Assembly: GCA_043821645.1 (NCBI GenBank)
Contig: JBDRCO010000070.1
Location: 1 to 64,000 of the forward strand
Reading direction: 5' to 3'
DNA length: 64,000 bases
Source: Pseudomonadota bacterium
GTDB taxonomy: Bacteria; Myxococcota; JACRCW01; JAFGSX01
Under the pieces are notes generated by a model. The model was not told the origin of the DNA. It saw only the letters and a list, made by a program, of their open reading frames with translations, and did no database searches. The position numbers were made by a program, and so were the translations under genes. Below, piece by piece: positions 1 to 64,000 of the stretch (position 1 is the stretch's first letter; each line of letters opens with the position of its first letter).

Positions 1-563
1 TCGCCCACCAGCAGGACGGCACCCGGTCGCAGCAGAGCGACGGGCGTCCCGTGATCACAGACCTCGACCAGGGCCAGCCCGCGGCGCGACTCGCCGGGAC
101 CGCGGAGCGTGGCGCGGGTCACGGTCAGGCGGCAGACCGAGCCCTCCGCCGTCGGACCCACCGGGAGCACCAGGGCCTCGGTGAGCAGCTGCCACGGTCG
201 CTCGGCGCCCACGCGCAGCTCGATGCGATCGTCGCTGCGCCAGCGCAGGCCCAGGGACTCTCGTTCTGGAAAGCCCTCGAGGGCCGGTGTGGCCTCGAAC
301 CGAACACCCACTGCGACAGCCCCCCCTGCGGGTTCTTCGAAGCGCGGCAAAGCATCGTCCCGCTCGCCTCGCCATAACTGGGCGGCGTAGGCATAGCGAC
401 GCGGAGGGGGTGCGCCGGGCTCCGACAGGTCCACGAAGCTCGCGACAAGGCCGCGGGGGGGGCCACCGCGGGCCTCGGCAACCCAGGCGAGGGCCAGTGA
501 CGAGGGTTGTCCATCGCCAGCTGCCGCGGTCAGCGCACAGAACAGGGGTGCCGCGATCCACAT
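1..563 (-). CDS. Hypothetical exported protein, 3' end runs off the window start
   Basis: Manual translation from ATG at 563: [33 protein letters not shown]...[23 protein letters not shown], open to position 1. Signal-peptide-like N-terminus; divergent from the cyclophilin. Not in the ORF track because no stop falls inside the window. Confidence 0.6.
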
Positions 564-676
564 CTGCGCAGGGTAGCGTCGCCCTCGCGCCGAGACAACG
601 AAGCATGTATGCGCCTTGCGGGGTACGCCCAGGCTGGCTATGGATCGTGCTTCACTTCACCGGATGGGGATACCTC

Positions 677-1231
677 ATGACAGACTTCGGAGTTCAGGCA
701 GGGCAGAAGCTGTACGCCACCTTCAAGACTTCAATGGGCGACATGGTGGCCGAGCTTTACTGGGACAAGGCGCCAAAGACCGTGGCCAACTTCGTGGGTC
801 TGGCCGAGGGCACCAAGGAGTGGACCCACCCTGGCACCGGCGACAAGCAGGTGGGCACGCCGCTGTACAACGGCACGATCTTTCACCGCGTGATCTCCAA
901 GTTCATGATCCAGGGTGGCGATCCGCTGGGCCGGGGCACCGGCGGACCGGGCTACCGTTTCGAGGACGAGTTCCACCCCGACCTCAAGCACACGGGACCT
1001 GGCATCCTGAGCATGGCCAACTCGGGCCCCAACACCAACGGCTCGCAGTTCTTCATCTGTGAGGTGGCCACCGCGTGGCTGGACAACAAGCACTCGGTTT
1101 TCGGCAAGGTGGTGGAGGGCGTCGACCTGATCGCCAAGATCACCAACGTGCCGCGCAGCAAGCAGGACAAGCCCAACCAGGACATCGTGCTGCAGCAGGT
1201 GCTCATCGGCCGCGGAGAGCCGGCGCGCTGA
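677..1231 (+). CDS. Cyclophilin-type peptidyl-prolyl cis-trans isomerase
   Basis: Motifs [54 protein letters not shown] at 677 follows GGGGA; the track ORF starting at 287 is over-extended. Confidence 0.97.
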
Positions 1232-1235
1232 CCGC

Positions 1236-1796
1236 ATGGGTCCGCATCACAAGCGCGTGATCGCCGTGGTGGGCTCCAGCAAGCCCTCACCACACTCCCT
1301 TGAACTCGCCCGCGAGGTGGGGCGCCTCGTCGTGGAGCACGGCTGCTCGCTGGTCTGCGGCGGGCTCGGCGGCATCATGGACGCTGCCTGTCAGGGCGCC
1401 CAGGAGGCCAAGGCCGAGCTGCTGGCGGCGAGTCCGGGGCTCGACCCGCCGCAGGTCATCGGTGTGTTGCCGGGCGCGGACAAGACCTCGGCCAACCCCC
1501 ACGTCGACGTCGTTTTCCCCACCGCCATGGGCTACACGCGCAACGCTCTGGTGGTGCTGTGCGCCGACGGCGTCATCGCCATCGAGGGCGGCAGTGGCAC
1601 CCTGAGCGAGATCGCCTACGCCTGGCAGTTTGGCAAACCCGTGGCCGCCCTCGTGCCTTCGGGGGGCTGGGCCGCACGCCTGGCCGGCGAGCAGCTCGAC
1701 GAGAAGCGCCCGGATTGCGTCCACAGTGCCCGGGACGCCCGCGAGGCCGTCAGCTTCATCGTCGGTCAGATGGGCGTCACAGGCGAGCAGCGCTGA
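1236..1796 (+). CDS. LOG / TIGR00725-family Rossmann-fold nucleotide-binding protein
   Basis: IAVVGSS, LVCGGLGGIMDAACQGA, RNALVV, GGSGTLSEIAYA; starts 4 nt after the cyclophilin stop. Confidence 0.88.
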   Translation: MGPHHKRVIAVVGSSKPSPHSLELAREVGRLVVEHGCSLVCGGLGGIMDAACQGAQEAKAELLAASPGLDPPQVIGVLPGADKTSANPHVDVVFPTAMGYTRNALVVLCADGVIAIEGGSGTLSEIAYAWQFGKPVAALVPSGGWAARLAGEQLDEKRPDCVHSARDAREAVSFIVGQMGVTGEQR

Positions 1797-1847
1797 TTTG
1801 TGATCCGCACCAGCTCTGGCGCCTCACGTCATGCGCCTCGGCGTCAG

Positions 1848-3050
1848 CTAACCCTTGTTCTTGCAGGCGGGCATGCCTCCCTGCCAGATGCAGTCCTGGC
1901 CAGGACTGCAGCAGAGGACCGAATTTCCGACCCAGCACAGGGTGGACCCATCCGAGGCGCTGCATCCACTGCCCGCGGTGGGCAGGCATGCGATCGTGTT
2001 GCTGTCGATGGACTGGCAACAACCCTTGGGGGAAACGCACAGATAGCCCACCGGGCAGGGCTTATTTTCGTTGTCCTCACACACGCATCGGGTCGTCAGC
2101 CCGCTGCAGCTCGGACCACCGCCCCCTCCGGTGAAGGGACACGCGCCCTGGTCGCAGCTACACTGGCCGGCAATGACCTCACCACAGACTTCGCCAGCCT
2201 GGCAGCTCGTGTTGCAGAAGCCGCAGTTGTCTTCGTCCGTGGCCAGATCCACACACAGCCCCAGGCAATTAGTGTCGTTGTCATTGGGGCAGATGCTGCT
2301 GGCGTCGACGCCGGAGCTCGCGCTGTCCCGGGCGGTGCCGAGATCCCATCCCGAGGATGCATCGGTCCAGGGCGACGCGATGTCCGTGCCGGGTCCCGAC
2401 TCGGACCAGGAGGCCGAATCGTGGACCAGGTAGACGTCGAAACTTCCCCCTGACTCGTAGCCAAAAGCGTGGTCGAAGCCAGAACTGCTGTCGGGACCCT
2501 GTCCGGAGTCGGAAAAGGCGCCCCGGTCGGAGGGTGCAGAGCTGTCGACAGGGCTGCCTCCCTCGACAAACACCGCGCTGTCCACCCCCGCCCAGGGGCC
2601 ATCGATCACAGTGCGGACATCAGCGAGGATCGGGCCGTCGACAAACGGCGCGCCATCTGTCGTCGTCACCGCCATATCGATACTCTGGTTGTCGTGCCGG
2701 GCAGTCTCCGTGCCTTCGCGATCAGGTGGCTCGCGGTCCCGGGTCGAGCGATCCGTTGCGACCACATCGCGCCCCCGGAGGTCCAGAATGACCGTGTCCG
2801 CCGCAGCCAGATCCGTGACCTCGGCGTCGAGGACGGACGCCTCTTGCCGCGGTCCGTCCACCGCACTGGCGTCGCGAACGGGGATCACGACGGGTGCACA
2901 GTAATTGTGCGCCGGGTCGCAGACATAGCCGGCGGGACAGCCACCCCCTGAGCCGCAGGGCGTCGTCGAGATCGGGGGAGTGCAGGCCGCAACGAGGACC
3001 AGCAGCACGCTGGCGCTCGGACCGACACGGGCTTGGTGATGTGCTGGCAT
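1848..3050 (-). CDS. Cys-rich lipoprotein with a long Asp-periodic linker
   Basis: Lipobox VLLVLVAAC; N-terminal CGSGGGCPAGYVCDPAHNYC; ~190-aa acidic linker; C-terminal CLGLCVDLATDEDNCGFCNTSC (myxobacterial Cys-rich repeat). Start moved to ATG 3050. Confidence 0.8.
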   Translation of the reverse strand: MPAHHQARVGPSASVLLVLVAACTPPISTTPCGSGGGCPAGYVCDPAHNYCAPVVIPVRDASAVDGPRQEASVLDAEVTDLAAADTVILDLRGRDVVATDRSTRDREPPDREGTETARHDNQSIDMAVTTTDGAPFVDGPILADVRTVIDGPWAGVDSAVFVEGGSPVDSSAPSDRGAFSDSGQGPDSSSGFDHAFGYESGGSFDVYLVHDSASWSESGPGTDIASPWTDASSGWDLGTARDSASSGVDASSICPNDNDTNCLGLCVDLATDEDNCGFCNTSCQAGEVCGEVIAGQCSCDQGACPFTGGGGGPSCSGLTTRCVCEDNENKPCPVGYLCVSPKGCCQSIDSNTIACLPTAGSGCSASDGSTLCWVGNSVLCCSPGQDCIWQGGMPACKNKG

Positions 3051-3174
3051 CAGACCCCCGGCACCTCTCCTGGAATCCGCATATTGTAGCGCAGCTGTGG
3101 ACCGCGTGCGCTGGGAACGATGGTGCACCGACACCAGGAGCTTCACCGCCCGGATCCCAGGTGGGGCGCGGTGC

Positions 3175-5436
3175 TCAGCCTCCGTCGAGGAGCTGACGCA
3201 GGTGTCGCGCCAGGGTCTGCAGATCGAAGGGTTTCTGGAGTAAGGGCGCGTCCTGGGCTGGCAACCCACGGCCCTCGAGGGTCCAGTCCGTGTGACCCGA
3301 CATGAACAGCACCTTGAGACCGGGTGCAAGCTCGCGCAGCTGGCGCACCGCCTCGACACCCCCCATCTCGGGCATCACCACGTCGGTGAGCACGAGCCCG
3401 ATGCGGTCCGCATGCTCGCGGAAGCGCTCGAGCGCCCGCACACCGTTGTCCGCCTCCACCACCTGGTAGCCGAGCTTGCCAAGCTGCCTGGCCAGCAAGC
3501 TGCGCAGCTGCTCCTCGTCCTCGACCAGCAGCACGGTCTCGTTCCCCTGCGCCAGGTCTGTCTGCCGTGGTGGACTGCCATCGCGCCCCGCAGGCATCCC
3601 GGATTCTTCGAGCTGTGGCAAGGTCACCAGGAAGCGACTGCCCTGGCCTGGAGTGCTGTGAACGTGGATGGCGCCACCGCTCTGGCTGACGATCCCGTAC
3701 ACCGTGGCCAGGCCCAGCCCCGTGCCCTGGCCGAGCTGCTTGGTGGTGAAGAAGGGCTCGAACACCCTGGCCATGACCTCGGGCGACATGCCCTCCCCCG
3801 TGTCGGAGACCTCGAGCACCACGCAGTGCCCCGGCAGGCTCCCCACCCGCTCTGGAAAGTGCTCGGCCGTGCAGGGCTCGCTGCGCGTCGCGATGGTGAG
3901 CACACCGCCCTCTGGCATGGCATCCGAGCCGTTGATCGCGAGGTTGAGGATCACCTGTTCGATCTGGCTCAGGTCCGCCTCGATGTGACCGAGCCTGGCA
4001 TCGAGAGCGAGTTCCAGGCGGATGTCTTCGCGGATCAGGCGCCCCAGCATGGAGGACATGCCCTCGAGCACCTGATTGAGCTGCAGCGGTTGCGGGAACA
4101 GGGTCTGCCGGCGTCCAAAGGCAAGGAGCTGCCGGGTCAGGGCCGAGGCGCGTTCCCCTGCCGCGCGGATCTGCCGCACGTCGCCCGCAGCGTCGGAGCC
4201 CGGGTCCAGACCCATGAGCGCGACCTCGCAGTTGCCGATGATGACGGCGAGCAGGTTGTTGAAGTCATGCGCCACCCCACCCGCGAGCTGCCCCACGGCC
4301 TCCATCTTCTGGGCCTGGCGCAGCTGGTCCTGCAGGCGGTGGCGGTCTCCGGTGTCGACGACGAGGCCGATGAGCCCGGTGGTCGAACCGTGCTCGTCGT
4401 GCAGGGGCGCGGTGGACACGCTGGCCGTGACCGTCCTGCCCGTGCGGTGAGGAAGCTCCATCTCGTAGTCGATCAAGATCTCGTCGATGGACTCCGGATG
4501 ACCGCGCTGCATGGCATCGATCAAGGGATTGAAGCCACCAAGCAGCTCATGCTCCTCCCAGCCGAAGATCCGCTCGGCGGCCGGGTTCCACATGGTGATG
4601 CGGCCCTCGCCATCCTGCATGAAGGCCGCCGCAGGCGAGGACTGGACAAAGGCGTGCAGGGTGTCGCTGCGCCGCCTGAGCTCGGTCGTGCGCTCGATCA
4701 CCCGCCGCTGCAGACCTCGCTTGGTGGCCAGGAGCTCAAACTCCGCGCCCTGCAGATCGCGCATCCGCTTCTCGAGGGCGCGCTCGTTCTGGTAGCGCAG
4801 CAAGCTCCCCACCAGACCAAGACCGGCGATGCACACGAGGAGACCCAAGGGCATGAGGACCAGTGTGTAGGTGATGTCGTGCTGCAGCACAGGCAGCAGC
4901 AGCACGAACAGGATGCACGCCAGGTTGGTCAGCAGCCCCCCCCGCATGGAGACCGTGTAGGTGCTGAGCATCATGGGGAGTGCGAGCCAGCTCAGGGTCA
5001 TCACCAGCTCGAGCAGTTCGCGCCTGGTGGCCACGAAGGTATGCCCCATGGCAGGGACGCAGAGCGCGACGATGGACAGTCCGGCGGCCAGGCGCTGGTA
5101 GGGCGTGCGGCTGAGCACGTAGCTCGCCGCGCCGAGCAGCGTGCAGATCAGGAGCGGCGTGTTCCATTCGTGTCGGTTGAGCCGGACAGCGACGGTCCCG
5201 ATCAGTGCGGCCAGGGTCAGGAACAGCATGATCCCGGCCAGCAGGCGAGCTCGCAGCCGGGCTTCGGCCGGAGCGACCCGGGGCGAGGGTTCGATGAGCC
5301 AGCGCCACGGAGCCCGGGAGGGGAGTGCCAGCGGGATCCGCGTGATGACGCTCTCGTCGTCAAAGCCAGTGTCGTTGCCACCCCAGCTGGGATCCGGCGA
5401 GGATACTGGCGGTGGGAGATCGTTGAGCGTCGCCAC
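3175..5436 (-). CDS. Membrane-bound hybrid sensor histidine kinase (TM-PAS-HisKA-HATPase-REC, CckA-like)
   Basis: Several TM helices; PAS (WNPAAERIFGW); H-box GGVAHDFNNLL; FEPFFTTK and GTGLGLATV; receiver LLVEDE...TDVVMP...KPF. Likely GTG start at 5436 after GGGGAA (track start 5487). Confidence 0.93.
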   Translation of the reverse strand: MATLNDLPPPVSSPDPSWGGNDTGFDDESVITRIPLALPSRAPWRWLIEPSPRVAPAEARLRARLLAGIMLFLTLAALIGTVAVRLNRHEWNTPLLICTLLGAASYVLSRTPYQRLAAGLSIVALCVPAMGHTFVATRRELLELVMTLSWLALPMMLSTYTVSMRGGLLTNLACILFVLLLPVLQHDITYTLVLMPLGLLVCIAGLGLVGSLLRYQNERALEKRMRDLQGAEFELLATKRGLQRRVIERTTELRRRSDTLHAFVQSSPAAAFMQDGEGRITMWNPAAERIFGWEEHELLGGFNPLIDAMQRGHPESIDEILIDYEMELPHRTGRTVTASVSTAPLHDEHGSTTGLIGLVVDTGDRHRLQDQLRQAQKMEAVGQLAGGVAHDFNNLLAVIIGNCEVALMGLDPGSDAAGDVRQIRAAGERASALTRQLLAFGRRQTLFPQPLQLNQVLEGMSSMLGRLIREDIRLELALDARLGHIEADLSQIEQVILNLAINGSDAMPEGGVLTIATRSEPCTAEHFPERVGSLPGHCVVLEVSDTGEGMSPEVMARVFEPFFTTKQLGQGTGLGLATVYGIVSQSGGAIHVHSTPGQGSRFLVTLPQLEESGMPAGRDGSPPRQTDLAQGNETVLLVEDEEQLRSLLARQLGKLGYQVVEADNGVRALERFREHADRIGLVLTDVVMPEMGGVEAVRQLRELAPGLKVLFMSGHTDWTLEGRGLPAQDAPLLQKPFDLQTLARHLRQLLDGG

Positions 5437-5561
5437 TGAGTTTCCCCTGGCACCAGGGCAGAACAGGCCGAGCACGTGCCGCCACACAGGCTAGTCGATC
5501 GCGCGCGAGTCGAGAAGGGATTGACGCCGTTAGGGAATCAGGTCCTGCAGGTGTGGAGTAT

Positions 5562-6581
5562 TCAGCCCAGGGCGGCGAGCTCTTGTGGGGTATTGACGTT
5601 GCCCCAGGCGGCATGGAGCTCGGACGGAACGGAAGCACGGTGCATCCGCGGGCGTCCGGCCAGGGCGGCGGGACCGACCCTGCCCTCACGCGCCAGAGCC
5701 TCAAGGGCGCTCCGGCTGCCAGGTTCGTACACCGCGAACAAGGGTTCGATGTGTTCGCCGTCGAGGGATGGGAGCACCGCAGAGCGGCCCGGAGCGCGCT
5801 GGGAGAGCAGCCACTGCACGGCCTCGGCTGTGAGCAGGGGCATGTCGCAGGCCACGATCAACCACGCCGCTGTGGGAGCCCAGCGCTGGGCAGCCAGCAA
5901 GCCGGCCAGGGGACCCTCGGAGTCCGGTGCGTCGACGAGTCGCGGCAACTCCTCCGCGCTTTTCACCTCCCCAGCCCCGAGCAGCACGATACACCCGGCA
6001 TGGGGCCCCAGGACCTGCACGGTGGCTTCGAGGACGCTGCGGCCGCGGTGCACGAGGTTCTGCTTGGGGTGGCCCATACGCGCGCTCTGCCCCCCCACCA
6101 GCACTCCGGCGTGCAGCGGACGGGCGCACCAGCTTTTTGCCAGCCAGGCTTCGACCTGCAGGCGGGCGCGCTCGAGGCGTGAGCCATCGCGGGGCAAGAC
6201 CTCGAGCACGGCCTCGATGTCCTCGGGTGGCCTGACCTCGTCCTCGCCGAGCAGCCACAGCTTGGGCAGGTCCACGTGCTTGTGGCCCTCGACCAGGATC
6301 AGGTCATGATCATGCTCGAGCGCCGCAATCTGCTCAGATAGGCTCCACGCACGGGCGCCGTGACGTCTCAGCATCTGCTGCTCGGGCGCAGACAGCACCA
6401 CGTCCGCCCCAGCCTGGAACAGGCGGTCCGAGTCCTTGCCCGGTCTGTCGACGTCGACACCGTGGGCGTCGTGCTTGATCACCGCCACCGCCAGTCCGCT
6501 GCGGACCAGCGACGGGATCAGTGCCTCGAGCAGGGTGGTCTTGCCTGCTCCGCTGTGACCGGCGATGGCGAGGACCGGCAT
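5562..6581 (-). CDS. mobB: MobB-MobA fusion (molybdopterin-guanine dinucleotide biosynthesis protein B + Mo cofactor guanylyltransferase)
   Basis: N-half: GHSGAGKTT, IKHDAHGVDVDRPGKDS, LILVEG (MobB). C-half: LVGGQSARMGHPK, GPLAGL, VACDMP, EPLFAVY, NVNTPQE (MobA). Confidence 0.92.
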   Translation of the reverse strand: MPVLAIAGHSGAGKTTLLEALIPSLVRSGLAVAVIKHDAHGVDVDRPGKDSDRLFQAGADVVLSAPEQQMLRRHGARAWSLSEQIAALEHDHDLILVEGHKHVDLPKLWLLGEDEVRPPEDIEAVLEVLPRDGSRLERARLQVEAWLAKSWCARPLHAGVLVGGQSARMGHPKQNLVHRGRSVLEATVQVLGPHAGCIVLLGAGEVKSAEELPRLVDAPDSEGPLAGLLAAQRWAPTAAWLIVACDMPLLTAEAVQWLLSQRAPGRSAVLPSLDGEHIEPLFAVYEPGSRSALEALAREGRVGPAALAGRPRMHRASVPSELHAAWGNVNTPQELAALG

Positions 6582-8110
6582 CAGTTGGCCGGTTTCTTCT
6601 CCGGAGGCGGGGTGGCGGGTCTGGCCTGGGCCGCCTGGGCCTGGAGCGCCTGCATCATCTGCTGCTCCTGCTGCTTCTGCTGGAGCTGCTTCATCAGGCC
6701 GGCGCGCACCTCGGGGGGAAGGGAGTTGAGGGCCTCGGGGCTCAGGTTGGGCATGCCGCCACCACCGCCGGCGGGCTCAGGTCGCCTCTTGAAGCTGTCG
6801 AGCCCACCGAGCAGGTTACTGCGCACGTAGCTGGTCAGCAGGTAGACGGCATCGTCGATGTTGCCCACGCCGTACACCACGTCCCGGCTCTCGTCCTTGA
6901 GCTCGCCACCGAACACCAGGCGCACCTGGCTCTTGTCGTCGAGGACCGCGGTGATGGATGCCTTGGATCCCGGGATGCCGGCCTTGGCCCTGTCCACGTC
7001 GCTGGCCACGCGAAGGGCACGGGCATTGGTCAGGGCGCCCAGGCGCCGGTCCACCGCCATGGGATCCAGCTCGAAGTCCGCGGGGATTTTCTCGCTGCTC
7101 TTTTTGATGCGCCAGTCCGCCCCTTGCTTCTCGAACTCGAGCAGGCTCTTTCCGTCGACGAGCACGAGGGATTTGACCTTGTCCTTGTCGAGCTGGATCA
7201 GGGTCAGCTCGCGCAGATCCGTGACCTGCTTGCGCAGGTTCTTGACCGCGTAGTCGGCCAGCAGCACCACGTCGGACTTGCCGTCGACACGGGCGTGGGT
7301 CTTGGTGCCGGAGGCCGCGCCCAGGCGCAGCTCGCCCTTGAGGTCGTTCTTGCCGCTGAAGCGCAGCAGGTCCGCGCCCTGGCTCAGACCCGTGACCGCT
7401 TCGCCCGGATCCGTGTCGAGCACCGAAGTGGCGCGGGTATTGAACAGGCTCGACGCCAGGGTGCGCGCCGCAGCCTTGTCAAAGCGAAAACCTGCAGGCA
7501 GCACCTCGGGGTTCGAAAGCTCCCAGTCGCTCTCCTTCTTGATCAGGGTGTACGGAGCAGCGCCCTGCAGCGCGACCTCGACCCGCTCCAGATCGTCAAC
7601 GGAGCCGCTGAACTGCTTGAGCTGGTACCAGGCGCTCTTGTCGCGCGAGAACAGGTAGGCAGAAGCTCCCTTGACCGCATAGACGGCGTTGCCCACGCGC
7701 ACGCTGCCATCGCCACCGCTGTTCTTGCCCACGATGAACTCGGCCACCGCCTTGCCTCCGGCCAGTGCCTTGACCTGCACGCCCTTGGCCTCGTCGACCT
7801 CGAGCTCCGCGAAGCGGTTGCTGTCGCTGGTGATGAGCGTGCTCGAGTCGATGGTGGGGATGGCATCGAGCAGGCGCTTGACCGCGTCGGCGTCGGCTGA
7901 CTTGCCATTGTCCAGGGTCCAGGCTCCGTCCTTTTGCATCAGAGTCACGGGCTTGGGACCCTGGATCTCGACACGGTCTATGGTTGCGGTGTCGACGCTG
8001 GCGAAGGAGATGCGGGTGATGCCGCGCTCGGGCTTGCGGTTGAGGCTGGTGACGGCCAGTGCCAGCAGGCCCGCGAACACCAGCACGGCGAGAATCGTGC
8101 TCTTCTTCAT
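6581..8110 (-). CDS. DUF4340-family protein, N-terminal membrane anchor, Gln-rich C-terminal tail
   Basis: Lies downstream of the GldG-like gene, the usual DUF4340 position; repeated 'L-x-K-x-x-x-x-W' beta modules; tail QLQQKQQEQQMMQ. Confidence 0.75.
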   Translation of the reverse strand: MKKSTILAVLVFAGLLALAVTSLNRKPERGITRISFASVDTATIDRVEIQGPKPVTLMQKDGAWTLDNGKSADADAVKRLLDAIPTIDSSTLITSDSNRFAELEVDEAKGVQVKALAGGKAVAEFIVGKNSGGDGSVRVGNAVYAVKGASAYLFSRDKSAWYQLKQFSGSVDDLERVEVALQGAAPYTLIKKESDWELSNPEVLPAGFRFDKAAARTLASSLFNTRATSVLDTDPGEAVTGLSQGADLLRFSGKNDLKGELRLGAASGTKTHARVDGKSDVVLLADYAVKNLRKQVTDLRELTLIQLDKDKVKSLVLVDGKSLLEFEKQGADWRIKKSSEKIPADFELDPMAVDRRLGALTNARALRVASDVDRAKAGIPGSKASITAVLDDKSQVRLVFGGELKDESRDVVYGVGNIDDAVYLLTSYVRSNLLGGLDSFKRRPEPAGGGGGMPNLSPEALNSLPPEVRAGLMKQLQQKQQEQQMMQALQAQAAQARPATPPPEKKPAN

Positions 8111-8173
8111 GAGGCTTCTCCCGACCCGCGCAAGCTCCGAGGGCCTGCTGCAGGGGTGAATGCAGAGCGTGCT

Positions 8174-9817
8174 CTAGAGCGCCGCGTGCTGGCGACGGCC
8201 CTCGCGCATGCGCCAGCGCAGCAGGCCAAAGGCCACGAAGGCCAGGGGCAGGCCCACGATGTTGAAACCCTTGACCATGTTGCGGGTGCCGTCGCTGACC
8301 TCGTCGAGGGGGGCCGCAGCGAGGCCGCGCGCGCGCACCGCAAGCAGGGCGTCGTCGAGCACCATCCAGTCGAGCAGGTTGAGCATCAGGGCCTGGTTCC
8401 CCGGGGACATGAACTGGTCCAGCACGAAGGCGAAACCGCCGGCCACCAGGATGCGCGCGTCACCGGCCTGGGTCTTCGCCGTCGGGTCCACGGACATGCC
8501 GGTTTCTTCGGCCCCCTTGTGGAAGTAACTCTTCACCGGACCGCGCAGGGTGATCAACATGTCGCGTGGCGATGCCTGGCCCAGGGTGTCGCTGGTCCAG
8601 CGCTGCATGGGGTCCAGGTTGTAGGGCGGCGACTGCACCCAGCTCTCGGCGGAACTCTTGACCAGGATGTCGCCCTTGACCGCGCTGCCTTCGGGCAGGC
8701 TCAGGCTCAGGGGGGACATGAAGGCAAAGGACACCTGGGACAGACCCCGGGTCAGCGGGTGATCCGGGTCCAGGGCCTTGGGCACGGGCACGAAGGGGTA
8801 CTTGACCGGCTGTGCAATGCGCAGGAAGCCGCGCTGCTGCATCACCGACATGGTGGCGCACTCGGCGTCGAGGACCAGACCCGGATCGATCTTGACGCCG
8901 TAGCTCTCGAGCAGGGGCGCCAGGCCGCTGTCGATGGGATTGGCCTGCATGGTCTGCAGGTCAGGATCCACCGCCCCGAGCATGAAGGCCGCGGAGCGCC
9001 CTGACATGACGAACTGGTCGATGGCGCGTTGCTCGGCCTCGCTGAACGGGGTCTTGGGGCCGATGACCAGGATCGCATCGACGTCGTCACCTATGCTGGG
9101 AGTGCTGCTCAGGTCGAGGGTGGTGATGTCGTAGAGCTGACCCAGCAGACCGTAGATCTGACCCATTTCCTTCTGCACGTCGGGATTGTTGTGGCCCGTG
9201 ATGAGAGCGACCTTGGGCGCCTTGGCCCGGCTCACCTTGCGGATCATGGTCGTCAGGTCGTACTCGAGGCCCGCGGTGTCCTGCACCACAGGGATGACTT
9301 CCTTCTTGTCGCCGTGGCGGATGGCGATGCCCATGTAGGCGCGCTTGACCTCGATCTTGTCGTCCTCGTTGACGCGCACCTGCACCGGCGGGATGCCCAC
9401 GTTGCGCAGGTCGCGCTCGACGCTGGTCTCCTCGCGCACGGAGCGGCCAAAGATGTCCTGCTTGACCTCCTTCTTGGCCTCCTTGTCGGCCTCGGTCTCC
9501 TCGCTGAGGGGATCCACGAACTCGTAGCGCAGATTGCCCTTGCTCGCGGCGTAGTACTCCTCGAGCAGGTCCTTGACGTAGCGCGCGTTGGTCGAGTACG
9601 GCGGCGGCAAGTCGCGGCTGAAGTAAGCGGTGATGGTGACCGGGTCGCTCAGGTTCTTGACCAGGTCGCGGGTGGCCTGGCTCAGGGTGAACTCGCGATT
9701 GCGGGTCCAGTCGAGCCGGCCGAACAGGCCGACGCTGATGACGTTGAGCAACACCAGGCTGCCGATGATGGCGATCACCAGCACCGAGGTATCGAGGGTC
9801 TTCTTCTGGGTGGTCAT
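8174..9817 (-). CDS. GldG-family ABC transporter auxiliary/periplasmic component
   Basis: RLDWTRNREFTLSQAT, YEFVDP, LEYDLT, IDQFVMSG, NLLDWM; TM helices at both ends. Confidence 0.9.
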   Translation of the reverse strand: MTTQKKTLDTSVLVIAIIGSLVLLNVISVGLFGRLDWTRNREFTLSQATRDLVKNLSDPVTITAYFSRDLPPPYSTNARYVKDLLEEYYAASKGNLRYEFVDPLSEETEADKEAKKEVKQDIFGRSVREETSVERDLRNVGIPPVQVRVNEDDKIEVKRAYMGIAIRHGDKKEVIPVVQDTAGLEYDLTTMIRKVSRAKAPKVALITGHNNPDVQKEMGQIYGLLGQLYDITTLDLSSTPSIGDDVDAILVIGPKTPFSEAEQRAIDQFVMSGRSAAFMLGAVDPDLQTMQANPIDSGLAPLLESYGVKIDPGLVLDAECATMSVMQQRGFLRIAQPVKYPFVPVPKALDPDHPLTRGLSQVSFAFMSPLSLSLPEGSAVKGDILVKSSAESWVQSPPYNLDPMQRWTSDTLGQASPRDMLITLRGPVKSYFHKGAEETGMSVDPTAKTQAGDARILVAGGFAFVLDQFMSPGNQALMLNLLDWMVLDDALLAVRARGLAAAPLDEVSDGTRNMVKGFNIVGLPLAFVAFGLLRWRMREGRRQHAAL

Positions 9818-9853
9818 GCAGTCACCTCGTTCATTGCGTCGCTCGGCTCCGGC

Positions 9854-10573
9854 TCAGGCGTGCTGACGGGCCAGGGAGCGCTCGGCCAGGAACAGCGAAC
9901 CGCCGGCCAGGCTCAGGTAGTAAAGGACATCGCGGCTGTCGACGACGCCACGGGCCATGTTGTCCAGGTGCGAGCTGATGGACACGAACTCGAGCACCGG
10001 GGCGATGCCCTCGGGCACGAAGAACTGCAACCAGTACACGAAGTACAGCGCGGCGCCGACCAGGAAGGCGACGATGAAGGCCACGATCTGGTTGCTGGTG
10101 AAGGTGGAGCACAGCAGACCGATGGACAGCAGCGCCGAGGCGAACAGCACCAGGCCCAGGTAGCCGGACAGCACCGGGCCCCAGTCCAGGTTGCCGAGCG
10201 AGGCGACGGTGATGGCGTAGACCAGGGTGACGCCGAGGGCCGCACCGAGCAGGCCCAGGGCCGCCAGGAACTTGCCCACGATGACGTCGAAATCGCGCAG
10301 CGGCATGGTGGTGAGCAATTCGATGGTGCCGCTCCTGCGCTCCTCGGCGACCAGGCGCATGGTGACGGCGGGCGCCAGGATCACCAGCAGCATGGAGGGC
10401 GAGAAGGGCGAGGGCTGGAAGAAGGACCGCAGGTCGGCGCGACCGATGAGGAACATCGCGCTGAAGAACATCCAGCCCGCGACGAGCAAGAAGGCCACCA
10501 CCACGATGTAGGCGATGGGCGAATCGAAGTAGCTGCGCAGCTCGCGCCGCGCGATGACCAGCGCGTTACGCAT
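9854..10573 (-). CDS. ABC-2 type permease (GldF-like)
   Basis: RRELRSYFDSPIAY, TMRLVAEERRSGTIELLTT, GKFLA, GVVDSRDVLYY. Confidence 0.92.
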   Translation of the reverse strand: MRNALVIARRELRSYFDSPIAYIVVVAFLLVAGWMFFSAMFLIGRADLRSFFQPSPFSPSMLLVILAPAVTMRLVAEERRSGTIELLTTMPLRDFDVIVGKFLAALGLLGAALGVTLVYAITVASLGNLDWGPVLSGYLGLVLFASALLSIGLLCSTFTSNQIVAFIVAFLVGAALYFVYWLQFFVPEGIAPVLEFVSISSHLDNMARGVVDSRDVLYYLSLAGGSLFLAERSLARQHA

Positions 10574-11558
10574 GGGCGCCTCCCTCGCCGCGGGTCAAGC
10601 GGCGGAACGTGTCCTCGAGTGAGATGTGCTCGCGGTGCAGATCGAGAAGCACCAGGTCGTTTTCCACCGCGGCCCGGAACAGGCCCTCGCGCGGATCGTC
10701 CTTGCCCGCGGTCTGAACGCGGTAACCCAGGGTTCCTGCGCCCTCGCCCTCGTGGCTGGTGACGGTGCGCACGCCGGCCACCTTGCCAAGCACGGACTCG
10801 ACCTTGGCGGCGTCGATGGTGATGTCGTTCTTTGCCTTGAGCACGACCCGGATCACGGCACCGGTCTCGCGGGCAGCCAGCCCATCCGGGGTGTCGTCGG
10901 CGACCAGCTTGCCATCAGAGATGATCATGACGCGGTCACAGGTGGCCTGGACCTCGGGCAGGATGTGGGTCGACAGGATGACGGTCTTCTCGCGGCCAAG
11001 TTCCTTGATCAGCTCACGAATCTCGACGATCTGGTTGGGGTCAAGACCCGAGGTGGGCTCGTCGAGAATGACCAGGTCGGGGTCGTGCACCATGGCCTGT
11101 GCAAGACCCACGCGCTGGCGGAAGCCCTTGGACAGCTGCCCGATATCTTTACCCAGGACATTCATCAGGCCACAGCGCTCGGCGATGTCCTTGAGCCGGC
11201 GCGCCCGGATATCGAGGGGGATGTTGCGCATGTTGGCAACAAAGCGCAGGAAGTCCGCCACCATCATCTCGTTGTAGAGCGGCGCACTCTCGGGCAGGTA
11301 GCCGATGCGGCTGCGCGTGGCGATGGGGTCCGCTGCCACGTCCACACCACCGATCAGGGCCTGCCCGCTGGTCGGGCGCAGGAAACCGGTGAGGATGCGC
11401 ATGGTGGTGGTCTTGCCGGCCCCGTTGGGGCCCAAAAAGCCCACCACCTCGCCGCGGGAGATGTTGAAGGAGAGCTCGCTGAGCGCTCGCGTGGCGCCGT
11501 ACTGCTTGGACAGCGCGCGAGCCTCTATCATGCGTTCTGCTGAAGTGTCCGCCATCAT
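10566..11558 (-). CDS. ABC transporter ATP-binding protein (GldA-like)
   Basis: Walker A GPNGAGKTT, signature LSKGFRQRV, Walker B ILDEP, H-loop LSTH. Start moved to ATG 11558/11555 after GGAG. Confidence 0.95.
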   Translation of the reverse strand: MMADTSAERMIEARALSKQYGATRALSELSFNISRGEVVGFLGPNGAGKTTTMRILTGFLRPTSGQALIGGVDVAADPIATRSRIGYLPESAPLYNEMMVADFLRFVANMRNIPLDIRARRLKDIAERCGLMNVLGKDIGQLSKGFRQRVGLAQAMVHDPDLVILDEPTSGLDPNQIVEIRELIKELGREKTVILSTHILPEVQATCDRVMIISDGKLVADDTPDGLAARETGAVIRVVLKAKNDITIDAAKVESVLGKVAGVRTVTSHEGEGAGTLGYRVQTAGKDDPREGLFRAAVENDLVLLDLHREHISLEDTFRRLTRGEGGAHA

Positions 11559-11871
11559 CTTCTCCGTCAAGGGTGGCCAGATCCCGCGAGGGTTGAGTAC
11601 TTGGGATGGCCTGGGTCGTCCGCCAAACCAGAGGGACGCGGGCTTTATTCCGAAAACCAGCAAAAAGATCAAGGGGGGATGCGAGGGCGTGGGAGCTGCC
11701 CGGAGGGGCGCGTGCGGTCGGTATCAGGGGGATCAAGGGCACGGCTGTGCGCTTTCCTGCTCGACCCGAAAAAGAGCCACCAGAATGCATCGGTCATTCG
11801 TCGCATGACCCTGGGGTGCGAGTGTGTCCCACTTGAGCCTACACGTCCGTCAGCGTGCATGAGGAAAGACC

Positions 11872-14871
11872 ATGGAGCATCGCTGCAGCCTCAAGCTCTG
11901 CCCGGGCGTCGTCGCCCTGCTCGGCGTGCTCTCCTGCACACCAGGCTCGATCGCGCCCCCCTCCGAGGACGGCGGCGCCACGGTCGTGGTCGACGCGGCA
12001 GCCCTCGACGCCGTGGTCCGCGACAGCCTCCTCCGCGATTCCGCGCGCAGCGACACCGTGAGCCATGATCTCGCTGCGGGTGGCGACCGGCCTATGGGTA
12101 ATGACCAGGACAGCACCTGCCAGGAAGCCAGCCGACGCTGCGTCGGTCTGACGCCGGAGGTCTGCCAGAGCGACGGCACCTGGCGGGCCGAGGCCACCTG
12201 CGTCGAGGAATGCTACGGGGGCTGGTGCGCCATCGTCATCGAGGGCGGCGAGGCGTCCTCCGACGTCATCGAGCCCGCACGCAAGGTGATCGTGCGCGGC
12301 ACTCTTCGCGTCCCGCCAGAGTCGAACTCGGGGGCAAGTGGCCGGTTCCGGATCCAGGCGCGCGCCATCGTGGTCGAGGGCACCATCGACGCCCGGGGAA
12401 GTGGATCACCTGGCGGTGGTGGCGGCGGTGGCGGCGGCGGTGGCTGTCGCAACGCGGCGCACGGCGCACCCGGCACGGGGGGCAGCGGCACCAATGACGG
12501 GCAGCCTGGCCAGAGCGAGAATGCGTGTGGCGGCGACAAGTGGGGTGGCCCCGGGGGCCCTGGCGGCAATGGCGGGGGCGATCATGGTGGTGGCGGCGGC
12601 ACCGGCGGACCCTGCGTGGCCAGCTTCAACCAGGGTGGTTCGCCCGGCCAGGCCGGTGTCGCCGGAGGCTACGCCACGCCAGGCAGCAATGGCGACAGCA
12701 GCCTCGACGACACGGTGTGGCCTGGCTCGGGTGGTGGCGGCGGCGGCGGCGGCACCGGCGGTGGCAACGGCAATGGCGAAGGGGGTGGCGGCGGTGGTGG
12801 CGGCGGCGGCGGTGGTCGCGGCGGCGGATCGGTCGAACTGGTCAGTCACGACCTGCTGTGGATCCCCGGTCAGGTGTTCGCTGACGGCGAGCCCGGCGAG
12901 GATGGCGTGAGCGGCGGCGCGGCCGTGCGCGTCGCAGCGCAGGAAGGCGCGGGCGGCAATGGCGGCGCAGGCGGGAGCAGCGAGCCCGCACAGCAAGGCC
13001 TGGGAGGCAGCGGCGGCAGCTTCGAGGGAAACGGCACTCCGGGTGGGGACGGCGCCGGCGGCGGCGCGGGCGCGGGCGGTGGTGTGTTGCTGTCCTGCCC
13101 CACCCCCGGTGGCCTGTCGGTGACTGGCAGCGTCAGTGCCCTGGGCGCTGGCGACCAGAGCAGCAACGGCGGCACCATCAAGGTGCGCTTCTCGGGCGCC
13201 GAGCCCGTGGGGAACCTGCAGGCTGGCCGGGTGCACCTGCTCGAGGTGAGCGCGCCTGTCGACGCGGGGCAAGTGCCCGACTCGGCTGGACCCGATACCC
13301 GCGGCAGCGACGACGCCGCACACGCGGACGCAGCCGGGATAGACTCGGCCGTGCCCGACGCCGCGTTGCCCGATGTCGCGCAGCCAGACGCGTCGAGTTC
13401 CGATGCTGCCAGCGCCTGCACCCGCAACCCGATCGCGCGTTACGACACCGCCGAGATCGTGCTGCATGCGGCCCAGGACTACGACGCCACCCAGGGCGCT
13501 CCCAACCCCTTTGACATCGCGCTGAGCGCAACCGTCACGGCTCCGGACGGCCGCAGCTTCGAGGTGATGGGGTTCTTCGACGGCAACGGCCTTGGCGGTG
13601 CCGTCGGCGACGTGTTCAAGATCCGTGTCGCCCTGGATCAGGAGGGCCTCTGGAGCTGGATCAGCCACGCCAGCGAGGGGAGCCTCGACGGCCACAGCGG
13701 AAGCATTTGCTGCGCCGGCCTCCTGAGCGGAGTCTTTGGACGTGGCCCCCTGAAGGTCAACCCGGCCTACCCCCGCAGCTTCATGTACGCCGACGGAACG
13801 CCGGTCTACCTGGTGGGCAAGTTCCTCGACGTGGCCGCGCCCGATCCGATCAAGTTCTCCCACACCATGTTCTCGGAGAATCTGAGCGACACCAACCGCC
13901 AGGCCATGCTCGATCGCCACGTGGGCATGGGTCTGAACAAGATGAACGTGTACCTTGCCAACAAGGGCGACTATGGCAGCGTCTCGACCACCCCCTGGGT
14001 CGGCTCGGCTTCCTCCAACGACAAGAGCCGCTTCGACCTTGGCCGCTGGCACCGCTTCGAGCGCTGGACGCGAAGCCTGCGCGACGCCGGGCTCCTGGCC
14101 CAGCTGTGGTTCTTCGCCGATGACTCGGGCTTCGGCGATCTGCCCGACGCCCAGCGGCAGCGGCTGATCCGCTACGGCATGGCGAGGCTCTCGGCCTCCT
14201 CGAACACCTTCTTCACCCTCTGCCTGGAGTGGCAGGAGGGCTGGTCGGCAGCAGAGGTCAACGGTCACGCCAGTTATATGCAGCAGCACAACCCGTGGGG
14301 CCGCCTGATCAGCGTGCACGGCGTCACCGGCGACTTCAGCTACCCGGCGGCAGTCTGGGCGGACTACATGGACATCCAGTCTGGCAACGACGCCGACCAC
14401 GCCACGGTGCACAGCATGGGGGTGAGCAATCGCGGGCTGGCGGAGAAACCCCTGATCAACGAGGAGTTCGGCCTGGGCAACGAGGACACCGTGCACCGCC
14501 AGCGCGCCTGGGCTGCGTTCACCGCGGCGGGGGCGGGTTCGGGTACAGGCGCCTCGCTGCGCCACCTGGTTCACTTCACCCAGGCCGTGCCCTTTGAACG
14601 CATGGTACCCGCCGGTGTGCTGATCACCTCGGGGCAGGCCTACGCCATGGCCTGGCTAGGCCGTCACTACGTCTTCTACCTGCCTGACGGTGGCAGCGTG
14701 GGCGTGAATCTGAGCGGCCTGGGCGACATCTTCGCGGCGCGCTGGTACGACCCGCGCAATGGCACCTACAACGAGGCGGGGGAGGTGCGGGGCGGTGACG
14801 TGGTCAACCTGAGTGCGCCCGGCAGCGGGGACTGGGCGCTAGAACTCGTGTGGTCTCGAGCTGGAGACTGA
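11872..14871 (+). CDS. Modular lipoprotein: Gly-rich domain + DUF5060-like + glycoside-hydrolase-like barrel (apiosidase/DUF4038-like) + collagen-binding-like C-terminal domain
   Basis: Lipobox LLGVLSC; long GGx runs; NPFDIALSATVTAPDG...GFFDG; candidate catalytic Glu in LEWQE and PLINEEFG; C-terminal ARWYDPRNG...DWAL. Confidence 0.75.
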   Translation: MEHRCSLKLCPGVVALLGVLSCTPGSIAPPSEDGGATVVVDAAALDAVVRDSLLRDSARSDTVSHDLAAGGDRPMGNDQDSTCQEASRRCVGLTPEVCQSDGTWRAEATCVEECYGGWCAIVIEGGEASSDVIEPARKVIVRGTLRVPPESNSGASGRFRIQARAIVVEGTIDARGSGSPGGGGGGGGGGGCRNAAHGAPGTGGSGTNDGQPGQSENACGGDKWGGPGGPGGNGGGDHGGGGGTGGPCVASFNQGGSPGQAGVAGGYATPGSNGDSSLDDTVWPGSGGGGGGGGTGGGNGNGEGGGGGGGGGGGGRGGGSVELVSHDLLWIPGQVFADGEPGEDGVSGGAAVRVAAQEGAGGNGGAGGSSEPAQQGLGGSGGSFEGNGTPGGDGAGGGAGAGGGVLLSCPTPGGLSVTGSVSALGAGDQSSNGGTIKVRFSGAEPVGNLQAGRVHLLEVSAPVDAGQVPDSAGPDTRGSDDAAHADAAGIDSAVPDAALPDVAQPDASSSDAASACTRNPIARYDTAEIVLHAAQDYDATQGAPNPFDIALSATVTAPDGRSFEVMGFFDGNGLGGAVGDVFKIRVALDQEGLWSWISHASEGSLDGHSGSICCAGLLSGVFGRGPLKVNPAYPRSFMYADGTPVYLVGKFLDVAAPDPIKFSHTMFSENLSDTNRQAMLDRHVGMGLNKMNVYLANKGDYGSVSTTPWVGSASSNDKSRFDLGRWHRFERWTRSLRDAGLLAQLWFFADDSGFGDLPDAQRQRLIRYGMARLSASSNTFFTLCLEWQEGWSAAEVNGHASYMQQHNPWGRLISVHGVTGDFSYPAAVWADYMDIQSGNDADHATVHSMGVSNRGLAEKPLINEEFGLGNEDTVHRQRAWAAFTAAGAGSGTGASLRHLVHFTQAVPFERMVPAGVLITSGQAYAMAWLGRHYVFYLPDGGSVGVNLSGLGDIFAARWYDPRNGTYNEAGEVRGGDVVNLSAPGSGDWALELVWSRAGD

Positions 14872-14895
14872 AGCGAATTCGCGCTGAAGAGATCG

Positions 14896-14948
14896 GATGG
14901 TGTGGGGCGCAAAAGCATGGCCCTCGGCGTCGATGCGCCCCATCCGTC
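14896..14948. terminator. Inverted repeat between convergent genes, possible terminator or stability hairpin
   Basis: TGGGGCGCA (14903-14911) and TGCGCCCCA (14934-14942) form a perfect 9-bp stem, extendable with G-U pairs; no clear U-tract. Confidence 0.35.
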
Positions 14949-14958
14949 ACGCGCACCG

Positions 14959-17655
14959 CTACCGACCGCTATGCTCGACGGAGATCTGGGCCTGGTAGGC
15001 GCCGGCGCCCAGGGGCGACGTTGGCATCACGAGGAAGTAGCGTTCACCCTGAAAAGCAGGCTCTGCGAGGCCCGAGGCCTGGTAGTGAAAGCTGGTGCTG
15101 GGGTAAAAACTCAGCAACTGGGAACTGGCCATCTGCCCTCTGGCGACGAGCTGGCCGCGACTGTCGACGATCCTGGCCGCGCTCGAGGCCGGTATGGTGA
15201 TCGAAATCTGCATCCTGAAATCCTGCGGCAGCCAGGCCGCGCAGCCCGAGCAGGCACCGAGTTCAACCGGGGAACCCGGGTGCACGAAGACGGACTCCTG
15301 CTCGAAGTAAGGGGGACTGCAGCCGCCGCCTGCGTGGATGAAGTCGCTGGCATCGCAGGCCGCCCCCACACCATTGTGATTGCAGTCGGCCTGGGTCGGG
15401 TTGGCGAGCTCCACACAGTTGTCGCAGATGTCGCCGACCCCATCGCGGTCCTGGTCGGCTTGCAGCGGATTGGTCAGGTCCGGGCAGTTGTCCTCACCGT
15501 TGGCGACGCCGTCGCCGTCCCTGTCGTCGTCGCATGCGTCACCGACCTGGTCGCCATCAATATCTTCCTGCAGCCAGTTCGACACGTTCGGGCAGTTGTC
15601 GCTGGCGTCTGGCAGGTCGTCGCCGTCCGTGTCGATGCAGTCGGCAGGCACGGAGAAGTGGGGGTTCCAGGGGCACGGATCCGTGGCATTGGGTAAGTCG
15701 TCGCCGTCGATGTTGGAGTCGCAGGCGTCTCCCCACGAATCGTGGTCCAGGTCTCCCTGGCCCGGGTTCCAGATGGCAGGACAGTTGTCCTGTGCGTCGC
15801 CGACACCATCGCGGTCCTGGTCCGGACCCAGCGGGTCCGCGTCGCCGTCGCAGTCGGGGTCTGCCCCGCCCTCGGCCACACCCACCGCGGCCCACGCATT
15901 GCGCACCGTGCACACGTCCTCGGCCACCAGGTCTCCGCGCTCGTACAGGATGTTGGCCACGGCAAACAGGACGTTGCGAGCGTCGTCGAAGTTCGCCGAG
16001 CTCCCCAGCCAGTCGACGAGGGTGAGGTAGTAGAGCTGATTTGTCTTGGCACGCCCCATCCCGGGTATCTGGTAGCCGCTGAAGGCGCCCCCCTCCATGG
16101 TGAGGTAAAAAGCCTTGTTGGGAATACCGGCGTTGGTGTGCACTCCGCCGTTGTCCCCACTGATGTCGCGATACGAATCGAAGTGCGACGGATCGCCGTA
16201 GTCACCGGGATCGGACAGGCTGCGAATGGCCCCGATCACGGTGTCCTCTCCTATGGTCCAGTCGTCCGGATCGACCAGTGTGGCGGAGAAATCGGCAAAG
16301 CTCTCGGCCAGGGCCCCGCGCTGGCCGTAGTAGACGACCTCGCCGGAGTGCCAGTCGACAGCATGACCCCACTCGTGGCCAATGACGTCGAGCACGGCCA
16401 TGCCATTGCCAAACTTGATGTGGTCGCAGGTCGGGCTGAAGGACGCGTTCTCCCAGCTGGAGCCCGCGTGGACAAGGATCTCCTGCAAGCCGCCCGCACC
16501 GTTCCAGCCGTCGCGCCCGTGGCCGCTGAAGTAGGCGTCGTAGATCAGGTGGGCGGCGTCGTAGGCGTGCTGGCCATCGAGGGCCTCGTCCGCGCCAGCA
16601 CCCGGATAGCCGGACGGCCCACCTTCTTCGAACCACAGGCCCGACTCCTCACCCGCCTCCTGCCAGCAGCTGTCGGAGTACGTGTTGTAGACCGTCCGGA
16701 TGGCGAAGTCCTTGCCGGTGAAGAGCCGATCCTGGACCGAGAGCAGTGCGCCGTTGCGCGCATCGACAAAGGTGAGGAAGGCGGTTCCGGCACCGTCCCC
16801 GTCGCGAAAGCCCCTCAGACTCACCCGCCACGCCAGACGGGTCTCCTCGGCCAGCAGCGGTTGACCCGTCGCGAGCCCCGGGTTGAAGAGCATCAGCTCG
16901 GTGGCGCCGATCACCTCGAGCATCGTTCCCGGCACCAGCACGAGGGCCACGGCTTCGGCCTGGCCGCGGCCGAGCACGGGCTGCGGCAGGACGGGAATCT
17001 TGGGCAGGTAGCGACCGCTGGTGACCCGCACTGCGCTCGGGCTCAGGTGCACGGCCAGCTCGGCCCCGTACACCGGCACGCCGTGGTGGCGCTGTGAGAA
17101 GAAGACGTGGCGCAGATTGGATTCGCTCCCAGGCCGGCTCGCGTCGTCCCTGACGCGGCCGGGGAAGAGCTGTCGCTGTACATCGGTGAAGCCGTAGAGG
17201 TCCTTGTACGTCGTTAGAAAATCGAGGGCCTGGGCGACCGGGTCGTCGGGGAGCCCCTCGGGTATCGCTACGTCGACCAGCGCGAAGCTCGGGGAGGACC
17301 CCTCGAAGTGCAGCTGGGGTGGCTGCGCCGAGGCCGCGACCAGCGCCACCATCGCCCGCTCGGCCGGCAGCGGCGGCTGCGCTTCGCCGCCGTCCTCGGC
17401 GACGGCGCCATCAACGGCGCTCCCGTCCTCGCCAACCACGATGTCGCCGGGGCTGAGATCGCTACCCGGTGCCACGTCGGCGGCACCCCCGTCCACGTCC
17501 TCGCCCCCGATGCCGGCGTCGACAGCGCCGTCGACGGTGCTGGCGGCATCTCGACCACCGCCCACTTTCTTGTCCTCGACCTCTCCTCCGCAGTCGCACC
17601 CGGCAACGGCAACCAGCGACAGCACGAGCCCCAGGGAAAGACCTCTCCAGCACAT
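14959..17655 (-). CDS. M4 (thermolysin-like) Zn metallopeptidase lipoprotein with thrombospondin type 3 repeats
   Basis: Lipobox VAVAGC; propeptide HVFFSQRHHGVPVYG and FVDARNG; HEWGH; GALAESFAD; DNGGVHTNAGIPN; repeats such as DQDRDGVGDAQDNCP. Confidence 0.93.
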   Translation of the reverse strand: MCWRGLSLGLVLSLVAVAGCDCGGEVEDKKVGGGRDAASTVDGAVDAGIGGEDVDGGAADVAPGSDLSPGDIVVGEDGSAVDGAVAEDGGEAQPPLPAERAMVALVAASAQPPQLHFEGSSPSFALVDVAIPEGLPDDPVAQALDFLTTYKDLYGFTDVQRQLFPGRVRDDASRPGSESNLRHVFFSQRHHGVPVYGAELAVHLSPSAVRVTSGRYLPKIPVLPQPVLGRGQAEAVALVLVPGTMLEVIGATELMLFNPGLATGQPLLAEETRLAWRVSLRGFRDGDGAGTAFLTFVDARNGALLSVQDRLFTGKDFAIRTVYNTYSDSCWQEAGEESGLWFEEGGPSGYPGAGADEALDGQHAYDAAHLIYDAYFSGHGRDGWNGAGGLQEILVHAGSSWENASFSPTCDHIKFGNGMAVLDVIGHEWGHAVDWHSGEVVYYGQRGALAESFADFSATLVDPDDWTIGEDTVIGAIRSLSDPGDYGDPSHFDSYRDISGDNGGVHTNAGIPNKAFYLTMEGGAFSGYQIPGMGRAKTNQLYYLTLVDWLGSSANFDDARNVLFAVANILYERGDLVAEDVCTVRNAWAAVGVAEGGADPDCDGDADPLGPDQDRDGVGDAQDNCPAIWNPGQGDLDHDSWGDACDSNIDGDDLPNATDPCPWNPHFSVPADCIDTDGDDLPDASDNCPNVSNWLQEDIDGDQVGDACDDDRDGDGVANGEDNCPDLTNPLQADQDRDGVGDICDNCVELANPTQADCNHNGVGAACDASDFIHAGGGCSPPYFEQESVFVHPGSPVELGACSGCAAWLPQDFRMQISITIPASSAARIVDSRGQLVARGQMASSQLLSFYPSTSFHYQASGLAEPAFQGERYFLVMPTSPLGAGAYQAQISVEHSGR
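15350..15860 (-). repeat. Thrombospondin type 3 (Ca-binding) repeat array, coding
   Basis: Repeated D-x-D-x-D-G-x-G-D-A-C-D and DNCP units within the M4 protein; boundaries approximate. Confidence 0.85.
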
Positions 17656-18369
17656 GGCTCATCTCCAAATTTCTCAAGTATTTCAAGATGATTGTAGGCT
17701 CCGCTGGCTGCGTTTGTCGAAGCGTATTCGCCACCGCAGCGGCGACATGACGTCGAGGGCTCGCCTGGTGGAGGAGCGCTTTGCGTTCACGAGCGGAGGT
17801 TGAAGGCCAACCGTCATCCCGCCATGCCGTACATGGATTCGAACACTCGGTCACCTGAGCTGATGGCTCCGGTGACTTCTCTGTGTGGTGGCACCGCGGC
17901 GCGCCACGAACTCCTGCGCGATCTCCCGGCGGTCGTCATCCCCAAACCCATGTGCGAGGACCTCGAGGCCACGCGTGAAGGTGCCATCCTCTGGGGCGGA
18001 CCCCGCTGTGTGCAGCAGCGGGCTCTGACCCAGGTCGCGATCGATAGAAAGCAGGACCCTCACCGCCTTCGAGGAGATGTTCATCTGGAGACCAGATGGC
18101 CACCCTGGGCGACGCACTTTTTGCAGCAACAACGAGATGGTCCCGGGTGCGGTGGTCGTCGAGGCGGGGGTGATCCAGAAGCCCAGCCTCCTGGCATTCA
18201 AGAATCGCCAGGCACTGTATCCGCACGCATCGATCACTGTTGCTCCCGCCTGAAACAATCCGCGACTGCGCGAGGAAGAGGAGAGCCTGCCCCGCGTCGA
18301 TGACGAGAAAGCCGCATCCTGGCTCAAGCGTTTTTGAGCGCGGCGAGGAGCACAGCAGGCCATCCGATC

Positions 18370-19665
18370 TCAGGGCGCGGGGATGAACGGCAGCCAGGCG
18401 TCGTGCAGGAGACAGGTAGAGAACCTGCGCAGGGGGCAGTGCCGCCTGAAGGACGGCAGCTCCAGGCGAGGGAGCACGTCGGGGCAGGTGGCGTGCACGG
18501 GATAGTTCCAGATCATGGTGGCGCCCTCGGTGATCTGGTTGTTCATGGTCAGGAGTCCACCGTAGAACTGGACCTCCTGCATCCAGTCCAGCTCGCCATC
18601 AGCCCAGCTGTCCTCGCTGTTGACGTAGCGCTGCACGGCGCCCTGGCGCTGCCAGATGGCGTCGAGGCGCGAGGACAGATCCCCGTGCGCGTTGCGGTTG
18701 AAGATGTTGGCGTGCCGCGTCTCGTCGTTCCAGGTGTACCACACCATACTCTGGAGCCAGCTTCCGTCGCCGTTGTGATCCATGTCCTGGCTGCGGGGTA
18801 TGCCGTCTGCACCGAACTCCGTCGACCGCCAGGCGGCGATATCCTGCGATTCCTCGCCGAGGAGCAGTTCGCTGAGCACGGTCTCGCTACCGTCCTCATG
18901 ATGCGCGGTCAGGTGTCTCACCCGGTGGTCCACCTCGCCATCGGCGCCCAGATCCACTTCCTCGATCACGTCGCCGTCGGGCCCCAGGTGCATCCTCCGG
19001 CTCTCTCCAACCCTGGTGCCGGAGGCCAGGTCCAGGCTCGTGCGCTCCTCGTCGATGAGCTCGACTCCCGCCTCCACTCTCCGCATCTCCCACAGTCGGT
19101 AGCGCTGACCCCAGCGGAGTTCCCAGGCCGGCCCGCTCTCGGCCAGATGGCTAGCGATCCCGCCGTCGTCGCGGTAGGCCAGTTCCTCGCTCTCATAGAC
19201 CTGATCGTCGTCGCTGCGCACCCGCACCACGCGCGTCACCCGGCCTAGGGCGTCATACTGGTAGCGTGTCAGGAGGTCGAACACCCCGTAATAAACCTCG
19301 GCTTCGGCCACCGGCCAGTAGGGTCGCCTGGTCTCGTGCAGCTCGAGGACAAGACCCAGTTCATCTGTCTGAGCAGCCCATTCGAACTGATCGATGCCCA
19401 GGGTCTGCCCCATACTGATGAACTCGCAGGGGCCCGGGGCCTCGCGATCCTCGACCTCACTGTGGTCCCCCCCGTCACGAACTGGCGACAGTGGCGGCTC
19501 GGGGCCCGACCACGCGACCAGGTTCTCGTTCTCGCAACCCGTGAGCAGACCGGTCCCGACCTGGCTTGCCAGGACGAGCCGCAATAAACCTCGGGCAGCC
19601 CTCGCTAGCGCAGTCCGGCTCGCATGGGAGCCGGGCGAAGGGTCAACAAGCTGCAACGGGCGCAT
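18370..19665 (-). CDS. Hypothetical lipoprotein with YD-like and DxxxDG beta-hairpin motifs
   Basis: Lipobox GLLTGC; RYQYDALGRVTRV; EVDLGADGEVD, DMDHNGDGS, DSWADGELD. Confidence 0.65.
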   Translation of the reverse strand: MRPLQLVDPSPGSHASRTALARAARGLLRLVLASQVGTGLLTGCENENLVAWSGPEPPLSPVRDGGDHSEVEDREAPGPCEFISMGQTLGIDQFEWAAQTDELGLVLELHETRRPYWPVAEAEVYYGVFDLLTRYQYDALGRVTRVVRVRSDDDQVYESEELAYRDDGGIASHLAESGPAWELRWGQRYRLWEMRRVEAGVELIDEERTSLDLASGTRVGESRRMHLGPDGDVIEEVDLGADGEVDHRVRHLTAHHEDGSETVLSELLLGEESQDIAAWRSTEFGADGIPRSQDMDHNGDGSWLQSMVWYTWNDETRHANIFNRNAHGDLSSRLDAIWQRQGAVQRYVNSEDSWADGELDWMQEVQFYGGLLTMNNQITEGATMIWNYPVHATCPDVLPRLELPSFRRHCPLRRFSTCLLHDAWLPFIPAP

Positions 19666-19904
19666 GGGGACCTCGTCGATGTCAGTTCGAGATGATGCGC
19701 GAGGGAGTGAGCACGAAGCGTACCAGGGCCCACTCCTTGCCAGGGCTAGCAGAGAGCGCGTCGTTCACTTGCACGGCGCCGCTGATCTGTGCAGCGCCTG
19801 CCCCATTAGCGCACGCTGCGCAGATCCACAGATGAAGCGCCCGGGAGTCCCGGCGGGCAGTGCTCGAACTGCCGCCACTGGCCCAGACGGGATACACTGT
19901 ACGG

Positions 19905-22406
19905 ATGCGATCTCAGACGAGCCGGGCGGCTCAAGCTGCACTGGGTCTGCTGGCTGCGGGCGTGCTTCTCGCGTGCCCGGCCGGAGTCGCGCCACCGGGG
20001 CAGTTCGAGTTTGCCTGTGCAAACGACAGCGCCTGCGCGCCGGGCTATGCGTGCGTCGACGGGCTCTGCCAGCCAAGCGGGACCGTGTCTGTGCAGGACG
20101 CGGCGACGCTGGACGCTGCCGGGCGCGAGCGCAGCAGCGCGGACCTCGCCACCTCGGATGCCACCTGGACGGACCTGCCTGCGCTGGACCGCGCGGCCAC
20201 CGACGGTGGCACACCCGACGGATCCGGGACCGACGCTCCGCGCGACGCCACCGCCGCCTGGGACCTTGTTGCTGTCGACAGCGCGAGGTCGGATGCCACC
20301 CCGGGTGATGTGACCGCGACGGACCACCCTGCCGTTGACGCGCTGGGCACCGACGCCAGCAGCTCCGACACGGGCGACGCCGATGCCGGCGTGTCCTGCC
20401 CCGCGGACTGGTGGAACTGCGACTGGTCGAGCCGGCTCAAGCTGACCTTTGACAACAGCCAGCAGGGCGAGAACCTCGATGACTTCCCGGTACTGGTCCA
20501 CCTGACCCGCCACCGTGTCGACATGGACAACACTGCCGGAGGCGGCGCGGATCTGCGCTTTGTCGAACCGCAGAGTCGGCAGGTGCTCCCCCACGAGATC
20601 GAGCGCTGGGTCGACGGCCAGGAAGCGTGGGTCTGGGTCCGGGTGCCGCGCATTCATGCCAGCTCGACCACGGACCACATCTGGATGTACCACGACAACC
20701 CCATGGCCGCGGACGCCCAGGCGAACGCCGCGGTCTGGTCCCAGGGTTACCGGGCAGTCTGGCATCTGGCTGGTCCCGCGGTGTCGTCGATCGCCTTGCC
20801 CGGGACCAATCCCACCACCGATCTCCGCAGCAGCGGCAGCGAGGGCTTCATTGGCCGCGGGCTGAGCCTGGACGGCGTGGACGATCGCCTGCTGCTCACG
20901 GCCAGCGACGCGGTGCTTGGCAGCCTGAGCGACATGACCATCAGTGCCTGGGTGCGCCGGGACGAGACCGGCAATGGCTGGCGAGGCATCGTCTCTGCGC
21001 GCCACGTGGGCGAGGAGGACTTCACGGCAGGGAACTTCGTGTTCCAGGGCAATGCCGACAGCTTTGGCATGGAAAACAACCAGCCCTTTCCCAGTGACTG
21101 GCGCGCCGAGCTTGCCACCCCACGGCAGTGGCACCTGCTGACCGTGGTGGTCGACGCGGTGGGTGACCGCGGCCTGCTCTACCTGGACGGTCGCGAGGTG
21201 CTGCGCGATGACAGCGCGACCACCCCGACCTGGCTCGACCAGGACGAGGTGCGCATCGGTGCGCGCTGGCACCACGGCAGCGAGCAGGACTACCTGTCCG
21301 GTGCCCTCGACGAGGTGCGCGTGGCCCACCTGGCGCGCTCCGCCGCCTGGGTGCGCGCCCAGTACCTGGCCCAGTCCGACGCTCTGATCCGTTACGGCGA
21401 GGAGCCCTGGCTACAGCCTGACCACGGCCACCGCGTGAAGCTGCTGCTGGTCAGCGCCGCGCAGCAGGAGAACCTGTACGACTTCCCGGTGCTGGTGACC
21501 CTCGACGGCAGCGTGGTGAACCCGCTGCTGGTCCAGGGCGGCGGCGAGGACCTGCGCTTTCTGGACGCCGACGGCAGTCCCCTGGCACACCAGCTCGACG
21601 ACTGGAACCCGGGGGGCACCTCGCAGGTCTGGGTGCGGGTACCGCAGGTCAACGCCTACAACACCACGGACCACCTGTGGCTGTACTACGACAGCCCCCT
21701 GGCGCCAGGAGCTGAGGACGAGAGCGCGGTGTGGAGCGACGCCTACATCGGCGTATGGCACCTGGACGACATGGCCGACAGCACGGTGCACGCCAACCAG
21801 GCGACCGATCATGGCAGCATGCCAGCTGCGGGCCAGGTCGGTGGCGCTCGCGACATCGACGACGACGGCAACGAGATGCGCATCCAGATTGCGGACAGCG
21901 CGAGCCTCGACGAGGTGCAGGACGAGCTCACCACCTCGCTGTGGATGTACCGGCAGAATAATCAGTCCAGCTGGGCCTGCGGCATGGCCCGGGAGATGGG
22001 CACCGGCGGTCTTAACATCTTCTGGCTGGGCTTCACCAACAATGAGTACATGTTCATCACCTCGCGCAGCGGCGCCGAGCAGCGCCTGTCCACGCCCGCG
22101 CTCGGTCCGCCCCAGGGTGAATGGACCTTTGTCGCCGGCACCTACAACAGCCGCAAGATGCGCATCTTTGCCAATGGCGTCGAGGTCGCGGTGATAGACC
22201 GGGTCGGGGTGCTGCCGCCCGATGACAACCCGCTTTCGCTCGGCGGCGACACCAACGACCACGGTGGTTCGTGGGGCGAGCAGCCCGAGGCGGTGCTCGA
22301 TGAGGCTCGGCTGCAGAACGTCGCCCGAAGTCACGCCTGGATGCTGGCTGAGTACGGGTCCATGACCGACGCCCTGCTCCTCTTCGACACCCCGCAGCAG
22401 CACTAG
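19905..22406 (+). CDS. Lipoprotein with two tandem DUF2341 + LamG/concanavalin-A-like modules
   Basis: Lipobox VLLAC; CANDSACAPGYACVDGLC; duplicated ENL.DFPVLV...GG.DLRF...WVRVP...TTDH.W.Y...AVWS...VWHL...LDE.R...RS.AW. Start at ATG 19905. Confidence 0.85.
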   Translation: MRSQTSRAAQAALGLLAAGVLLACPAGVAPPGQFEFACANDSACAPGYACVDGLCQPSGTVSVQDAATLDAAGRERSSADLATSDATWTDLPALDRAATDGGTPDGSGTDAPRDATAAWDLVAVDSARSDATPGDVTATDHPAVDALGTDASSSDTGDADAGVSCPADWWNCDWSSRLKLTFDNSQQGENLDDFPVLVHLTRHRVDMDNTAGGGADLRFVEPQSRQVLPHEIERWVDGQEAWVWVRVPRIHASSTTDHIWMYHDNPMAADAQANAAVWSQGYRAVWHLAGPAVSSIALPGTNPTTDLRSSGSEGFIGRGLSLDGVDDRLLLTASDAVLGSLSDMTISAWVRRDETGNGWRGIVSARHVGEEDFTAGNFVFQGNADSFGMENNQPFPSDWRAELATPRQWHLLTVVVDAVGDRGLLYLDGREVLRDDSATTPTWLDQDEVRIGARWHHGSEQDYLSGALDEVRVAHLARSAAWVRAQYLAQSDALIRYGEEPWLQPDHGHRVKLLLVSAAQQENLYDFPVLVTLDGSVVNPLLVQGGGEDLRFLDADGSPLAHQLDDWNPGGTSQVWVRVPQVNAYNTTDHLWLYYDSPLAPGAEDESAVWSDAYIGVWHLDDMADSTVHANQATDHGSMPAAGQVGGARDIDDDGNEMRIQIADSASLDEVQDELTTSLWMYRQNNQSSWACGMAREMGTGGLNIFWLGFTNNEYMFITSRSGAEQRLSTPALGPPQGEWTFVAGTYNSRKMRIFANGVEVAVIDRVGVLPPDDNPLSLGGDTNDHGGSWGEQPEAVLDEARLQNVARSHAWMLAEYGSMTDALLLFDTPQQH

Positions 22407-22445
22407 CGACGTCCTCCCGCACCCGGGTCCGCTGCCGTCCCTGCA

Positions 22446-22935
22446 ATGCTCGCCGCCAAAGACCCTCACCTCGCCGGAGGTTTCGCACAGCATGCGCTTG
22501 TTGCCCTCCGTGTAACCTGCGTGTGGACAGTTCTCGTCGCTGCTTGCCCTGGCTCGAGTCACGTCTCCGATGCCAGTGTCGCCGTCGACGGCAGCGCCAC
22601 TCACATGACCTGGCACTCATCCATCCCCTGGGCGGGACCTGGCAACAGGTCTCAAGCTCGCTGGCACCAGGTGGCGCAGTCGAGAATTCCACGACGTGCG
22701 ACGAGCGCATGCACAGCGTCGTGTTCAAGGTCACGCAGATTTTGGTGCCACCACGACGAGGACTCGGTGCCCACACTCTCAGCGACGAGCCGGGCTCCCC
22801 GCCGCCCTGGCCGCGCGACGCCGGAGGAAATACCACGGCACCCTCGACACCAACCGGCGCCTGTTGTGGATGGTCGGAGACGGGCGGGTCCTCATCGACG
22901 ACATCGTTCAGGCGAGCTCTGTCTCCGACGCCTGA
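22446..22935 (+). pseudogene. Probable decayed Kelch-like repeat lipoprotein gene
   Basis: Protein-like fragments lie in three frames: lipobox TVLVAACPG + DASVAVDG; HDLALIHPLGGTWQQVSSSLAPG; HGTLDTNRRLLWMVG. GGAGG followed by ATG 22492 hits an early stop. Confidence 0.4.
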
Positions 22936-22993
22936 ATGACGACGAGAGGGACTCCCTGAACGCCTCGTCACGAAGCCCGCGGCGCACCCGACT

Positions 22994-23665
22994 TCACCTG
23001 CTCGCAGCCAGCGTGTTGATGTCCGAGTTTTCGAGAAACTTCTTGTCCGAGCCTTCGCGGACGACCCGGATCATCGCGCGCCCCACGCGCTCCGTCGTGG
23101 TCACCATGCGGGGCAGGGTGCGGTCGAACAGCGGAAACAGCGGACCGAGCACCGCGTACACCGCGCGGTACGCCGCCGTCTTGGAGCGGATGCCGCGCAG
23201 CGGCTGGATGAAACCAGGTCTGAACATGTAGGCTGCGCCAAAGGGCATGGCGAGCAAGCGGTTCTCGACCTCACCCTTGACCCGAGCCCACATCATGCGG
23301 CTCGTGCCGGTGTCGTCGGAGCCGGTGCCGGATACGTAGATGAAGCACAAACCAGGGTTGAGCCGGAGCAAAACCTCGGCGGCTGCCAGGGTGAAGTCGC
23401 TGGTGATACGCCTGTACGTGTCCTCGCTCATCCCGGCAGCGGACACACCCAGGCAGAAGAAACATGCATCGAGCCCGGCCAGCCTGTTCTCGACGGTGGA
23501 GTAGTCCAGGAAGTCCTGATGCAAGACTTCCTCGAGCTTGGGGTGCGTGACACCACAGCTGCTTCGGCCTACCACCAGGACACGGCGGACCTCGGCCTGA
23601 TCCAGGCACTCGAGCAGCACCCCCTGCCCCACCATGCCACTGGCCCCGAAGATCACGACACGCAT
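22994..23665 (-). CDS. NAD(P)-binding Rossmann oxidoreductase/epimerase (atypical SDR)
   Basis: VIFGASGMVG, DACFFCLG, YVSG, WARVKGEVE, FRPGFIQP. Confidence 0.9.
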   Translation of the reverse strand: MRVVIFGASGMVGQGVLLECLDQAEVRRVLVVGRSSCGVTHPKLEEVLHQDFLDYSTVENRLAGLDACFFCLGVSAAGMSEDTYRRITSDFTLAAAEVLLRLNPGLCFIYVSGTGSDDTGTSRMMWARVKGEVENRLLAMPFGAAYMFRPGFIQPLRGIRSKTAAYRAVYAVLGPLFPLFDRTLPRMVTTTERVGRAMIRVVREGSDKKFLENSDINTLAASR

Positions 23666-23789
23666 GCTTGGCCTCCGACTCCTTGGTTGAACAGGTGGCA
23701 GGCACCGGGCCGCGAGCAGTCTCGGGGAAGGTCAGCGCCTGCGCAGTGAGCCAGGCACCTGTCTGGCACTCCAGCAGCCCGCCCCGTCG

Positions 23790-24101
23790 TCATGATCGTG
23801 GTCGGCCGTGGTACAGCGCCCGGTGCGAGGCACAGTCACAGTTCTTGTTCATCGGATCCGGGCAAGCGCGAATGAGCGCCAAGGCGGCGTCGCCCTCTGC
23901 CTTGTCGAGGGCAGGCAACAAGCTGACCTCGTCGTCGCCCAGAAAATGGTCGTGATAGGCCTCGACCGTGTAGTGCTGGCACTGCGCGCAGAAGAGGTAC
24001 GTATAGATGACCTCGTCGCCCATCACGGAGATGGCGATCCCGGCTCTGGCCTCGTCGACCAGAGGAGCCTGACAGCACAGGCAGTGGGTTGGCAGCGGCA
24101 T
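23790..24101 (-). CDS. Small Cys/His-rich putative zinc-binding protein
   Basis: CLCC, CAQC and C-terminal CPDPMNKNCDCASH; 103 aa; divergent from the kinase pair. Confidence 0.7.
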   Translation of the reverse strand: MPLPTHCLCCQAPLVDEARAGIAISVMGDEVIYTYLFCAQCQHYTVEAYHDHFLGDDEVSLLPALDKAEGDAALALIRACPDPMNKNCDCASHRALYHGRPRS

Positions 24102-24303
24102 CGCGGCGACCTCATACGAGCGTGTCGGGAGTATACCCCTGGCACAGACGGGCTGGCACCCCGGCTGGGGCCGTTTCCCCGTACACGGTTGAGTACGTCT
24201 GCCCGCTGGGAACAGGGAACGCGTCCCTGCTGCATCCCGCCTGCCCCACTGTCATCTCCGCACCGACCAGATCGCGGAGTCCCGGGATGCGTTATAAAGA
24301 CCC

Positions 24304-26730
24304 ATGGACAGCAGCGTCATGCAGGGCAGCCCCGCCCCCATGGGCTTTCGAGATGTCTCCCTGTGCGGACGGGGTGCCACCAGTCTGGTCTTCCGGGCCA
24401 CCGATGTGCGCAGCGGAAAGTTGGTCGCCCTCAAGCGCTTGCACCGGCAGCTGGTGCAAGACGGCGAGGCCCTGGCGCGACTGCGGCGGGAGCTGAAGGC
24501 CCTGGACCAGGTCGAACATCCGGGTGTCGTCCGCGTGCACGATGTGGTCCGCTGGGATGGCGAACCCACCCTGGTCATGGACTTCATCGAGGGCGAGGAC
24601 CTGAAGGAACGCCTGGTGCGCGACGGTCCCCTGGCCGTCGACGAGGCCCTGCGCATCGCGCGCTGGCTGCTCGAGGTGCTGTCGAACGTGCATGCTCGGG
24701 GTATCGTGCACCGCGACATCAAGCCGCAGAACATTCGCCTCGACCGCGACAGGGGCCTGCACCTGCTGGACTTTGGTTCGGCCCGTCTGGACGCGGCCTC
24801 GCAGCTGACCACCACGGGCTCGACCGTGGGCACACCCGAGTACATGGCGCCGGAGCTGTTCGCGGGCTCGGTGTACGACCCGCGCGTCGACCTCTACGGC
24901 GCCGGCGCCACGCTGTACGAGTGCCTGTGCGGCGAACCACCCCAGGTTGCGGACAGCCTGGCCGAGCTGGCCCGCGTGCGCCAGGGCGAGGACATCCTCC
25001 CTGTCCAGCAGCGACGCCTGGACATGGATGCGGCCCTGGCAGGCGTGATCGATCGCTGCTTGAAGCGCGCCCCCGAGGATCGCTTCGCGTCGGCAAGCCT
25101 GGCCCTGTGGGCACTCAAGAACCCCGAACAGGCGGCTCACCTCGGTCGGCAGCGCGATCGACGCCCGCCCTGCTTGCACTGCGGTACAGCCATCGCTGCT
25201 AGCAGCCGCCGCTGCCCGAGCTGCCGCAGGCCGTCGCCCTTCCGCTACCTGGCCGGGCCCTGCCACGTCGAACTGGAGACGGTCAAGGATGCGCCTGGAC
25301 TCATTGCCTTCCTGGTCGAGCAGGCACCTGAACTCGGTGCTCCGACCTCGCTGCTCACCCTTTCCGAGCACTGCGCTGCGCTGTCCTTCGCGCGGCAACG
25401 CCTGCTGTCCTATGTCGACCGCGCCCAGGCTGTGGCCCTGGTTCGTGCGCTTCAGCGCATCGGGGCCAACGCGCGCGTGGTGGACGAGCCTCGGATGACG
25501 CCCGCGATCACCATCGTGCTCGGCCTGCTGTTGCTGATGACGGGAGTGCTGTTTCTCCCCGTGCTGATGCTCTACGCCCTGTGGAGGGTGATGCGCTGGC
25601 AGGACGCGCGCAGCGCCCTGCTGGCGAGAACCTGGCGACGCAAGGCGGTGTGGCCGTCGCTGAGCTCCACGGTCTGGATAGGGGTGGCCGCTGTCGTCTT
25701 GTTCCAGACCCTGCGCATAGGCTGGACCTCCATGGTCGGCGAGGACGCCTCGGGCCTGAGTCTGGCCTGGTCGAGCGTGTTTCTCTCCCTGGTCGGGTTG
25801 TGCACGGTGAGCAGCATCGTGCGCCTGGGTCGAGGCCGCCTGGCCGCCAGCCCCGAGCCAGAGCCGTCCCAACAACTGCGCCAGCACCTCAAGCCATGGC
25901 GCGGAGCGTCCGATCGCGAACCTGCGGCACCCCGACGCACCAGCGGTGTCGTGTACGCAGCTTTCGTGGTGCTGTTCTGTTCCCTGGTACCCATCGAGGT
26001 GCTGATCTTGTTCCGGACTTCGGAGCGCATCGAGGGATGGCGCGCTACCGAGGTCTCGAGCGTGCTCCACCACAACAAGCGGACTGGTGCGGGCGAAAAC
26101 CGACGCGCGCCGCCGCCCGGGCAAGCGCCAGACAGTGCCACGGGTACGGCTTCACGCCGACGAACAGACCCGGCAGTGGCTGATTCAGAAAGGTCCGATG
26201 CCCCCGGCGTGACGTCGACGGCAGCAGCGTCCGTGTCGCTGCGCGAGGCCGCGCTCGTGGTCCTGCCTCCCCTCGCTGCCCTGACAGTGCTCGCCTTGTT
26301 GCTTCGTCGGCGCGGAGCCATGCGGCGCGATGGCGCCGCGATCTATGCCGAGCTCGATCTGCCAAGGTTGCAGCACCTGGCGGCACGCCAGTGGCCCCAC
26401 CGCAGCAGCAACCGCACGCTGCGCGCCAGCTATCAGCAACAGCTCGAGTCCAGCACCCGTGCTGACGGGTTCGCCCGCGAAGCAGAGCGCCGGGCTGCAG
26501 ACCTACTCCCCGTACTTTCTACCGCGAGTGCTTCCAGTCTGCTGGCCGCACTGGACGCCGTGCAGGATGCGCACGGCACTCCGATGGCACGACGCGCCTT
26601 GCTCGATCGCTGCGTGCTCGACACCCAGCCCGACCAGGCAATTCGCTTGCGCCTGCTCGAGCTCGAAGGCCGTCTTGAAGCCGAGGCGGCGCAGGCCCTG
26701 TTCCTGCGGGAGCGCGGGAGTGACGCGTGA
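24304..26730 (+). CDS. Membrane Ser/Thr protein kinase (kinase, Zn ribbon, L7/L12-CTD-like domain, multiple TM, helical C-terminus)
   Basis: VALKRL, HRDIKPQN, DFG, GTPEYMAPE; CLHC...CPSC; about 5 hydrophobic segments. Confidence 0.92.
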   Translation: MDSSVMQGSPAPMGFRDVSLCGRGATSLVFRATDVRSGKLVALKRLHRQLVQDGEALARLRRELKALDQVEHPGVVRVHDVVRWDGEPTLVMDFIEGEDLKERLVRDGPLAVDEALRIARWLLEVLSNVHARGIVHRDIKPQNIRLDRDRGLHLLDFGSARLDAASQLTTTGSTVGTPEYMAPELFAGSVYDPRVDLYGAGATLYECLCGEPPQVADSLAELARVRQGEDILPVQQRRLDMDAALAGVIDRCLKRAPEDRFASASLALWALKNPEQAAHLGRQRDRRPPCLHCGTAIAASSRRCPSCRRPSPFRYLAGPCHVELETVKDAPGLIAFLVEQAPELGAPTSLLTLSEHCAALSFARQRLLSYVDRAQAVALVRALQRIGANARVVDEPRMTPAITIVLGLLLLMTGVLFLPVLMLYALWRVMRWQDARSALLARTWRRKAVWPSLSSTVWIGVAAVVLFQTLRIGWTSMVGEDASGLSLAWSSVFLSLVGLCTVSSIVRLGRGRLAASPEPEPSQQLRQHLKPWRGASDREPAAPRRTSGVVYAAFVVLFCSLVPIEVLILFRTSERIEGWRATEVSSVLHHNKRTGAGENRRAPPPGQAPDSATGTASRRRTDPAVADSERSDAPGVTSTAAASVSLREAALVVLPPLAALTVLALLLRRRGAMRRDGAAIYAELDLPRLQHLAARQWPHRSSNRTLRASYQQQLESSTRADGFAREAERRAADLLPVLSTASASSLLAALDAVQDAHGTPMARRALLDRCVLDTQPDQAIRLRLLELEGRLEAEAAQALFLRERGSDA

Positions 26731-28598
26731 GCCAGGAGCCCGATCAGACGGTGCTCCGCGCCGCAGGCCTGCGCATCGCACCTGGACAGCAGCTCCTCGA
26801 CCGCTACCAGGTGCTCGAGCAGGTGGCCGACGGTGCTAGCGCCAGCGTGCTGCGGGCCCGGGACCTGCACACCGAGCGGGTCGTCGCCCTCAAGCTGTTC
26901 GACCCCTTGCGCAGCGGAGACCCTGTGGGCCGTGCTCGCCTGCTGCGGGAGTTCGAGATCCTGGTTCAGCTGGATCATCCGCACATCGCCCACAGCGTGC
27001 GCCTGGAGCGTCTGGACGACGTCGACATCATGGTCATGGAGTTCCTCGAGGGCGAGACTCTGGCATCGAGGTTGCGACGGGGACCCCTGTCCCCGCTCGA
27101 GGTCACCCAGGTCGCACAGCACATCGGCAGCGCCCTCGAGGCCTGCCACGGCGCGGGCGTCCTGCATCGGGATCTCAAGCCTGCAAACGTCATGCTGCAC
27201 CCCGAGCGCGGCGCCGTGGTGCTGGACTTCGGGGTCGCCTGGTTGACCGGTGCTGCCACCTTGACCCGCACCGGCGCCCTCATCGGAACGCCTCAATACA
27301 TGGCGCCAGAGGTCTTCGAGTCGACGCTCCTCGACGCGCGCAGCGACCTGTATGCCCTGGGCGCGATGATCTACGAGATGCTTGCCGGGCGCCCGTTGCG
27401 CGTCGAGGACAGCGTCGCGGCCCTGCTCGCCAGCGGCTTCGACGACTCGGCGCCACCCTTGTCGACGCTGCGCAGCGACCTGCCAGCAAGCCTGGTACAG
27501 ACCGTCGAGAGCTGCATTGCCAGGCTCCCGGCGCGGCGCCCGGCCAGCGCCAAAGAATTCCTGCGTCTGCTGCGTGACGGACAGGCCGTGGATGCCCCTG
27601 TCCTCGAAACACATATCCGCTGCCAGTCGTGCAGCACCCCCATGGTCATCGATCTGCCCTTCTGTCCGGGTTGCGGCCTGGGCTTCGACTGGGAGCTGAG
27701 CCCGGGCCGCTTTGCCGTGCAGCTGGATCACGTGGAAGAGCCAGGTCGGGTGGCCCGATTCCTCGGGGACCGCTATGCCGCCGCACTCGGAACAAGCGTG
27801 GAACGCGCGCGCACGCGGCTCGCGCACACTCCAGTGCCGCTGATCACCGGTGCCTCCGAGGTCACCGCCGAGCAGCTGGCTTCCGAGATGCGACACCTGG
27901 GCTGCCGGGCGCACGTGGTCCGCGCCAGGCGCATCCTGGGTGCACGAGTGCGCGCCAGCGCCGCCACCCCGGCGGAGATGGCGGGGGCCGCGATTTTGCA
28001 CCTCGCTGCAGTCGCGTTGGTGGGGCTTGCCATGCTCGTCCTCGGGGCTCAGCTCTCCATGGTCGCACCCCTCCCGGCGGTCCTGGCCGTCTTCGGCGTT
28101 GCTCTGGCCACGGCCTACGCCCGACGACCCTTGCTGAAAGCCCTCCCGGGAACAGCGAGGACAGCCTCTGACCGTCGCAGCCAATCCGTGCAGCAGAGCT
28201 TGCGCAGTCTCGACGGTGAGCGTGCCAGGCACCTCGCCGCTTCAGTGGTGGTACGTGCCGCCCCCCTCTTTTCTCCGGGCCGCAACGCCGTGGCCACGAC
28301 GCTGCGTGACGACGTGATCGACCTCCTCGACCAGGCCCTGATCCAGGTGGCCATCGTGGACAGCCAGAGCCAGCTGCTTCAATCGCGCTCGCGCTCGCGC
28401 TTGCTGGCCCAGATCGCCGAGGCTCAGGCCCAGTGCGATCGCGGCGACAGCGACGCCATCGCCCGCCTGGCCGAGCTGGAGCAAGAAAAACACGACCTGG
28501 TCCAGACCTCGCTCGCTCACGACGTGGCGGTGGCTGAGGTCCTCGAGCTGAGTACGCGCGTCAGTGGCCTGATGCGGGATGCGTCGCCAGCCCCGTGA
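26727..28598 (+). CDS. Membrane Ser/Thr protein kinase, paralog of the upstream gene
   Basis: GTGA overlap with the upstream stop; VALKLF, HRDLKPAN, DFG, GTPQYMAPE; CQSC...CPGC; 2 TM; coiled-coil-like C-terminus. Confidence 0.92.
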   Translation: MSQEPDQTVLRAAGLRIAPGQQLLDRYQVLEQVADGASASVLRARDLHTERVVALKLFDPLRSGDPVGRARLLREFEILVQLDHPHIAHSVRLERLDDVDIMVMEFLEGETLASRLRRGPLSPLEVTQVAQHIGSALEACHGAGVLHRDLKPANVMLHPERGAVVLDFGVAWLTGAATLTRTGALIGTPQYMAPEVFESTLLDARSDLYALGAMIYEMLAGRPLRVEDSVAALLASGFDDSAPPLSTLRSDLPASLVQTVESCIARLPARRPASAKEFLRLLRDGQAVDAPVLETHIRCQSCSTPMVIDLPFCPGCGLGFDWELSPGRFAVQLDHVEEPGRVARFLGDRYAAALGTSVERARTRLAHTPVPLITGASEVTAEQLASEMRHLGCRAHVVRARRILGARVRASAATPAEMAGAAILHLAAVALVGLAMLVLGAQLSMVAPLPAVLAVFGVALATAYARRPLLKALPGTARTASDRRSQSVQQSLRSLDGERARHLAASVVVRAAPLFSPGRNAVATTLRDDVIDLLDQALIQVAIVDSQSQLLQSRSRSRLLAQIAEAQAQCDRGDSDAIARLAELEQEKHDLVQTSLAHDVAVAEVLELSTRVSGLMRDASPAP

Positions 28599-28703
28599 TG
28601 AAACAGCGACACCTGGTCGGTCAACATGCTCGTGCAGCGAGGGCGTCGACGCAGGCACAACCTCGTCGGTGGGTGCTTCTCGCCAGCAAGCGCCGGGTCA
28701 CCG

Positions 28704-30938
28704 CTACAATCCCAGACGTTGCCTCAGCTTGCCCTCGACGAAGGTGACACTGAACACCATGCATATGTTGTCCGGCTGGCGGCCTCCGGCCTCCTGGACG
28801 GCAACCAGTGCGCGCTCGCTGTTGCCGATCTCGCCCAGGCGTTCGAGAGCACGCTTTCGCTCGGCACAGGTTCGTCCGGTCTTGAGCTGCTGGATGAGCT
28901 TGGCCTCGCCCTCGTCAGACGGAGTTGTCGGCTCCACGACGGTCCGCGGCTCCTTGTCCTTCTTGTCGTCTCTGGCCCGGGGACGTCGAAACGCGGGATG
29001 CTTTTTGCTCGCGCTTCGATCTCCCTTCGCTCGCGCCTTGGCCGTGTCGACGGGACGACCGGGCTTGCGGTCCGTGGACGTTTCTGGAGCTAGCTCGGGC
29101 TCCACCAGCGGCGGAAGAACAACCGCCAGGTCTGCCGTGCCACGCGCATCCCCGACAGACGATTCTGCGTATACGAGATCCTGAACCGCTCCAGAGGCCA
29201 CGCGGCTCCTGTCCCCCGCGGAAGGAGGCTCGAGGCGCGCACCAGGCTGCGTGGCAATGATGTGCTCGCTCGGTGCGGGTGTTCTGTCATCGGGAACGGC
29301 CTCGACGCGGGTCGCCAAACCGGGGATCCCGCCCGACCGGTCCGGGCTGGACGGCCACAACAGGGCCAGCAACACGATGGCTAGCACCCCGTACGCGAGC
29401 AGCGCGCCCGGAGAGCGCAGCCGCTCCGGATGCCTGCCGAGATCGCGGATCCACTCCGTGACCCTCGCCGGCCAGACGCGGAGCCTGCCCCAGTTCACGC
29501 CACGCAGCACACGCCAGCTGTGGGCCATGCTCTGCTTGCCAAGGTCCACACCCGTAGACGCAGCCAGCTTTCCGTACTCCAGCCCGGTGGCTGTCGCCTG
29601 CCTGCTGACCTCGTAGGCACGGCTCACCAGGGGCCCGGCCAGTTCGCCCGCACGACGGCTCGCCTCGAGGCTGGCCTGCCTGGCCAGCTTTAGGCGCTGT
29701 GCCCAGATCTCACCAAAGCTTCGTGATCCCGCAGGCGTGTTCAGGAGTTCGTCGACGCTCGCGGGGATCTCGGTGCCGGCATTCACTTCGCTGTCCTGGA
29801 CGGGCTCGATCATCAGGATGGCGCTGGCCCAGGGCAGTTCGTCCGCATGGTCCAGCCCGTCGGGTAGCGAGCCGTCGAGCTGCATCACCGCCGAGCACTC
29901 GACCAGCATCTGGCTGGACTCGGGGTCCTCGCTGGGCCTGCGGAAGAGCTCGTCAAGATCCGGCTCTTCGCCCTCGATCCCGGCGAGCTGGTGCATGAAG
30001 GCGGCCTGCTTGTGAAAGCGGTCACCAGCGACGCGCTGCAGGAAGCGGGTGATGGGCTCGCGCCCGTCGCCGAATTCCTCCGGAAGCATCTGCTGCAGAG
30101 CCGTCGCGAGCTGGCTGGCACTGGCGTAGCGCTGGTCGGGTTCCAGGGCCAAAGCCTTGAGCAGCACGTGTTCCACGGGTCTGGGGAAATTGCCGATCAC
30201 CTGGCTCGGCGGGACGATGTCGCCGCGCAGGATGGCCTCGACAAACTCGGTCATGCCACTCGCGGCGATGGGGTCGCGGCCGACCATGAGTTTGTAGAGC
30301 ACGACACCCAGCTGGTAGATGTCGGTGTGTGGTCCTATCCAGCCCGAGGTCACCTGCTCTGGCGCCAGGTAGGCCAGGGTCCCCTTGACCTGTCCCACAC
30401 TGGTCTCGGCCAGCCGTCCCACGGCCTTGGCCATGCCGAAATCCACGACCCGGACCTGCCCATCGTAGGTCAGCATGACGTTGTTCAAGGTCACGTCGCG
30501 GTGGATGATCGGAGACGGCAGACCTGCCCTGTCGAGACAGGTATGTGCGTGGTCCAGGGCGCCGGCCACCTCGGCTCCAACATGAAGCGCTGCGGCCAGT
30601 GGGAACACGAGCTTGCGCTTCACGCACAGCTGTCCGACAGAGGTGAGCGACTCACCCCACACATGTTCGAGGGCGATGAAGTAACGATCCTGTGCCTTGC
30701 CGAAGTCCAGCGAACGAATGATGTTGGGGTGATCGAGCCGACCCAGGATGGCTTCCTCGTCGACGAACATCTTGACCAGTTCCGGATCGTTCTGGGCCTC
30801 TGCACGCAGCAGCTTGAGGACGACCAGGAGTTGTGCGGCATCGGGCTTGCTGGGTCGGGCGAGATAGATCTCGGACATCTTGCTGATCGCGAGTCGATGC
30901 AACAGGACGTAGTGGCCAAAAAGAGTCGGTTGCATCAC
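28704..30938 (-). CDS. Single-pass Ser/Thr protein kinase with degenerate Gly-rich loop
   Basis: VLKLL, MFVDEE, HRDVTLNN, VDFGMAK, KGTLAYLAPE; TM LLAYGVLAIVLLALLW; low-complexity extracytoplasmic tail. Confidence 0.9.
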   Translation of the reverse strand: MMQPTLFGHYVLLHRLAISKMSEIYLARPSKPDAAQLLVVLKLLRAEAQNDPELVKMFVDEEAILGRLDHPNIIRSLDFGKAQDRYFIALEHVWGESLTSVGQLCVKRKLVFPLAAALHVGAEVAGALDHAHTCLDRAGLPSPIIHRDVTLNNVMLTYDGQVRVVDFGMAKAVGRLAETSVGQVKGTLAYLAPEQVTSGWIGPHTDIYQLGVVLYKLMVGRDPIAASGMTEFVEAILRGDIVPPSQVIGNFPRPVEHVLLKALALEPDQRYASASQLATALQQMLPEEFGDGREPITRFLQRVAGDRFHKQAAFMHQLAGIEGEEPDLDELFRRPSEDPESSQMLVECSAVMQLDGSLPDGLDHADELPWASAILMIEPVQDSEVNAGTEIPASVDELLNTPAGSRSFGEIWAQRLKLARQASLEASRRAGELAGPLVSRAYEVSRQATATGLEYGKLAASTGVDLGKQSMAHSWRVLRGVNWGRLRVWPARVTEWIRDLGRHPERLRSPGALLAYGVLAIVLLALLWPSSPDRSGGIPGLATRVEAVPDDRTPAPSEHIIATQPGARLEPPSAGDRSRVASGAVQDLVYAESSVGDARGTADLAVVLPPLVEPELAPETSTDRKPGRPVDTAKARAKGDRSASKKHPAFRRPRARDDKKDKEPRTVVEPTTPSDEGEAKLIQQLKTGRTCAERKRALERLGEIGNSERALVAVQEAGGRQPDNICMVFSVTFVEGKLRQRLGL

Positions 30939-31033
30939 CGCCCGCCCGGATTCGTCGACACCCGAGCGTCAGGATACCCCACAGTCCTCACCCGCGACCA
31001 CAGAAGGGAGCCGAGCAGGCAAGGGCGCTGCGT

Positions 31034-32314
31034 TCAGCTATCGCTCGCGAACGTCGACAAAAAAGCGTTGAGGTCGATCGTGCGCGCGGATCCCGTTGGC
31101 TTTGCCTGGGCATCCAGGTGCTGATACTGCACCTTGCCGGCGCCGGTCTCGAGGATGGTCACCGCGAGCCTGAACAGCGACTGCTCCACGGGCAGGAACA
31201 TCTCGAGGAACTCGCCCCGCGGCAGCACCCGCGGCGCACCGAAGCGCTTGCCCTGGCGGTTCAGTGACACATAGCGAATCTCCTGGCCGTCGTCGTGGAT
31301 GACCTGGATTCGCATGCTCCAGGTGGTTCCGCTGGACGGGATCTCCTCCCTGGAGCTGTTCACCGGCGTGGCGTGCCTTGCGCGGGGTGGCGGTGCCACT
31401 CCCAGGACATCTTCGATCAGGGCAGCAGGTCCCGCGAACTCGCCAAGGGTGATGCGCCCTTGCCACACAACCTGACCGCCCCGGGCCACACTGGCATCCA
31501 GATCCGCTCCTTCGTGGTGGCGGAGATCGAGCCGCACGCGATCCTGCCCCTGGCTCCACTCCCCGCGCAGGACCACGCCCGGGGCAATCAGGAAGCGAGG
31601 TCCAAGAGCATCGAACAGCTGACCCAGGGTGAGGATCCCCGCGGGTGGCGCGCACTCTGTCAGCGGGGCGTCCGGGACCTCGTCGGAAAGAACCTCGACC
31701 CCGAGGGGTGTACCCTGGGCGTGCGCGTGCAGCGCGTGGGCTGCGTAGGGCGCGAGACCGGCCTGCAAATCCTCGGCTCCGGGGTACTCTGCGAGAACGA
31801 TGGGGACATCGCCCATGGCAACGACCGCGCCATCGGGCAGTTCCAGCACGGTCGCGATCAGGCGTTGCTCGTCGGCTTCCAGTACCACAAGACCCGTTCC
31901 CGGGACGGCGACCCGCGCCACCACGACCGCTCGGTCGTCGTCGAGGTCCGCGGCGAGCCCGAAGGCCGCCAGACAGTCTCGCTGCTGCAACAGACCGGCG
32001 TAGCGTCGCTTGAGCTGCTCGGCGATGCGGGCGAGCAGCAGCGAGACCTGGTCAAACTCGTAGAACTGCACTGGGGGGAGCACCTGCAGCACCGGTGGAG
32101 CCGTCAGCCGGATGGCATTGCTGCCCACCACCTCGAACTCGATGTGACGCTGCGCAACCGCGGTGCGCGGATGACGGACGATCCCTTCGGTATCCTCGAT
32201 AGCACCGCGGAGGTGAGCTCCGTTGTCGACGATCTCGCCATGGACACCGATGGCCTCGAGTTTGCGCTGGACCAGCTCAAGCAGCCGCGCCTTGGGAATG
32301 AAGTGTTCAGACAA
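31034..32314 (-). CDS. Hypothetical protein with a C-terminal tandem ~40-aa repeat
   Basis: Natural composition, RBS GAGGAGG upstream; two similar C-terminal units ending in F-L-x-x-F. Confidence 0.75.
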   Translation of the reverse strand: MSEHFIPKARLLELVQRKLEAIGVHGEIVDNGAHLRGAIEDTEGIVRHPRTAVAQRHIEFEVVGSNAIRLTAPPVLQVLPPVQFYEFDQVSLLLARIAEQLKRRYAGLLQQRDCLAAFGLAADLDDDRAVVVARVAVPGTGLVVLEADEQRLIATVLELPDGAVVAMGDVPIVLAEYPGAEDLQAGLAPYAAHALHAHAQGTPLGVEVLSDEVPDAPLTECAPPAGILTLGQLFDALGPRFLIAPGVVLRGEWSQGQDRVRLDLRHHEGADLDASVARGGQVVWQGRITLGEFAGPAALIEDVLGVAPPPRARHATPVNSSREEIPSSGTTWSMRIQVIHDDGQEIRYVSLNRQGKRFGAPRVLPRGEFLEMFLPVEQSLFRLAVTILETGAGKVQYQHLDAQAKPTGSARTIDLNAFLSTFASDS

Positions 32315-32347
32315 GCTCGGAACCTCCTCGCCGGAGTGATGCTCCTG

Positions 32348-33226
32348 TCAGCCGGTCGCCACCGCCGGGCGATCCGTCACCAGCAATAGGACCGCCCCGG
32401 CGATGAGCGCGTAGCCGGCGGCACCGTGCCGTGTCAGGGGTTCGGCCCATACCCACCAGGCCACCAGCCCCGCCAGGGGAGGCTCGACCAGGGTCGCCAG
32501 GGCCGCCTGACCTGCGGAAATGTACCGCAATGCGCTGTTGATTGCCGTATGACCGATCAGGGTGGGAATGGCAGCCATGAGCGCAAAGCACAGCCAGTTG
32601 CGGGCTCCGTGATCGAAGACCGGTTGCCCCACCATGACGAGGAGAACTGCCGCACTCACCCCTGCCACCGCGTACACCACTGTCACGTACAGGATATTGG
32701 GGACCTCGCCGCGTAGGCGTCGCCCGAGCAGCAGATACGCTGAGAACAGCACCATGGACAGCACCGCCATGGCATCCCCCGCTGCGTGGGACGGGTCCAG
32801 CCTCAGATCGCCGCCGCCGATGGCAACCACCCCGCTGAACCCGAGAAGCACGGCGACCACAAAGCGCGGGCGAGGCTTCTCGCCGAGAAACAGCAGCGCA
32901 CCGAAAGCCGTGACGACGGGACCAAGTGCCAGCACGCTGGTCGCGTTGGCCACGGTGGTCCACTGGATCGCAGCGGTCCAGGTCGTCAGATGCGCAGCCA
33001 GAACCACGCCCGTCAGGACCAGCAAGGCCCGCTCGTGGCCCGGGCGCGTGGCCAGAACCTGGCGGTGCGGGACCGCGAAAGGCGCCAGCACCAGGCTGGC
33101 CAGGATCAGGCGCCAGGCGGCAATGGCGAGCGGGTGCGCGTCGCCGATGCGGATCAAATTCCCTGACTGGCTCGCGGCCACCAGGCCCACGGCAAGAAAG
33201 ATCAGGATCCGAGGAGGAATGCCCAT
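32348..33226 (-). CDS. DMT/EamA-family transporter
   Basis: About 10 TM in two repeats; AIAAWRL, FLGEK, GHTAINSALRY, EPPLA. Confidence 0.92.
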   Translation of the reverse strand: MGIPPRILIFLAVGLVAASQSGNLIRIGDAHPLAIAAWRLILASLVLAPFAVPHRQVLATRPGHERALLVLTGVVLAAHLTTWTAAIQWTTVANATSVLALGPVVTAFGALLFLGEKPRPRFVVAVLLGFSGVVAIGGGDLRLDPSHAAGDAMAVLSMVLFSAYLLLGRRLRGEVPNILYVTVVYAVAGVSAAVLLVMVGQPVFDHGARNWLCFALMAAIPTLIGHTAINSALRYISAGQAALATLVEPPLAGLVAWWVWAEPLTRHGAAGYALIAGAVLLLVTDRPAVATG

Positions 33227-33252
33227 GGTCAGGGCTTGTCGTCAGCAGAGGC

Positions 33253-33810
33253 TCAGCGCTGGCCGCGCATCTCCTCGAAGGCGACGGTGCTGGCCACCAT
33301 CGAGAAGGGGCCGGTGAGAAGCACGCCGACCACCACCACGCCGCCGATGCTGTTGAGGATACCGAGCAGAACCATGACCAGGATGACGAGCAGGATGTTG
33401 TTCTTGACCAGTTCGAACGAGCCCTTGAGCGCGTCGCCCACGTTGGCGTCGTCATAGGCGATGAGATGAAAGGCGTAGCTGAAGATCACGGCCACGGCGA
33501 TTCCTGGCAAGACCAGCAAGAGGCTGCCGATGCCCACACCGATGGCGATGAGAATGGCCGCGATCAAGGAGGGGATCAGCGCCGACATGCCGCCAAACAC
33601 ATCTCCCGCTCCCACCTCCTCACCGCGCATGCGGTTTCGCGTGAGGCGAATGAAACCGACCATCAGTGGGGCCGCCAGGATGCCAAGGCTGACCGTTCCC
33701 ACCACACCGACGATCAGGCTGGCCACGATGTACAGCACGGGGTCCTTCTTGAAGACCTCCCAGCTGCGCGTGAAGATGCTCTGGATCGCCACCTCGGGTC
33801 CCGTGGTCAT
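33253..33810 (-). CDS. Integral membrane protein (DUF975 / GDPD membrane-domain-like)
   Basis: 4-5 TM; LLVLPGI, DALKGSFELVK; start overlaps the acylase stop (ATGA). Confidence 0.75.
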   Translation of the reverse strand: MTTGPEVAIQSIFTRSWEVFKKDPVLYIVASLIVGVVGTVSLGILAAPLMVGFIRLTRNRMRGEEVGAGDVFGGMSALIPSLIAAILIAIGVGIGSLLLVLPGIAVAVIFSYAFHLIAYDDANVGDALKGSFELVKNNILLVILVMVLLGILNSIGGVVVVGVLLTGPFSMVASTVAFEEMRGQR

Positions 33811-36326
33811 GGTTGGTCTCCACTGTCGCGCTCACCCGGCGGGGAGAAGCGCGCGGTCTGCGAGGCCGGCAGCAACGCGATGCGTCCGGCAGCCCTGGCC
33901 TCGATGGTCTGTCGCGTCAGCGGCATCTCGAGCGCCGCGCCGCGAACGAAACGGCGCGCCATGTTGTCATAGTTGTCACTGGCTGCATAGCCGGCGTTGC
34001 CGGTGTCGAGGATCATGTGCACCCGTCGCGGTGCCGAGACCTCGACCACGGTGCGCATGCTCGCCCCGTGGACGACGGGTGTGCCCACCTCGCAGGCCAC
34101 GCAACTCCAGCACCCGGGAACCTCGTAGGGACCGATGTTGAGGAGAGAATCCAGCGGCCAGGCAATGCCAAGCGGGTGCTTGAAGGTCAGGGTATGGCGC
34201 CGACCCCAGGTCCAGGTCGCAACGTCCGGGCCCAGCTGGGCTCGCAGGAGTCGTTCGCTGCGCTCGACTGCCCTGCCTATCCAGGATCGTGGAGCGCCCA
34301 CCGCCCTCAGCAGGGGATGGTCGTCCCCACGCGCCACGGCCTCGAGGGCAGCGTCCAGCACCACGCTGGAGAAGGTGCTGTCGAGATAGCGCTCGAGGGT
34401 GGCGCCGCCGAGCAGCTCCTCGAAGCAGGCGCGCTTGAGGGCGTCGTAGACCGCATCGTACACGGTGGCCCCGACGCTGTGGCTGCCATGCCGGTGGTCC
34501 CAGCCCACCAGCACCTCCCGCATGTGAGCCTGTCGCTGCTGGCTTGATGTCGGCTTTCCGCTGTGCTCGACAGGCCACTGCGCCAGGATCGCAGCAAGGG
34601 TTCGCCGGGGCTGCACACTCTCGCTGTCGGTCCAGAAACGCCGGAGATCCGCGCCGCTGAGACGCGGCTTCGAAGCCAGCAGCTCGTGCAGACGCTGGGC
34701 CCGGTAGGGGTGAGAAGCGTAGGCACCCAGGGCTCCACCCCGTGGCTCGTCTCGCACGCGCTGGTTGGCGGCCACGATGACGCCTTCGGGGGGATTCAGC
34801 ACGAACGGAAGCTCGTCGTCACCCAGCCAGCCCTGCCACAGGTGCCGTCGCGTGCTTCCGTCCTGCAGCAGGCTGCCGTCGTGGTCGGGAGCCCGCCGCG
34901 GCACGGACCCGAGCAGAGCGTACGCGATGTCCCCCGACGTGGTCGCCAGGACCAGGTTCTGGAACACCAGACCCGCCCGCCTCAGCGCATGGCGCGCGGT
35001 CGCGACGTCCCGGGATCGGTACAACTCGAAGAAGCTTCGGATCAGGTGCGCGCTGTCCTCGTCGGTCGCGAAGCCAGCCCAGGCCAGGGCATGCGGTGCT
35101 GCCGCGTCCAGGCGATCCTCGCGCCCGGGGTTGAGGAGGGGACCGAACACCGTGGCCCGGTACTCGAGCGTCTCGACCTCGGGGTTCTCGCCGTGACCGA
35201 TCTGAAAGGACTGGTCCCAGCGCTGGTAGGGGGTGGCCACACCGTCGAGCAGGTAGCCATCAAGGGTACCTGGTGCGGGTACGATCCGGTACACGTCCTC
35301 GACGTCGACGTAGCTGGTGGTGAAACCCCAGGACAGGTCCGGCGTGCTGCCGATGAGGACCGCCGGAATCCCCGGGAAGGTATACCCGATGACATCGAAA
35401 TCCGGGGTCACCAGATGGGTCAGGTAGAACACGCCAGGAACCCTGTGCGGGAGGTGGGTGTCGTTCTCGAGCAGCGGTGAGCCCGTCATCGAACGCGCTG
35501 CGCTCACGACGTAGCTATTGGATGCGGCTCCCAGATCGAGCCCCAGACGCTCCCGGATTTCCCTTTGCAGACCGGTGAGGCTGAGCTGATCGACAGCCTC
35601 GGGAGGCAGGGTCGGGGATGGCACAGGGGCAGGCCCCGAGGCCGTGCCCTGCGCACGCGCCGAAGGGACGATGGGCACGCCCGCCGCCGGGATATCCGGG
35701 AGCAGGTCCTCGGCGCGCGGGCCCAGCACGTGCCGGAGCTCTGCGCGCAGCAGCTCCATCTCGTAGTCCATGGACAGGTCCCAGGACTGGAGCCGGGCGA
35801 TGGCCAGCACATCGCGGCGCTGCATGGGTGTGAACGCGGCGCCGAGCATGCGGTGCTCGAAGGTGGGCTGGTCCATGTCCTGCGCGGCCTCGTGCAGCCC
35901 CGCAAGGTAGGCATCGATGAGGGCGAGTTCGTCGTCACCGAGGGCCGCGACCGCCTCGTCCAGGCGATAGCTCAGGATGCGCAGGCGTCGATCCAGCGCC
36001 AGCAGGTCGCGCCCAAAAAGCTCGGCGAGCCGGCCGGTGGCAGCGCGCCGGATCAGGTCTACCTGGAACAGCCGCTCGCGGCCGTGCATGTAGCCCAGAC
36101 CCTGCACCACGTCGCGGGTGCTGTCGGCGAAGATGTGACTGACCCCATCGTGGTCGACGACGATGGCCACCGGAGCCTGGACCTTCGCCGGGCGATGCCA
36201 GGCCTGAGGATGGAGGGTCCGCGGGTGATGCACACGCAGCAGCAGACAGCCGCCGCCTGCGACCAGTGTTGCCATGAACACTGCTGCCAGCGCGCGTGCG
36301 GTGCGTGTTCTCGCCCGTCCTGCCAT
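33807..36326 (-). CDS. Penicillin/AHL acylase family (peptidase S45) Ntn-hydrolase
   Basis: DHDGVSHI, GYMHGRERLFQ, GRLAELFG, beta-chain start SNSYVVS, LLENDTHL, NPPEG...ANQR, WTWGRRH. Confidence 0.93.
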   Translation of the reverse strand: MAGRARTRTARALAAVFMATLVAGGGCLLLRVHHPRTLHPQAWHRPAKVQAPVAIVVDHDGVSHIFADSTRDVVQGLGYMHGRERLFQVDLIRRAATGRLAELFGRDLLALDRRLRILSYRLDEAVAALGDDELALIDAYLAGLHEAAQDMDQPTFEHRMLGAAFTPMQRRDVLAIARLQSWDLSMDYEMELLRAELRHVLGPRAEDLLPDIPAAGVPIVPSARAQGTASGPAPVPSPTLPPEAVDQLSLTGLQREIRERLGLDLGAASNSYVVSAARSMTGSPLLENDTHLPHRVPGVFYLTHLVTPDFDVIGYTFPGIPAVLIGSTPDLSWGFTTSYVDVEDVYRIVPAPGTLDGYLLDGVATPYQRWDQSFQIGHGENPEVETLEYRATVFGPLLNPGREDRLDAAAPHALAWAGFATDEDSAHLIRSFFELYRSRDVATARHALRRAGLVFQNLVLATTSGDIAYALLGSVPRRAPDHDGSLLQDGSTRRHLWQGWLGDDELPFVLNPPEGVIVAANQRVRDEPRGGALGAYASHPYRAQRLHELLASKPRLSGADLRRFWTDSESVQPRRTLAAILAQWPVEHSGKPTSSQQRQAHMREVLVGWDHRHGSHSVGATVYDAVYDALKRACFEELLGGATLERYLDSTFSSVVLDAALEAVARGDDHPLLRAVGAPRSWIGRAVERSERLLRAQLGPDVATWTWGRRHTLTFKHPLGIAWPLDSLLNIGPYEVPGCWSCVACEVGTPVVHGASMRTVVEVSAPRRVHMILDTGNAGYAASDNYDNMARRFVRGAALEMPLTRQTIEARAAGRIALLPASQTARFSPPGERDSGDQP

Positions 36327-36375
36327 CGAGACCTCCGCGACCTTCGAGGACGACGGCGGGGGGAGCCGTCCGCCG

Positions 36376-37080
36376 TCAGGTTCGCGAGCCGAGACCGGGC
36401 TGGAAGCGCTGCCTTGCCAGCTCCACGATGCGCTCCACCACCTGCTCGATGCTCAGGGCCGTGGTGTCGATACACACCGCGTCCGCAGCCTGCCGCAAGG
36501 GTGCATGAGTGCGATGGGAGTCGTTGCTATCGCGTTGATTCAGATCTTGAACCACGTCGCCGAGCGTGATCGAACGACCTGCTGCCTGCAATTCTGCGAG
36601 ACGGCGCCGCGCCCGTTCCTCGACCTCGGCGATCATGAAGATCTTCAAGCCGGCATCCGGAAACACCACAGTCCCGATGTCCCGGCCCTCGAGCACGGCG
36701 CCGCGGGGCCCATCCACGGCCAGACGCCGCTGCAGCGCGAGCAGGGCATCTCGCACCTCGGGCAAGGCAGACACCGCGCTGGCAGCCATGGCAATGGCCG
36801 GTGTGCGAATCGCCTGGCTCACGTCGTCGTCGCCGAGCAGGGCCCGCTGCTCCTCGGCCTCGTCGGGGACGAACTGCATGGTCAGCGTCGAGGCGAGGGC
36901 ACCCACGGCCGGCCCGTCGTCGAGCGCCAGCCCGCTTCTCTTCGCGGCCAGCGCCACGCAGCGATAGATGGCCCCGGTATCGACGTACACGAAGTCGAGC
37001 GCCGCAGCCACGGCGCGGGCCACGGTGCTCTTCCCGGAACCCGCGGGTCCGTCGATGGCCACGATGCACAGCGTGCTCAC
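36376..37080 (-). CDS. cmk: Cytidylate kinase
   Basis: IDGPAGSGKST, DTGAIYR, EGRDIGTVVFPDA, RD..DS.R..APL. Confidence 0.97.
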   Translation of the reverse strand: MSTLCIVAIDGPAGSGKSTVARAVAAALDFVYVDTGAIYRCVALAAKRSGLALDDGPAVGALASTLTMQFVPDEAEEQRALLGDDDVSQAIRTPAIAMAASAVSALPEVRDALLALQRRLAVDGPRGAVLEGRDIGTVVFPDAGLKIFMIAEVEERARRRLAELQAAGRSITLGDVVQDLNQRDSNDSHRTHAPLRQAADAVCIDTTALSIEQVVERIVELARQRFQPGLGSRT

Positions 37081-38198
37081 GCCCGGTGTGCTCCGACCGC
37101 TGCCAGGACCTCAGACAGCGCCGCCAGGAATCCCCGGTTCTGAGCCTCGGTCCCGACGGTGACGCGCAGGCAGTTCGGGAGCCCGTAGTTGGCCACGGGC
37201 CGGGTGATGAATCCCTTGTACATCAGAGCCTCATACAGAGGCTTCGCCTCGCGCTCGAAATCGAGCAGCAGGAAGTTGGCCTGGCTCGGGTACCACTTCA
37301 CGTCGATGGCGCTCAGACCGTCCTCGAGGAGGCCGCGACCGACCACGGTGGCCTCTCGAGTCTTTCGCACGTGCTCCTCGTCGTCGAGAGCCGCGATGGC
37401 GGCAGCCTGGGCCATGCGGTTGACGTTGAAGGGCGGCCGCACCCGATCCATGTAGTCGATGATCTCGCGGCTGGACACGCCGTAGCCAACCCGCAACCCG
37501 GCCAGACCATGAATCTTGGCGAAGGTGCGCATGACCACCAGGCGGTGCCGCAGCGGTGCGTAGCTCAGCCCGTCCGGCACGTAGGGGTCATCGATGTACT
37601 CGGCGTAGGCCTCGTCGAGCGCGATGATGACGTCGTCCCGGACCCGGGCCAAAAAGTGCTCGAACTCATGCGTCGAGAACACGCGGCCCGTGGGGTTGTT
37701 GGGGTTGGCCAGGAACACGACCTTGGTCTTCTTGTTGATGGCCCTGGCCACGGCGTCGAGGTCGTAGGTCAGATCCTCGCGCAACGGCACCGCGATCTCC
37801 TCGCGTCCATGGGCGATGCTGGCCAGGCGATAGATGATAAAGGAAGGGTCCGCGGTGATCACGTTCTCATCAGGTCCGACAAAGGTGCGGATGATGAACT
37901 CGATGATCTCGTTGGATCCGTTGCCGATGATGAGGTTGTGCGGCTCGACGTCGTGGGCGGAGAGGTGCTGAGCCAGACGCCTCTTGAGGGCGTAGCAGCC
38001 GCCATCCGGATACAGGTTCATCTCGGCGGCGGCCTGGTGCATGGCCTCGACCGCCAGTGGCGAGGGTCCGAAGGGATTCTCGTTGCTCGCAAGTTTGACA
38101 GGATTCTTGACGCCATACTCCCGCTCGGTCTCCTCGATGGGCTTGCCCGGCGGGTAGGGTCGCAAACGTTCGATGTTGGCAGTGACCAGCGTTTTCAT
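37077..38198 (-). CDS. hisC: Histidinol-phosphate aminotransferase
   Basis: PYPPGKP, KLASNENP, GNGSNE, NPNNPTG, DEAY, RTFAKIHGLAGLRVGY. Start at ATG 38198. Confidence 0.95.
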   Translation of the reverse strand: MKTLVTANIERLRPYPPGKPIEETEREYGVKNPVKLASNENPFGPSPLAVEAMHQAAAEMNLYPDGGCYALKRRLAQHLSAHDVEPHNLIIGNGSNEIIEFIIRTFVGPDENVITADPSFIIYRLASIAHGREEIAVPLREDLTYDLDAVARAINKKTKVVFLANPNNPTGRVFSTHEFEHFLARVRDDVIIALDEAYAEYIDDPYVPDGLSYAPLRHRLVVMRTFAKIHGLAGLRVGYGVSSREIIDYMDRVRPPFNVNRMAQAAAIAALDDEEHVRKTREATVVGRGLLEDGLSAIDVKWYPSQANFLLLDFEREAKPLYEALMYKGFITRPVANYGLPNCLRVTVGTEAQNRGFLAALSEVLAAVGAHRA

Positions 38199-38270
38199 GG
38201 CGTCAGGTCTCGTTCCTGGCGTGGCTCGGGGGGGGGCACCGGGTCGCTGCAACGCCCGGCGTTGTCGTCA

Positions 38271-39224
38271 TTACTCCTCCTCGAACACACCCATGCGGCG
38301 GAACTTCTCGGCACGCCGCTGCAATCTGTCTTCGATGGACAGTCCGATCACGTCCTCAAGGTTGCGCACCAGAGCGTCCCGCAGATGGCCCGAGGTCTGG
38401 ACAGGGTCCCGCTGTGCACCCCCGGGTGATTCCGGGACAACCTCGTCGACGACCCCGAGCGGGAACAGATCGGCCGAGGTGAGTCGCAGATTGTCGGCCG
38501 CCTGCTCGGCTCGCGTCGCGTCTCGCCACAGAATGGACGCGCAACCCTCGGGTGTGATCACCGAGTAGATGGCGAACTGGAGCATGATCACCCGGTCCGC
38601 GATGCCCAGCGCGAGGGCGCCGCCGGAGCCACCCTCGCCGATGATCGCGGCCACCGTCGGCACCCGCAAGGCCATCATGGTCTCGAGGCTCCGTGCGATC
38701 GCCTCGGCCTGGCCCCGCTCCTCGGCCTCGATGCCGGGATAGGCACCGGGGGTGTCAATGAGGGTCACCACGGGTCGGTTGAAGCGCTCGGCGAGCGCCA
38801 TGAGGCGCATGGCCTTGCGATAGCCCTCGGGGTGGGCCATGCCGAAGTTGCGCCGGATGTTCTCCTTGGTCCCTCGCCCCTTCTGCTGGGCGATGAGCAT
38901 CACCGGGCGCTGACCCAGGCGCGCAAGCCCTCCCACCACGGCGGCGTCATCGCGAAAACCTCGATCGCCGTGCAACTCGACGAACTCGTCGAACACGTGC
39001 TCGATGTGGTCAAGGGCGAAGGGCCGGTTGGGGTGGCGGGCGAGCTGGACGATCTGCCAGCGCGTGAGCCCACGAAAGATCTCGTCGCGCAGGCGATGCG
39101 CCCGCTTCTCGAGCTTGGTGATCTCACCCTGCAGCCTCTCACCGGTGCCAAATTCCCGCAGCTCCTGGAGCTTGCGCTCCAGCTCCACCAGGGGCTTTTC
39201 GAAAGGCAAAAAATACGTCGCCAT
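38271..39224 (-). CDS. accA: Acetyl-CoA carboxylase carboxyltransferase alpha subunit
   Basis: LPFEKP, ARHPNRP, ELHGDR, PEGYRKA, DTPGAYPG, GEGGSGGAL. Start at ATG 39224. Confidence 0.97.
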   Translation of the reverse strand: MATYFLPFEKPLVELERKLQELREFGTGERLQGEITKLEKRAHRLRDEIFRGLTRWQIVQLARHPNRPFALDHIEHVFDEFVELHGDRGFRDDAAVVGGLARLGQRPVMLIAQQKGRGTKENIRRNFGMAHPEGYRKAMRLMALAERFNRPVVTLIDTPGAYPGIEAEERGQAEAIARSLETMMALRVPTVAAIIGEGGSGGALALGIADRVIMLQFAIYSVITPEGCASILWRDATRAEQAADNLRLTSADLFPLGVVDEVVPESPGGAQRDPVQTSGHLRDALVRNLEDVIGLSIEDRLQRRAEKFRRMGVFEEE

Positions 39225-39412
39225 GCGGCGCTCCGGCGTTGGGCGGTCCGTCGCGCTCGCATCCTTAGCATGCGACCTCGGCCCCGGCAACGTGGTGACC
39301 GCACGAGACGACATTCCATGGCGCGGCGCGGCAGGGTTCGAGGGCTGGGGCGCGGCAGGCGGCGCATCGCGGCCGCGGATCAGTCTTTTCTTGCGTCCCC
39401 CGCAGGGTCCGG

Positions 39413-39441
39413 TTGACAGCAGCCCTCGCTGTCCACAAGAT
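39413..39441 (+). promoter_or_regulatory. Putative sigma70-type promoter for tdk-upp-hpt
   Basis: TTGACA (39413-39418), 17-nt spacer, CAAGAT (39436-39441), upstream of GAGG and ATG 39470. Confidence 0.5.
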
Positions 39442-39469
39442 CGCGCCGACTATTGACGACGAGGTTGCC

Positions 39470-40090
39470 ATGCAGCTCACACCGACGGGCGTTGGGTGGA
39501 TAGAGGTCATCTGCGGTTCCATGTTCTCGGGCAAGAGCGAGGAACTGATCCGCCGCCTGCGCCGCGCCCAGATCGCCCGCCAGCAGGTGCAGGCCTTCAA
39601 GGCCGCCATCGACGACCGCTTCGACGAGGAACACATCGTCTCGCACAGTGAGCAGCGCCTGCAATCGGTGCCCGTGCACAATTCCGATGAGATCGTCGAC
39701 CGCCTCGACCCCGGGGCGCAGGTGGTCGGCATCGACGAGGTGCAGTTTCTTGACCCGGGTGTGGTCGAGGTGTGCGAGATGCTGGCCAACCGCGGCGTCC
39801 GCGTCATCGTGGCGGGTCTCGATCAGGACTACCGGGGCAAGCCCTTCGAGCCCGTGCCCTCGCTGATGGCCGTGGCGGAGTACGTCACCAAGGTGCACGC
39901 CATCTGCGTGCGCTGCGGCAACCCCGCCAACCGCTCCCAGCGCGTGGTCCACAACGACGAGCGCGTGGTCGTCGGGGCTGCCGGGACCTACGAGGCACGT
40001 TGCCGTCGCTGCTTCACGGGTGCACCGCTTCGCCGACCGCAACCCGCGGCGGAGCCAGTGGACGAGTCTCCTCGAAAGGTGTCCGCATGA
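39470..40090 (+). CDS. tdk: Thymidine kinase
   Basis: GSMFSGKSEEL, IDEVQF, AGLDQD, Zn site CVRC...YEARCRRC. Confidence 0.97.
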   Translation: MQLTPTGVGWIEVICGSMFSGKSEELIRRLRRAQIARQQVQAFKAAIDDRFDEEHIVSHSEQRLQSVPVHNSDEIVDRLDPGAQVVGIDEVQFLDPGVVEVCEMLANRGVRVIVAGLDQDYRGKPFEPVPSLMAVAEYVTKVHAICVRCGNPANRSQRVVHNDERVVVGAAGTYEARCRRCFTGAPLRRPQPAAEPVDESPRKVSA

Positions 40091-40923
40091 GCGCCGAGCA
40101 CGGCCCTGGCCCCGTCGACAGCGCCTACGTCAGCGTGCGTCACCCCACGGCCGAGCTCGAGCACCGCTACGGGCGTAACTACCACATCCTGGCGGACCCC
40201 TTTTTGCTCTCGCACCTGGCGCGGCTGTGCACGCACGCGGTGGTGCAGCCCCTGCTCAACAACCTGGTGCGCGACCTGTACCGCTACATCATCAAGGCCA
40301 TCCTCAATGGCGAGTTCCCGCGCTGTCGCAAGAGCTTCGTCACCCGCATGATCGACAGCTCGCCCCTGGGTGTGTGGACTGGCGAGGTGATCGACCCGGA
40401 GACCCGGGCCGTGACCGTCAACATCGCCCGCGCCGGTACCTTGCCCTCGCAGGTGGTCTTCGACTTCCTGTGCACGACCATGAACCCCTTGATGGTGCGC
40501 CAGGATCACATCGTGATGGCGCGCGCCACGGCCGACGACGGGCACGTGACGGGCACCGACGTGCACGGCCTCAAGATCGGTGGACCGGTCGACAAGAGCA
40601 TCGTGATCTTCCCGGACCCCATGGGCGCCACCGGCGGTTCGCTGTCCTCGGCCATCGACATCTACAAGAAGAGCTACGGCACGGCTCTGAAGTACATCAC
40701 CGCCAATCTCATCGTGACGCCGGAGTACCTGCGCCGCATGCACGACCGCCACCCCGACGTCATCGTGTACGCCGTACGCCTGGACCGAGGCGCCAGCGCG
40801 CCGGAGGTGCTGGCCACGACGCCCGGGGAACGCTGGGATGAGGAGAGCGGCCTGACCAGCAAGCAGTACATCGTGCCGGGAGGCGGCGGCTTCGGTGAGA
40901 TCATGAACAACGCCTACGTCTAG
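40087..40923 (+). CDS. upp: Uracil phosphoribosyltransferase, atypical long form
   Basis: IARAG, PRPP loop IFPDPMGATGGS, YIVPGGGGFGE; ATGA overlap with tdk. Confidence 0.85.
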   Translation: MSAEHGPGPVDSAYVSVRHPTAELEHRYGRNYHILADPFLLSHLARLCTHAVVQPLLNNLVRDLYRYIIKAILNGEFPRCRKSFVTRMIDSSPLGVWTGEVIDPETRAVTVNIARAGTLPSQVVFDFLCTTMNPLMVRQDHIVMARATADDGHVTGTDVHGLKIGGPVDKSIVIFPDPMGATGGSLSSAIDIYKKSYGTALKYITANLIVTPEYLRRMHDRHPDVIVYAVRLDRGASAPEVLATTPGERWDEESGLTSKQYIVPGGGGFGEIMNNAYV

Positions 40924-40944
40924 GCAAGCCGAGGAGCACGCATC

Positions 40945-41469
<525 letters not shown>

Positions 41470-41529
41470 ACTGGAGGTCGTCGGCAACACGCTGCGTCGC
41501 GCAGCGCCGACGTCCAGGAGCGTGACATC

Positions 41530-42318
41530 ATGTCCGAAGCTCAGATTCCAGCTCGTGGCGGCCGCATCAAGCTGCTGGTGATCACCATCCTCGTGGTCGG
41601 CCTGATCGGGGTGATCGCTTACCTGGCCGGGCAGCTCAACGCCCATCGCTACTACCTGGTACATGAGGAGCGTGCGCTGGTGATCTACCGTGGCGCTTCC
41701 ATTCCGCTGGTGACGCGCCCCTTCGTGCCCATCAACGAGGACGAGCGGACCGCCTATGCGCCCATCATCGTGCCCGCACGCTGGGATGGCAGCAAGCGCC
41801 TGACCTTCAATGACCGCAGCGAGCTGGATCGCGGCATCTATCAGATCATCGACAAGCGCCTGCGCGAGGAGTTTTACGGTGGCCGTGGCCCCAGCATGGA
41901 GCGAATCGACACGGACATGAAACGCGTGCAGGCCCTGAGCGGGCTCAGCGACGACGACCGGCGCGCCCTTGCCGAACTGCAGGGTGACTATGCGTTTCTC
42001 AAGGCCCGGGAGATCGTGGACGGCCTTCCCGAGCGCCTCCGCCACGCCCGGCGTCTATGCGATCAGGCCGAGGATCAGGGGACAGGCAAGCTGGGTGATC
42101 CGCGCGACCTGTCCCTGCGGCTGGCGCAGTGGATGCGCATGCTATCGCCCGAGGCCGCGACGGCGCCGATTCCGGCCGCAGCCGCCGAGAGCCCTCTGCC
42201 CCCTGCTCTGCCCTTCGCACCGCCGGCGCTTCCCTCGACGTCGGTGCAGCCCAGGCCCATTCCGGAAAACCCCCCGGTCGCACCGGAAGCTCCAGCGCCA
42301 CTGCCCGTCACACCCTGA
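41530..42318 (+). CDS. Hypothetical single-pass membrane protein with Pro-rich C-terminus
   Basis: N-terminal TM (LLVITILVVGLIGVIAYLA), helical middle, Pro/Ala-rich tail; AGGAG RBS. Confidence 0.75.
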   Translation: MSEAQIPARGGRIKLLVITILVVGLIGVIAYLAGQLNAHRYYLVHEERALVIYRGASIPLVTRPFVPINEDERTAYAPIIVPARWDGSKRLTFNDRSELDRGIYQIIDKRLREEFYGGRGPSMERIDTDMKRVQALSGLSDDDRRALAELQGDYAFLKAREIVDGLPERLRHARRLCDQAEDQGTGKLGDPRDLSLRLAQWMRMLSPEAATAPIPAAAAESPLPPALPFAPPALPSTSVQPRPIPENPPVAPEAPAPLPVTP

Positions 42319-42346
42319 CGCGGCCTGGCTCGGTGACGGCAAGCAC

Positions 42347-43183
42347 ATGACGGCACAGCCCAGGACCAAGGTGGACTACGGCCTGCGCCTGTACCACGAG
42401 GTGTTCAAGCTCGAGGCCCTGCACTTCGGACTCTGGGCCCCAGACGACCCCGACAACCTCGACGGCCTGCGCGCAGCCCAGCGCCGCTACACCGAGCAAC
42501 TCATCGCCCTGCTGCCCCCCGGTACGCAGCGCGTGCTCGACGTGGGCTGTGGCACCGGCGCCACCGCAGCCCTGCTGGTCGAGCGCGGGATCCACGTCGA
42601 GTGCATGACTCCCGACGCCTACCAGTGCCAGGTGTTCCGGCGTGTGCGAGGTGACGCGATCCCTCTGCACCAGTGCCGGCTCCAGGACTTCCAGGCACAG
42701 CGGCTCTTTGACGCGGTGCTCATGAGCGAGAGTGCGCAGTACGTCCCCGCAGCGGAGCTGTTCGCAGCTGTCCGGCGATGCCTGGAGCCAGGCGGAGCCC
42801 TGGTGCTGTCGGACTATTTTCGCTTGCAGGCGGTCGACTACTACAAGACCACCCACGTACTCGAGGACTTTCGGGCTGCCGCCAGGTCCGCGGGTTTCAC
42901 CCAGGTCCACGAAGAGGACGTGACCGAGCGGACCCTGCCCACCTTGCACCTGGGCCTCGCCATGTACCGCGACACCATTCGCCCTGTCATCGAGATCGCG
43001 GCGGGCTTCATCAGCGAGCGTGCGCCCGTGGTCCGACGTGCGGTCGAGCTGCTGTGGCGCAAGAAGCTCAAAAAGCTCAAGTGGTACCTGTACGACAAGA
43101 CCGAGCAAAAGCTCGACGCCGAGCGCTTTGCGCGCGAGCTGCGCTATCTGTTCCTGCGCTTCGAGGCGACGCGGGACGGCTGA
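42347..43183 (+). CDS. Class I SAM-dependent methyltransferase (sterol/tocopherol-MT-like)
   Basis: LHFGLW, VLDVGCGTG, FDAVLMSES, LEPGG. Start at ATG 42347. Confidence 0.88.
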   Translation: MTAQPRTKVDYGLRLYHEVFKLEALHFGLWAPDDPDNLDGLRAAQRRYTEQLIALLPPGTQRVLDVGCGTGATAALLVERGIHVECMTPDAYQCQVFRRVRGDAIPLHQCRLQDFQAQRLFDAVLMSESAQYVPAAELFAAVRRCLEPGGALVLSDYFRLQAVDYYKTTHVLEDFRAAARSAGFTQVHEEDVTERTLPTLHLGLAMYRDTIRPVIEIAAGFISERAPVVRRAVELLWRKKLKKLKWYLYDKTEQKLDAERFARELRYLFLRFEATRDG

Positions 43184-43676
43184 GCTGGCCGTTTCTGGAC
43201 CCCCGTAGCCGGACGTCCACCTCGCTCGCTGCCAAGCGTAGGATCTGACACGAAATCGCTTTGATTCGACCCTGTTGTGGGGCCCCGCCTTCACCGGCGA
43301 GTCTTTGTGTCCTCGCAAGCTCGGAAAGAAAGCCTCACCTGGGCCCCCCACATCGAGCTCCATCAATGCGATTCGGTATGACACAGCCTGGGGCTCGTGG
43401 TCGGATCCTCGACCGTCGACGGGCCTGTGCGCCACCACAAAGCAACTCCAGCGCCCCTGCGATGGTCTCATCGGTCAAAGCGATGACATCACAAGAACCT
43501 CATGATTCTCGAGGTCATCACACCTTGGAGGGGTCGAGCGCCGGCCCATCGGTCAATCGACGGAGATCAAGCCTGCGCAGGTCGCGGTAGTGAAAGGTAC
43601 CACACGTCGAGTGCCATTCATGGCACGACGGGGCTGTCCGCGGCGACCCAGAGACAAGGTCGCAAGGAAGGGATCG

Positions 43677-44555
43677 ATGAGAAGCTCACCACGACCCATG
43701 CCTGCGCTGGTGGCCACTGTGGCACTGACCCTGGCGGCCACGAGCGCGGCGCAGTCCACCCCGCCGCGCCTGCTCCATCCGCTGGACCATCCGACGGCAC
43801 GCCTGGCCAGTCTGCACATGCCGATGAATCTGGCCTTCGTGGCACAGGCCTCGTCGGGCCCCGTGTGGACCGCCCAGGGTCTGTGGCAGGCCAAACCTGC
43901 TGGCCTGCATGGTCTGCAAGCGGTGCAGGACGCCAGCCCTGCCAATGACCCGGTGTGGGACCCGAGCTCGCGCGCCTGGTACGCATATGTCTATGGCGCC
44001 CTGGTCAGGGTCGAGCCCGAGGGCAGCCTGCCAGTGGTCCTCGAGTCGCTACCCGGCCACGACTTCGATGTGCGCGCGGCCCGCGGGCTCGTGGTCTACC
44101 GGGATCCGAACAGGGATCAGCTCGTCCTGCAGCGCCTGGGGCCACGGGGTGGGCGCCGCGTGCTGCTCGAGGGAGAGTTCTACAACCCGCGATTCTCGCC
44201 CGACGGTACGCGCATCGCCGTGTCGCAGCTTTGCGACGGCGGCGGCCACCTGTGGTTGATCGAGAGCGAGACCGGTGTGACGCGCGACCTGGGCCGGGGC
44301 TACGACCCCGCCTGGAAGCCTGATGGCACGACCCTGCTCTTCCTGCGCCTCGACGACAACGGCCACGAGCTCACCGCCTCACACCTGTACACGTATATGC
44401 CCGGCAGTGGTGTCACCCGCCACCTCGCCACCACGCGCAGCCACCTGGTCACCCGCCCGACCTTCTCGCCGGACGGCCGCTGGATCGCCTTCGTCGACGA
44501 CGTGAGCGGCCAGGTGATGGCCTCGCCACTCCCTGAGAGCGGAGGTGCGCGATGA
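43677..44555 (+). CDS. Exported TolB-like (PD40) beta-propeller protein
   Basis: Signal peptide; PVWDP, PRFSPDGTRIA, PAWKPDGTTL, PTFSPDGRWIAF. Confidence 0.85.
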   Translation: MRSSPRPMPALVATVALTLAATSAAQSTPPRLLHPLDHPTARLASLHMPMNLAFVAQASSGPVWTAQGLWQAKPAGLHGLQAVQDASPANDPVWDPSSRAWYAYVYGALVRVEPEGSLPVVLESLPGHDFDVRAARGLVVYRDPNRDQLVLQRLGPRGGRRVLLEGEFYNPRFSPDGTRIAVSQLCDGGGHLWLIESETGVTRDLGRGYDPAWKPDGTTLLFLRLDDNGHELTASHLYTYMPGSGVTRHLATTRSHLVTRPTFSPDGRWIAFVDDVSGQVMASPLPESGGAR

Positions 44556-46321
44556 AGGCTCGCATCCCCACCCTCGTCGTCACTTCAGTGGTCCTGGTCC
44601 TGACCCCGGCCAGCGCCCAGGCCGTGAAGACCTTCATCAACTACAGCAACCAGACCGCGAACCGGGTCTGCGCTGGCGGTGTCGAATCGACCTACGCTGC
44701 GGACAACGCCGCGCGCCTGAAAACCCTGCTCGTCGGCTACGGCTTTGACGTGCGCACCAGCGATGACTTCTATGGTTCCAACGCAGCGGCAGCGTCCTGG
44801 GGCGCCACATCGTTTCTGTCCATCCACTCGAATGCGGGTGGGGGCCACGGCGCCGAGACGCTCAAGGGCTGGTACGGCAACAGCTCCGCCTTCGCGACCA
44901 AGGTGCAAGCTGGCCTGATGTCCAAGATCCCTTTCCAGAGCCGCGGGGTGAAGAGCGGCACCTGCGGCGGTGGTCGTTGCCGGGTGCTCAACTACAGCGG
45001 CCAGACCGCAGCCCTGGTCGAGGTGGTGTTTCACGATTGCTGTACCTCGAGTGGCTACACGGGACACCCACCTTCGGAGGCGGCCTACCTGGTCAGTAGC
45101 AGTGGTCGCCAGACCATCGCCTCGGGCTTGGCCAAGGGCCTGTGTGACTATCATGGCGTGTCCTGCACGGGCTCGACCCCGCCACCGTCCAGCTTGGGTT
45201 CGCTCAAGGGCGTGGTTTACAAAAACGGCGACCTCAACCAGCATGTCGCGCCTGCAACGATCAGGCTGAGCTCCGGCGCCACCACCAGCTACAACGGCAG
45301 CAGCGTGTGGAGCTTCGACGTCCCTGCGGGCAGCAGCTACACGATCACCGCCAGCGCCGCGGGCTTTCACACAGCCACCCGAAACTGCAACGCGGTCACC
45401 GCGGGATCCATCACCTATTGCAGCATCGAGCTGGAAGCCGAGGCTCCCGCCACCAGCACAGGATTCATCAAGGGAACGGTGTACAAGAACGGCGACACCA
45501 CGGATCGCGTGGTGCCGGCGACGCTCACCCTCAGCACCGGCGCCACAGCCAGCTACACCGATGCTGGCGCGCTGTGGTCCTTCGAGGTGCCGGTGAGCGG
45601 CAGCTACGCGATGACGGCCGGCGCAGCCGGTTACGATACCGTGACCAGGAGCTGCGGGGCGGTGACGGCGGGCGCCACCACCTGGTGCAGTGTGGAGCTG
45701 GTGCCCACCGCCGCGCCCAGCAATGGTGTGCTCCAGGGTATCGTCTATCGGGACGGCAACCAGGCCAGCGTGGTCGCGCCGGCCACCGTGACGCTCAATA
45801 CCGGTTCGACTACCACCTACAACGGCATGGACGCCTGGTCCTTCACCCTGTCCCCGGCGAGCTACACCGTGACGGTCGCGGCCGACGGCTTCGCGACGCG
45901 CAGCAACGTGGCCTGTCCGATGGTGCCGGCCGGCGGTCGCGTGCAGTGTGACGTGGAGTTGCAGCCCCTGGCCGTGCCCGATGCGGGCCATGCTCAGGAC
46001 GACGCAGGCGAGGTGGAAAGCGACGCAGGCAGTGTCGGCGGCGATGCCAGCAGCGCGGACACCGGGGAGAGCACCGACGTCGGCGGCGGAGACGCGGGCA
46101 GCGATACAGCCATCGGCGGGGATGACGCGAACAGGCCGTCGGTGAGTGCCGATGTCGTCGAGCTGGGGGACGGCTTTGGCTGTGCGGCGGGTCCGGGGCG
46201 GGCGCCGGTGTGGCTCGCCCTGCCCGCTCTGCTTCTCGGCCTGGTCTGGCGGCGCCGAACCCATGCACCGGGTGCGCGGGCAGTGCTCTCGGGCGACCCG
46301 GGCCGCCCCCCTCGGCCCTGA
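44552..46321 (+). CDS. N-acetylmuramoyl-L-alanine amidase (Amidase_3-like) with three beta-sandwich repeats and MYXO-CTERM anchor
   Basis: Signal peptide; FLSIHSNA, GHGAE, SRGVK, ALVEVVFHD; three GxxxGxVY...WSF repeats; C-terminal GFGCAA...LALPALLLGLVWRRR; ATGA overlap with the upstream gene. Confidence 0.85.
   Translation: MKARIPTLVVTSVVLVLTPASAQAVKTFINYSNQTANRVCAGGVESTYAADNAARLKTLLVGYGFDVRTSDDFYGSNAAAASWGATSFLSIHSNAGGGHGAETLKGWYGNSSAFATKVQAGLMSKIPFQSRGVKSGTCGGGRCRVLNYSGQTAALVEVVFHDCCTSSGYTGHPPSEAAYLVSSSGRQTIASGLAKGLCDYHGVSCTGSTPPPSSLGSLKGVVYKNGDLNQHVAPATIRLSSGATTSYNGSSVWSFDVPAGSSYTITASAAGFHTATRNCNAVTAGSITYCSIELEAEAPATSTGFIKGTVYKNGDTTDRVVPATLTLSTGATASYTDAGALWSFEVPVSGSYAMTAGAAGYDTVTRSCGAVTAGATTWCSVELVPTAAPSNGVLQGIVYRDGNQASVVAPATVTLNTGSTTTYNGMDAWSFTLSPASYTVTVAADGFATRSNVACPMVPAGGRVQCDVELQPLAVPDAGHAQDDAGEVESDAGSVGGDASSADTGESTDVGGGDAGSDTAIGGDDANRPSVSADVVELGDGFGCAAGPGRAPVWLALPALLLGLVWRRRTHAPGARAVLSGDPGRPPRP
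45197..45964 (+). repeat. Three tandem ~85-aa carboxypeptidase-regulatory-like beta-sandwich repeats, coding
   Basis: Units begin GSLKGVVYKNGD, GFIKGTVYKNGD, GVLQGIVYRDGN; each has WSF, A.G[FY] and a Cys pair before EL. Confidence 0.85.
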
Positions 46322-46597
46322 CGGACGACGTACCAGTCAGCACGTGCGGTCCGTTGATGGCCGCACCACATGCCTTGCCCCCGTCGTCACCTCTTGCTAG
46401 CGTGCTCGCGCCGACCTGCCACAATCCACGCGCCGGCACGCCCTGACGGCTCGGGCCACTCGGCGGCAGGAGGCAAGACAGAGCCTCGACGGCGCCCCTG
46501 GCCGTCCACAGCGACATCGATATGCCCACGGGATGACCCGCGTGCATCGATGCAGCCATTCTCCAAACCGGCCGCGTGGAGCCACGAGGAGAAGCCC

Positions 46598-48001
46598 ATG
46601 TCCCCCAAGCGACGAGTTCTGATCCTGGGAGCCGCTGGCCGCGACTTCCACAACTTCAACTGCGTCTTCCGCGACGACCCGGACCACGAGGTGGTGGCCT
46701 TCACCGCGGCCCAGATCCCCGACATCGACGACCGCAAGTACCCGGCCGCCCTGGCCGGTCCCTACTACCCGAACGGCATACCCATCGTGGCCGAGGAGGA
46801 AGCGCCTGCCCTGATCCGCAAGTACAAAATCGACGAGGTGGTGTTCTCGTACTCCGACGTGACCTACCAGCACGTGATGAGCCTGTCGTCGGTGGCCATC
46901 GCCAATGGCGCAGACTTCCGGCTGATCGGCCCCGCCAAGACCATGATCCCGTCGAGCAAGCCCGTGGTCTCGATCTGCGCGGTGCGCACCGGCTGCGGCA
47001 AGAGCCAGACTACCCGGCGCGTGGCTGAACTGCTCAAGGAGCGTGGCAAGAAACTTGTCGCGGTGCGCCACCCCATGCCCTACGGCGACCTCGCCAAGCA
47101 GAAGGTGCAGCGCTACGCCAAGCGCCAGGATCTGATCAAGCATCGCTGCACCATCGAGGAGATCGAGGAGTACGAGCCCCACATCGCCGCAGGCACCATC
47201 ATCTACGCCGGTGTCGATTACGAGGCCATCCTGCGCCAGGCCGAGCAAGAAGCCGATGTGGTGCTATGGGACGGCGGCAACAACGACCTGCCCTTCTACA
47301 AGAGCGACCTCGAGATCGTCGTCACCGATCCCCTGCGCGCGGGAAATGAGCTCAGCTACTACCCGGGCGAGGCCAACCTGCGCCGCGCCGACGTGGTCAT
47401 CATCAACAAGATCGACACCGCGCCGGCCGACGCCATCGAGACCGTGCGCGCCAACATTCGTGCCGTCAATCCCGACGCGGTGATCATCGACGCAGCCTCG
47501 CCGGTGATGGTGGACAACCCCAAGGCCGTACGCGGCAAGCGCGTGCTGGTGGTCGAGGATGGTCCGACCCTGACCCACGGAGAGATGAAGTTCGGTGCCG
47601 GCGTCATCGCCGCTCTGCATTACGGAGCGGCCGAGTTCGTGGATCCGCGCCCTTTTACCAAGGGCAGCATCGCCGCGACTTTCGAGAAGTACCCCGAGAC
47701 CGGAACCCTGCTCCCTGCCATGGGCTATGGCGACGAGCAGATGAAAGATCTCAAGGACACCATCGATGCCTGTGACTGTGACCTGGTCATCATCGGCACC
47801 CCCATCGACCTGACGCGCTACGTCTCTTTCAATAAGCCCAGCGTGCGCGTGCGCTACGACCTGCAGGAGATCGGCTCACCGACCCTGGTCGACGTCATCG
47901 ATGAGTTTCTGACCAAGCACGGCAAGCGCGCTGCCAAGGGCGGCAAGAAGGCGGCCACAAAGGCCGCGAAGAAGTCCCCGGCCAAGCGGGGCAAGCGCTA
48001 G
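46598..48001 (+). CDS. arcE: COG2403 P-loop enzyme, probable arginine synthetase (often annotated cyclic 2,3-diphosphoglycerate synthetase-like or GTPase)
   Basis: ILGAAGRDFHNFN, VVAFTAAQIP, YPNGIPI, P-loop AVRTGCGKSQ, RHPMPYG, WDGGNND, VEDGPTLTHG, PAMGY; argF starts 9 nt after its stop. Start at ATG 46598 after GAGGAG. Confidence 0.82.
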   Translation: MSPKRRVLILGAAGRDFHNFNCVFRDDPDHEVVAFTAAQIPDIDDRKYPAALAGPYYPNGIPIVAEEEAPALIRKYKIDEVVFSYSDVTYQHVMSLSSVAIANGADFRLIGPAKTMIPSSKPVVSICAVRTGCGKSQTTRRVAELLKERGKKLVAVRHPMPYGDLAKQKVQRYAKRQDLIKHRCTIEEIEEYEPHIAAGTIIYAGVDYEAILRQAEQEADVVLWDGGNNDLPFYKSDLEIVVTDPLRAGNELSYYPGEANLRRADVVIINKIDTAPADAIETVRANIRAVNPDAVIIDAASPVMVDNPKAVRGKRVLVVEDGPTLTHGEMKFGAGVIAALHYGAAEFVDPRPFTKGSIAATFEKYPETGTLLPAMGYGDEQMKDLKDTIDACDCDLVIIGTPIDLTRYVSFNKPSVRVRYDLQEIGSPTLVDVIDEFLTKHGKRAAKGGKKAATKAAKKSPAKRGKR

Positions 48002-48010
48002 GAGGAACCC

Positions 48011-48949
48011 ATGACCCGACATCTCTGTTCCGACGCCGACCTCTCGGCGGCGGACTACCTTCGCGTGCTCGACCTGGCCCAGCAGGTCAAGCGCCACCCC
48101 GAGCTGTACCGCGATGCGCTGCGCGGGCGCTCCATCGCCGTGATCTTCAGCAAGCAGTCCACCCGCACCCGGGTCTCCTTCGAGGTGGGCATTCACCAGC
48201 TCGGTGCACAGCCCCTGGTGCTGACCGCCGGTGGTTCCACGGGCATGCAGATGGGGCGCGGCGAGAGCACCCACGACACGGCCAAGGTCATGTCGCGCTT
48301 CGTCGACGCCATCGTGATCCGTACCTTCGCCCAGCAGGAAGTCGACGACCTGGCCAGGTACGGCACGGTGCCCGTGGTCAATGCCCTGACCGACGCCTAC
48401 CACCCTTGCCAGGCCCTGGCCGACATGCAGACCCTGCGCGAGCGTTTCGGGGACACCCGCGGCCTCAAGCTGGTCTACGTGGGCGCGGGCAACAACGTGG
48501 CGCACTCGCTGATGCTGGCGGGGCCCCGCGCTGGCGTCGACGTGGTGGTGGCCAGTCCCGAGAGCGTGCCCCCGGACGCGCGCATCCTCAAGCGGGCCCA
48601 GGCCGACGCCAAGGCAGCCGGCACCCAGGTCAGCGTCGAGAAAGATCCCCTCAAGGCCGTCAAGAACGCCCACGCCGTGTACACCGACACCTGGGTGAGC
48701 ATGGGCCAGGACGCCGAGGCGGAGGCCCTGCGCAAGAAGCTTCAGCGCTACCAGGTCAACCCGGCGCTCATGGACAGGGCGCGACCCGACGCGATCTTCC
48801 TGCACTGCCTGCCCGCCCACCGCGGCGAGGAGGTGGTGGACGAGGTCATGGACGGCCGCTGGTCCGCGGTCTTTGACCAGGCTGAGAACAGGCTGCACGC
48901 TCAGAAGGCCCTGCTGCTGCTGCTGCTCGGCGCGGCGTCCTGGAGCTGA
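48011..48949 (+). CDS. argF: Ornithine carbamoyltransferase
   Basis: STRTRVSFE, HPCQ, NNVA, YTDTWVSMG (SMG loop), FLHCLP, QAENR. Confidence 0.96.
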   Translation: MTRHLCSDADLSAADYLRVLDLAQQVKRHPELYRDALRGRSIAVIFSKQSTRTRVSFEVGIHQLGAQPLVLTAGGSTGMQMGRGESTHDTAKVMSRFVDAIVIRTFAQQEVDDLARYGTVPVVNALTDAYHPCQALADMQTLRERFGDTRGLKLVYVGAGNNVAHSLMLAGPRAGVDVVVASPESVPPDARILKRAQADAKAAGTQVSVEKDPLKAVKNAHAVYTDTWVSMGQDAEAEALRKKLQRYQVNPALMDRARPDAIFLHCLPAHRGEEVVDEVMDGRWSAVFDQAENRLHAQKALLLLLLGAASWS

Positions 48950-48982
48950 GCGTGAACCTGCTCGCACGGCCACCTACCGGCA

Positions 48983-49681
48983 TCACTGCAGGGCGTCGAG
49001 CCTCCTGAACAACCACTCGTACAGACCGTATTGCAGCACCGAGCCTTGGATCAGGCGGCCACTGCGCACGATCATGTCCGGCGTCAGGACCGCGGACAGC
49101 AGGGCCAGCACCTGCACCAGCTCCGGGGGAATGAGCCAGTTACCATCCGTGGCCCCCGTCGCAGCGCCCAGCGTCGAGGCAAAGGCTTCGATCACGATCG
49201 TGACCAGGGTGATGGCGAGGACCATGTACTGGATGCCCAGGGAGAACTTGGTCAGGGGCAGGGGATGCAGCCCGAATCTGTCGAGCAGCAGAAACTTTGC
49301 CGACGAGGGCAGGAAGCCGAGCAGCGGGTACCAGGGAAGGACCAGCCAGCGCAGGCCCTGCGTGGCCCGGTAGTTCCGTATCATCGCATCCCTGGCCTCG
49401 ACGAAGCTCGCGTCGTACTCGTAGACTCGCCCGGGGAGCGCGATCTTGTCGTCGGCCGTCAGAGGTCTGAGCCAGTACAGGACCCCACCGTGCTGCGCCT
49501 CCACCGCGTCAATGGTGTAGTCGATGCCCTGGTAACGCACCCATGTCTTGCGGTAGGTCGTGGGCTGCCACTCCTGCATCTCATGGCGCGACAGGATCTG
49601 GAGACCGTCCGGTCGCAGGGTGACGACGTCAGATCCCACGCGAACGGGCTCGCTGCCCTGGTCCTCGCCCCGCTCGTTCAT
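48983..49681 (-). CDS. Hypothetical membrane protein
   Basis: Soluble N-terminal domain followed by about 3 hydrophobic segments; start moved to ATG 49681 (track extension overlaps the methyltransferase). Confidence 0.7.
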   Translation of the reverse strand: MNERGEDQGSEPVRVGSDVVTLRPDGLQILSRHEMQEWQPTTYRKTWVRYQGIDYTIDAVEAQHGGVLYWLRPLTADDKIALPGRVYEYDASFVEARDAMIRNYRATQGLRWLVLPWYPLLGFLPSSAKFLLLDRFGLHPLPLTKFSLGIQYMVLAITLVTIVIEAFASTLGAATGATDGNWLIPPELVQVLALLSAVLTPDMIVRSGRLIQGSVLQYGLYEWLFRRLDALQ

Positions 49682-49742
49682 CACCACCCCCGAGTGCCGC
49701 GATCCTGCGCCTGCAGCGCATCGAACCACCGGGTTTGCTGGT

Positions 49743-50642
49743 TCAGCGCGGCTGCGCCAGCACGAGCATGGAGAAGCCACCCAGCACTCGGGCCGCGACA
49801 TCCTCATCGACCGCTGCGAGCAGCCGACGCGGCCAGCGTAGCCAGCGCGCCAGACCGACCTGGTAGTGCGGCAGCTCGATGGATCCCCGGGTGTAGCGCC
49901 AGTCCACGACCTGCAGGCCCACGTCCTCGAGCAGGGCCAGTAGAGTCTCCCGGGTGAAGGCGTGCAGGTGTCCGACCCGGCGTCGCTGATCCACGAGGGG
50001 CGAGGCGCGAAGTACCGTCTGCACCGAAAGGTCCAATGGCACGTGCAGCACCAGGTGCCGGGCACGCTTCCGGTGCTGGCGCAGGAAACCGAAGACGTCC
50101 TCGACATGCTCGATGACGTCGATGAACAGGAGCAGGTCCGAGAGCCCGGCATCCGCTGTCAGCTCTCCCTCGACCACGCGCAGGCGCTCGCCCTCGCAAT
50201 GTCTGGCCAGGGCGATGGCATCCGTCGAGATCTCATAGCCCGTGAAGAGGGTCTCCGGGGCCAGCTGGGCCTGCAGCGCGCGCAAGACCTGCCCCGATCC
50301 GCAACCGACCTCGACGACATGTGCAGGCGCGAGGTCATGCTTTGTCAGCAAAGCCGCGATCTGTGCCGCCTTCCAATCTGCATCCTCCGCGTGCCAGGTC
50401 GGATTGTGTTTCAGGTAGGTGCCATCGAGGTAGGAGCGTTCGGCTGGACGGGGACTGTCAAGGGGCGCCGTGGTGCTGCCCTCCCGGCTCCGATCGGGCG
50501 GGAAGGGGGACCGTGACGATTTCCTGGCGTTGGGCGACTGCGGTGCGGGCACCCGATCCGCGCGAGGTACGGGCACCACATGCCCCTTTTCCCGTCTCAG
50601 GCTACGGCTCCGGCGGGAGCTGTCGCTGCGTCGCTTGCCCAC
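49743..50642 (-). CDS. Class I SAM-dependent methyltransferase; true start probably downstream of 50642
   Basis: YLKHNPTWH, VEVGCGSG, GYEIS, DVIEHVED, HVPLD, GHLHAF; the first ~65 aa are low-complexity. Confidence 0.85.
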   Translation of the reverse strand: MGKRRSDSSRRSRSLRREKGHVVPVPRADRVPAPQSPNARKSSRSPFPPDRSREGSTTAPLDSPRPAERSYLDGTYLKHNPTWHAEDADWKAAQIAALLTKHDLAPAHVVEVGCGSGQVLRALQAQLAPETLFTGYEISTDAIALARHCEGERLRVVEGELTADAGLSDLLLFIDVIEHVEDVFGFLRQHRKRARHLVLHVPLDLSVQTVLRASPLVDQRRRVGHLHAFTRETLLALLEDVGLQVVDWRYTRGSIELPHYQVGLARWLRWPRRLLAAVDEDVAARVLGGFSMLVLAQPR

Positions 50643-50719
50643 AATCTCCCCCGTCCAAGGCAGATGGTTCCGGCCTGCGCTTCCGCGGTCTCTCGCCGGC
50701 CTCGTCCTTTCGGCGCCGG

Positions 50720-51274
50720 CTAGTTCTTTTCATCGGCGATGCGGGTCCCCTCGAAGGTGACCTTCTCTCGCCGCTCATCCTCACTCGTGGGCTCGTCGTT
50801 GACCTGGAGGATGGTCTTGAGTTCGGCATCGATGTAGATGCGCACCTTGTCGTCGCCCGACTTCTCGACCTCGAAGATCTTGATGGTCTGGTACTCGAAG
50901 AGCTTCTCGTGCAGGTCGCCGCCGGTGGCGAAGGTCGTCTTGTCGTGCACGGCATCGCACTCGACAGCATTCTCGAGGACCAGCTTGCTGCTGAAGACCT
51001 TGAGACTCACCGGGCAGCGTGCGCCGCTGACCACGGCGTCGCTCTGCACCCCGAGTTCTACCGTGTAGGTGGTCACCGCATCGGTGCGACTCTCGTAGTC
51101 CTGGGCAAGGGTCTGCCCGCCCGAGAAGGTGCGCTCGGTGCCATCGACGTCGACCACCTCGACGCCACGGTAGGTCCCTTCCAGGCCCAGCGCATTGCCC
51201 TGGGGGAAGCAGGCGTCACTCGCCAGCAGAACCACCGCCGCAGCCACGAATGCACCAGGTCGTGTTCTTGTCAT
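50720..51274 (-). CDS. Hypothetical exported/lipoprotein, beta-rich
   Basis: AGGAG RBS before ATG 51274; hydrophobic N-terminus ending LLASDAC; LEGTYRG. Confidence 0.7.
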   Translation of the reverse strand: MTRTRPGAFVAAAVVLLASDACFPQGNALGLEGTYRGVEVVDVDGTERTFSGGQTLAQDYESRTDAVTTYTVELGVQSDAVVSGARCPVSLKVFSSKLVLENAVECDAVHDKTTFATGGDLHEKLFEYQTIKIFEVEKSGDDKVRIYIDAELKTILQVNDEPTSEDERREKVTFEGTRIADEKN

Positions 51275-51386
51275 GTCGAACTCCTGCACCGGAACCGCCT
51301 GCGGCGGCGGCTTGAAGGACCTGCGAATCAGATCCGCACCCAGACTGCTCCATAGAAAACCTGCTGCACTTGTTCAAGGACTGCGT

Positions 51387-52367
51387 TCACAGCAGCGCTC
51401 GCGCCAGCTTATCCATCAGCCGCTTGAGTTCGCCATCACGGGGGTGCTTGACCACCGCTCTGCGCACCTGCGTCAGGGCCTCCTGCTGGTGCACCTTGCA
51501 GGTCAGGGCATAGCGCCCCAGATCGGCCACCGCGTCACGGCTGCGCAAGCGATGGGCGCGCGTCTCGAGGTACAACCAGCCGAGCTCGGTCCTGTCCATG
51601 CGATGCAGCGAGCGCGCGTACCACCAGGCTGCGTCCTTGCCGTGCGGCGTGCTCCCGAAGCGCGCATCGAGTTCCCTGAAGTACTGGCGAGCCTGGCGCG
51701 GGTCGCGCTTCACCAGCGCCAGGTAGCGCCCCATGACGAACAGAGAGCGGTCGGTCACGCCATTACGATTCTCGGGATCGCGTGCCAGAACTTCCTCGAG
51801 CAAGGGGAAGCCCCGCCGAGGCTGGTTGTGGTCAAGCTCGGCCTTGCCCACGCAGAACAGGGCCCGGACATTGCCCCGATCGCGCTCGAGCCTGTGCTGG
51901 CAGTCCGTGAGGGGAGAGCGGCCGTCGAGGAGGGGCGTGAGTTCGCGCTCGTACGCGCGCACGCCGTCGAAAGTCTCGATGCGTCCTATCTCGCTGCCGT
52001 CGGGGCGCAGCACCAGGGTGGTGGGCCAGTCGATCACAGCATAGCGCTGCAGGGTGTCCTGGCTGCCGCCGTCCTCCACCTGCAGCCGCACGGCCAGAGC
52101 GCGATCCGAGAGCAAGGATCCGCGAGCCGTGGACAGGACCTCGCGGTCGAGGCGCTGACAGGATTCGCACTCTGCAGCCAGGACCACCACCAGCACGGCC
52201 TGGTGTTCCTGGCGCGCCCGAGCGAGCACCTTGTCGATGGGGAGTTCTTGAAAAAGCGTGCCGAGGGTCACCAGGGGTGGTGGCGGCTGCCACGCAGGTT
52301 CCTCGGCTTGAACGCGCGTCGGAACCGAAGCCGCCAGGGAGAACAGAACAGCCCGCACGATGGGCAC
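51387..52367 (-). CDS. Exported thioredoxin-fold + TPR protein
   Basis: Signal-like VRAVLFSLAA...VQA; CxxC (ECESC); cis-Pro motif WPTTLVL; TPR-like helices. Start uncertain (GTG 52367). Confidence 0.75.
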   Translation of the reverse strand: MPIVRAVLFSLAASVPTRVQAEEPAWQPPPPLVTLGTLFQELPIDKVLARARQEHQAVLVVVLAAECESCQRLDREVLSTARGSLLSDRALAVRLQVEDGGSQDTLQRYAVIDWPTTLVLRPDGSEIGRIETFDGVRAYERELTPLLDGRSPLTDCQHRLERDRGNVRALFCVGKAELDHNQPRRGFPLLEEVLARDPENRNGVTDRSLFVMGRYLALVKRDPRQARQYFRELDARFGSTPHGKDAAWWYARSLHRMDRTELGWLYLETRAHRLRSRDAVADLGRYALTCKVHQQEALTQVRRAVVKHPRDGELKRLMDKLARALL

Positions 52368-52410
52368 GGAAGGGGACCGTGGCGCGCGTCCCCCTGCCAC
52401 CGACACGCAG

Positions 52411-52704
52411 CTACTTGCAGGCATCGGCCTGGACCTCGCGGCAGGCGGGTCCGAATTCCGAACATCCGGTGGTGGCGTCGCAGTACGCTGCCGTGAACTC
52501 GGTGCCGCTGGCGCAGGCGCAACAGTAGGCCTTGCACTCCGCCGCCTTGGTGCAGGAGCGACCGAAATCAAGGCCGTCCCGGGTCTCGCACACGCCCACG
52601 GTGTACGAGGCCCAGCCATTGTCGGTCTTCTTGTCGACGGTCTCGGGCTCACAGGCGCTCAGACCGAGCAGGGCGAGGGCGAGGGCAAGAACGACGCTCT
52701 TCAT
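52411..52704 (-). CDS. Small Cys-rich lipoprotein
   Basis: Lipobox LLGLSAC, GGGGA RBS, many Cys in 97 aa. Confidence 0.75.
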   Translation of the reverse strand: MKSVVLALALALLGLSACEPETVDKKTDNGWASYTVGVCETRDGLDFGRSCTKAAECKAYCCACASGTEFTAAYCDATTGCSEFGPACREVQADACK

Positions 52705-52815
52705 GGATTCCCCCGTCGACCTGCGCGGCGTGCAAGCCCAGGTCTTGCTGCCGGGCGTGTGGGCGTCGGACCTGTGTCCGGCGCGCCTCGGGCAGTGCGA
52801 CCGCCCGAGGAGAGG

Positions 52816-54306
52816 TCAGCCCTTGACCACGTCGAGGACCTGCGAAGCCATCTGCAACATCGCCGAGGGCAACATGCCGGTGAGCAAGATCAGCAGGGCC
52901 GCGAGGGCCAGACCGACCGCCAGGAAAGCGCCGCCGCGCCCGTCGAGCTTGGGATGCGGCTCTTTCATGTACATGAAGACCAGCACCCGCAGATAGTAAT
53001 AGACGCTCACCAGGCTGTTGAGGATGCCGATGAAGGCGAGCCAGTACAGCTTGGCGTCGACCACGTTGTAGAACAGGTTGAACTTCGCCAAAAACCCCGC
53101 CGTGGGAGGGATCCCCGCGAGCGAGAACATGAAGACGGTCATGGCCAGACCGATCAAGGGGTAGCGGCGTGCCGCCCCGGACCACTCGTCAAAGGTCGCG
53201 CCCTTGCCATCTTCGCGTTCGAGGAAAGCCACCACGCCGAAGGAGCCCACGGTCATCAGGGCATAGGCCATCAGGTAAAAGCCCACCGCGCCCAGCGCCT
53301 CCTGGTGTCCCGCCACCGCCGCCACCACACCCGCCAGTGCATAGCCGGCATGCGCGATGGACGAGTAGGCAAGCAGGCGCTTGATGCGCTTCTGCGCCAG
53401 GGCGGCCAGGTTGCCCACGCTCATGGTGGCCACGGCCACGATCCAGCCCAGGGTGATCCAGCTCTCGCTGCCCGCCCCCGCGCCAGGTCCAAGACCCGCG
53501 ATGACGACCCGGATCAGGGCCGCGAAGGCTGCAGCCTTGACCCCGGCTGCCATGAAGGCCGTGGCCGGAGCCGGCGCACCGTCGTAAACGTCTGGCGTCC
53601 ACATGTGCAGCGGCACGGCCGCGATCTTGAAGCCGAGGCCGAGCACCACCATGGCGAAGCCAGCGACCACCAGCGGCTGGTTGGCGACGGCGCCGCCCCG
53701 CAGCATGGGGCCAATGGCCTGGATGCTGGTCACACCGCTGGCGCCGTACAGCAGCGCCATGCCGAACAGCAGGATCGCTGCCGCAAAGGCACCGTTGAGG
53801 AAGTACTTGAGCGCAGCCTCGGGGCTGCGGCTGTTGTCGCGATCCAGTCCCGTGAGCACGTACACGCCCACCGACATGGTCTCGAGAGCGACGAACAGGA
53901 ACAGGAAGTCTGCGGCCTGGGCCAGGGCCACCATGCCCGCGGAGGCGAAGGCGATGATGGCGTAGTACTCGCCGCGCTCGATGTCGCGGGCGCGCAGCCA
54001 GGCCACCGCGACCATCACCGCCAGTGCGGCGCCGACACAGATGACCGCGCCGAAGAACAGTCCAAAGCGATCCACCCTCAGCGCACCGTGAAACACGCTG
54101 TGCGGCGCGCCGGTGCCAGAGAACTGCACCAGCATCCATGCCCCGGCGGCGAGCAAGCCGAGCACGGTCAGGATGGCGATGTGACCCCGCGGCGTCGTCT
54201 TGCGCGCGCCCACCGGGACCCCGGCAACCTCAAGCATCAGTGCCAGACAGCCGGTCAGGGTCAAGATCACCAGAGGCCCGATGGCCGTGACTTCCTGGAC
54301 GCTCAT
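52816..54306 (-). CDS. nuoN: NADH-quinone oxidoreductase subunit N
   Basis: GEYY, LETMS, EAALKYF, FKIAAVPLHMWTPDVYDGAP, KRLLAYSSIAHAGY, LAGIPPTAGF. Confidence 0.96.
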   Translation of the reverse strand: MSVQEVTAIGPLVILTLTGCLALMLEVAGVPVGARKTTPRGHIAILTVLGLLAAGAWMLVQFSGTGAPHSVFHGALRVDRFGLFFGAVICVGAALAVMVAVAWLRARDIERGEYYAIIAFASAGMVALAQAADFLFLFVALETMSVGVYVLTGLDRDNSRSPEAALKYFLNGAFAAAILLFGMALLYGASGVTSIQAIGPMLRGGAVANQPLVVAGFAMVVLGLGFKIAAVPLHMWTPDVYDGAPAPATAFMAAGVKAAAFAALIRVVIAGLGPGAGAGSESWITLGWIVAVATMSVGNLAALAQKRIKRLLAYSSIAHAGYALAGVVAAVAGHQEALGAVGFYLMAYALMTVGSFGVVAFLEREDGKGATFDEWSGAARRYPLIGLAMTVFMFSLAGIPPTAGFLAKFNLFYNVVDAKLYWLAFIGILNSLVSVYYYLRVLVFMYMKEPHPKLDGRGGAFLAVGLALAALLILLTGMLPSAMLQMASQVLDVVKG

Positions 54307-56189
54307 GGCTGCACCCCCTTGACGGGAGGAGACTTGAGTTTGTTCTTGGTACGCAGCGCAGCCTCCGGCGGTGTGGCCCCAGGGCCGGTGCGCACAGCCT
54401 GTGGTCGCTGATCCCGGGCGGTGGCCTGAACGCCAGCCGTCGTCGGATCGAGATGCGCGCGCTCGGCCTGCTCCCGCGGCGCGGGCAGAGGCTTCCCGCG
54501 GGCCTCGTCGAGGGTACGCGGAATCGTCCCGAAGGGACGCAGCGGCTTGATCACCGGCATGTCTCCCTTGCGACGGCCCGGATCGACCGGCCTGGCAGCC
54601 CCGGCCACAGCCGCGGGAGCCTGGTGCTGGGCGTCAGCCCGGTGCATGTGGGAGCGCAGTTGCACATCGGCCACGGCAGCCTGCACCGAAGGCTCGATGC
54701 GCTGCAGGAACCAGCCCGGCACCACACCCATGACCACGGCGAGCACGACCAGCGGTGCGAACACCACGCCCTCGCGCAGGGTCATGTCCTTGAGGTCCTG
54801 GTTGAGCGGGTTGCTCAGGGGACCGAAGAACACGCGCCGGAACATCCACAGCAGATAGACCGCAGCCAGGATTACGCCCGAGGCACCGATGAGCGCGAGC
54901 CAGCGGCCCGAACCGGGACCGAGGGTGGTGACGTCGAAGGTCGTCGATCCAAAGGTGCCGATGAGGATGAGGAACTCACCCACGAAGCCATTGAGGCCGG
55001 GCAGACCGATGGACGACAGAGAGATCAGCAGGAACACCGTCGCGATGATGGGGATCACGCGCGCCACGCCGCCGAACTCCGAGATCAGGCGGGTATGACG
55101 GCGCTCGTACAGCACGCCGACCAGGAGGAACAGCGCGCCCGTCGAGATGCCGTGGTTGAGCATCTGGTACACGGCGCCGGTGATGGCCTTGGTCTCGAGG
55201 GCGGCGATACCCAGCATGACGAAGCCAAGGTGACTGATGGACGTGTACGCCACCAGGGCCTTGATGTCCTTCTGCACCATGGCGACGAGAGCGCCATAGA
55301 TGATGCCGATGAGCGCCAGGATGGCGATGGGCGGGATGAACCAGTAGCTGGCCTCGGGGAAGATCGGGATGGCGAAGCGCAGGAACCCATAGGTCCCCAT
55401 CTTGAGCAGCACACCAGCCAGGATCACGGAGCCCGCGGTCGGGGCTTGCACATGGGCCAGCGGCAACCAGGTGTGGAAGGGGAACATCGGGACCTTGATG
55501 GCGAAGCTCAGCGCGAAGGCCGCAAACAGGAGCAACTCGGTGCCGATGGGATACGGCGCACGCTGCACGGCCTCGATGAGCACGGGCAGGTCGAAGGTGC
55601 GCTCACCCACGACGGGAGCCGTGCTGTAGATGTAGAGCAGCGCGAACAGCATCATCAAGGAGCCGACCATGGTGTAGACGAAGAACTTGAGCGCGGCGTA
55701 GACCCGGTCCTGGTAGCCCCAGATGCCGATGAGGAAGTACATCGGGATGAGCATGATCTCCCAGAACAGGTAGAACAGCAGCAGGTCGAGGGACACCAGG
55801 GCGCCTAGCATGCCGGTCTCGAGCAGCAGCATGCAGATGACGAATTCCTTGACGCGATGCTGGATGCTGTTCATGGAGCCAAGCAGGGCAATGGGCGTGA
55901 GCAGCGTCGAGAGCAGCAGCAGGAACACGCTGATGCCGTCGACACCGATGTGGTAGCCCGCGCCGATGCTGGGGATCCAGCGGTGCCGCTCGACCAGCTG
56001 CATGCTGCCCTGGCTGCCGTCGAACCAGTACAGGATCGCCAGCGACAGCACGAACACCAGGGTGCTCCAGCCTATGGCGAAGCTCTTGAGCGATCCACGC
56101 TCGGCGCGCGGGAACAGCAGCAAAAAGAGCGCGCCGATGAGGGGCGTGAAGACCACCAGGCTCAGGATGTTGTTCTGCAAGAAGGTCAT
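54303..56189 (-). CDS. nuoM: NADH-quinone oxidoreductase subunit M with long C-terminal extension
   Basis: GVDGIS, FWEIMLIPMY, KVPMFPFHTWLP, LLKMGTYG, GLPGLNGFVGE. Start at ATG 56189 after GGAGG. Confidence 0.96.
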   Translation of the reverse strand: MTFLQNNILSLVVFTPLIGALFLLLFPRAERGSLKSFAIGWSTLVFVLSLAILYWFDGSQGSMQLVERHRWIPSIGAGYHIGVDGISVFLLLLSTLLTPIALLGSMNSIQHRVKEFVICMLLLETGMLGALVSLDLLLFYLFWEIMLIPMYFLIGIWGYQDRVYAALKFFVYTMVGSLMMLFALLYIYSTAPVVGERTFDLPVLIEAVQRAPYPIGTELLLFAAFALSFAIKVPMFPFHTWLPLAHVQAPTAGSVILAGVLLKMGTYGFLRFAIPIFPEASYWFIPPIAILALIGIIYGALVAMVQKDIKALVAYTSISHLGFVMLGIAALETKAITGAVYQMLNHGISTGALFLLVGVLYERRHTRLISEFGGVARVIPIIATVFLLISLSSIGLPGLNGFVGEFLILIGTFGSTTFDVTTLGPGSGRWLALIGASGVILAAVYLLWMFRRVFFGPLSNPLNQDLKDMTLREGVVFAPLVVLAVVMGVVPGWFLQRIEPSVQAAVADVQLRSHMHRADAQHQAPAAVAGAARPVDPGRRKGDMPVIKPLRPFGTIPRTLDEARGKPLPAPREQAERAHLDPTTAGVQATARDQRPQAVRTGPGATPPEAALRTKNKLKSPPVKGVQP

Positions 56190-56221
56190 CGTCAGCCTCC
56201 CGGTGTTGCCGGGGTAAAGAA

Positions 56222-58288
<2,067 letters not shown>

Positions 58289-58408
58289 CGCGAAGTCCTC
58301 GTTGCTGCCGCAAGGAACCGTTGAACATCCTGTCGACGGGAACACCGAACTCCGGCGACCGTCGCTCGACCGCGCCCCCCGGCTGCCGGGGAACGCGGAT
58401 CCGGGGCC

Positions 58409-58717
58409 CTAGCCCCTGAGCTCGCGCAATTCGTCCAGGTTGACACTGGCGCGGCGCCGGAACACCGCGACGATGATGGCCAGGCCCACCGCAGCCTCGG
58501 CGGCGGCCACGGCCATCACGAAGAAGGCCACCACGTGTCCGCGCAGATCCCCGTGGACTCGCGCAAAGGCCAGGAAGGCCAGGTTGGCGGCGTTGAGCAT
58601 GAGCTCGACCGACATGAAGGCCACGATGGCATTGCGCCGGGTCAGCACGCCGGCGGCGCCAATGCAGAACAGCACCGTGGCCAGCACCAGGTAGTTGCCG
58701 AGGGGTGTGGGATCCAT
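58409..58717 (-). CDS. nuoK: NADH-quinone oxidoreductase subunit K
   Basis: [19 protein letters not shown], terminal LRG. Confidence 0.96.
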
Positions 58718-58836
58718 TCAGAACCTCTCTCTCGTCGACCTTCGTCCCCGGGGCGGGTCGCCGGGGTGAGACCAGTCGAGACGTCACCGGGGAAGGGGCG
58801 CGACCGCCAGGGGCCGGGCCCGCAGCCCCGTCGATG

Positions 58837-59325
<489 letters not shown>

Positions 59326-59355
59326 GGGTCCCTCTCGATCATTGAATGCGTGGCG

Positions 59356-59382
59356 CTTGTACCACAGGGCGTCGACGGTCAA
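59356..59382 (-). promoter_or_regulatory. Weak sigma70-like promoter candidate upstream of nuoJ
   Basis: TTGACC, 15-nt spacer, TACAAG preceded by TG (extended -10); spacing is non-optimal. Confidence 0.25.
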
Positions 59383-59445
59383 AACACTTTTCGCCGCGAT
59401 GCGGCATGGGCTGGTGACGACGGGAGCGCGCGCTCCTGGTAGCCG

Positions 59446-60792
59446 CTACTGGCAGTAGCCGAGGCTGTCGCAGCCCGGGGGGATCCGGCAGGTCTCGCCC
59501 GCGTCCTCGCTGCAGCCACCGTCGGCGTTGCAGGGCCTGGCGCAGGCCTCCGAGATCACGCTGCCGTTGGTCGTGTCGAGCACCACGGCGCAGGTCAGCC
59601 CTGCCGTGCAGCCCGCGGACGCGCAGGCCTGACCCAGCGACGCGGTTCCCGCAAAGTCACAAAACGGCGTGTCGACGCAGGCGGACACGTCCATGGGATA
59701 GTAGCAGCTGACAAACTGCGGTGCCTGCGGGGGGGGGCACGGGCACGCCGGGTTGCACAAGCCCCACCCGCCAGAGGCCGTCGTGCAGGATCCCCCGTCC
59801 ACGCAATCGTAATTGGTGCGGCACAGCCGCATGCACAGAGTAGGGCCGCCTGTGTACGAGGTGCAGGCGTGCCCGGGTTGGCAGGGGTTGATGGTCGCCG
59901 ACTGGGTGCAGGAGCTAAACGCGAGCAACGGCGCGCCGGATTGCTGCAGGCAGACACCCTCGGCCAGGGAGGGGTTGGTATACATGCAGGCGCGATCGAC
60001 ACCGCAATCGTCGGGTGTGACTCCCAGGCGGCAGGCCAGACAGCTTCGCGAGGTGGGATCGCAGTACTTTCTCTGTGCCAGGCAATCCTGGCAGGTGGCC
60101 CCGCAGCAGTTCTGCGCGGTACCCGTGATGCATCCTCCATTGAAACACAGGCGATTGGTGGACGCGCAGTTGTTGTCACATACGCCGCAGTGCTGCGGTG
60201 AGGTCCGCGAGTCGAAGCACTGTCCGCCACAGCAGATCTGCTGGGCCGCGCTGTCGCAGCCCGCCCCGCTGACCGTGTCGCACTGCCCGATGTTGACACA
60301 GACGCCCTGCACGCAGTGCTGGGCTGGCTCGCAGCGGTGGCCACAGGTTCCGCAGTTGTCTCTGTCACCGGCGAGGTCCACACAGACCACGTTGTTCTGA
60401 ACCGGCACGTGGTCCGCGTCGTAGAACGGGCAGCAGGACTCGCCCTCGCCACATCCGCCGCAGCAGGTCTGTTCGAAGGTGGTCACCTCGGAGACAGCGA
60501 CGCAGTAGGCCCCGCACTTGAACTCGCTGTCCAAGCAGGCCTTACTCTTGGGCTTGCAGTACCCGTCGCTGGCGCAGCGGAAGCCATCGGGGCAGTCCTT
60601 GACGCAGACCCGGTCGCGGCAGGTCCACTTCTTGGACCCCATGATCACGTCGCAGTCGTCGTCCAGCACGCAGGCCACGGCATGCTTTCCGCTAAGCACG
60701 CCGCAGTCATAGTACTTCTGCTCGTCGAACTGCACAGGGCACGAGCCAAGCACCCCGATGCAGAGCGCGGCACCCAGGATCTTGCGGATCAT
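59446..60792 (-). CDS. Very Cys-rich lipoprotein (myxobacterial Cys-rich repeats)
   Basis: Lipobox GVLGSC; CVDLAGDRDNCGTCGHRC and CFDSRTSPQHCGVCDNNC repeats; dozens of Cys. Confidence 0.85.
   Translation of the reverse strand: MIRKILGAALCIGVLGSCPVQFDEQKYYDCGVLSGKHAVACVLDDDCDVIMGSKKWTCRDRVCVKDCPDGFRCASDGYCKPKSKACLDSEFKCGAYCVAVSEVTTFEQTCCGGCGEGESCCPFYDADHVPVQNNVVCVDLAGDRDNCGTCGHRCEPAQHCVQGVCVNIGQCDTVSGAGCDSAAQQICCGGQCFDSRTSPQHCGVCDNNCASTNRLCFNGGCITGTAQNCCGATCQDCLAQRKYCDPTSRSCLACRLGVTPDDCGVDRACMYTNPSLAEGVCLQQSGAPLLAFSSCTQSATINPCQPGHACTSYTGGPTLCMRLCRTNYDCVDGGSCTTASGGWGLCNPACPCPPPQAPQFVSCYYPMDVSACVDTPFCDFAGTASLGQACASAGCTAGLTCAVVLDTTNGSVISEACARPCNADGGCSEDAGETCRIPPGCDSLGYCQ

Positions 60793-64000: not shown

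Follow-up and report, generated by a model that had tools for sequence, protein, structure and literature searches.

The 64,000-nucleotide stretch of DNA analysed here (the window) carries a gene for a COG2403-like P-loop protein followed directly by one for an ornithine carbamoyltransferase (OTC), and the question raised by this pair is whether it makes arginine or breaks it down. A sequence-only reading of the window had offered both directions, i.e. a two-step route from ornithine to arginine that bypasses ArgG and ArgH, or an ATP-conserving arginine catabolism. Here, we combine the anatomy of the locus with the gene content of its host and of related genomes, and find that the second direction is favoured.

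The arcE-arcB locus

The features of the locus on which the following sections draw are:

46586..46591, + strand: GAGGAG, putative ribosome-binding site of arcE, 6 nt 5′ of the ATG at 46598 (from sequence only)
46598..48001, + strand: arcE-type gene, arginine synthetase family, COG2403-like P-loop protein of 467 aa, P0003 (ORF, homology, predicted structure)
46985..47005, + strand: P-loop (Walker A-like) RTGCGKS, residues 130-136 (conservation in alignments A1 and A2)
47267..47287, + strand: WDGGNND, residues 224-230, a motif characteristic of the ArcE clade (alignments A1 and A2)
47918..47998, + strand: Lys/Ala/Arg-rich C-terminal tail, residues 441-467, outside the conserved enzyme (homologue alignment, pLDDT)
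48000..48005, + strand: AGGAGG, OTC ribosome-binding site placed over the stop codon of arcE (read from the junction, TAGGAGGAACCCATG)
48011..48949, + strand: OTC gene, arcB/argF type, 312 aa, P0002 (profile matches)

A longer ORF opens at 46370 but is unlikely to mark the start of arcE; we place the start at 46598 because the N-termini of the homologues coincide with MS(K)KRRV..GAAGRDFHNFN. All four motifs by which the P-loop protein had been recognized are present in the 467-aa product (GAAGRDFHNFN, residues 11-21; AVRTGCGKS, 128-136; DGGNND, 225-230; EDGPTLTHG, 320-328) and are conserved family-wide in alignments A1 and A2. Within the P-loop, A2 shows no variation at R130, T131, G132, G134 and K135, and A1 shows almost none at G134 and K135. 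The predicted model of the protein has a pLDDT of 91.3, with means of 63, 52 and 46 in the final three 10-residue blocks. The basic C-terminal tail is missing in most homologues, and a shorter one is found in the closest homologue, P0004.

The stop codon of arcE (TAG, 47999-48001) is separated by the predicted 9 nt from the OTC start codon (ATG, 48011). At this junction, the placement of AGGAGG over the stop codon suggests that translation of the OTC gene is coupled to that of arcE. The OTC itself scored 381.4 bits with TIGR00658 (cut-off 280.85) and 405.8 bits with NF001986 (cut-off 306), matched both domains (PF02729 and PF00185), and contains intact STRTR, HPCQ, DTWVSMG and HCLPAHRGEE stretches; we take STRTR, HPCQ, DTWVSMG and HCLP to be catalytic or substrate-binding motifs. 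P0002 is the only OTC found in the whole assembly, as two further carbamoyltransferase matches, considered as second OTCs, turned out to be pyrB and a YgeW-type gene. Scanning of positions 46200-49300 revealed nothing promoter-like, and the terminator-like sites, two in number, were both on the wrong strand and no more than expected by chance; an Rfam scan of 45800-49400 returned nothing at E up to 1. Together, the two genes constitute an arcE-arcB operon.

P0003 shares 67% identity over 434 residues with a homologue from Caldithrix abyssi and, along its full length, 47% with one from Hyperthermus butylicus (429 bits, one gap over 441 residues). Both genera are named as holding arcE homologues in PMC11032458. 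By way of these two homologues, P0003 is assigned on sequence homology to the ArcE family, which bears out the membership proposed by the sequence-only reading. A homologue search started from a crenarchaeal member led to named Hyperthermus, Pyrodictium and Ignisphaera proteins. Related loci were scanned for with a five-sequence alignment, which kept 80 loci of 595, and Thermococcales accounted for 0 of these 80. The ArcE tree was a quick version of 41 rows without a cyclic 2,3-diphosphoglycerate (cDPG) synthetase outgroup, from which L091 was left out because no ORF was found.

Gene content of the host and the proposed role

We consider it likely that the arcE-arcB operon serves an ATP-yielding breakdown of arginine and, in addition, supplies its host with carbamoyl phosphate and ornithine. 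ArcE would convert arginine, ADP and phosphate to citrulline, ATP and ammonia, and OTC, probably translationally coupled to ArcE, would turn citrulline plus phosphate into ornithine plus carbamoyl phosphate. The latter could give a second ATP via a carbamate kinase encoded elsewhere, or enter pyrimidine synthesis via aspartate carbamoyltransferase; ornithine would be passed by ornithine aminotransferase to proline or glutamate. The host would then draw most or all of its carbamoyl phosphate and ornithine from the operon. We infer what ArcE catalyses, which way the flux runs and the role in carbamoyl-phosphate supply from the gene identities, the operon anatomy and the genome comparisons given here.

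All three genes of such a pathway are present in the genome. Those for ArcE and OTC lie in the window, which, as had been noted, holds no argG, argH, arcA or carbamate kinase gene; the carbamate kinase gene is on a contig other than that of arcE (G000:C87:199760-200686; 370 bits, cut-off 358). A search of the whole assembly, as advised by the sequence-only reading, detected no argG (including by tblastn with ArgG queries), argH or carB, nor any argB, argC or proA, absences that are unproven in an assembly of 140 contigs and 94.72% completeness. On contig C136, an argH-like match turned out to be a gene of the class II fumarase/aspartase type. Likewise, the genome yielded no arginine deiminase (ArcA). 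Its single match to the arginine deiminase family (PF02274, 24.8 bits) lies on a different contig and is dimethylargininase-like (226 bits, with the cut-off at 340); the product of that gene could be an additional citrulline maker.

The carbamate kinase gene is unlinked to arcE and arcB in the host, and is linked to the ArcE gene in relatives of family f8. Its neighbours encode a YgeY-family hydrolase, a PLP enzyme, a xanthine-dehydrogenase-type subunit and SelD. Because of these YgeY/SelD-type neighbours and of a YgeW carbamoyltransferase that is also encoded in the genome, the host kinase may mainly be part of another pathway.

Among the pyrimidine genes, pyrB, pyrI, pyrD and pyrK are present. 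The failure to find carB next to retained pyr genes had not been foreseen by the sequence-only reading, and points to a role of the operon in carbamoyl-phosphate supply. The window also contains a uracil-phosphoribosyltransferase-like gene, which suggests that pyrimidine salvage is possible as well. An ornithine aminotransferase is encoded in the genome (544 bits). Since the searches gave no genes of arginine synthesis, carbamoyl phosphate synthetase (CPS) or ProA, the host probably takes up its arginine from outside, e.g. from prey or peptides.

The closest parallel is the TK2200 pathway of Thermococcus kodakarensis, in which mutants deleted for arcE or arcB are pyrimidine auxotrophs and arginine-derived ornithine feeds proline synthesis (PMC13260591, PMC11032458). 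Both systems use a protein of the same family (via the named homologues) with OTC and carbamate kinase as partners, both miss argG, argH and CPS and keep the pyrimidine synthesis genes, and in both ornithine is able to feed proline. In contrast to T. kodakarensis, the present host is a mesophilic, high-GC, apparently Myxococcota-type bacterium with a genome of ∼7 Mb; arcE and the OTC gene are joined in one operon, whereas TK2200 and TK0871 are distant locus numbers; and the gene for carbamate kinase lies within a cluster of YgeY/SelD type. The basic C-terminal tail of ArcE is a further difference from TK2200. Compared with the bacterial ArcA-ArcB-ArcC pathway, the flow from arginine via citrulline to ornithine, carbamoyl phosphate and ATP is the same, as are the OTC and carbamate kinase steps, but the first step falls to a P-loop enzyme unrelated to ArcA, which should conserve one more ATP rather than hydrolyse.

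Co-occurrence in relatives and the direction of flux

To relate these apparent gene losses to ArcE, we used a sample of 201 genomes of the same phylum. CarB was missing in 25 of them, 15 of which kept PyrB. ArcE was present in 13 of these 15 genomes and in none of the 10 genomes that had neither CarB nor PyrB; in two genomes with PyrB (G058 and G116), neither CarB nor ArcE was detected. The control genomes all had carB (14/14). The 13 genomes that combine PyrB and ArcE with CarB loss span four families, but are related and hence not independent. In the same sample, ArcE was found in 21 of 39 genomes without ArgG vs. 14 of 162 with ArgG, and 31 of the 35 ArcE genomes had a carbamate kinase.

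A set of 41 relatives gave a matching association of ArcE with carbamate kinase, which was present in 11 of 13 ArcE genomes vs. 2 of 28 others. All genomes of this set that had ArcE and lacked ArgG (10/10) were also without ArgH and ArgC, and the combination of ArgC with ArgG loss occurred in none of the 41. At nine loci from relatives, OTC adjoined ArcE in eight, three of these in the order ArcE-CK-OTC. The presence of a carbamate kinase in the host and its co-occurrence with ArcE in relatives favour catabolism; of the two directions offered by the sequence-only reading, the ATP-conserving one fits the genome and the bypass of ArgG/ArgH is disfavoured.

The bypass would have OTC making citrulline and ArcE making arginine, either de novo or in the salvage of external ornithine or citrulline, and we regard it as unlikely. 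It would account for the failure to find argG and argH, and ornithine aminotransferase, whose reaction is reversible, fits in with it. The reaction of ArcE is reversible too, with K ∼10 at 80°C, and allows T. kodakarensis to grow on citrulline (PMC11032458), while carbamate kinase might in principle form carbamoyl phosphate (PMC13260591). However, with argB, argC and proA not found, no ornithine source for such a bypass was identified, and carB was not found either. The lack of any genome with ArgC but no ArgG among the 41 relatives, together with the missing ArgC and ArgH in the ten ArcE genomes without ArgG, argues in the same direction, as do the tracking of ArcE with carbamate kinase, a catabolic marker, and the reported Ks of TK2200p for ammonia, which is in the millimolar range.

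For arginine breakdown with carbamoyl-phosphate supply, the phylum sample raises a broader proposition, for and against which we see the chances as evenly balanced: that in at least four families of the phylum arcE-OTC has replaced CPS, so that carbamoyl phosphate for pyrimidines would come from external arginine alone and, in the present host, ornithine and hence proline would too. Only the presence of ArcE-OTC would then have made it tolerable to lose carAB, argBCGH and proA. CPS is close to universal in free-living bacteria, and genomes without it are usually read as those of pyrimidine and arginine auxotrophs. If ArcE-OTC does supply carbamoyl phosphate, reconstructions of these predator-like or peptide-feeding bacteria would be wrong on two points; they could still make pyrimidines, and would need arginine far beyond protein synthesis. 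On the broader proposition, arginine would be an obligatory nucleotide building block in free-living bacteria with genomes of 5-7 Mb, a dependence so far shown only for Thermococcus.

The enzyme type itself is already published; the novelty lies in the host and in a known pathway being put to wider use. The 2024 paper (PMC11032458) already described ArcE homologues as widespread among bacteria; the text of one of its supplementary files, in which the distribution trees are figures, contains none of Myxococc, Bradymonas, Caldithrix, Haliangium, Bdellovibrio and Polyangi, and the accessible text of the Bradymonabacteria paper (PMC7460792) does not mention arginine. Should the proposed role hold, an enzyme whose study has been confined to a hyperthermophilic archaeon would gain a bacterial, mesophilic and probably respiring setting, in which the supply role may outweigh the extra ATP. 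Genes of respiratory complex I were also observed within the window.

Relation to other P-loop enzymes

Less probable still than the bypass is that P0003 is an ArcE-family enzyme for another guanidino or ureido substrate, or another nucleotide, with the adjacent OTC indicating a related but different reaction. It shares only 43-47% identity with the crenarchaeal clade, and in a diverse set most of 80 ArcE loci (80 kept of 595), many of them from other phyla, had no OTC or carbamate kinase in the stretch examined. Against this, the family is strongly conserved, with 57-67% identity across phyla and even domains; the ArcE product is the exact substrate of the downstream and apparently coupled OTC; and the ArcE-OTC adjacency or the ArcE-CK-OTC order is kept in relatives.

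As the sequence-only reading had anticipated, database names for close homologues are 'predicted GTPase' or 'cyclic 2,3-diphosphoglycerate synthase', and the protein atlas offered generic 'GTPase' and 'cDPG synthetase' clusters only, a common mis-annotation that the ArcE assignment corrects. That P0003 is in fact a cDPG synthetase or GTPase, for which these names, the top rank of cDPG synthetase among the fold matches and a weak cobW/HypB-type Pfam match (22.3 bits) would speak, is highly improbable given an OTC as operon partner, a sequence match to cDPG synthetase 9sxb of 35 bits (E 5.9e-8, two short stretches only) vs. 429 bits to the ArcE-clade protein, and a best structural match, to 8ork/8oru, of 14-15% identity, TM 0.39-0.42 and rmsd ∼16 Å. 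To our knowledge, cDPG is restricted to a few hyperthermophilic methanogens. The Methanothermus fervidus enzyme (8ork, 8oru, 9sxb) provides the nearest solved fold, by distant common P-loop ancestry, but differs in substrate, gene context and aligned-site motifs; at the site aligned with WDGGNND, 9sxb has a different sequence. These distances agree with the earlier expectation that the protein would not group with true cDPG synthetases.

The third-ranking fold match was LpxK (tetraacyldisaccharide 4′-kinase, 4EHY; E 2.2e-8, TM 0.65 by target, 13% identity), on which TK2200p was also superimposed (PMC11032458). LpxK has a similar nucleotide-binding core, but is a lipid kinase of ∼310 residues without the N- and C-terminal domains of ArcE. 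In the predicted model of P0003, the fold is that of a P-loop NTPase and the nucleotide pocket resembles that of LpxK, as described for TK2200p.

Identity of the ArcE-type protein and its operon

From sequence, P0003 had been read as a member of the arginine synthetase (ArcE) family, one prone to mis-annotation, encoded 9 nt before an ornithine carbamoyltransferase (OTC) gene. The two genes are:

46370 to 48001, + strand: arcE-type gene as longest ORF; likelier start at ATG 46598, giving 467 aa (P0003)
48011 to 48949, + strand: OTC gene from ATG 48011, 312 aa (P0002); TIGR00658 at 381 bits against a cut-off of 280.85, and both Pfam domains

The inner arcE start is likelier because GAGGAG precedes this ATG and homologues start at the same position. 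P0003 has no specific model in Pfam or NCBIfam (best matches cobW, 22 bits, and hypB, 17 bits, respectively). All four motifs quoted in the sequence-only reading were found, within conserved columns of a family that is large and very conserved: 8000 of 8000 scored candidates were significant, the top 120 being 66-87% identical, and HMMER against 50% representatives returned 3879 proteins at E ≤ 0.001 and 683 at E ≤ 1e-30. The nearest named homologues are from Myxococcota or Myxococcales MAGs, and the warning about annotation was justified, as close homologues carry the source names 'predicted GTPase' or 'cyclic 2,3-diphosphoglycerate synthase'.

Homologues of arcE are reported to be widespread in bacteria, Caldithrix being among the many genera named, and to be present also in members of the Desulfurococcales, Hyperthermus and Pyrodictium among them (PMC11032458). 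P0003 is 67% identical to a Caldithrix abyssi protein and 47% identical to one from Hyperthermus butylicus (429 bits, one gap, 441 residues), which bears out the proposed family membership; the assignment as a putative ArcE thus runs through these named intermediates and not through TK2200, the characterised Thermococcus kodakarensis member. The structure model of P0003, built on 19 sequences (pLDDT 91.3, pTM 0.89), best matched cyclic 2,3-diphosphoglycerate (cDPG) synthetase in the PDB (14-15% identity), followed by LpxK 4EHY, the structure with which TK2200p was compared by the ArcE authors (PMC11032458). That P0003 is itself a cDPG synthetase is very unlikely, because its match to the solved enzyme scores just 35 bits and is confined to two short stretches. 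In a quick tree (41 rows, without a cDPG synthetase outgroup), P0003 paired with its 87%-identical homologue (SH-aLRT 97) and lay next to P0005 and G001, a relative from the same family, with two Myxococcota-labelled sequences alongside; the clade that holds them is mostly bacterial and separate from the crenarchaeal one (support 99).

The arcE stop codon TAG (47999-48001) is overlapped by AGGAGG and the measured gap to the OTC start is indeed 9 nt, a layout that suggests translational coupling. That the downstream gene encodes OTC also held, and it is the sole OTC in the assembly. The unit comprises two genes, since the next gene downstream is convergent on the opposite strand and an amidase-type protein is encoded upstream of arcE. 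G+C is ∼67% along the whole window, and 66.7-67.6% in the contigs of this genome (G000) cited here. P0003 ends in a Lys/Ala/Arg-rich tail of 27 residues, KRAAKGGKKAATKAAKKSPAKRGKR (window 47918-47998), which is missing from most homologues and shorter in the closest one, P0004; the last three 10-residue blocks of the model are of low confidence (mean pLDDT 63, 52 and 46).

Arginine and carbamoyl phosphate genes of the genome

The G000 assembly (7.07 Mb, 140 contigs, 94.72% complete, 3.95% contamination) yielded no match to argG, also by tblastn with ArgG of two relatives, and argH, argB, argC, carB (family search ≤ 54 bits), proA (≤ 24 bits) and ornithine cyclodeaminase were not found in it. 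The top argH candidate (69.9 bits) is a fumarase/aspartase-type gene, and CarB of two relatives aligned by tblastn only over an ATP-grasp stretch at 25% identity. The genome does encode ornithine aminotransferase (544 bits), one carbamate kinase (370 bits, above cut-off) and the following:

Pyrimidine cluster: purF, dihydroorotase-like gene, OMP-decarboxylase-like gene, pyrB (359 bits), pyrI, pyrD and pyrK; the dihydroorotase-like, OMP-decarboxylase-like and pyrI matches are under curated cut-offs
L014 (G000:C87:192000-206000), 2828-12836: carbamate kinase cluster, a same-strand run with three neighbours
L016 (G000:C5:30000-46000), 7069-10087: YgeW-type knotted carbamoyltransferase (656 bits), with a sigma-54-dependent regulator immediately before it
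L018 (G000:C105:3000-7000), 1233-2075: dimethylargininase-like protein, 280 aa (226 bits against a cut-off of 340)

The partners of the carbamate kinase are an M20 hydrolase of the YgeY family, a 'threonine synthase-like' PLP enzyme and a protein with an FGE-sulfatase domain, with selD and an FAD subunit of xanthine-dehydrogenase type on the flanks. The locus resembles a catabolic cluster of the ygeW/ygeY/yqeA type linked to selenium and, given these neighbours, its kinase may also serve another pathway yielding carbamoyl phosphate. With no carbamoyl phosphate synthetase (CPS) detected in this genome, the YgeW-type protein is a second candidate for supplying or consuming carbamoyl phosphate.

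Direction of the proposed pathway

The sequence-only reading had left open whether ArcE serves biosynthesis or catabolism; the simplest interpretation is that the arginine synthetase pathway runs towards arginine breakdown. ArcE would convert arginine to citrulline, ATP and ammonia, and OTC would convert citrulline to ornithine and carbamoyl phosphate, the latter passing to carbamate kinase (with a second ATP) or PyrB and ornithine to its aminotransferase. As neither carB nor proA was found, carbamoyl phosphate probably derives from arginine, and ornithine probably also yields proline. In T. kodakarensis, ornithine feeds proline synthesis (PMC11032458), and arcE and arcB deletion strains are pyrimidine auxotrophs while arcC deletion has little effect (PMC13260591). 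The ArcE reaction (K about 10 at 80°C; PMC11032458) lies near equilibrium, so that supply sets its direction, and no supply of ornithine or citrulline besides arginine was evident in G000 (94.72% complete). The dimethylargininase-like protein could form citrulline from methylated arginine or arginine itself. Biosynthetic replacement would have as its signature ArgC present and ArgG absent, a combination seen in none of the 41 genomes described below.

Three complex I or Mrp antiporter-like subunits in a row (window 52816-58345, - strand; Proton_antipo_M) indicate that the organism probably respires, in which case the supply role may outweigh the extra ATP. Nucleotide salvage is also encoded, by a hypoxanthine phosphoribosyltransferase gene (198 bits) and an ORF weakly similar to uracil phosphoribosyltransferase, which lie some 5 kb upstream of arcE (39772-41469).

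Distribution of ArcE within and outside the phylum

Among G000 and 40 relatives, ArcE was complete in 13 (G000, G001, G002, G005, G009, G015, G018, G024, G031, G033, G037, G038 and G040; split over two contigs in G033, two copies in G038) and fragmentary in G023 and G026. Some matches were reported with 1-3 stop codons; at these loci the tblastn alignments ran unbroken over 421-435 residues. ArgG was missing from 10 of the 13, the same ten lacking ArgH and ArgC, and carbamate kinase was found in 11 of the 13 versus 2 of the 28 others. CarB was missing from seven of the 41, six of which hold ArcE and PyrB, and one (G011) neither. OTC adjoins ArcE in eight of nine relatives' loci, in three of these in the order ArcE-carbamate kinase-OTC; the ninth is one of the G038 copies, and the other G038 copy is directly trailed by carbamate kinase. 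In G023 (G023:C146:9553-10473), which has ArgG, ArgH, ArgC, CarB and carbamate kinase, ArcE is in three pieces with a stop codon and looks like a decaying copy. G008 and G017 (family f7) have CarB and no PyrB match, a gap also reported for Bradymonabacteria genomes (PMC7460792).

We then tallied 201 genomes of the phylum, each at least 90% complete:

Occurrence of ArcE and associated genes among 201 genomes of the phylum
ArcE present: 35/201 (f4 17/17, f8 3/3, f21 2/2)
Carbamate kinase among ArcE genomes: 31/35 at E ≤ 1e-40 (22 above curated cut-off)
ArcE among ArgG-lacking: 21/39
ArcE among ArgG-holding: 14/162
CarB lacking: 25/201
CarB-lacking, PyrB kept: 15/25 (one PyrB cut by contig end)
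ArcE among CarB-lacking, PyrB-keeping: 13/15 (families f1, f4, f8, f27)
ArcE among CarB- and PyrB-lacking: 0/10 (nine are small genomes of family f10)

Five of the 25 CarB-lacking genomes were identified by exclusion, their family labels agreeing with the tallies; the CarB and ArgG tallies include the unpublished genome G166 (CarB and ArgG found, ArcE not), on which no conclusion hangs. The two of these 15 PyrB-keeping genomes without ArcE (G058 and G116) may reflect assembly gaps, other members of their families having CarB. Because the genomes are related, the counts should be read as a pattern across about four lineages, not as a statistical test.

Both the enzyme family and its wide occurrence in bacteria have already been published (PMC11032458). 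A literature search on arginine synthetase and ArcE found no treatment of a bacterial enzyme, and 'Myxo' is absent from the main text and one supplementary file of PMC11032458, whose distribution trees are figures outside a text search. New are the host lineage of ArcE-OTC and the recurrence in bacteria of a pattern known from Thermococcales, in which CPS is lost and ArcE-OTC retained; CPS is reported in only 8 of 42 Thermococcales (PMC13260591). The same source describes ArcE occurrence in general as unrelated to argG/argH; the two are clearly linked in our 201-genome sample.

Outside the phylum, 80 ArcE loci from many phyla were kept, many being short; over the sequence available around them, 6 had a clear OTC, 10 a weak carbamoyltransferase-like match and 12 carbamate kinase. 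The link of ArcE with OTC and carbamate kinase is common, not general. In many Bacteroidales-type loci (L046, L062, L064, L065, L084, L092, L096 and L112), a divergent carbamoyltransferase, 25-30% identical to the window OTC (74-107 bits), lies within ∼100-150 nt behind ArcE; in L070 and L073 it lies ∼5 kb away.
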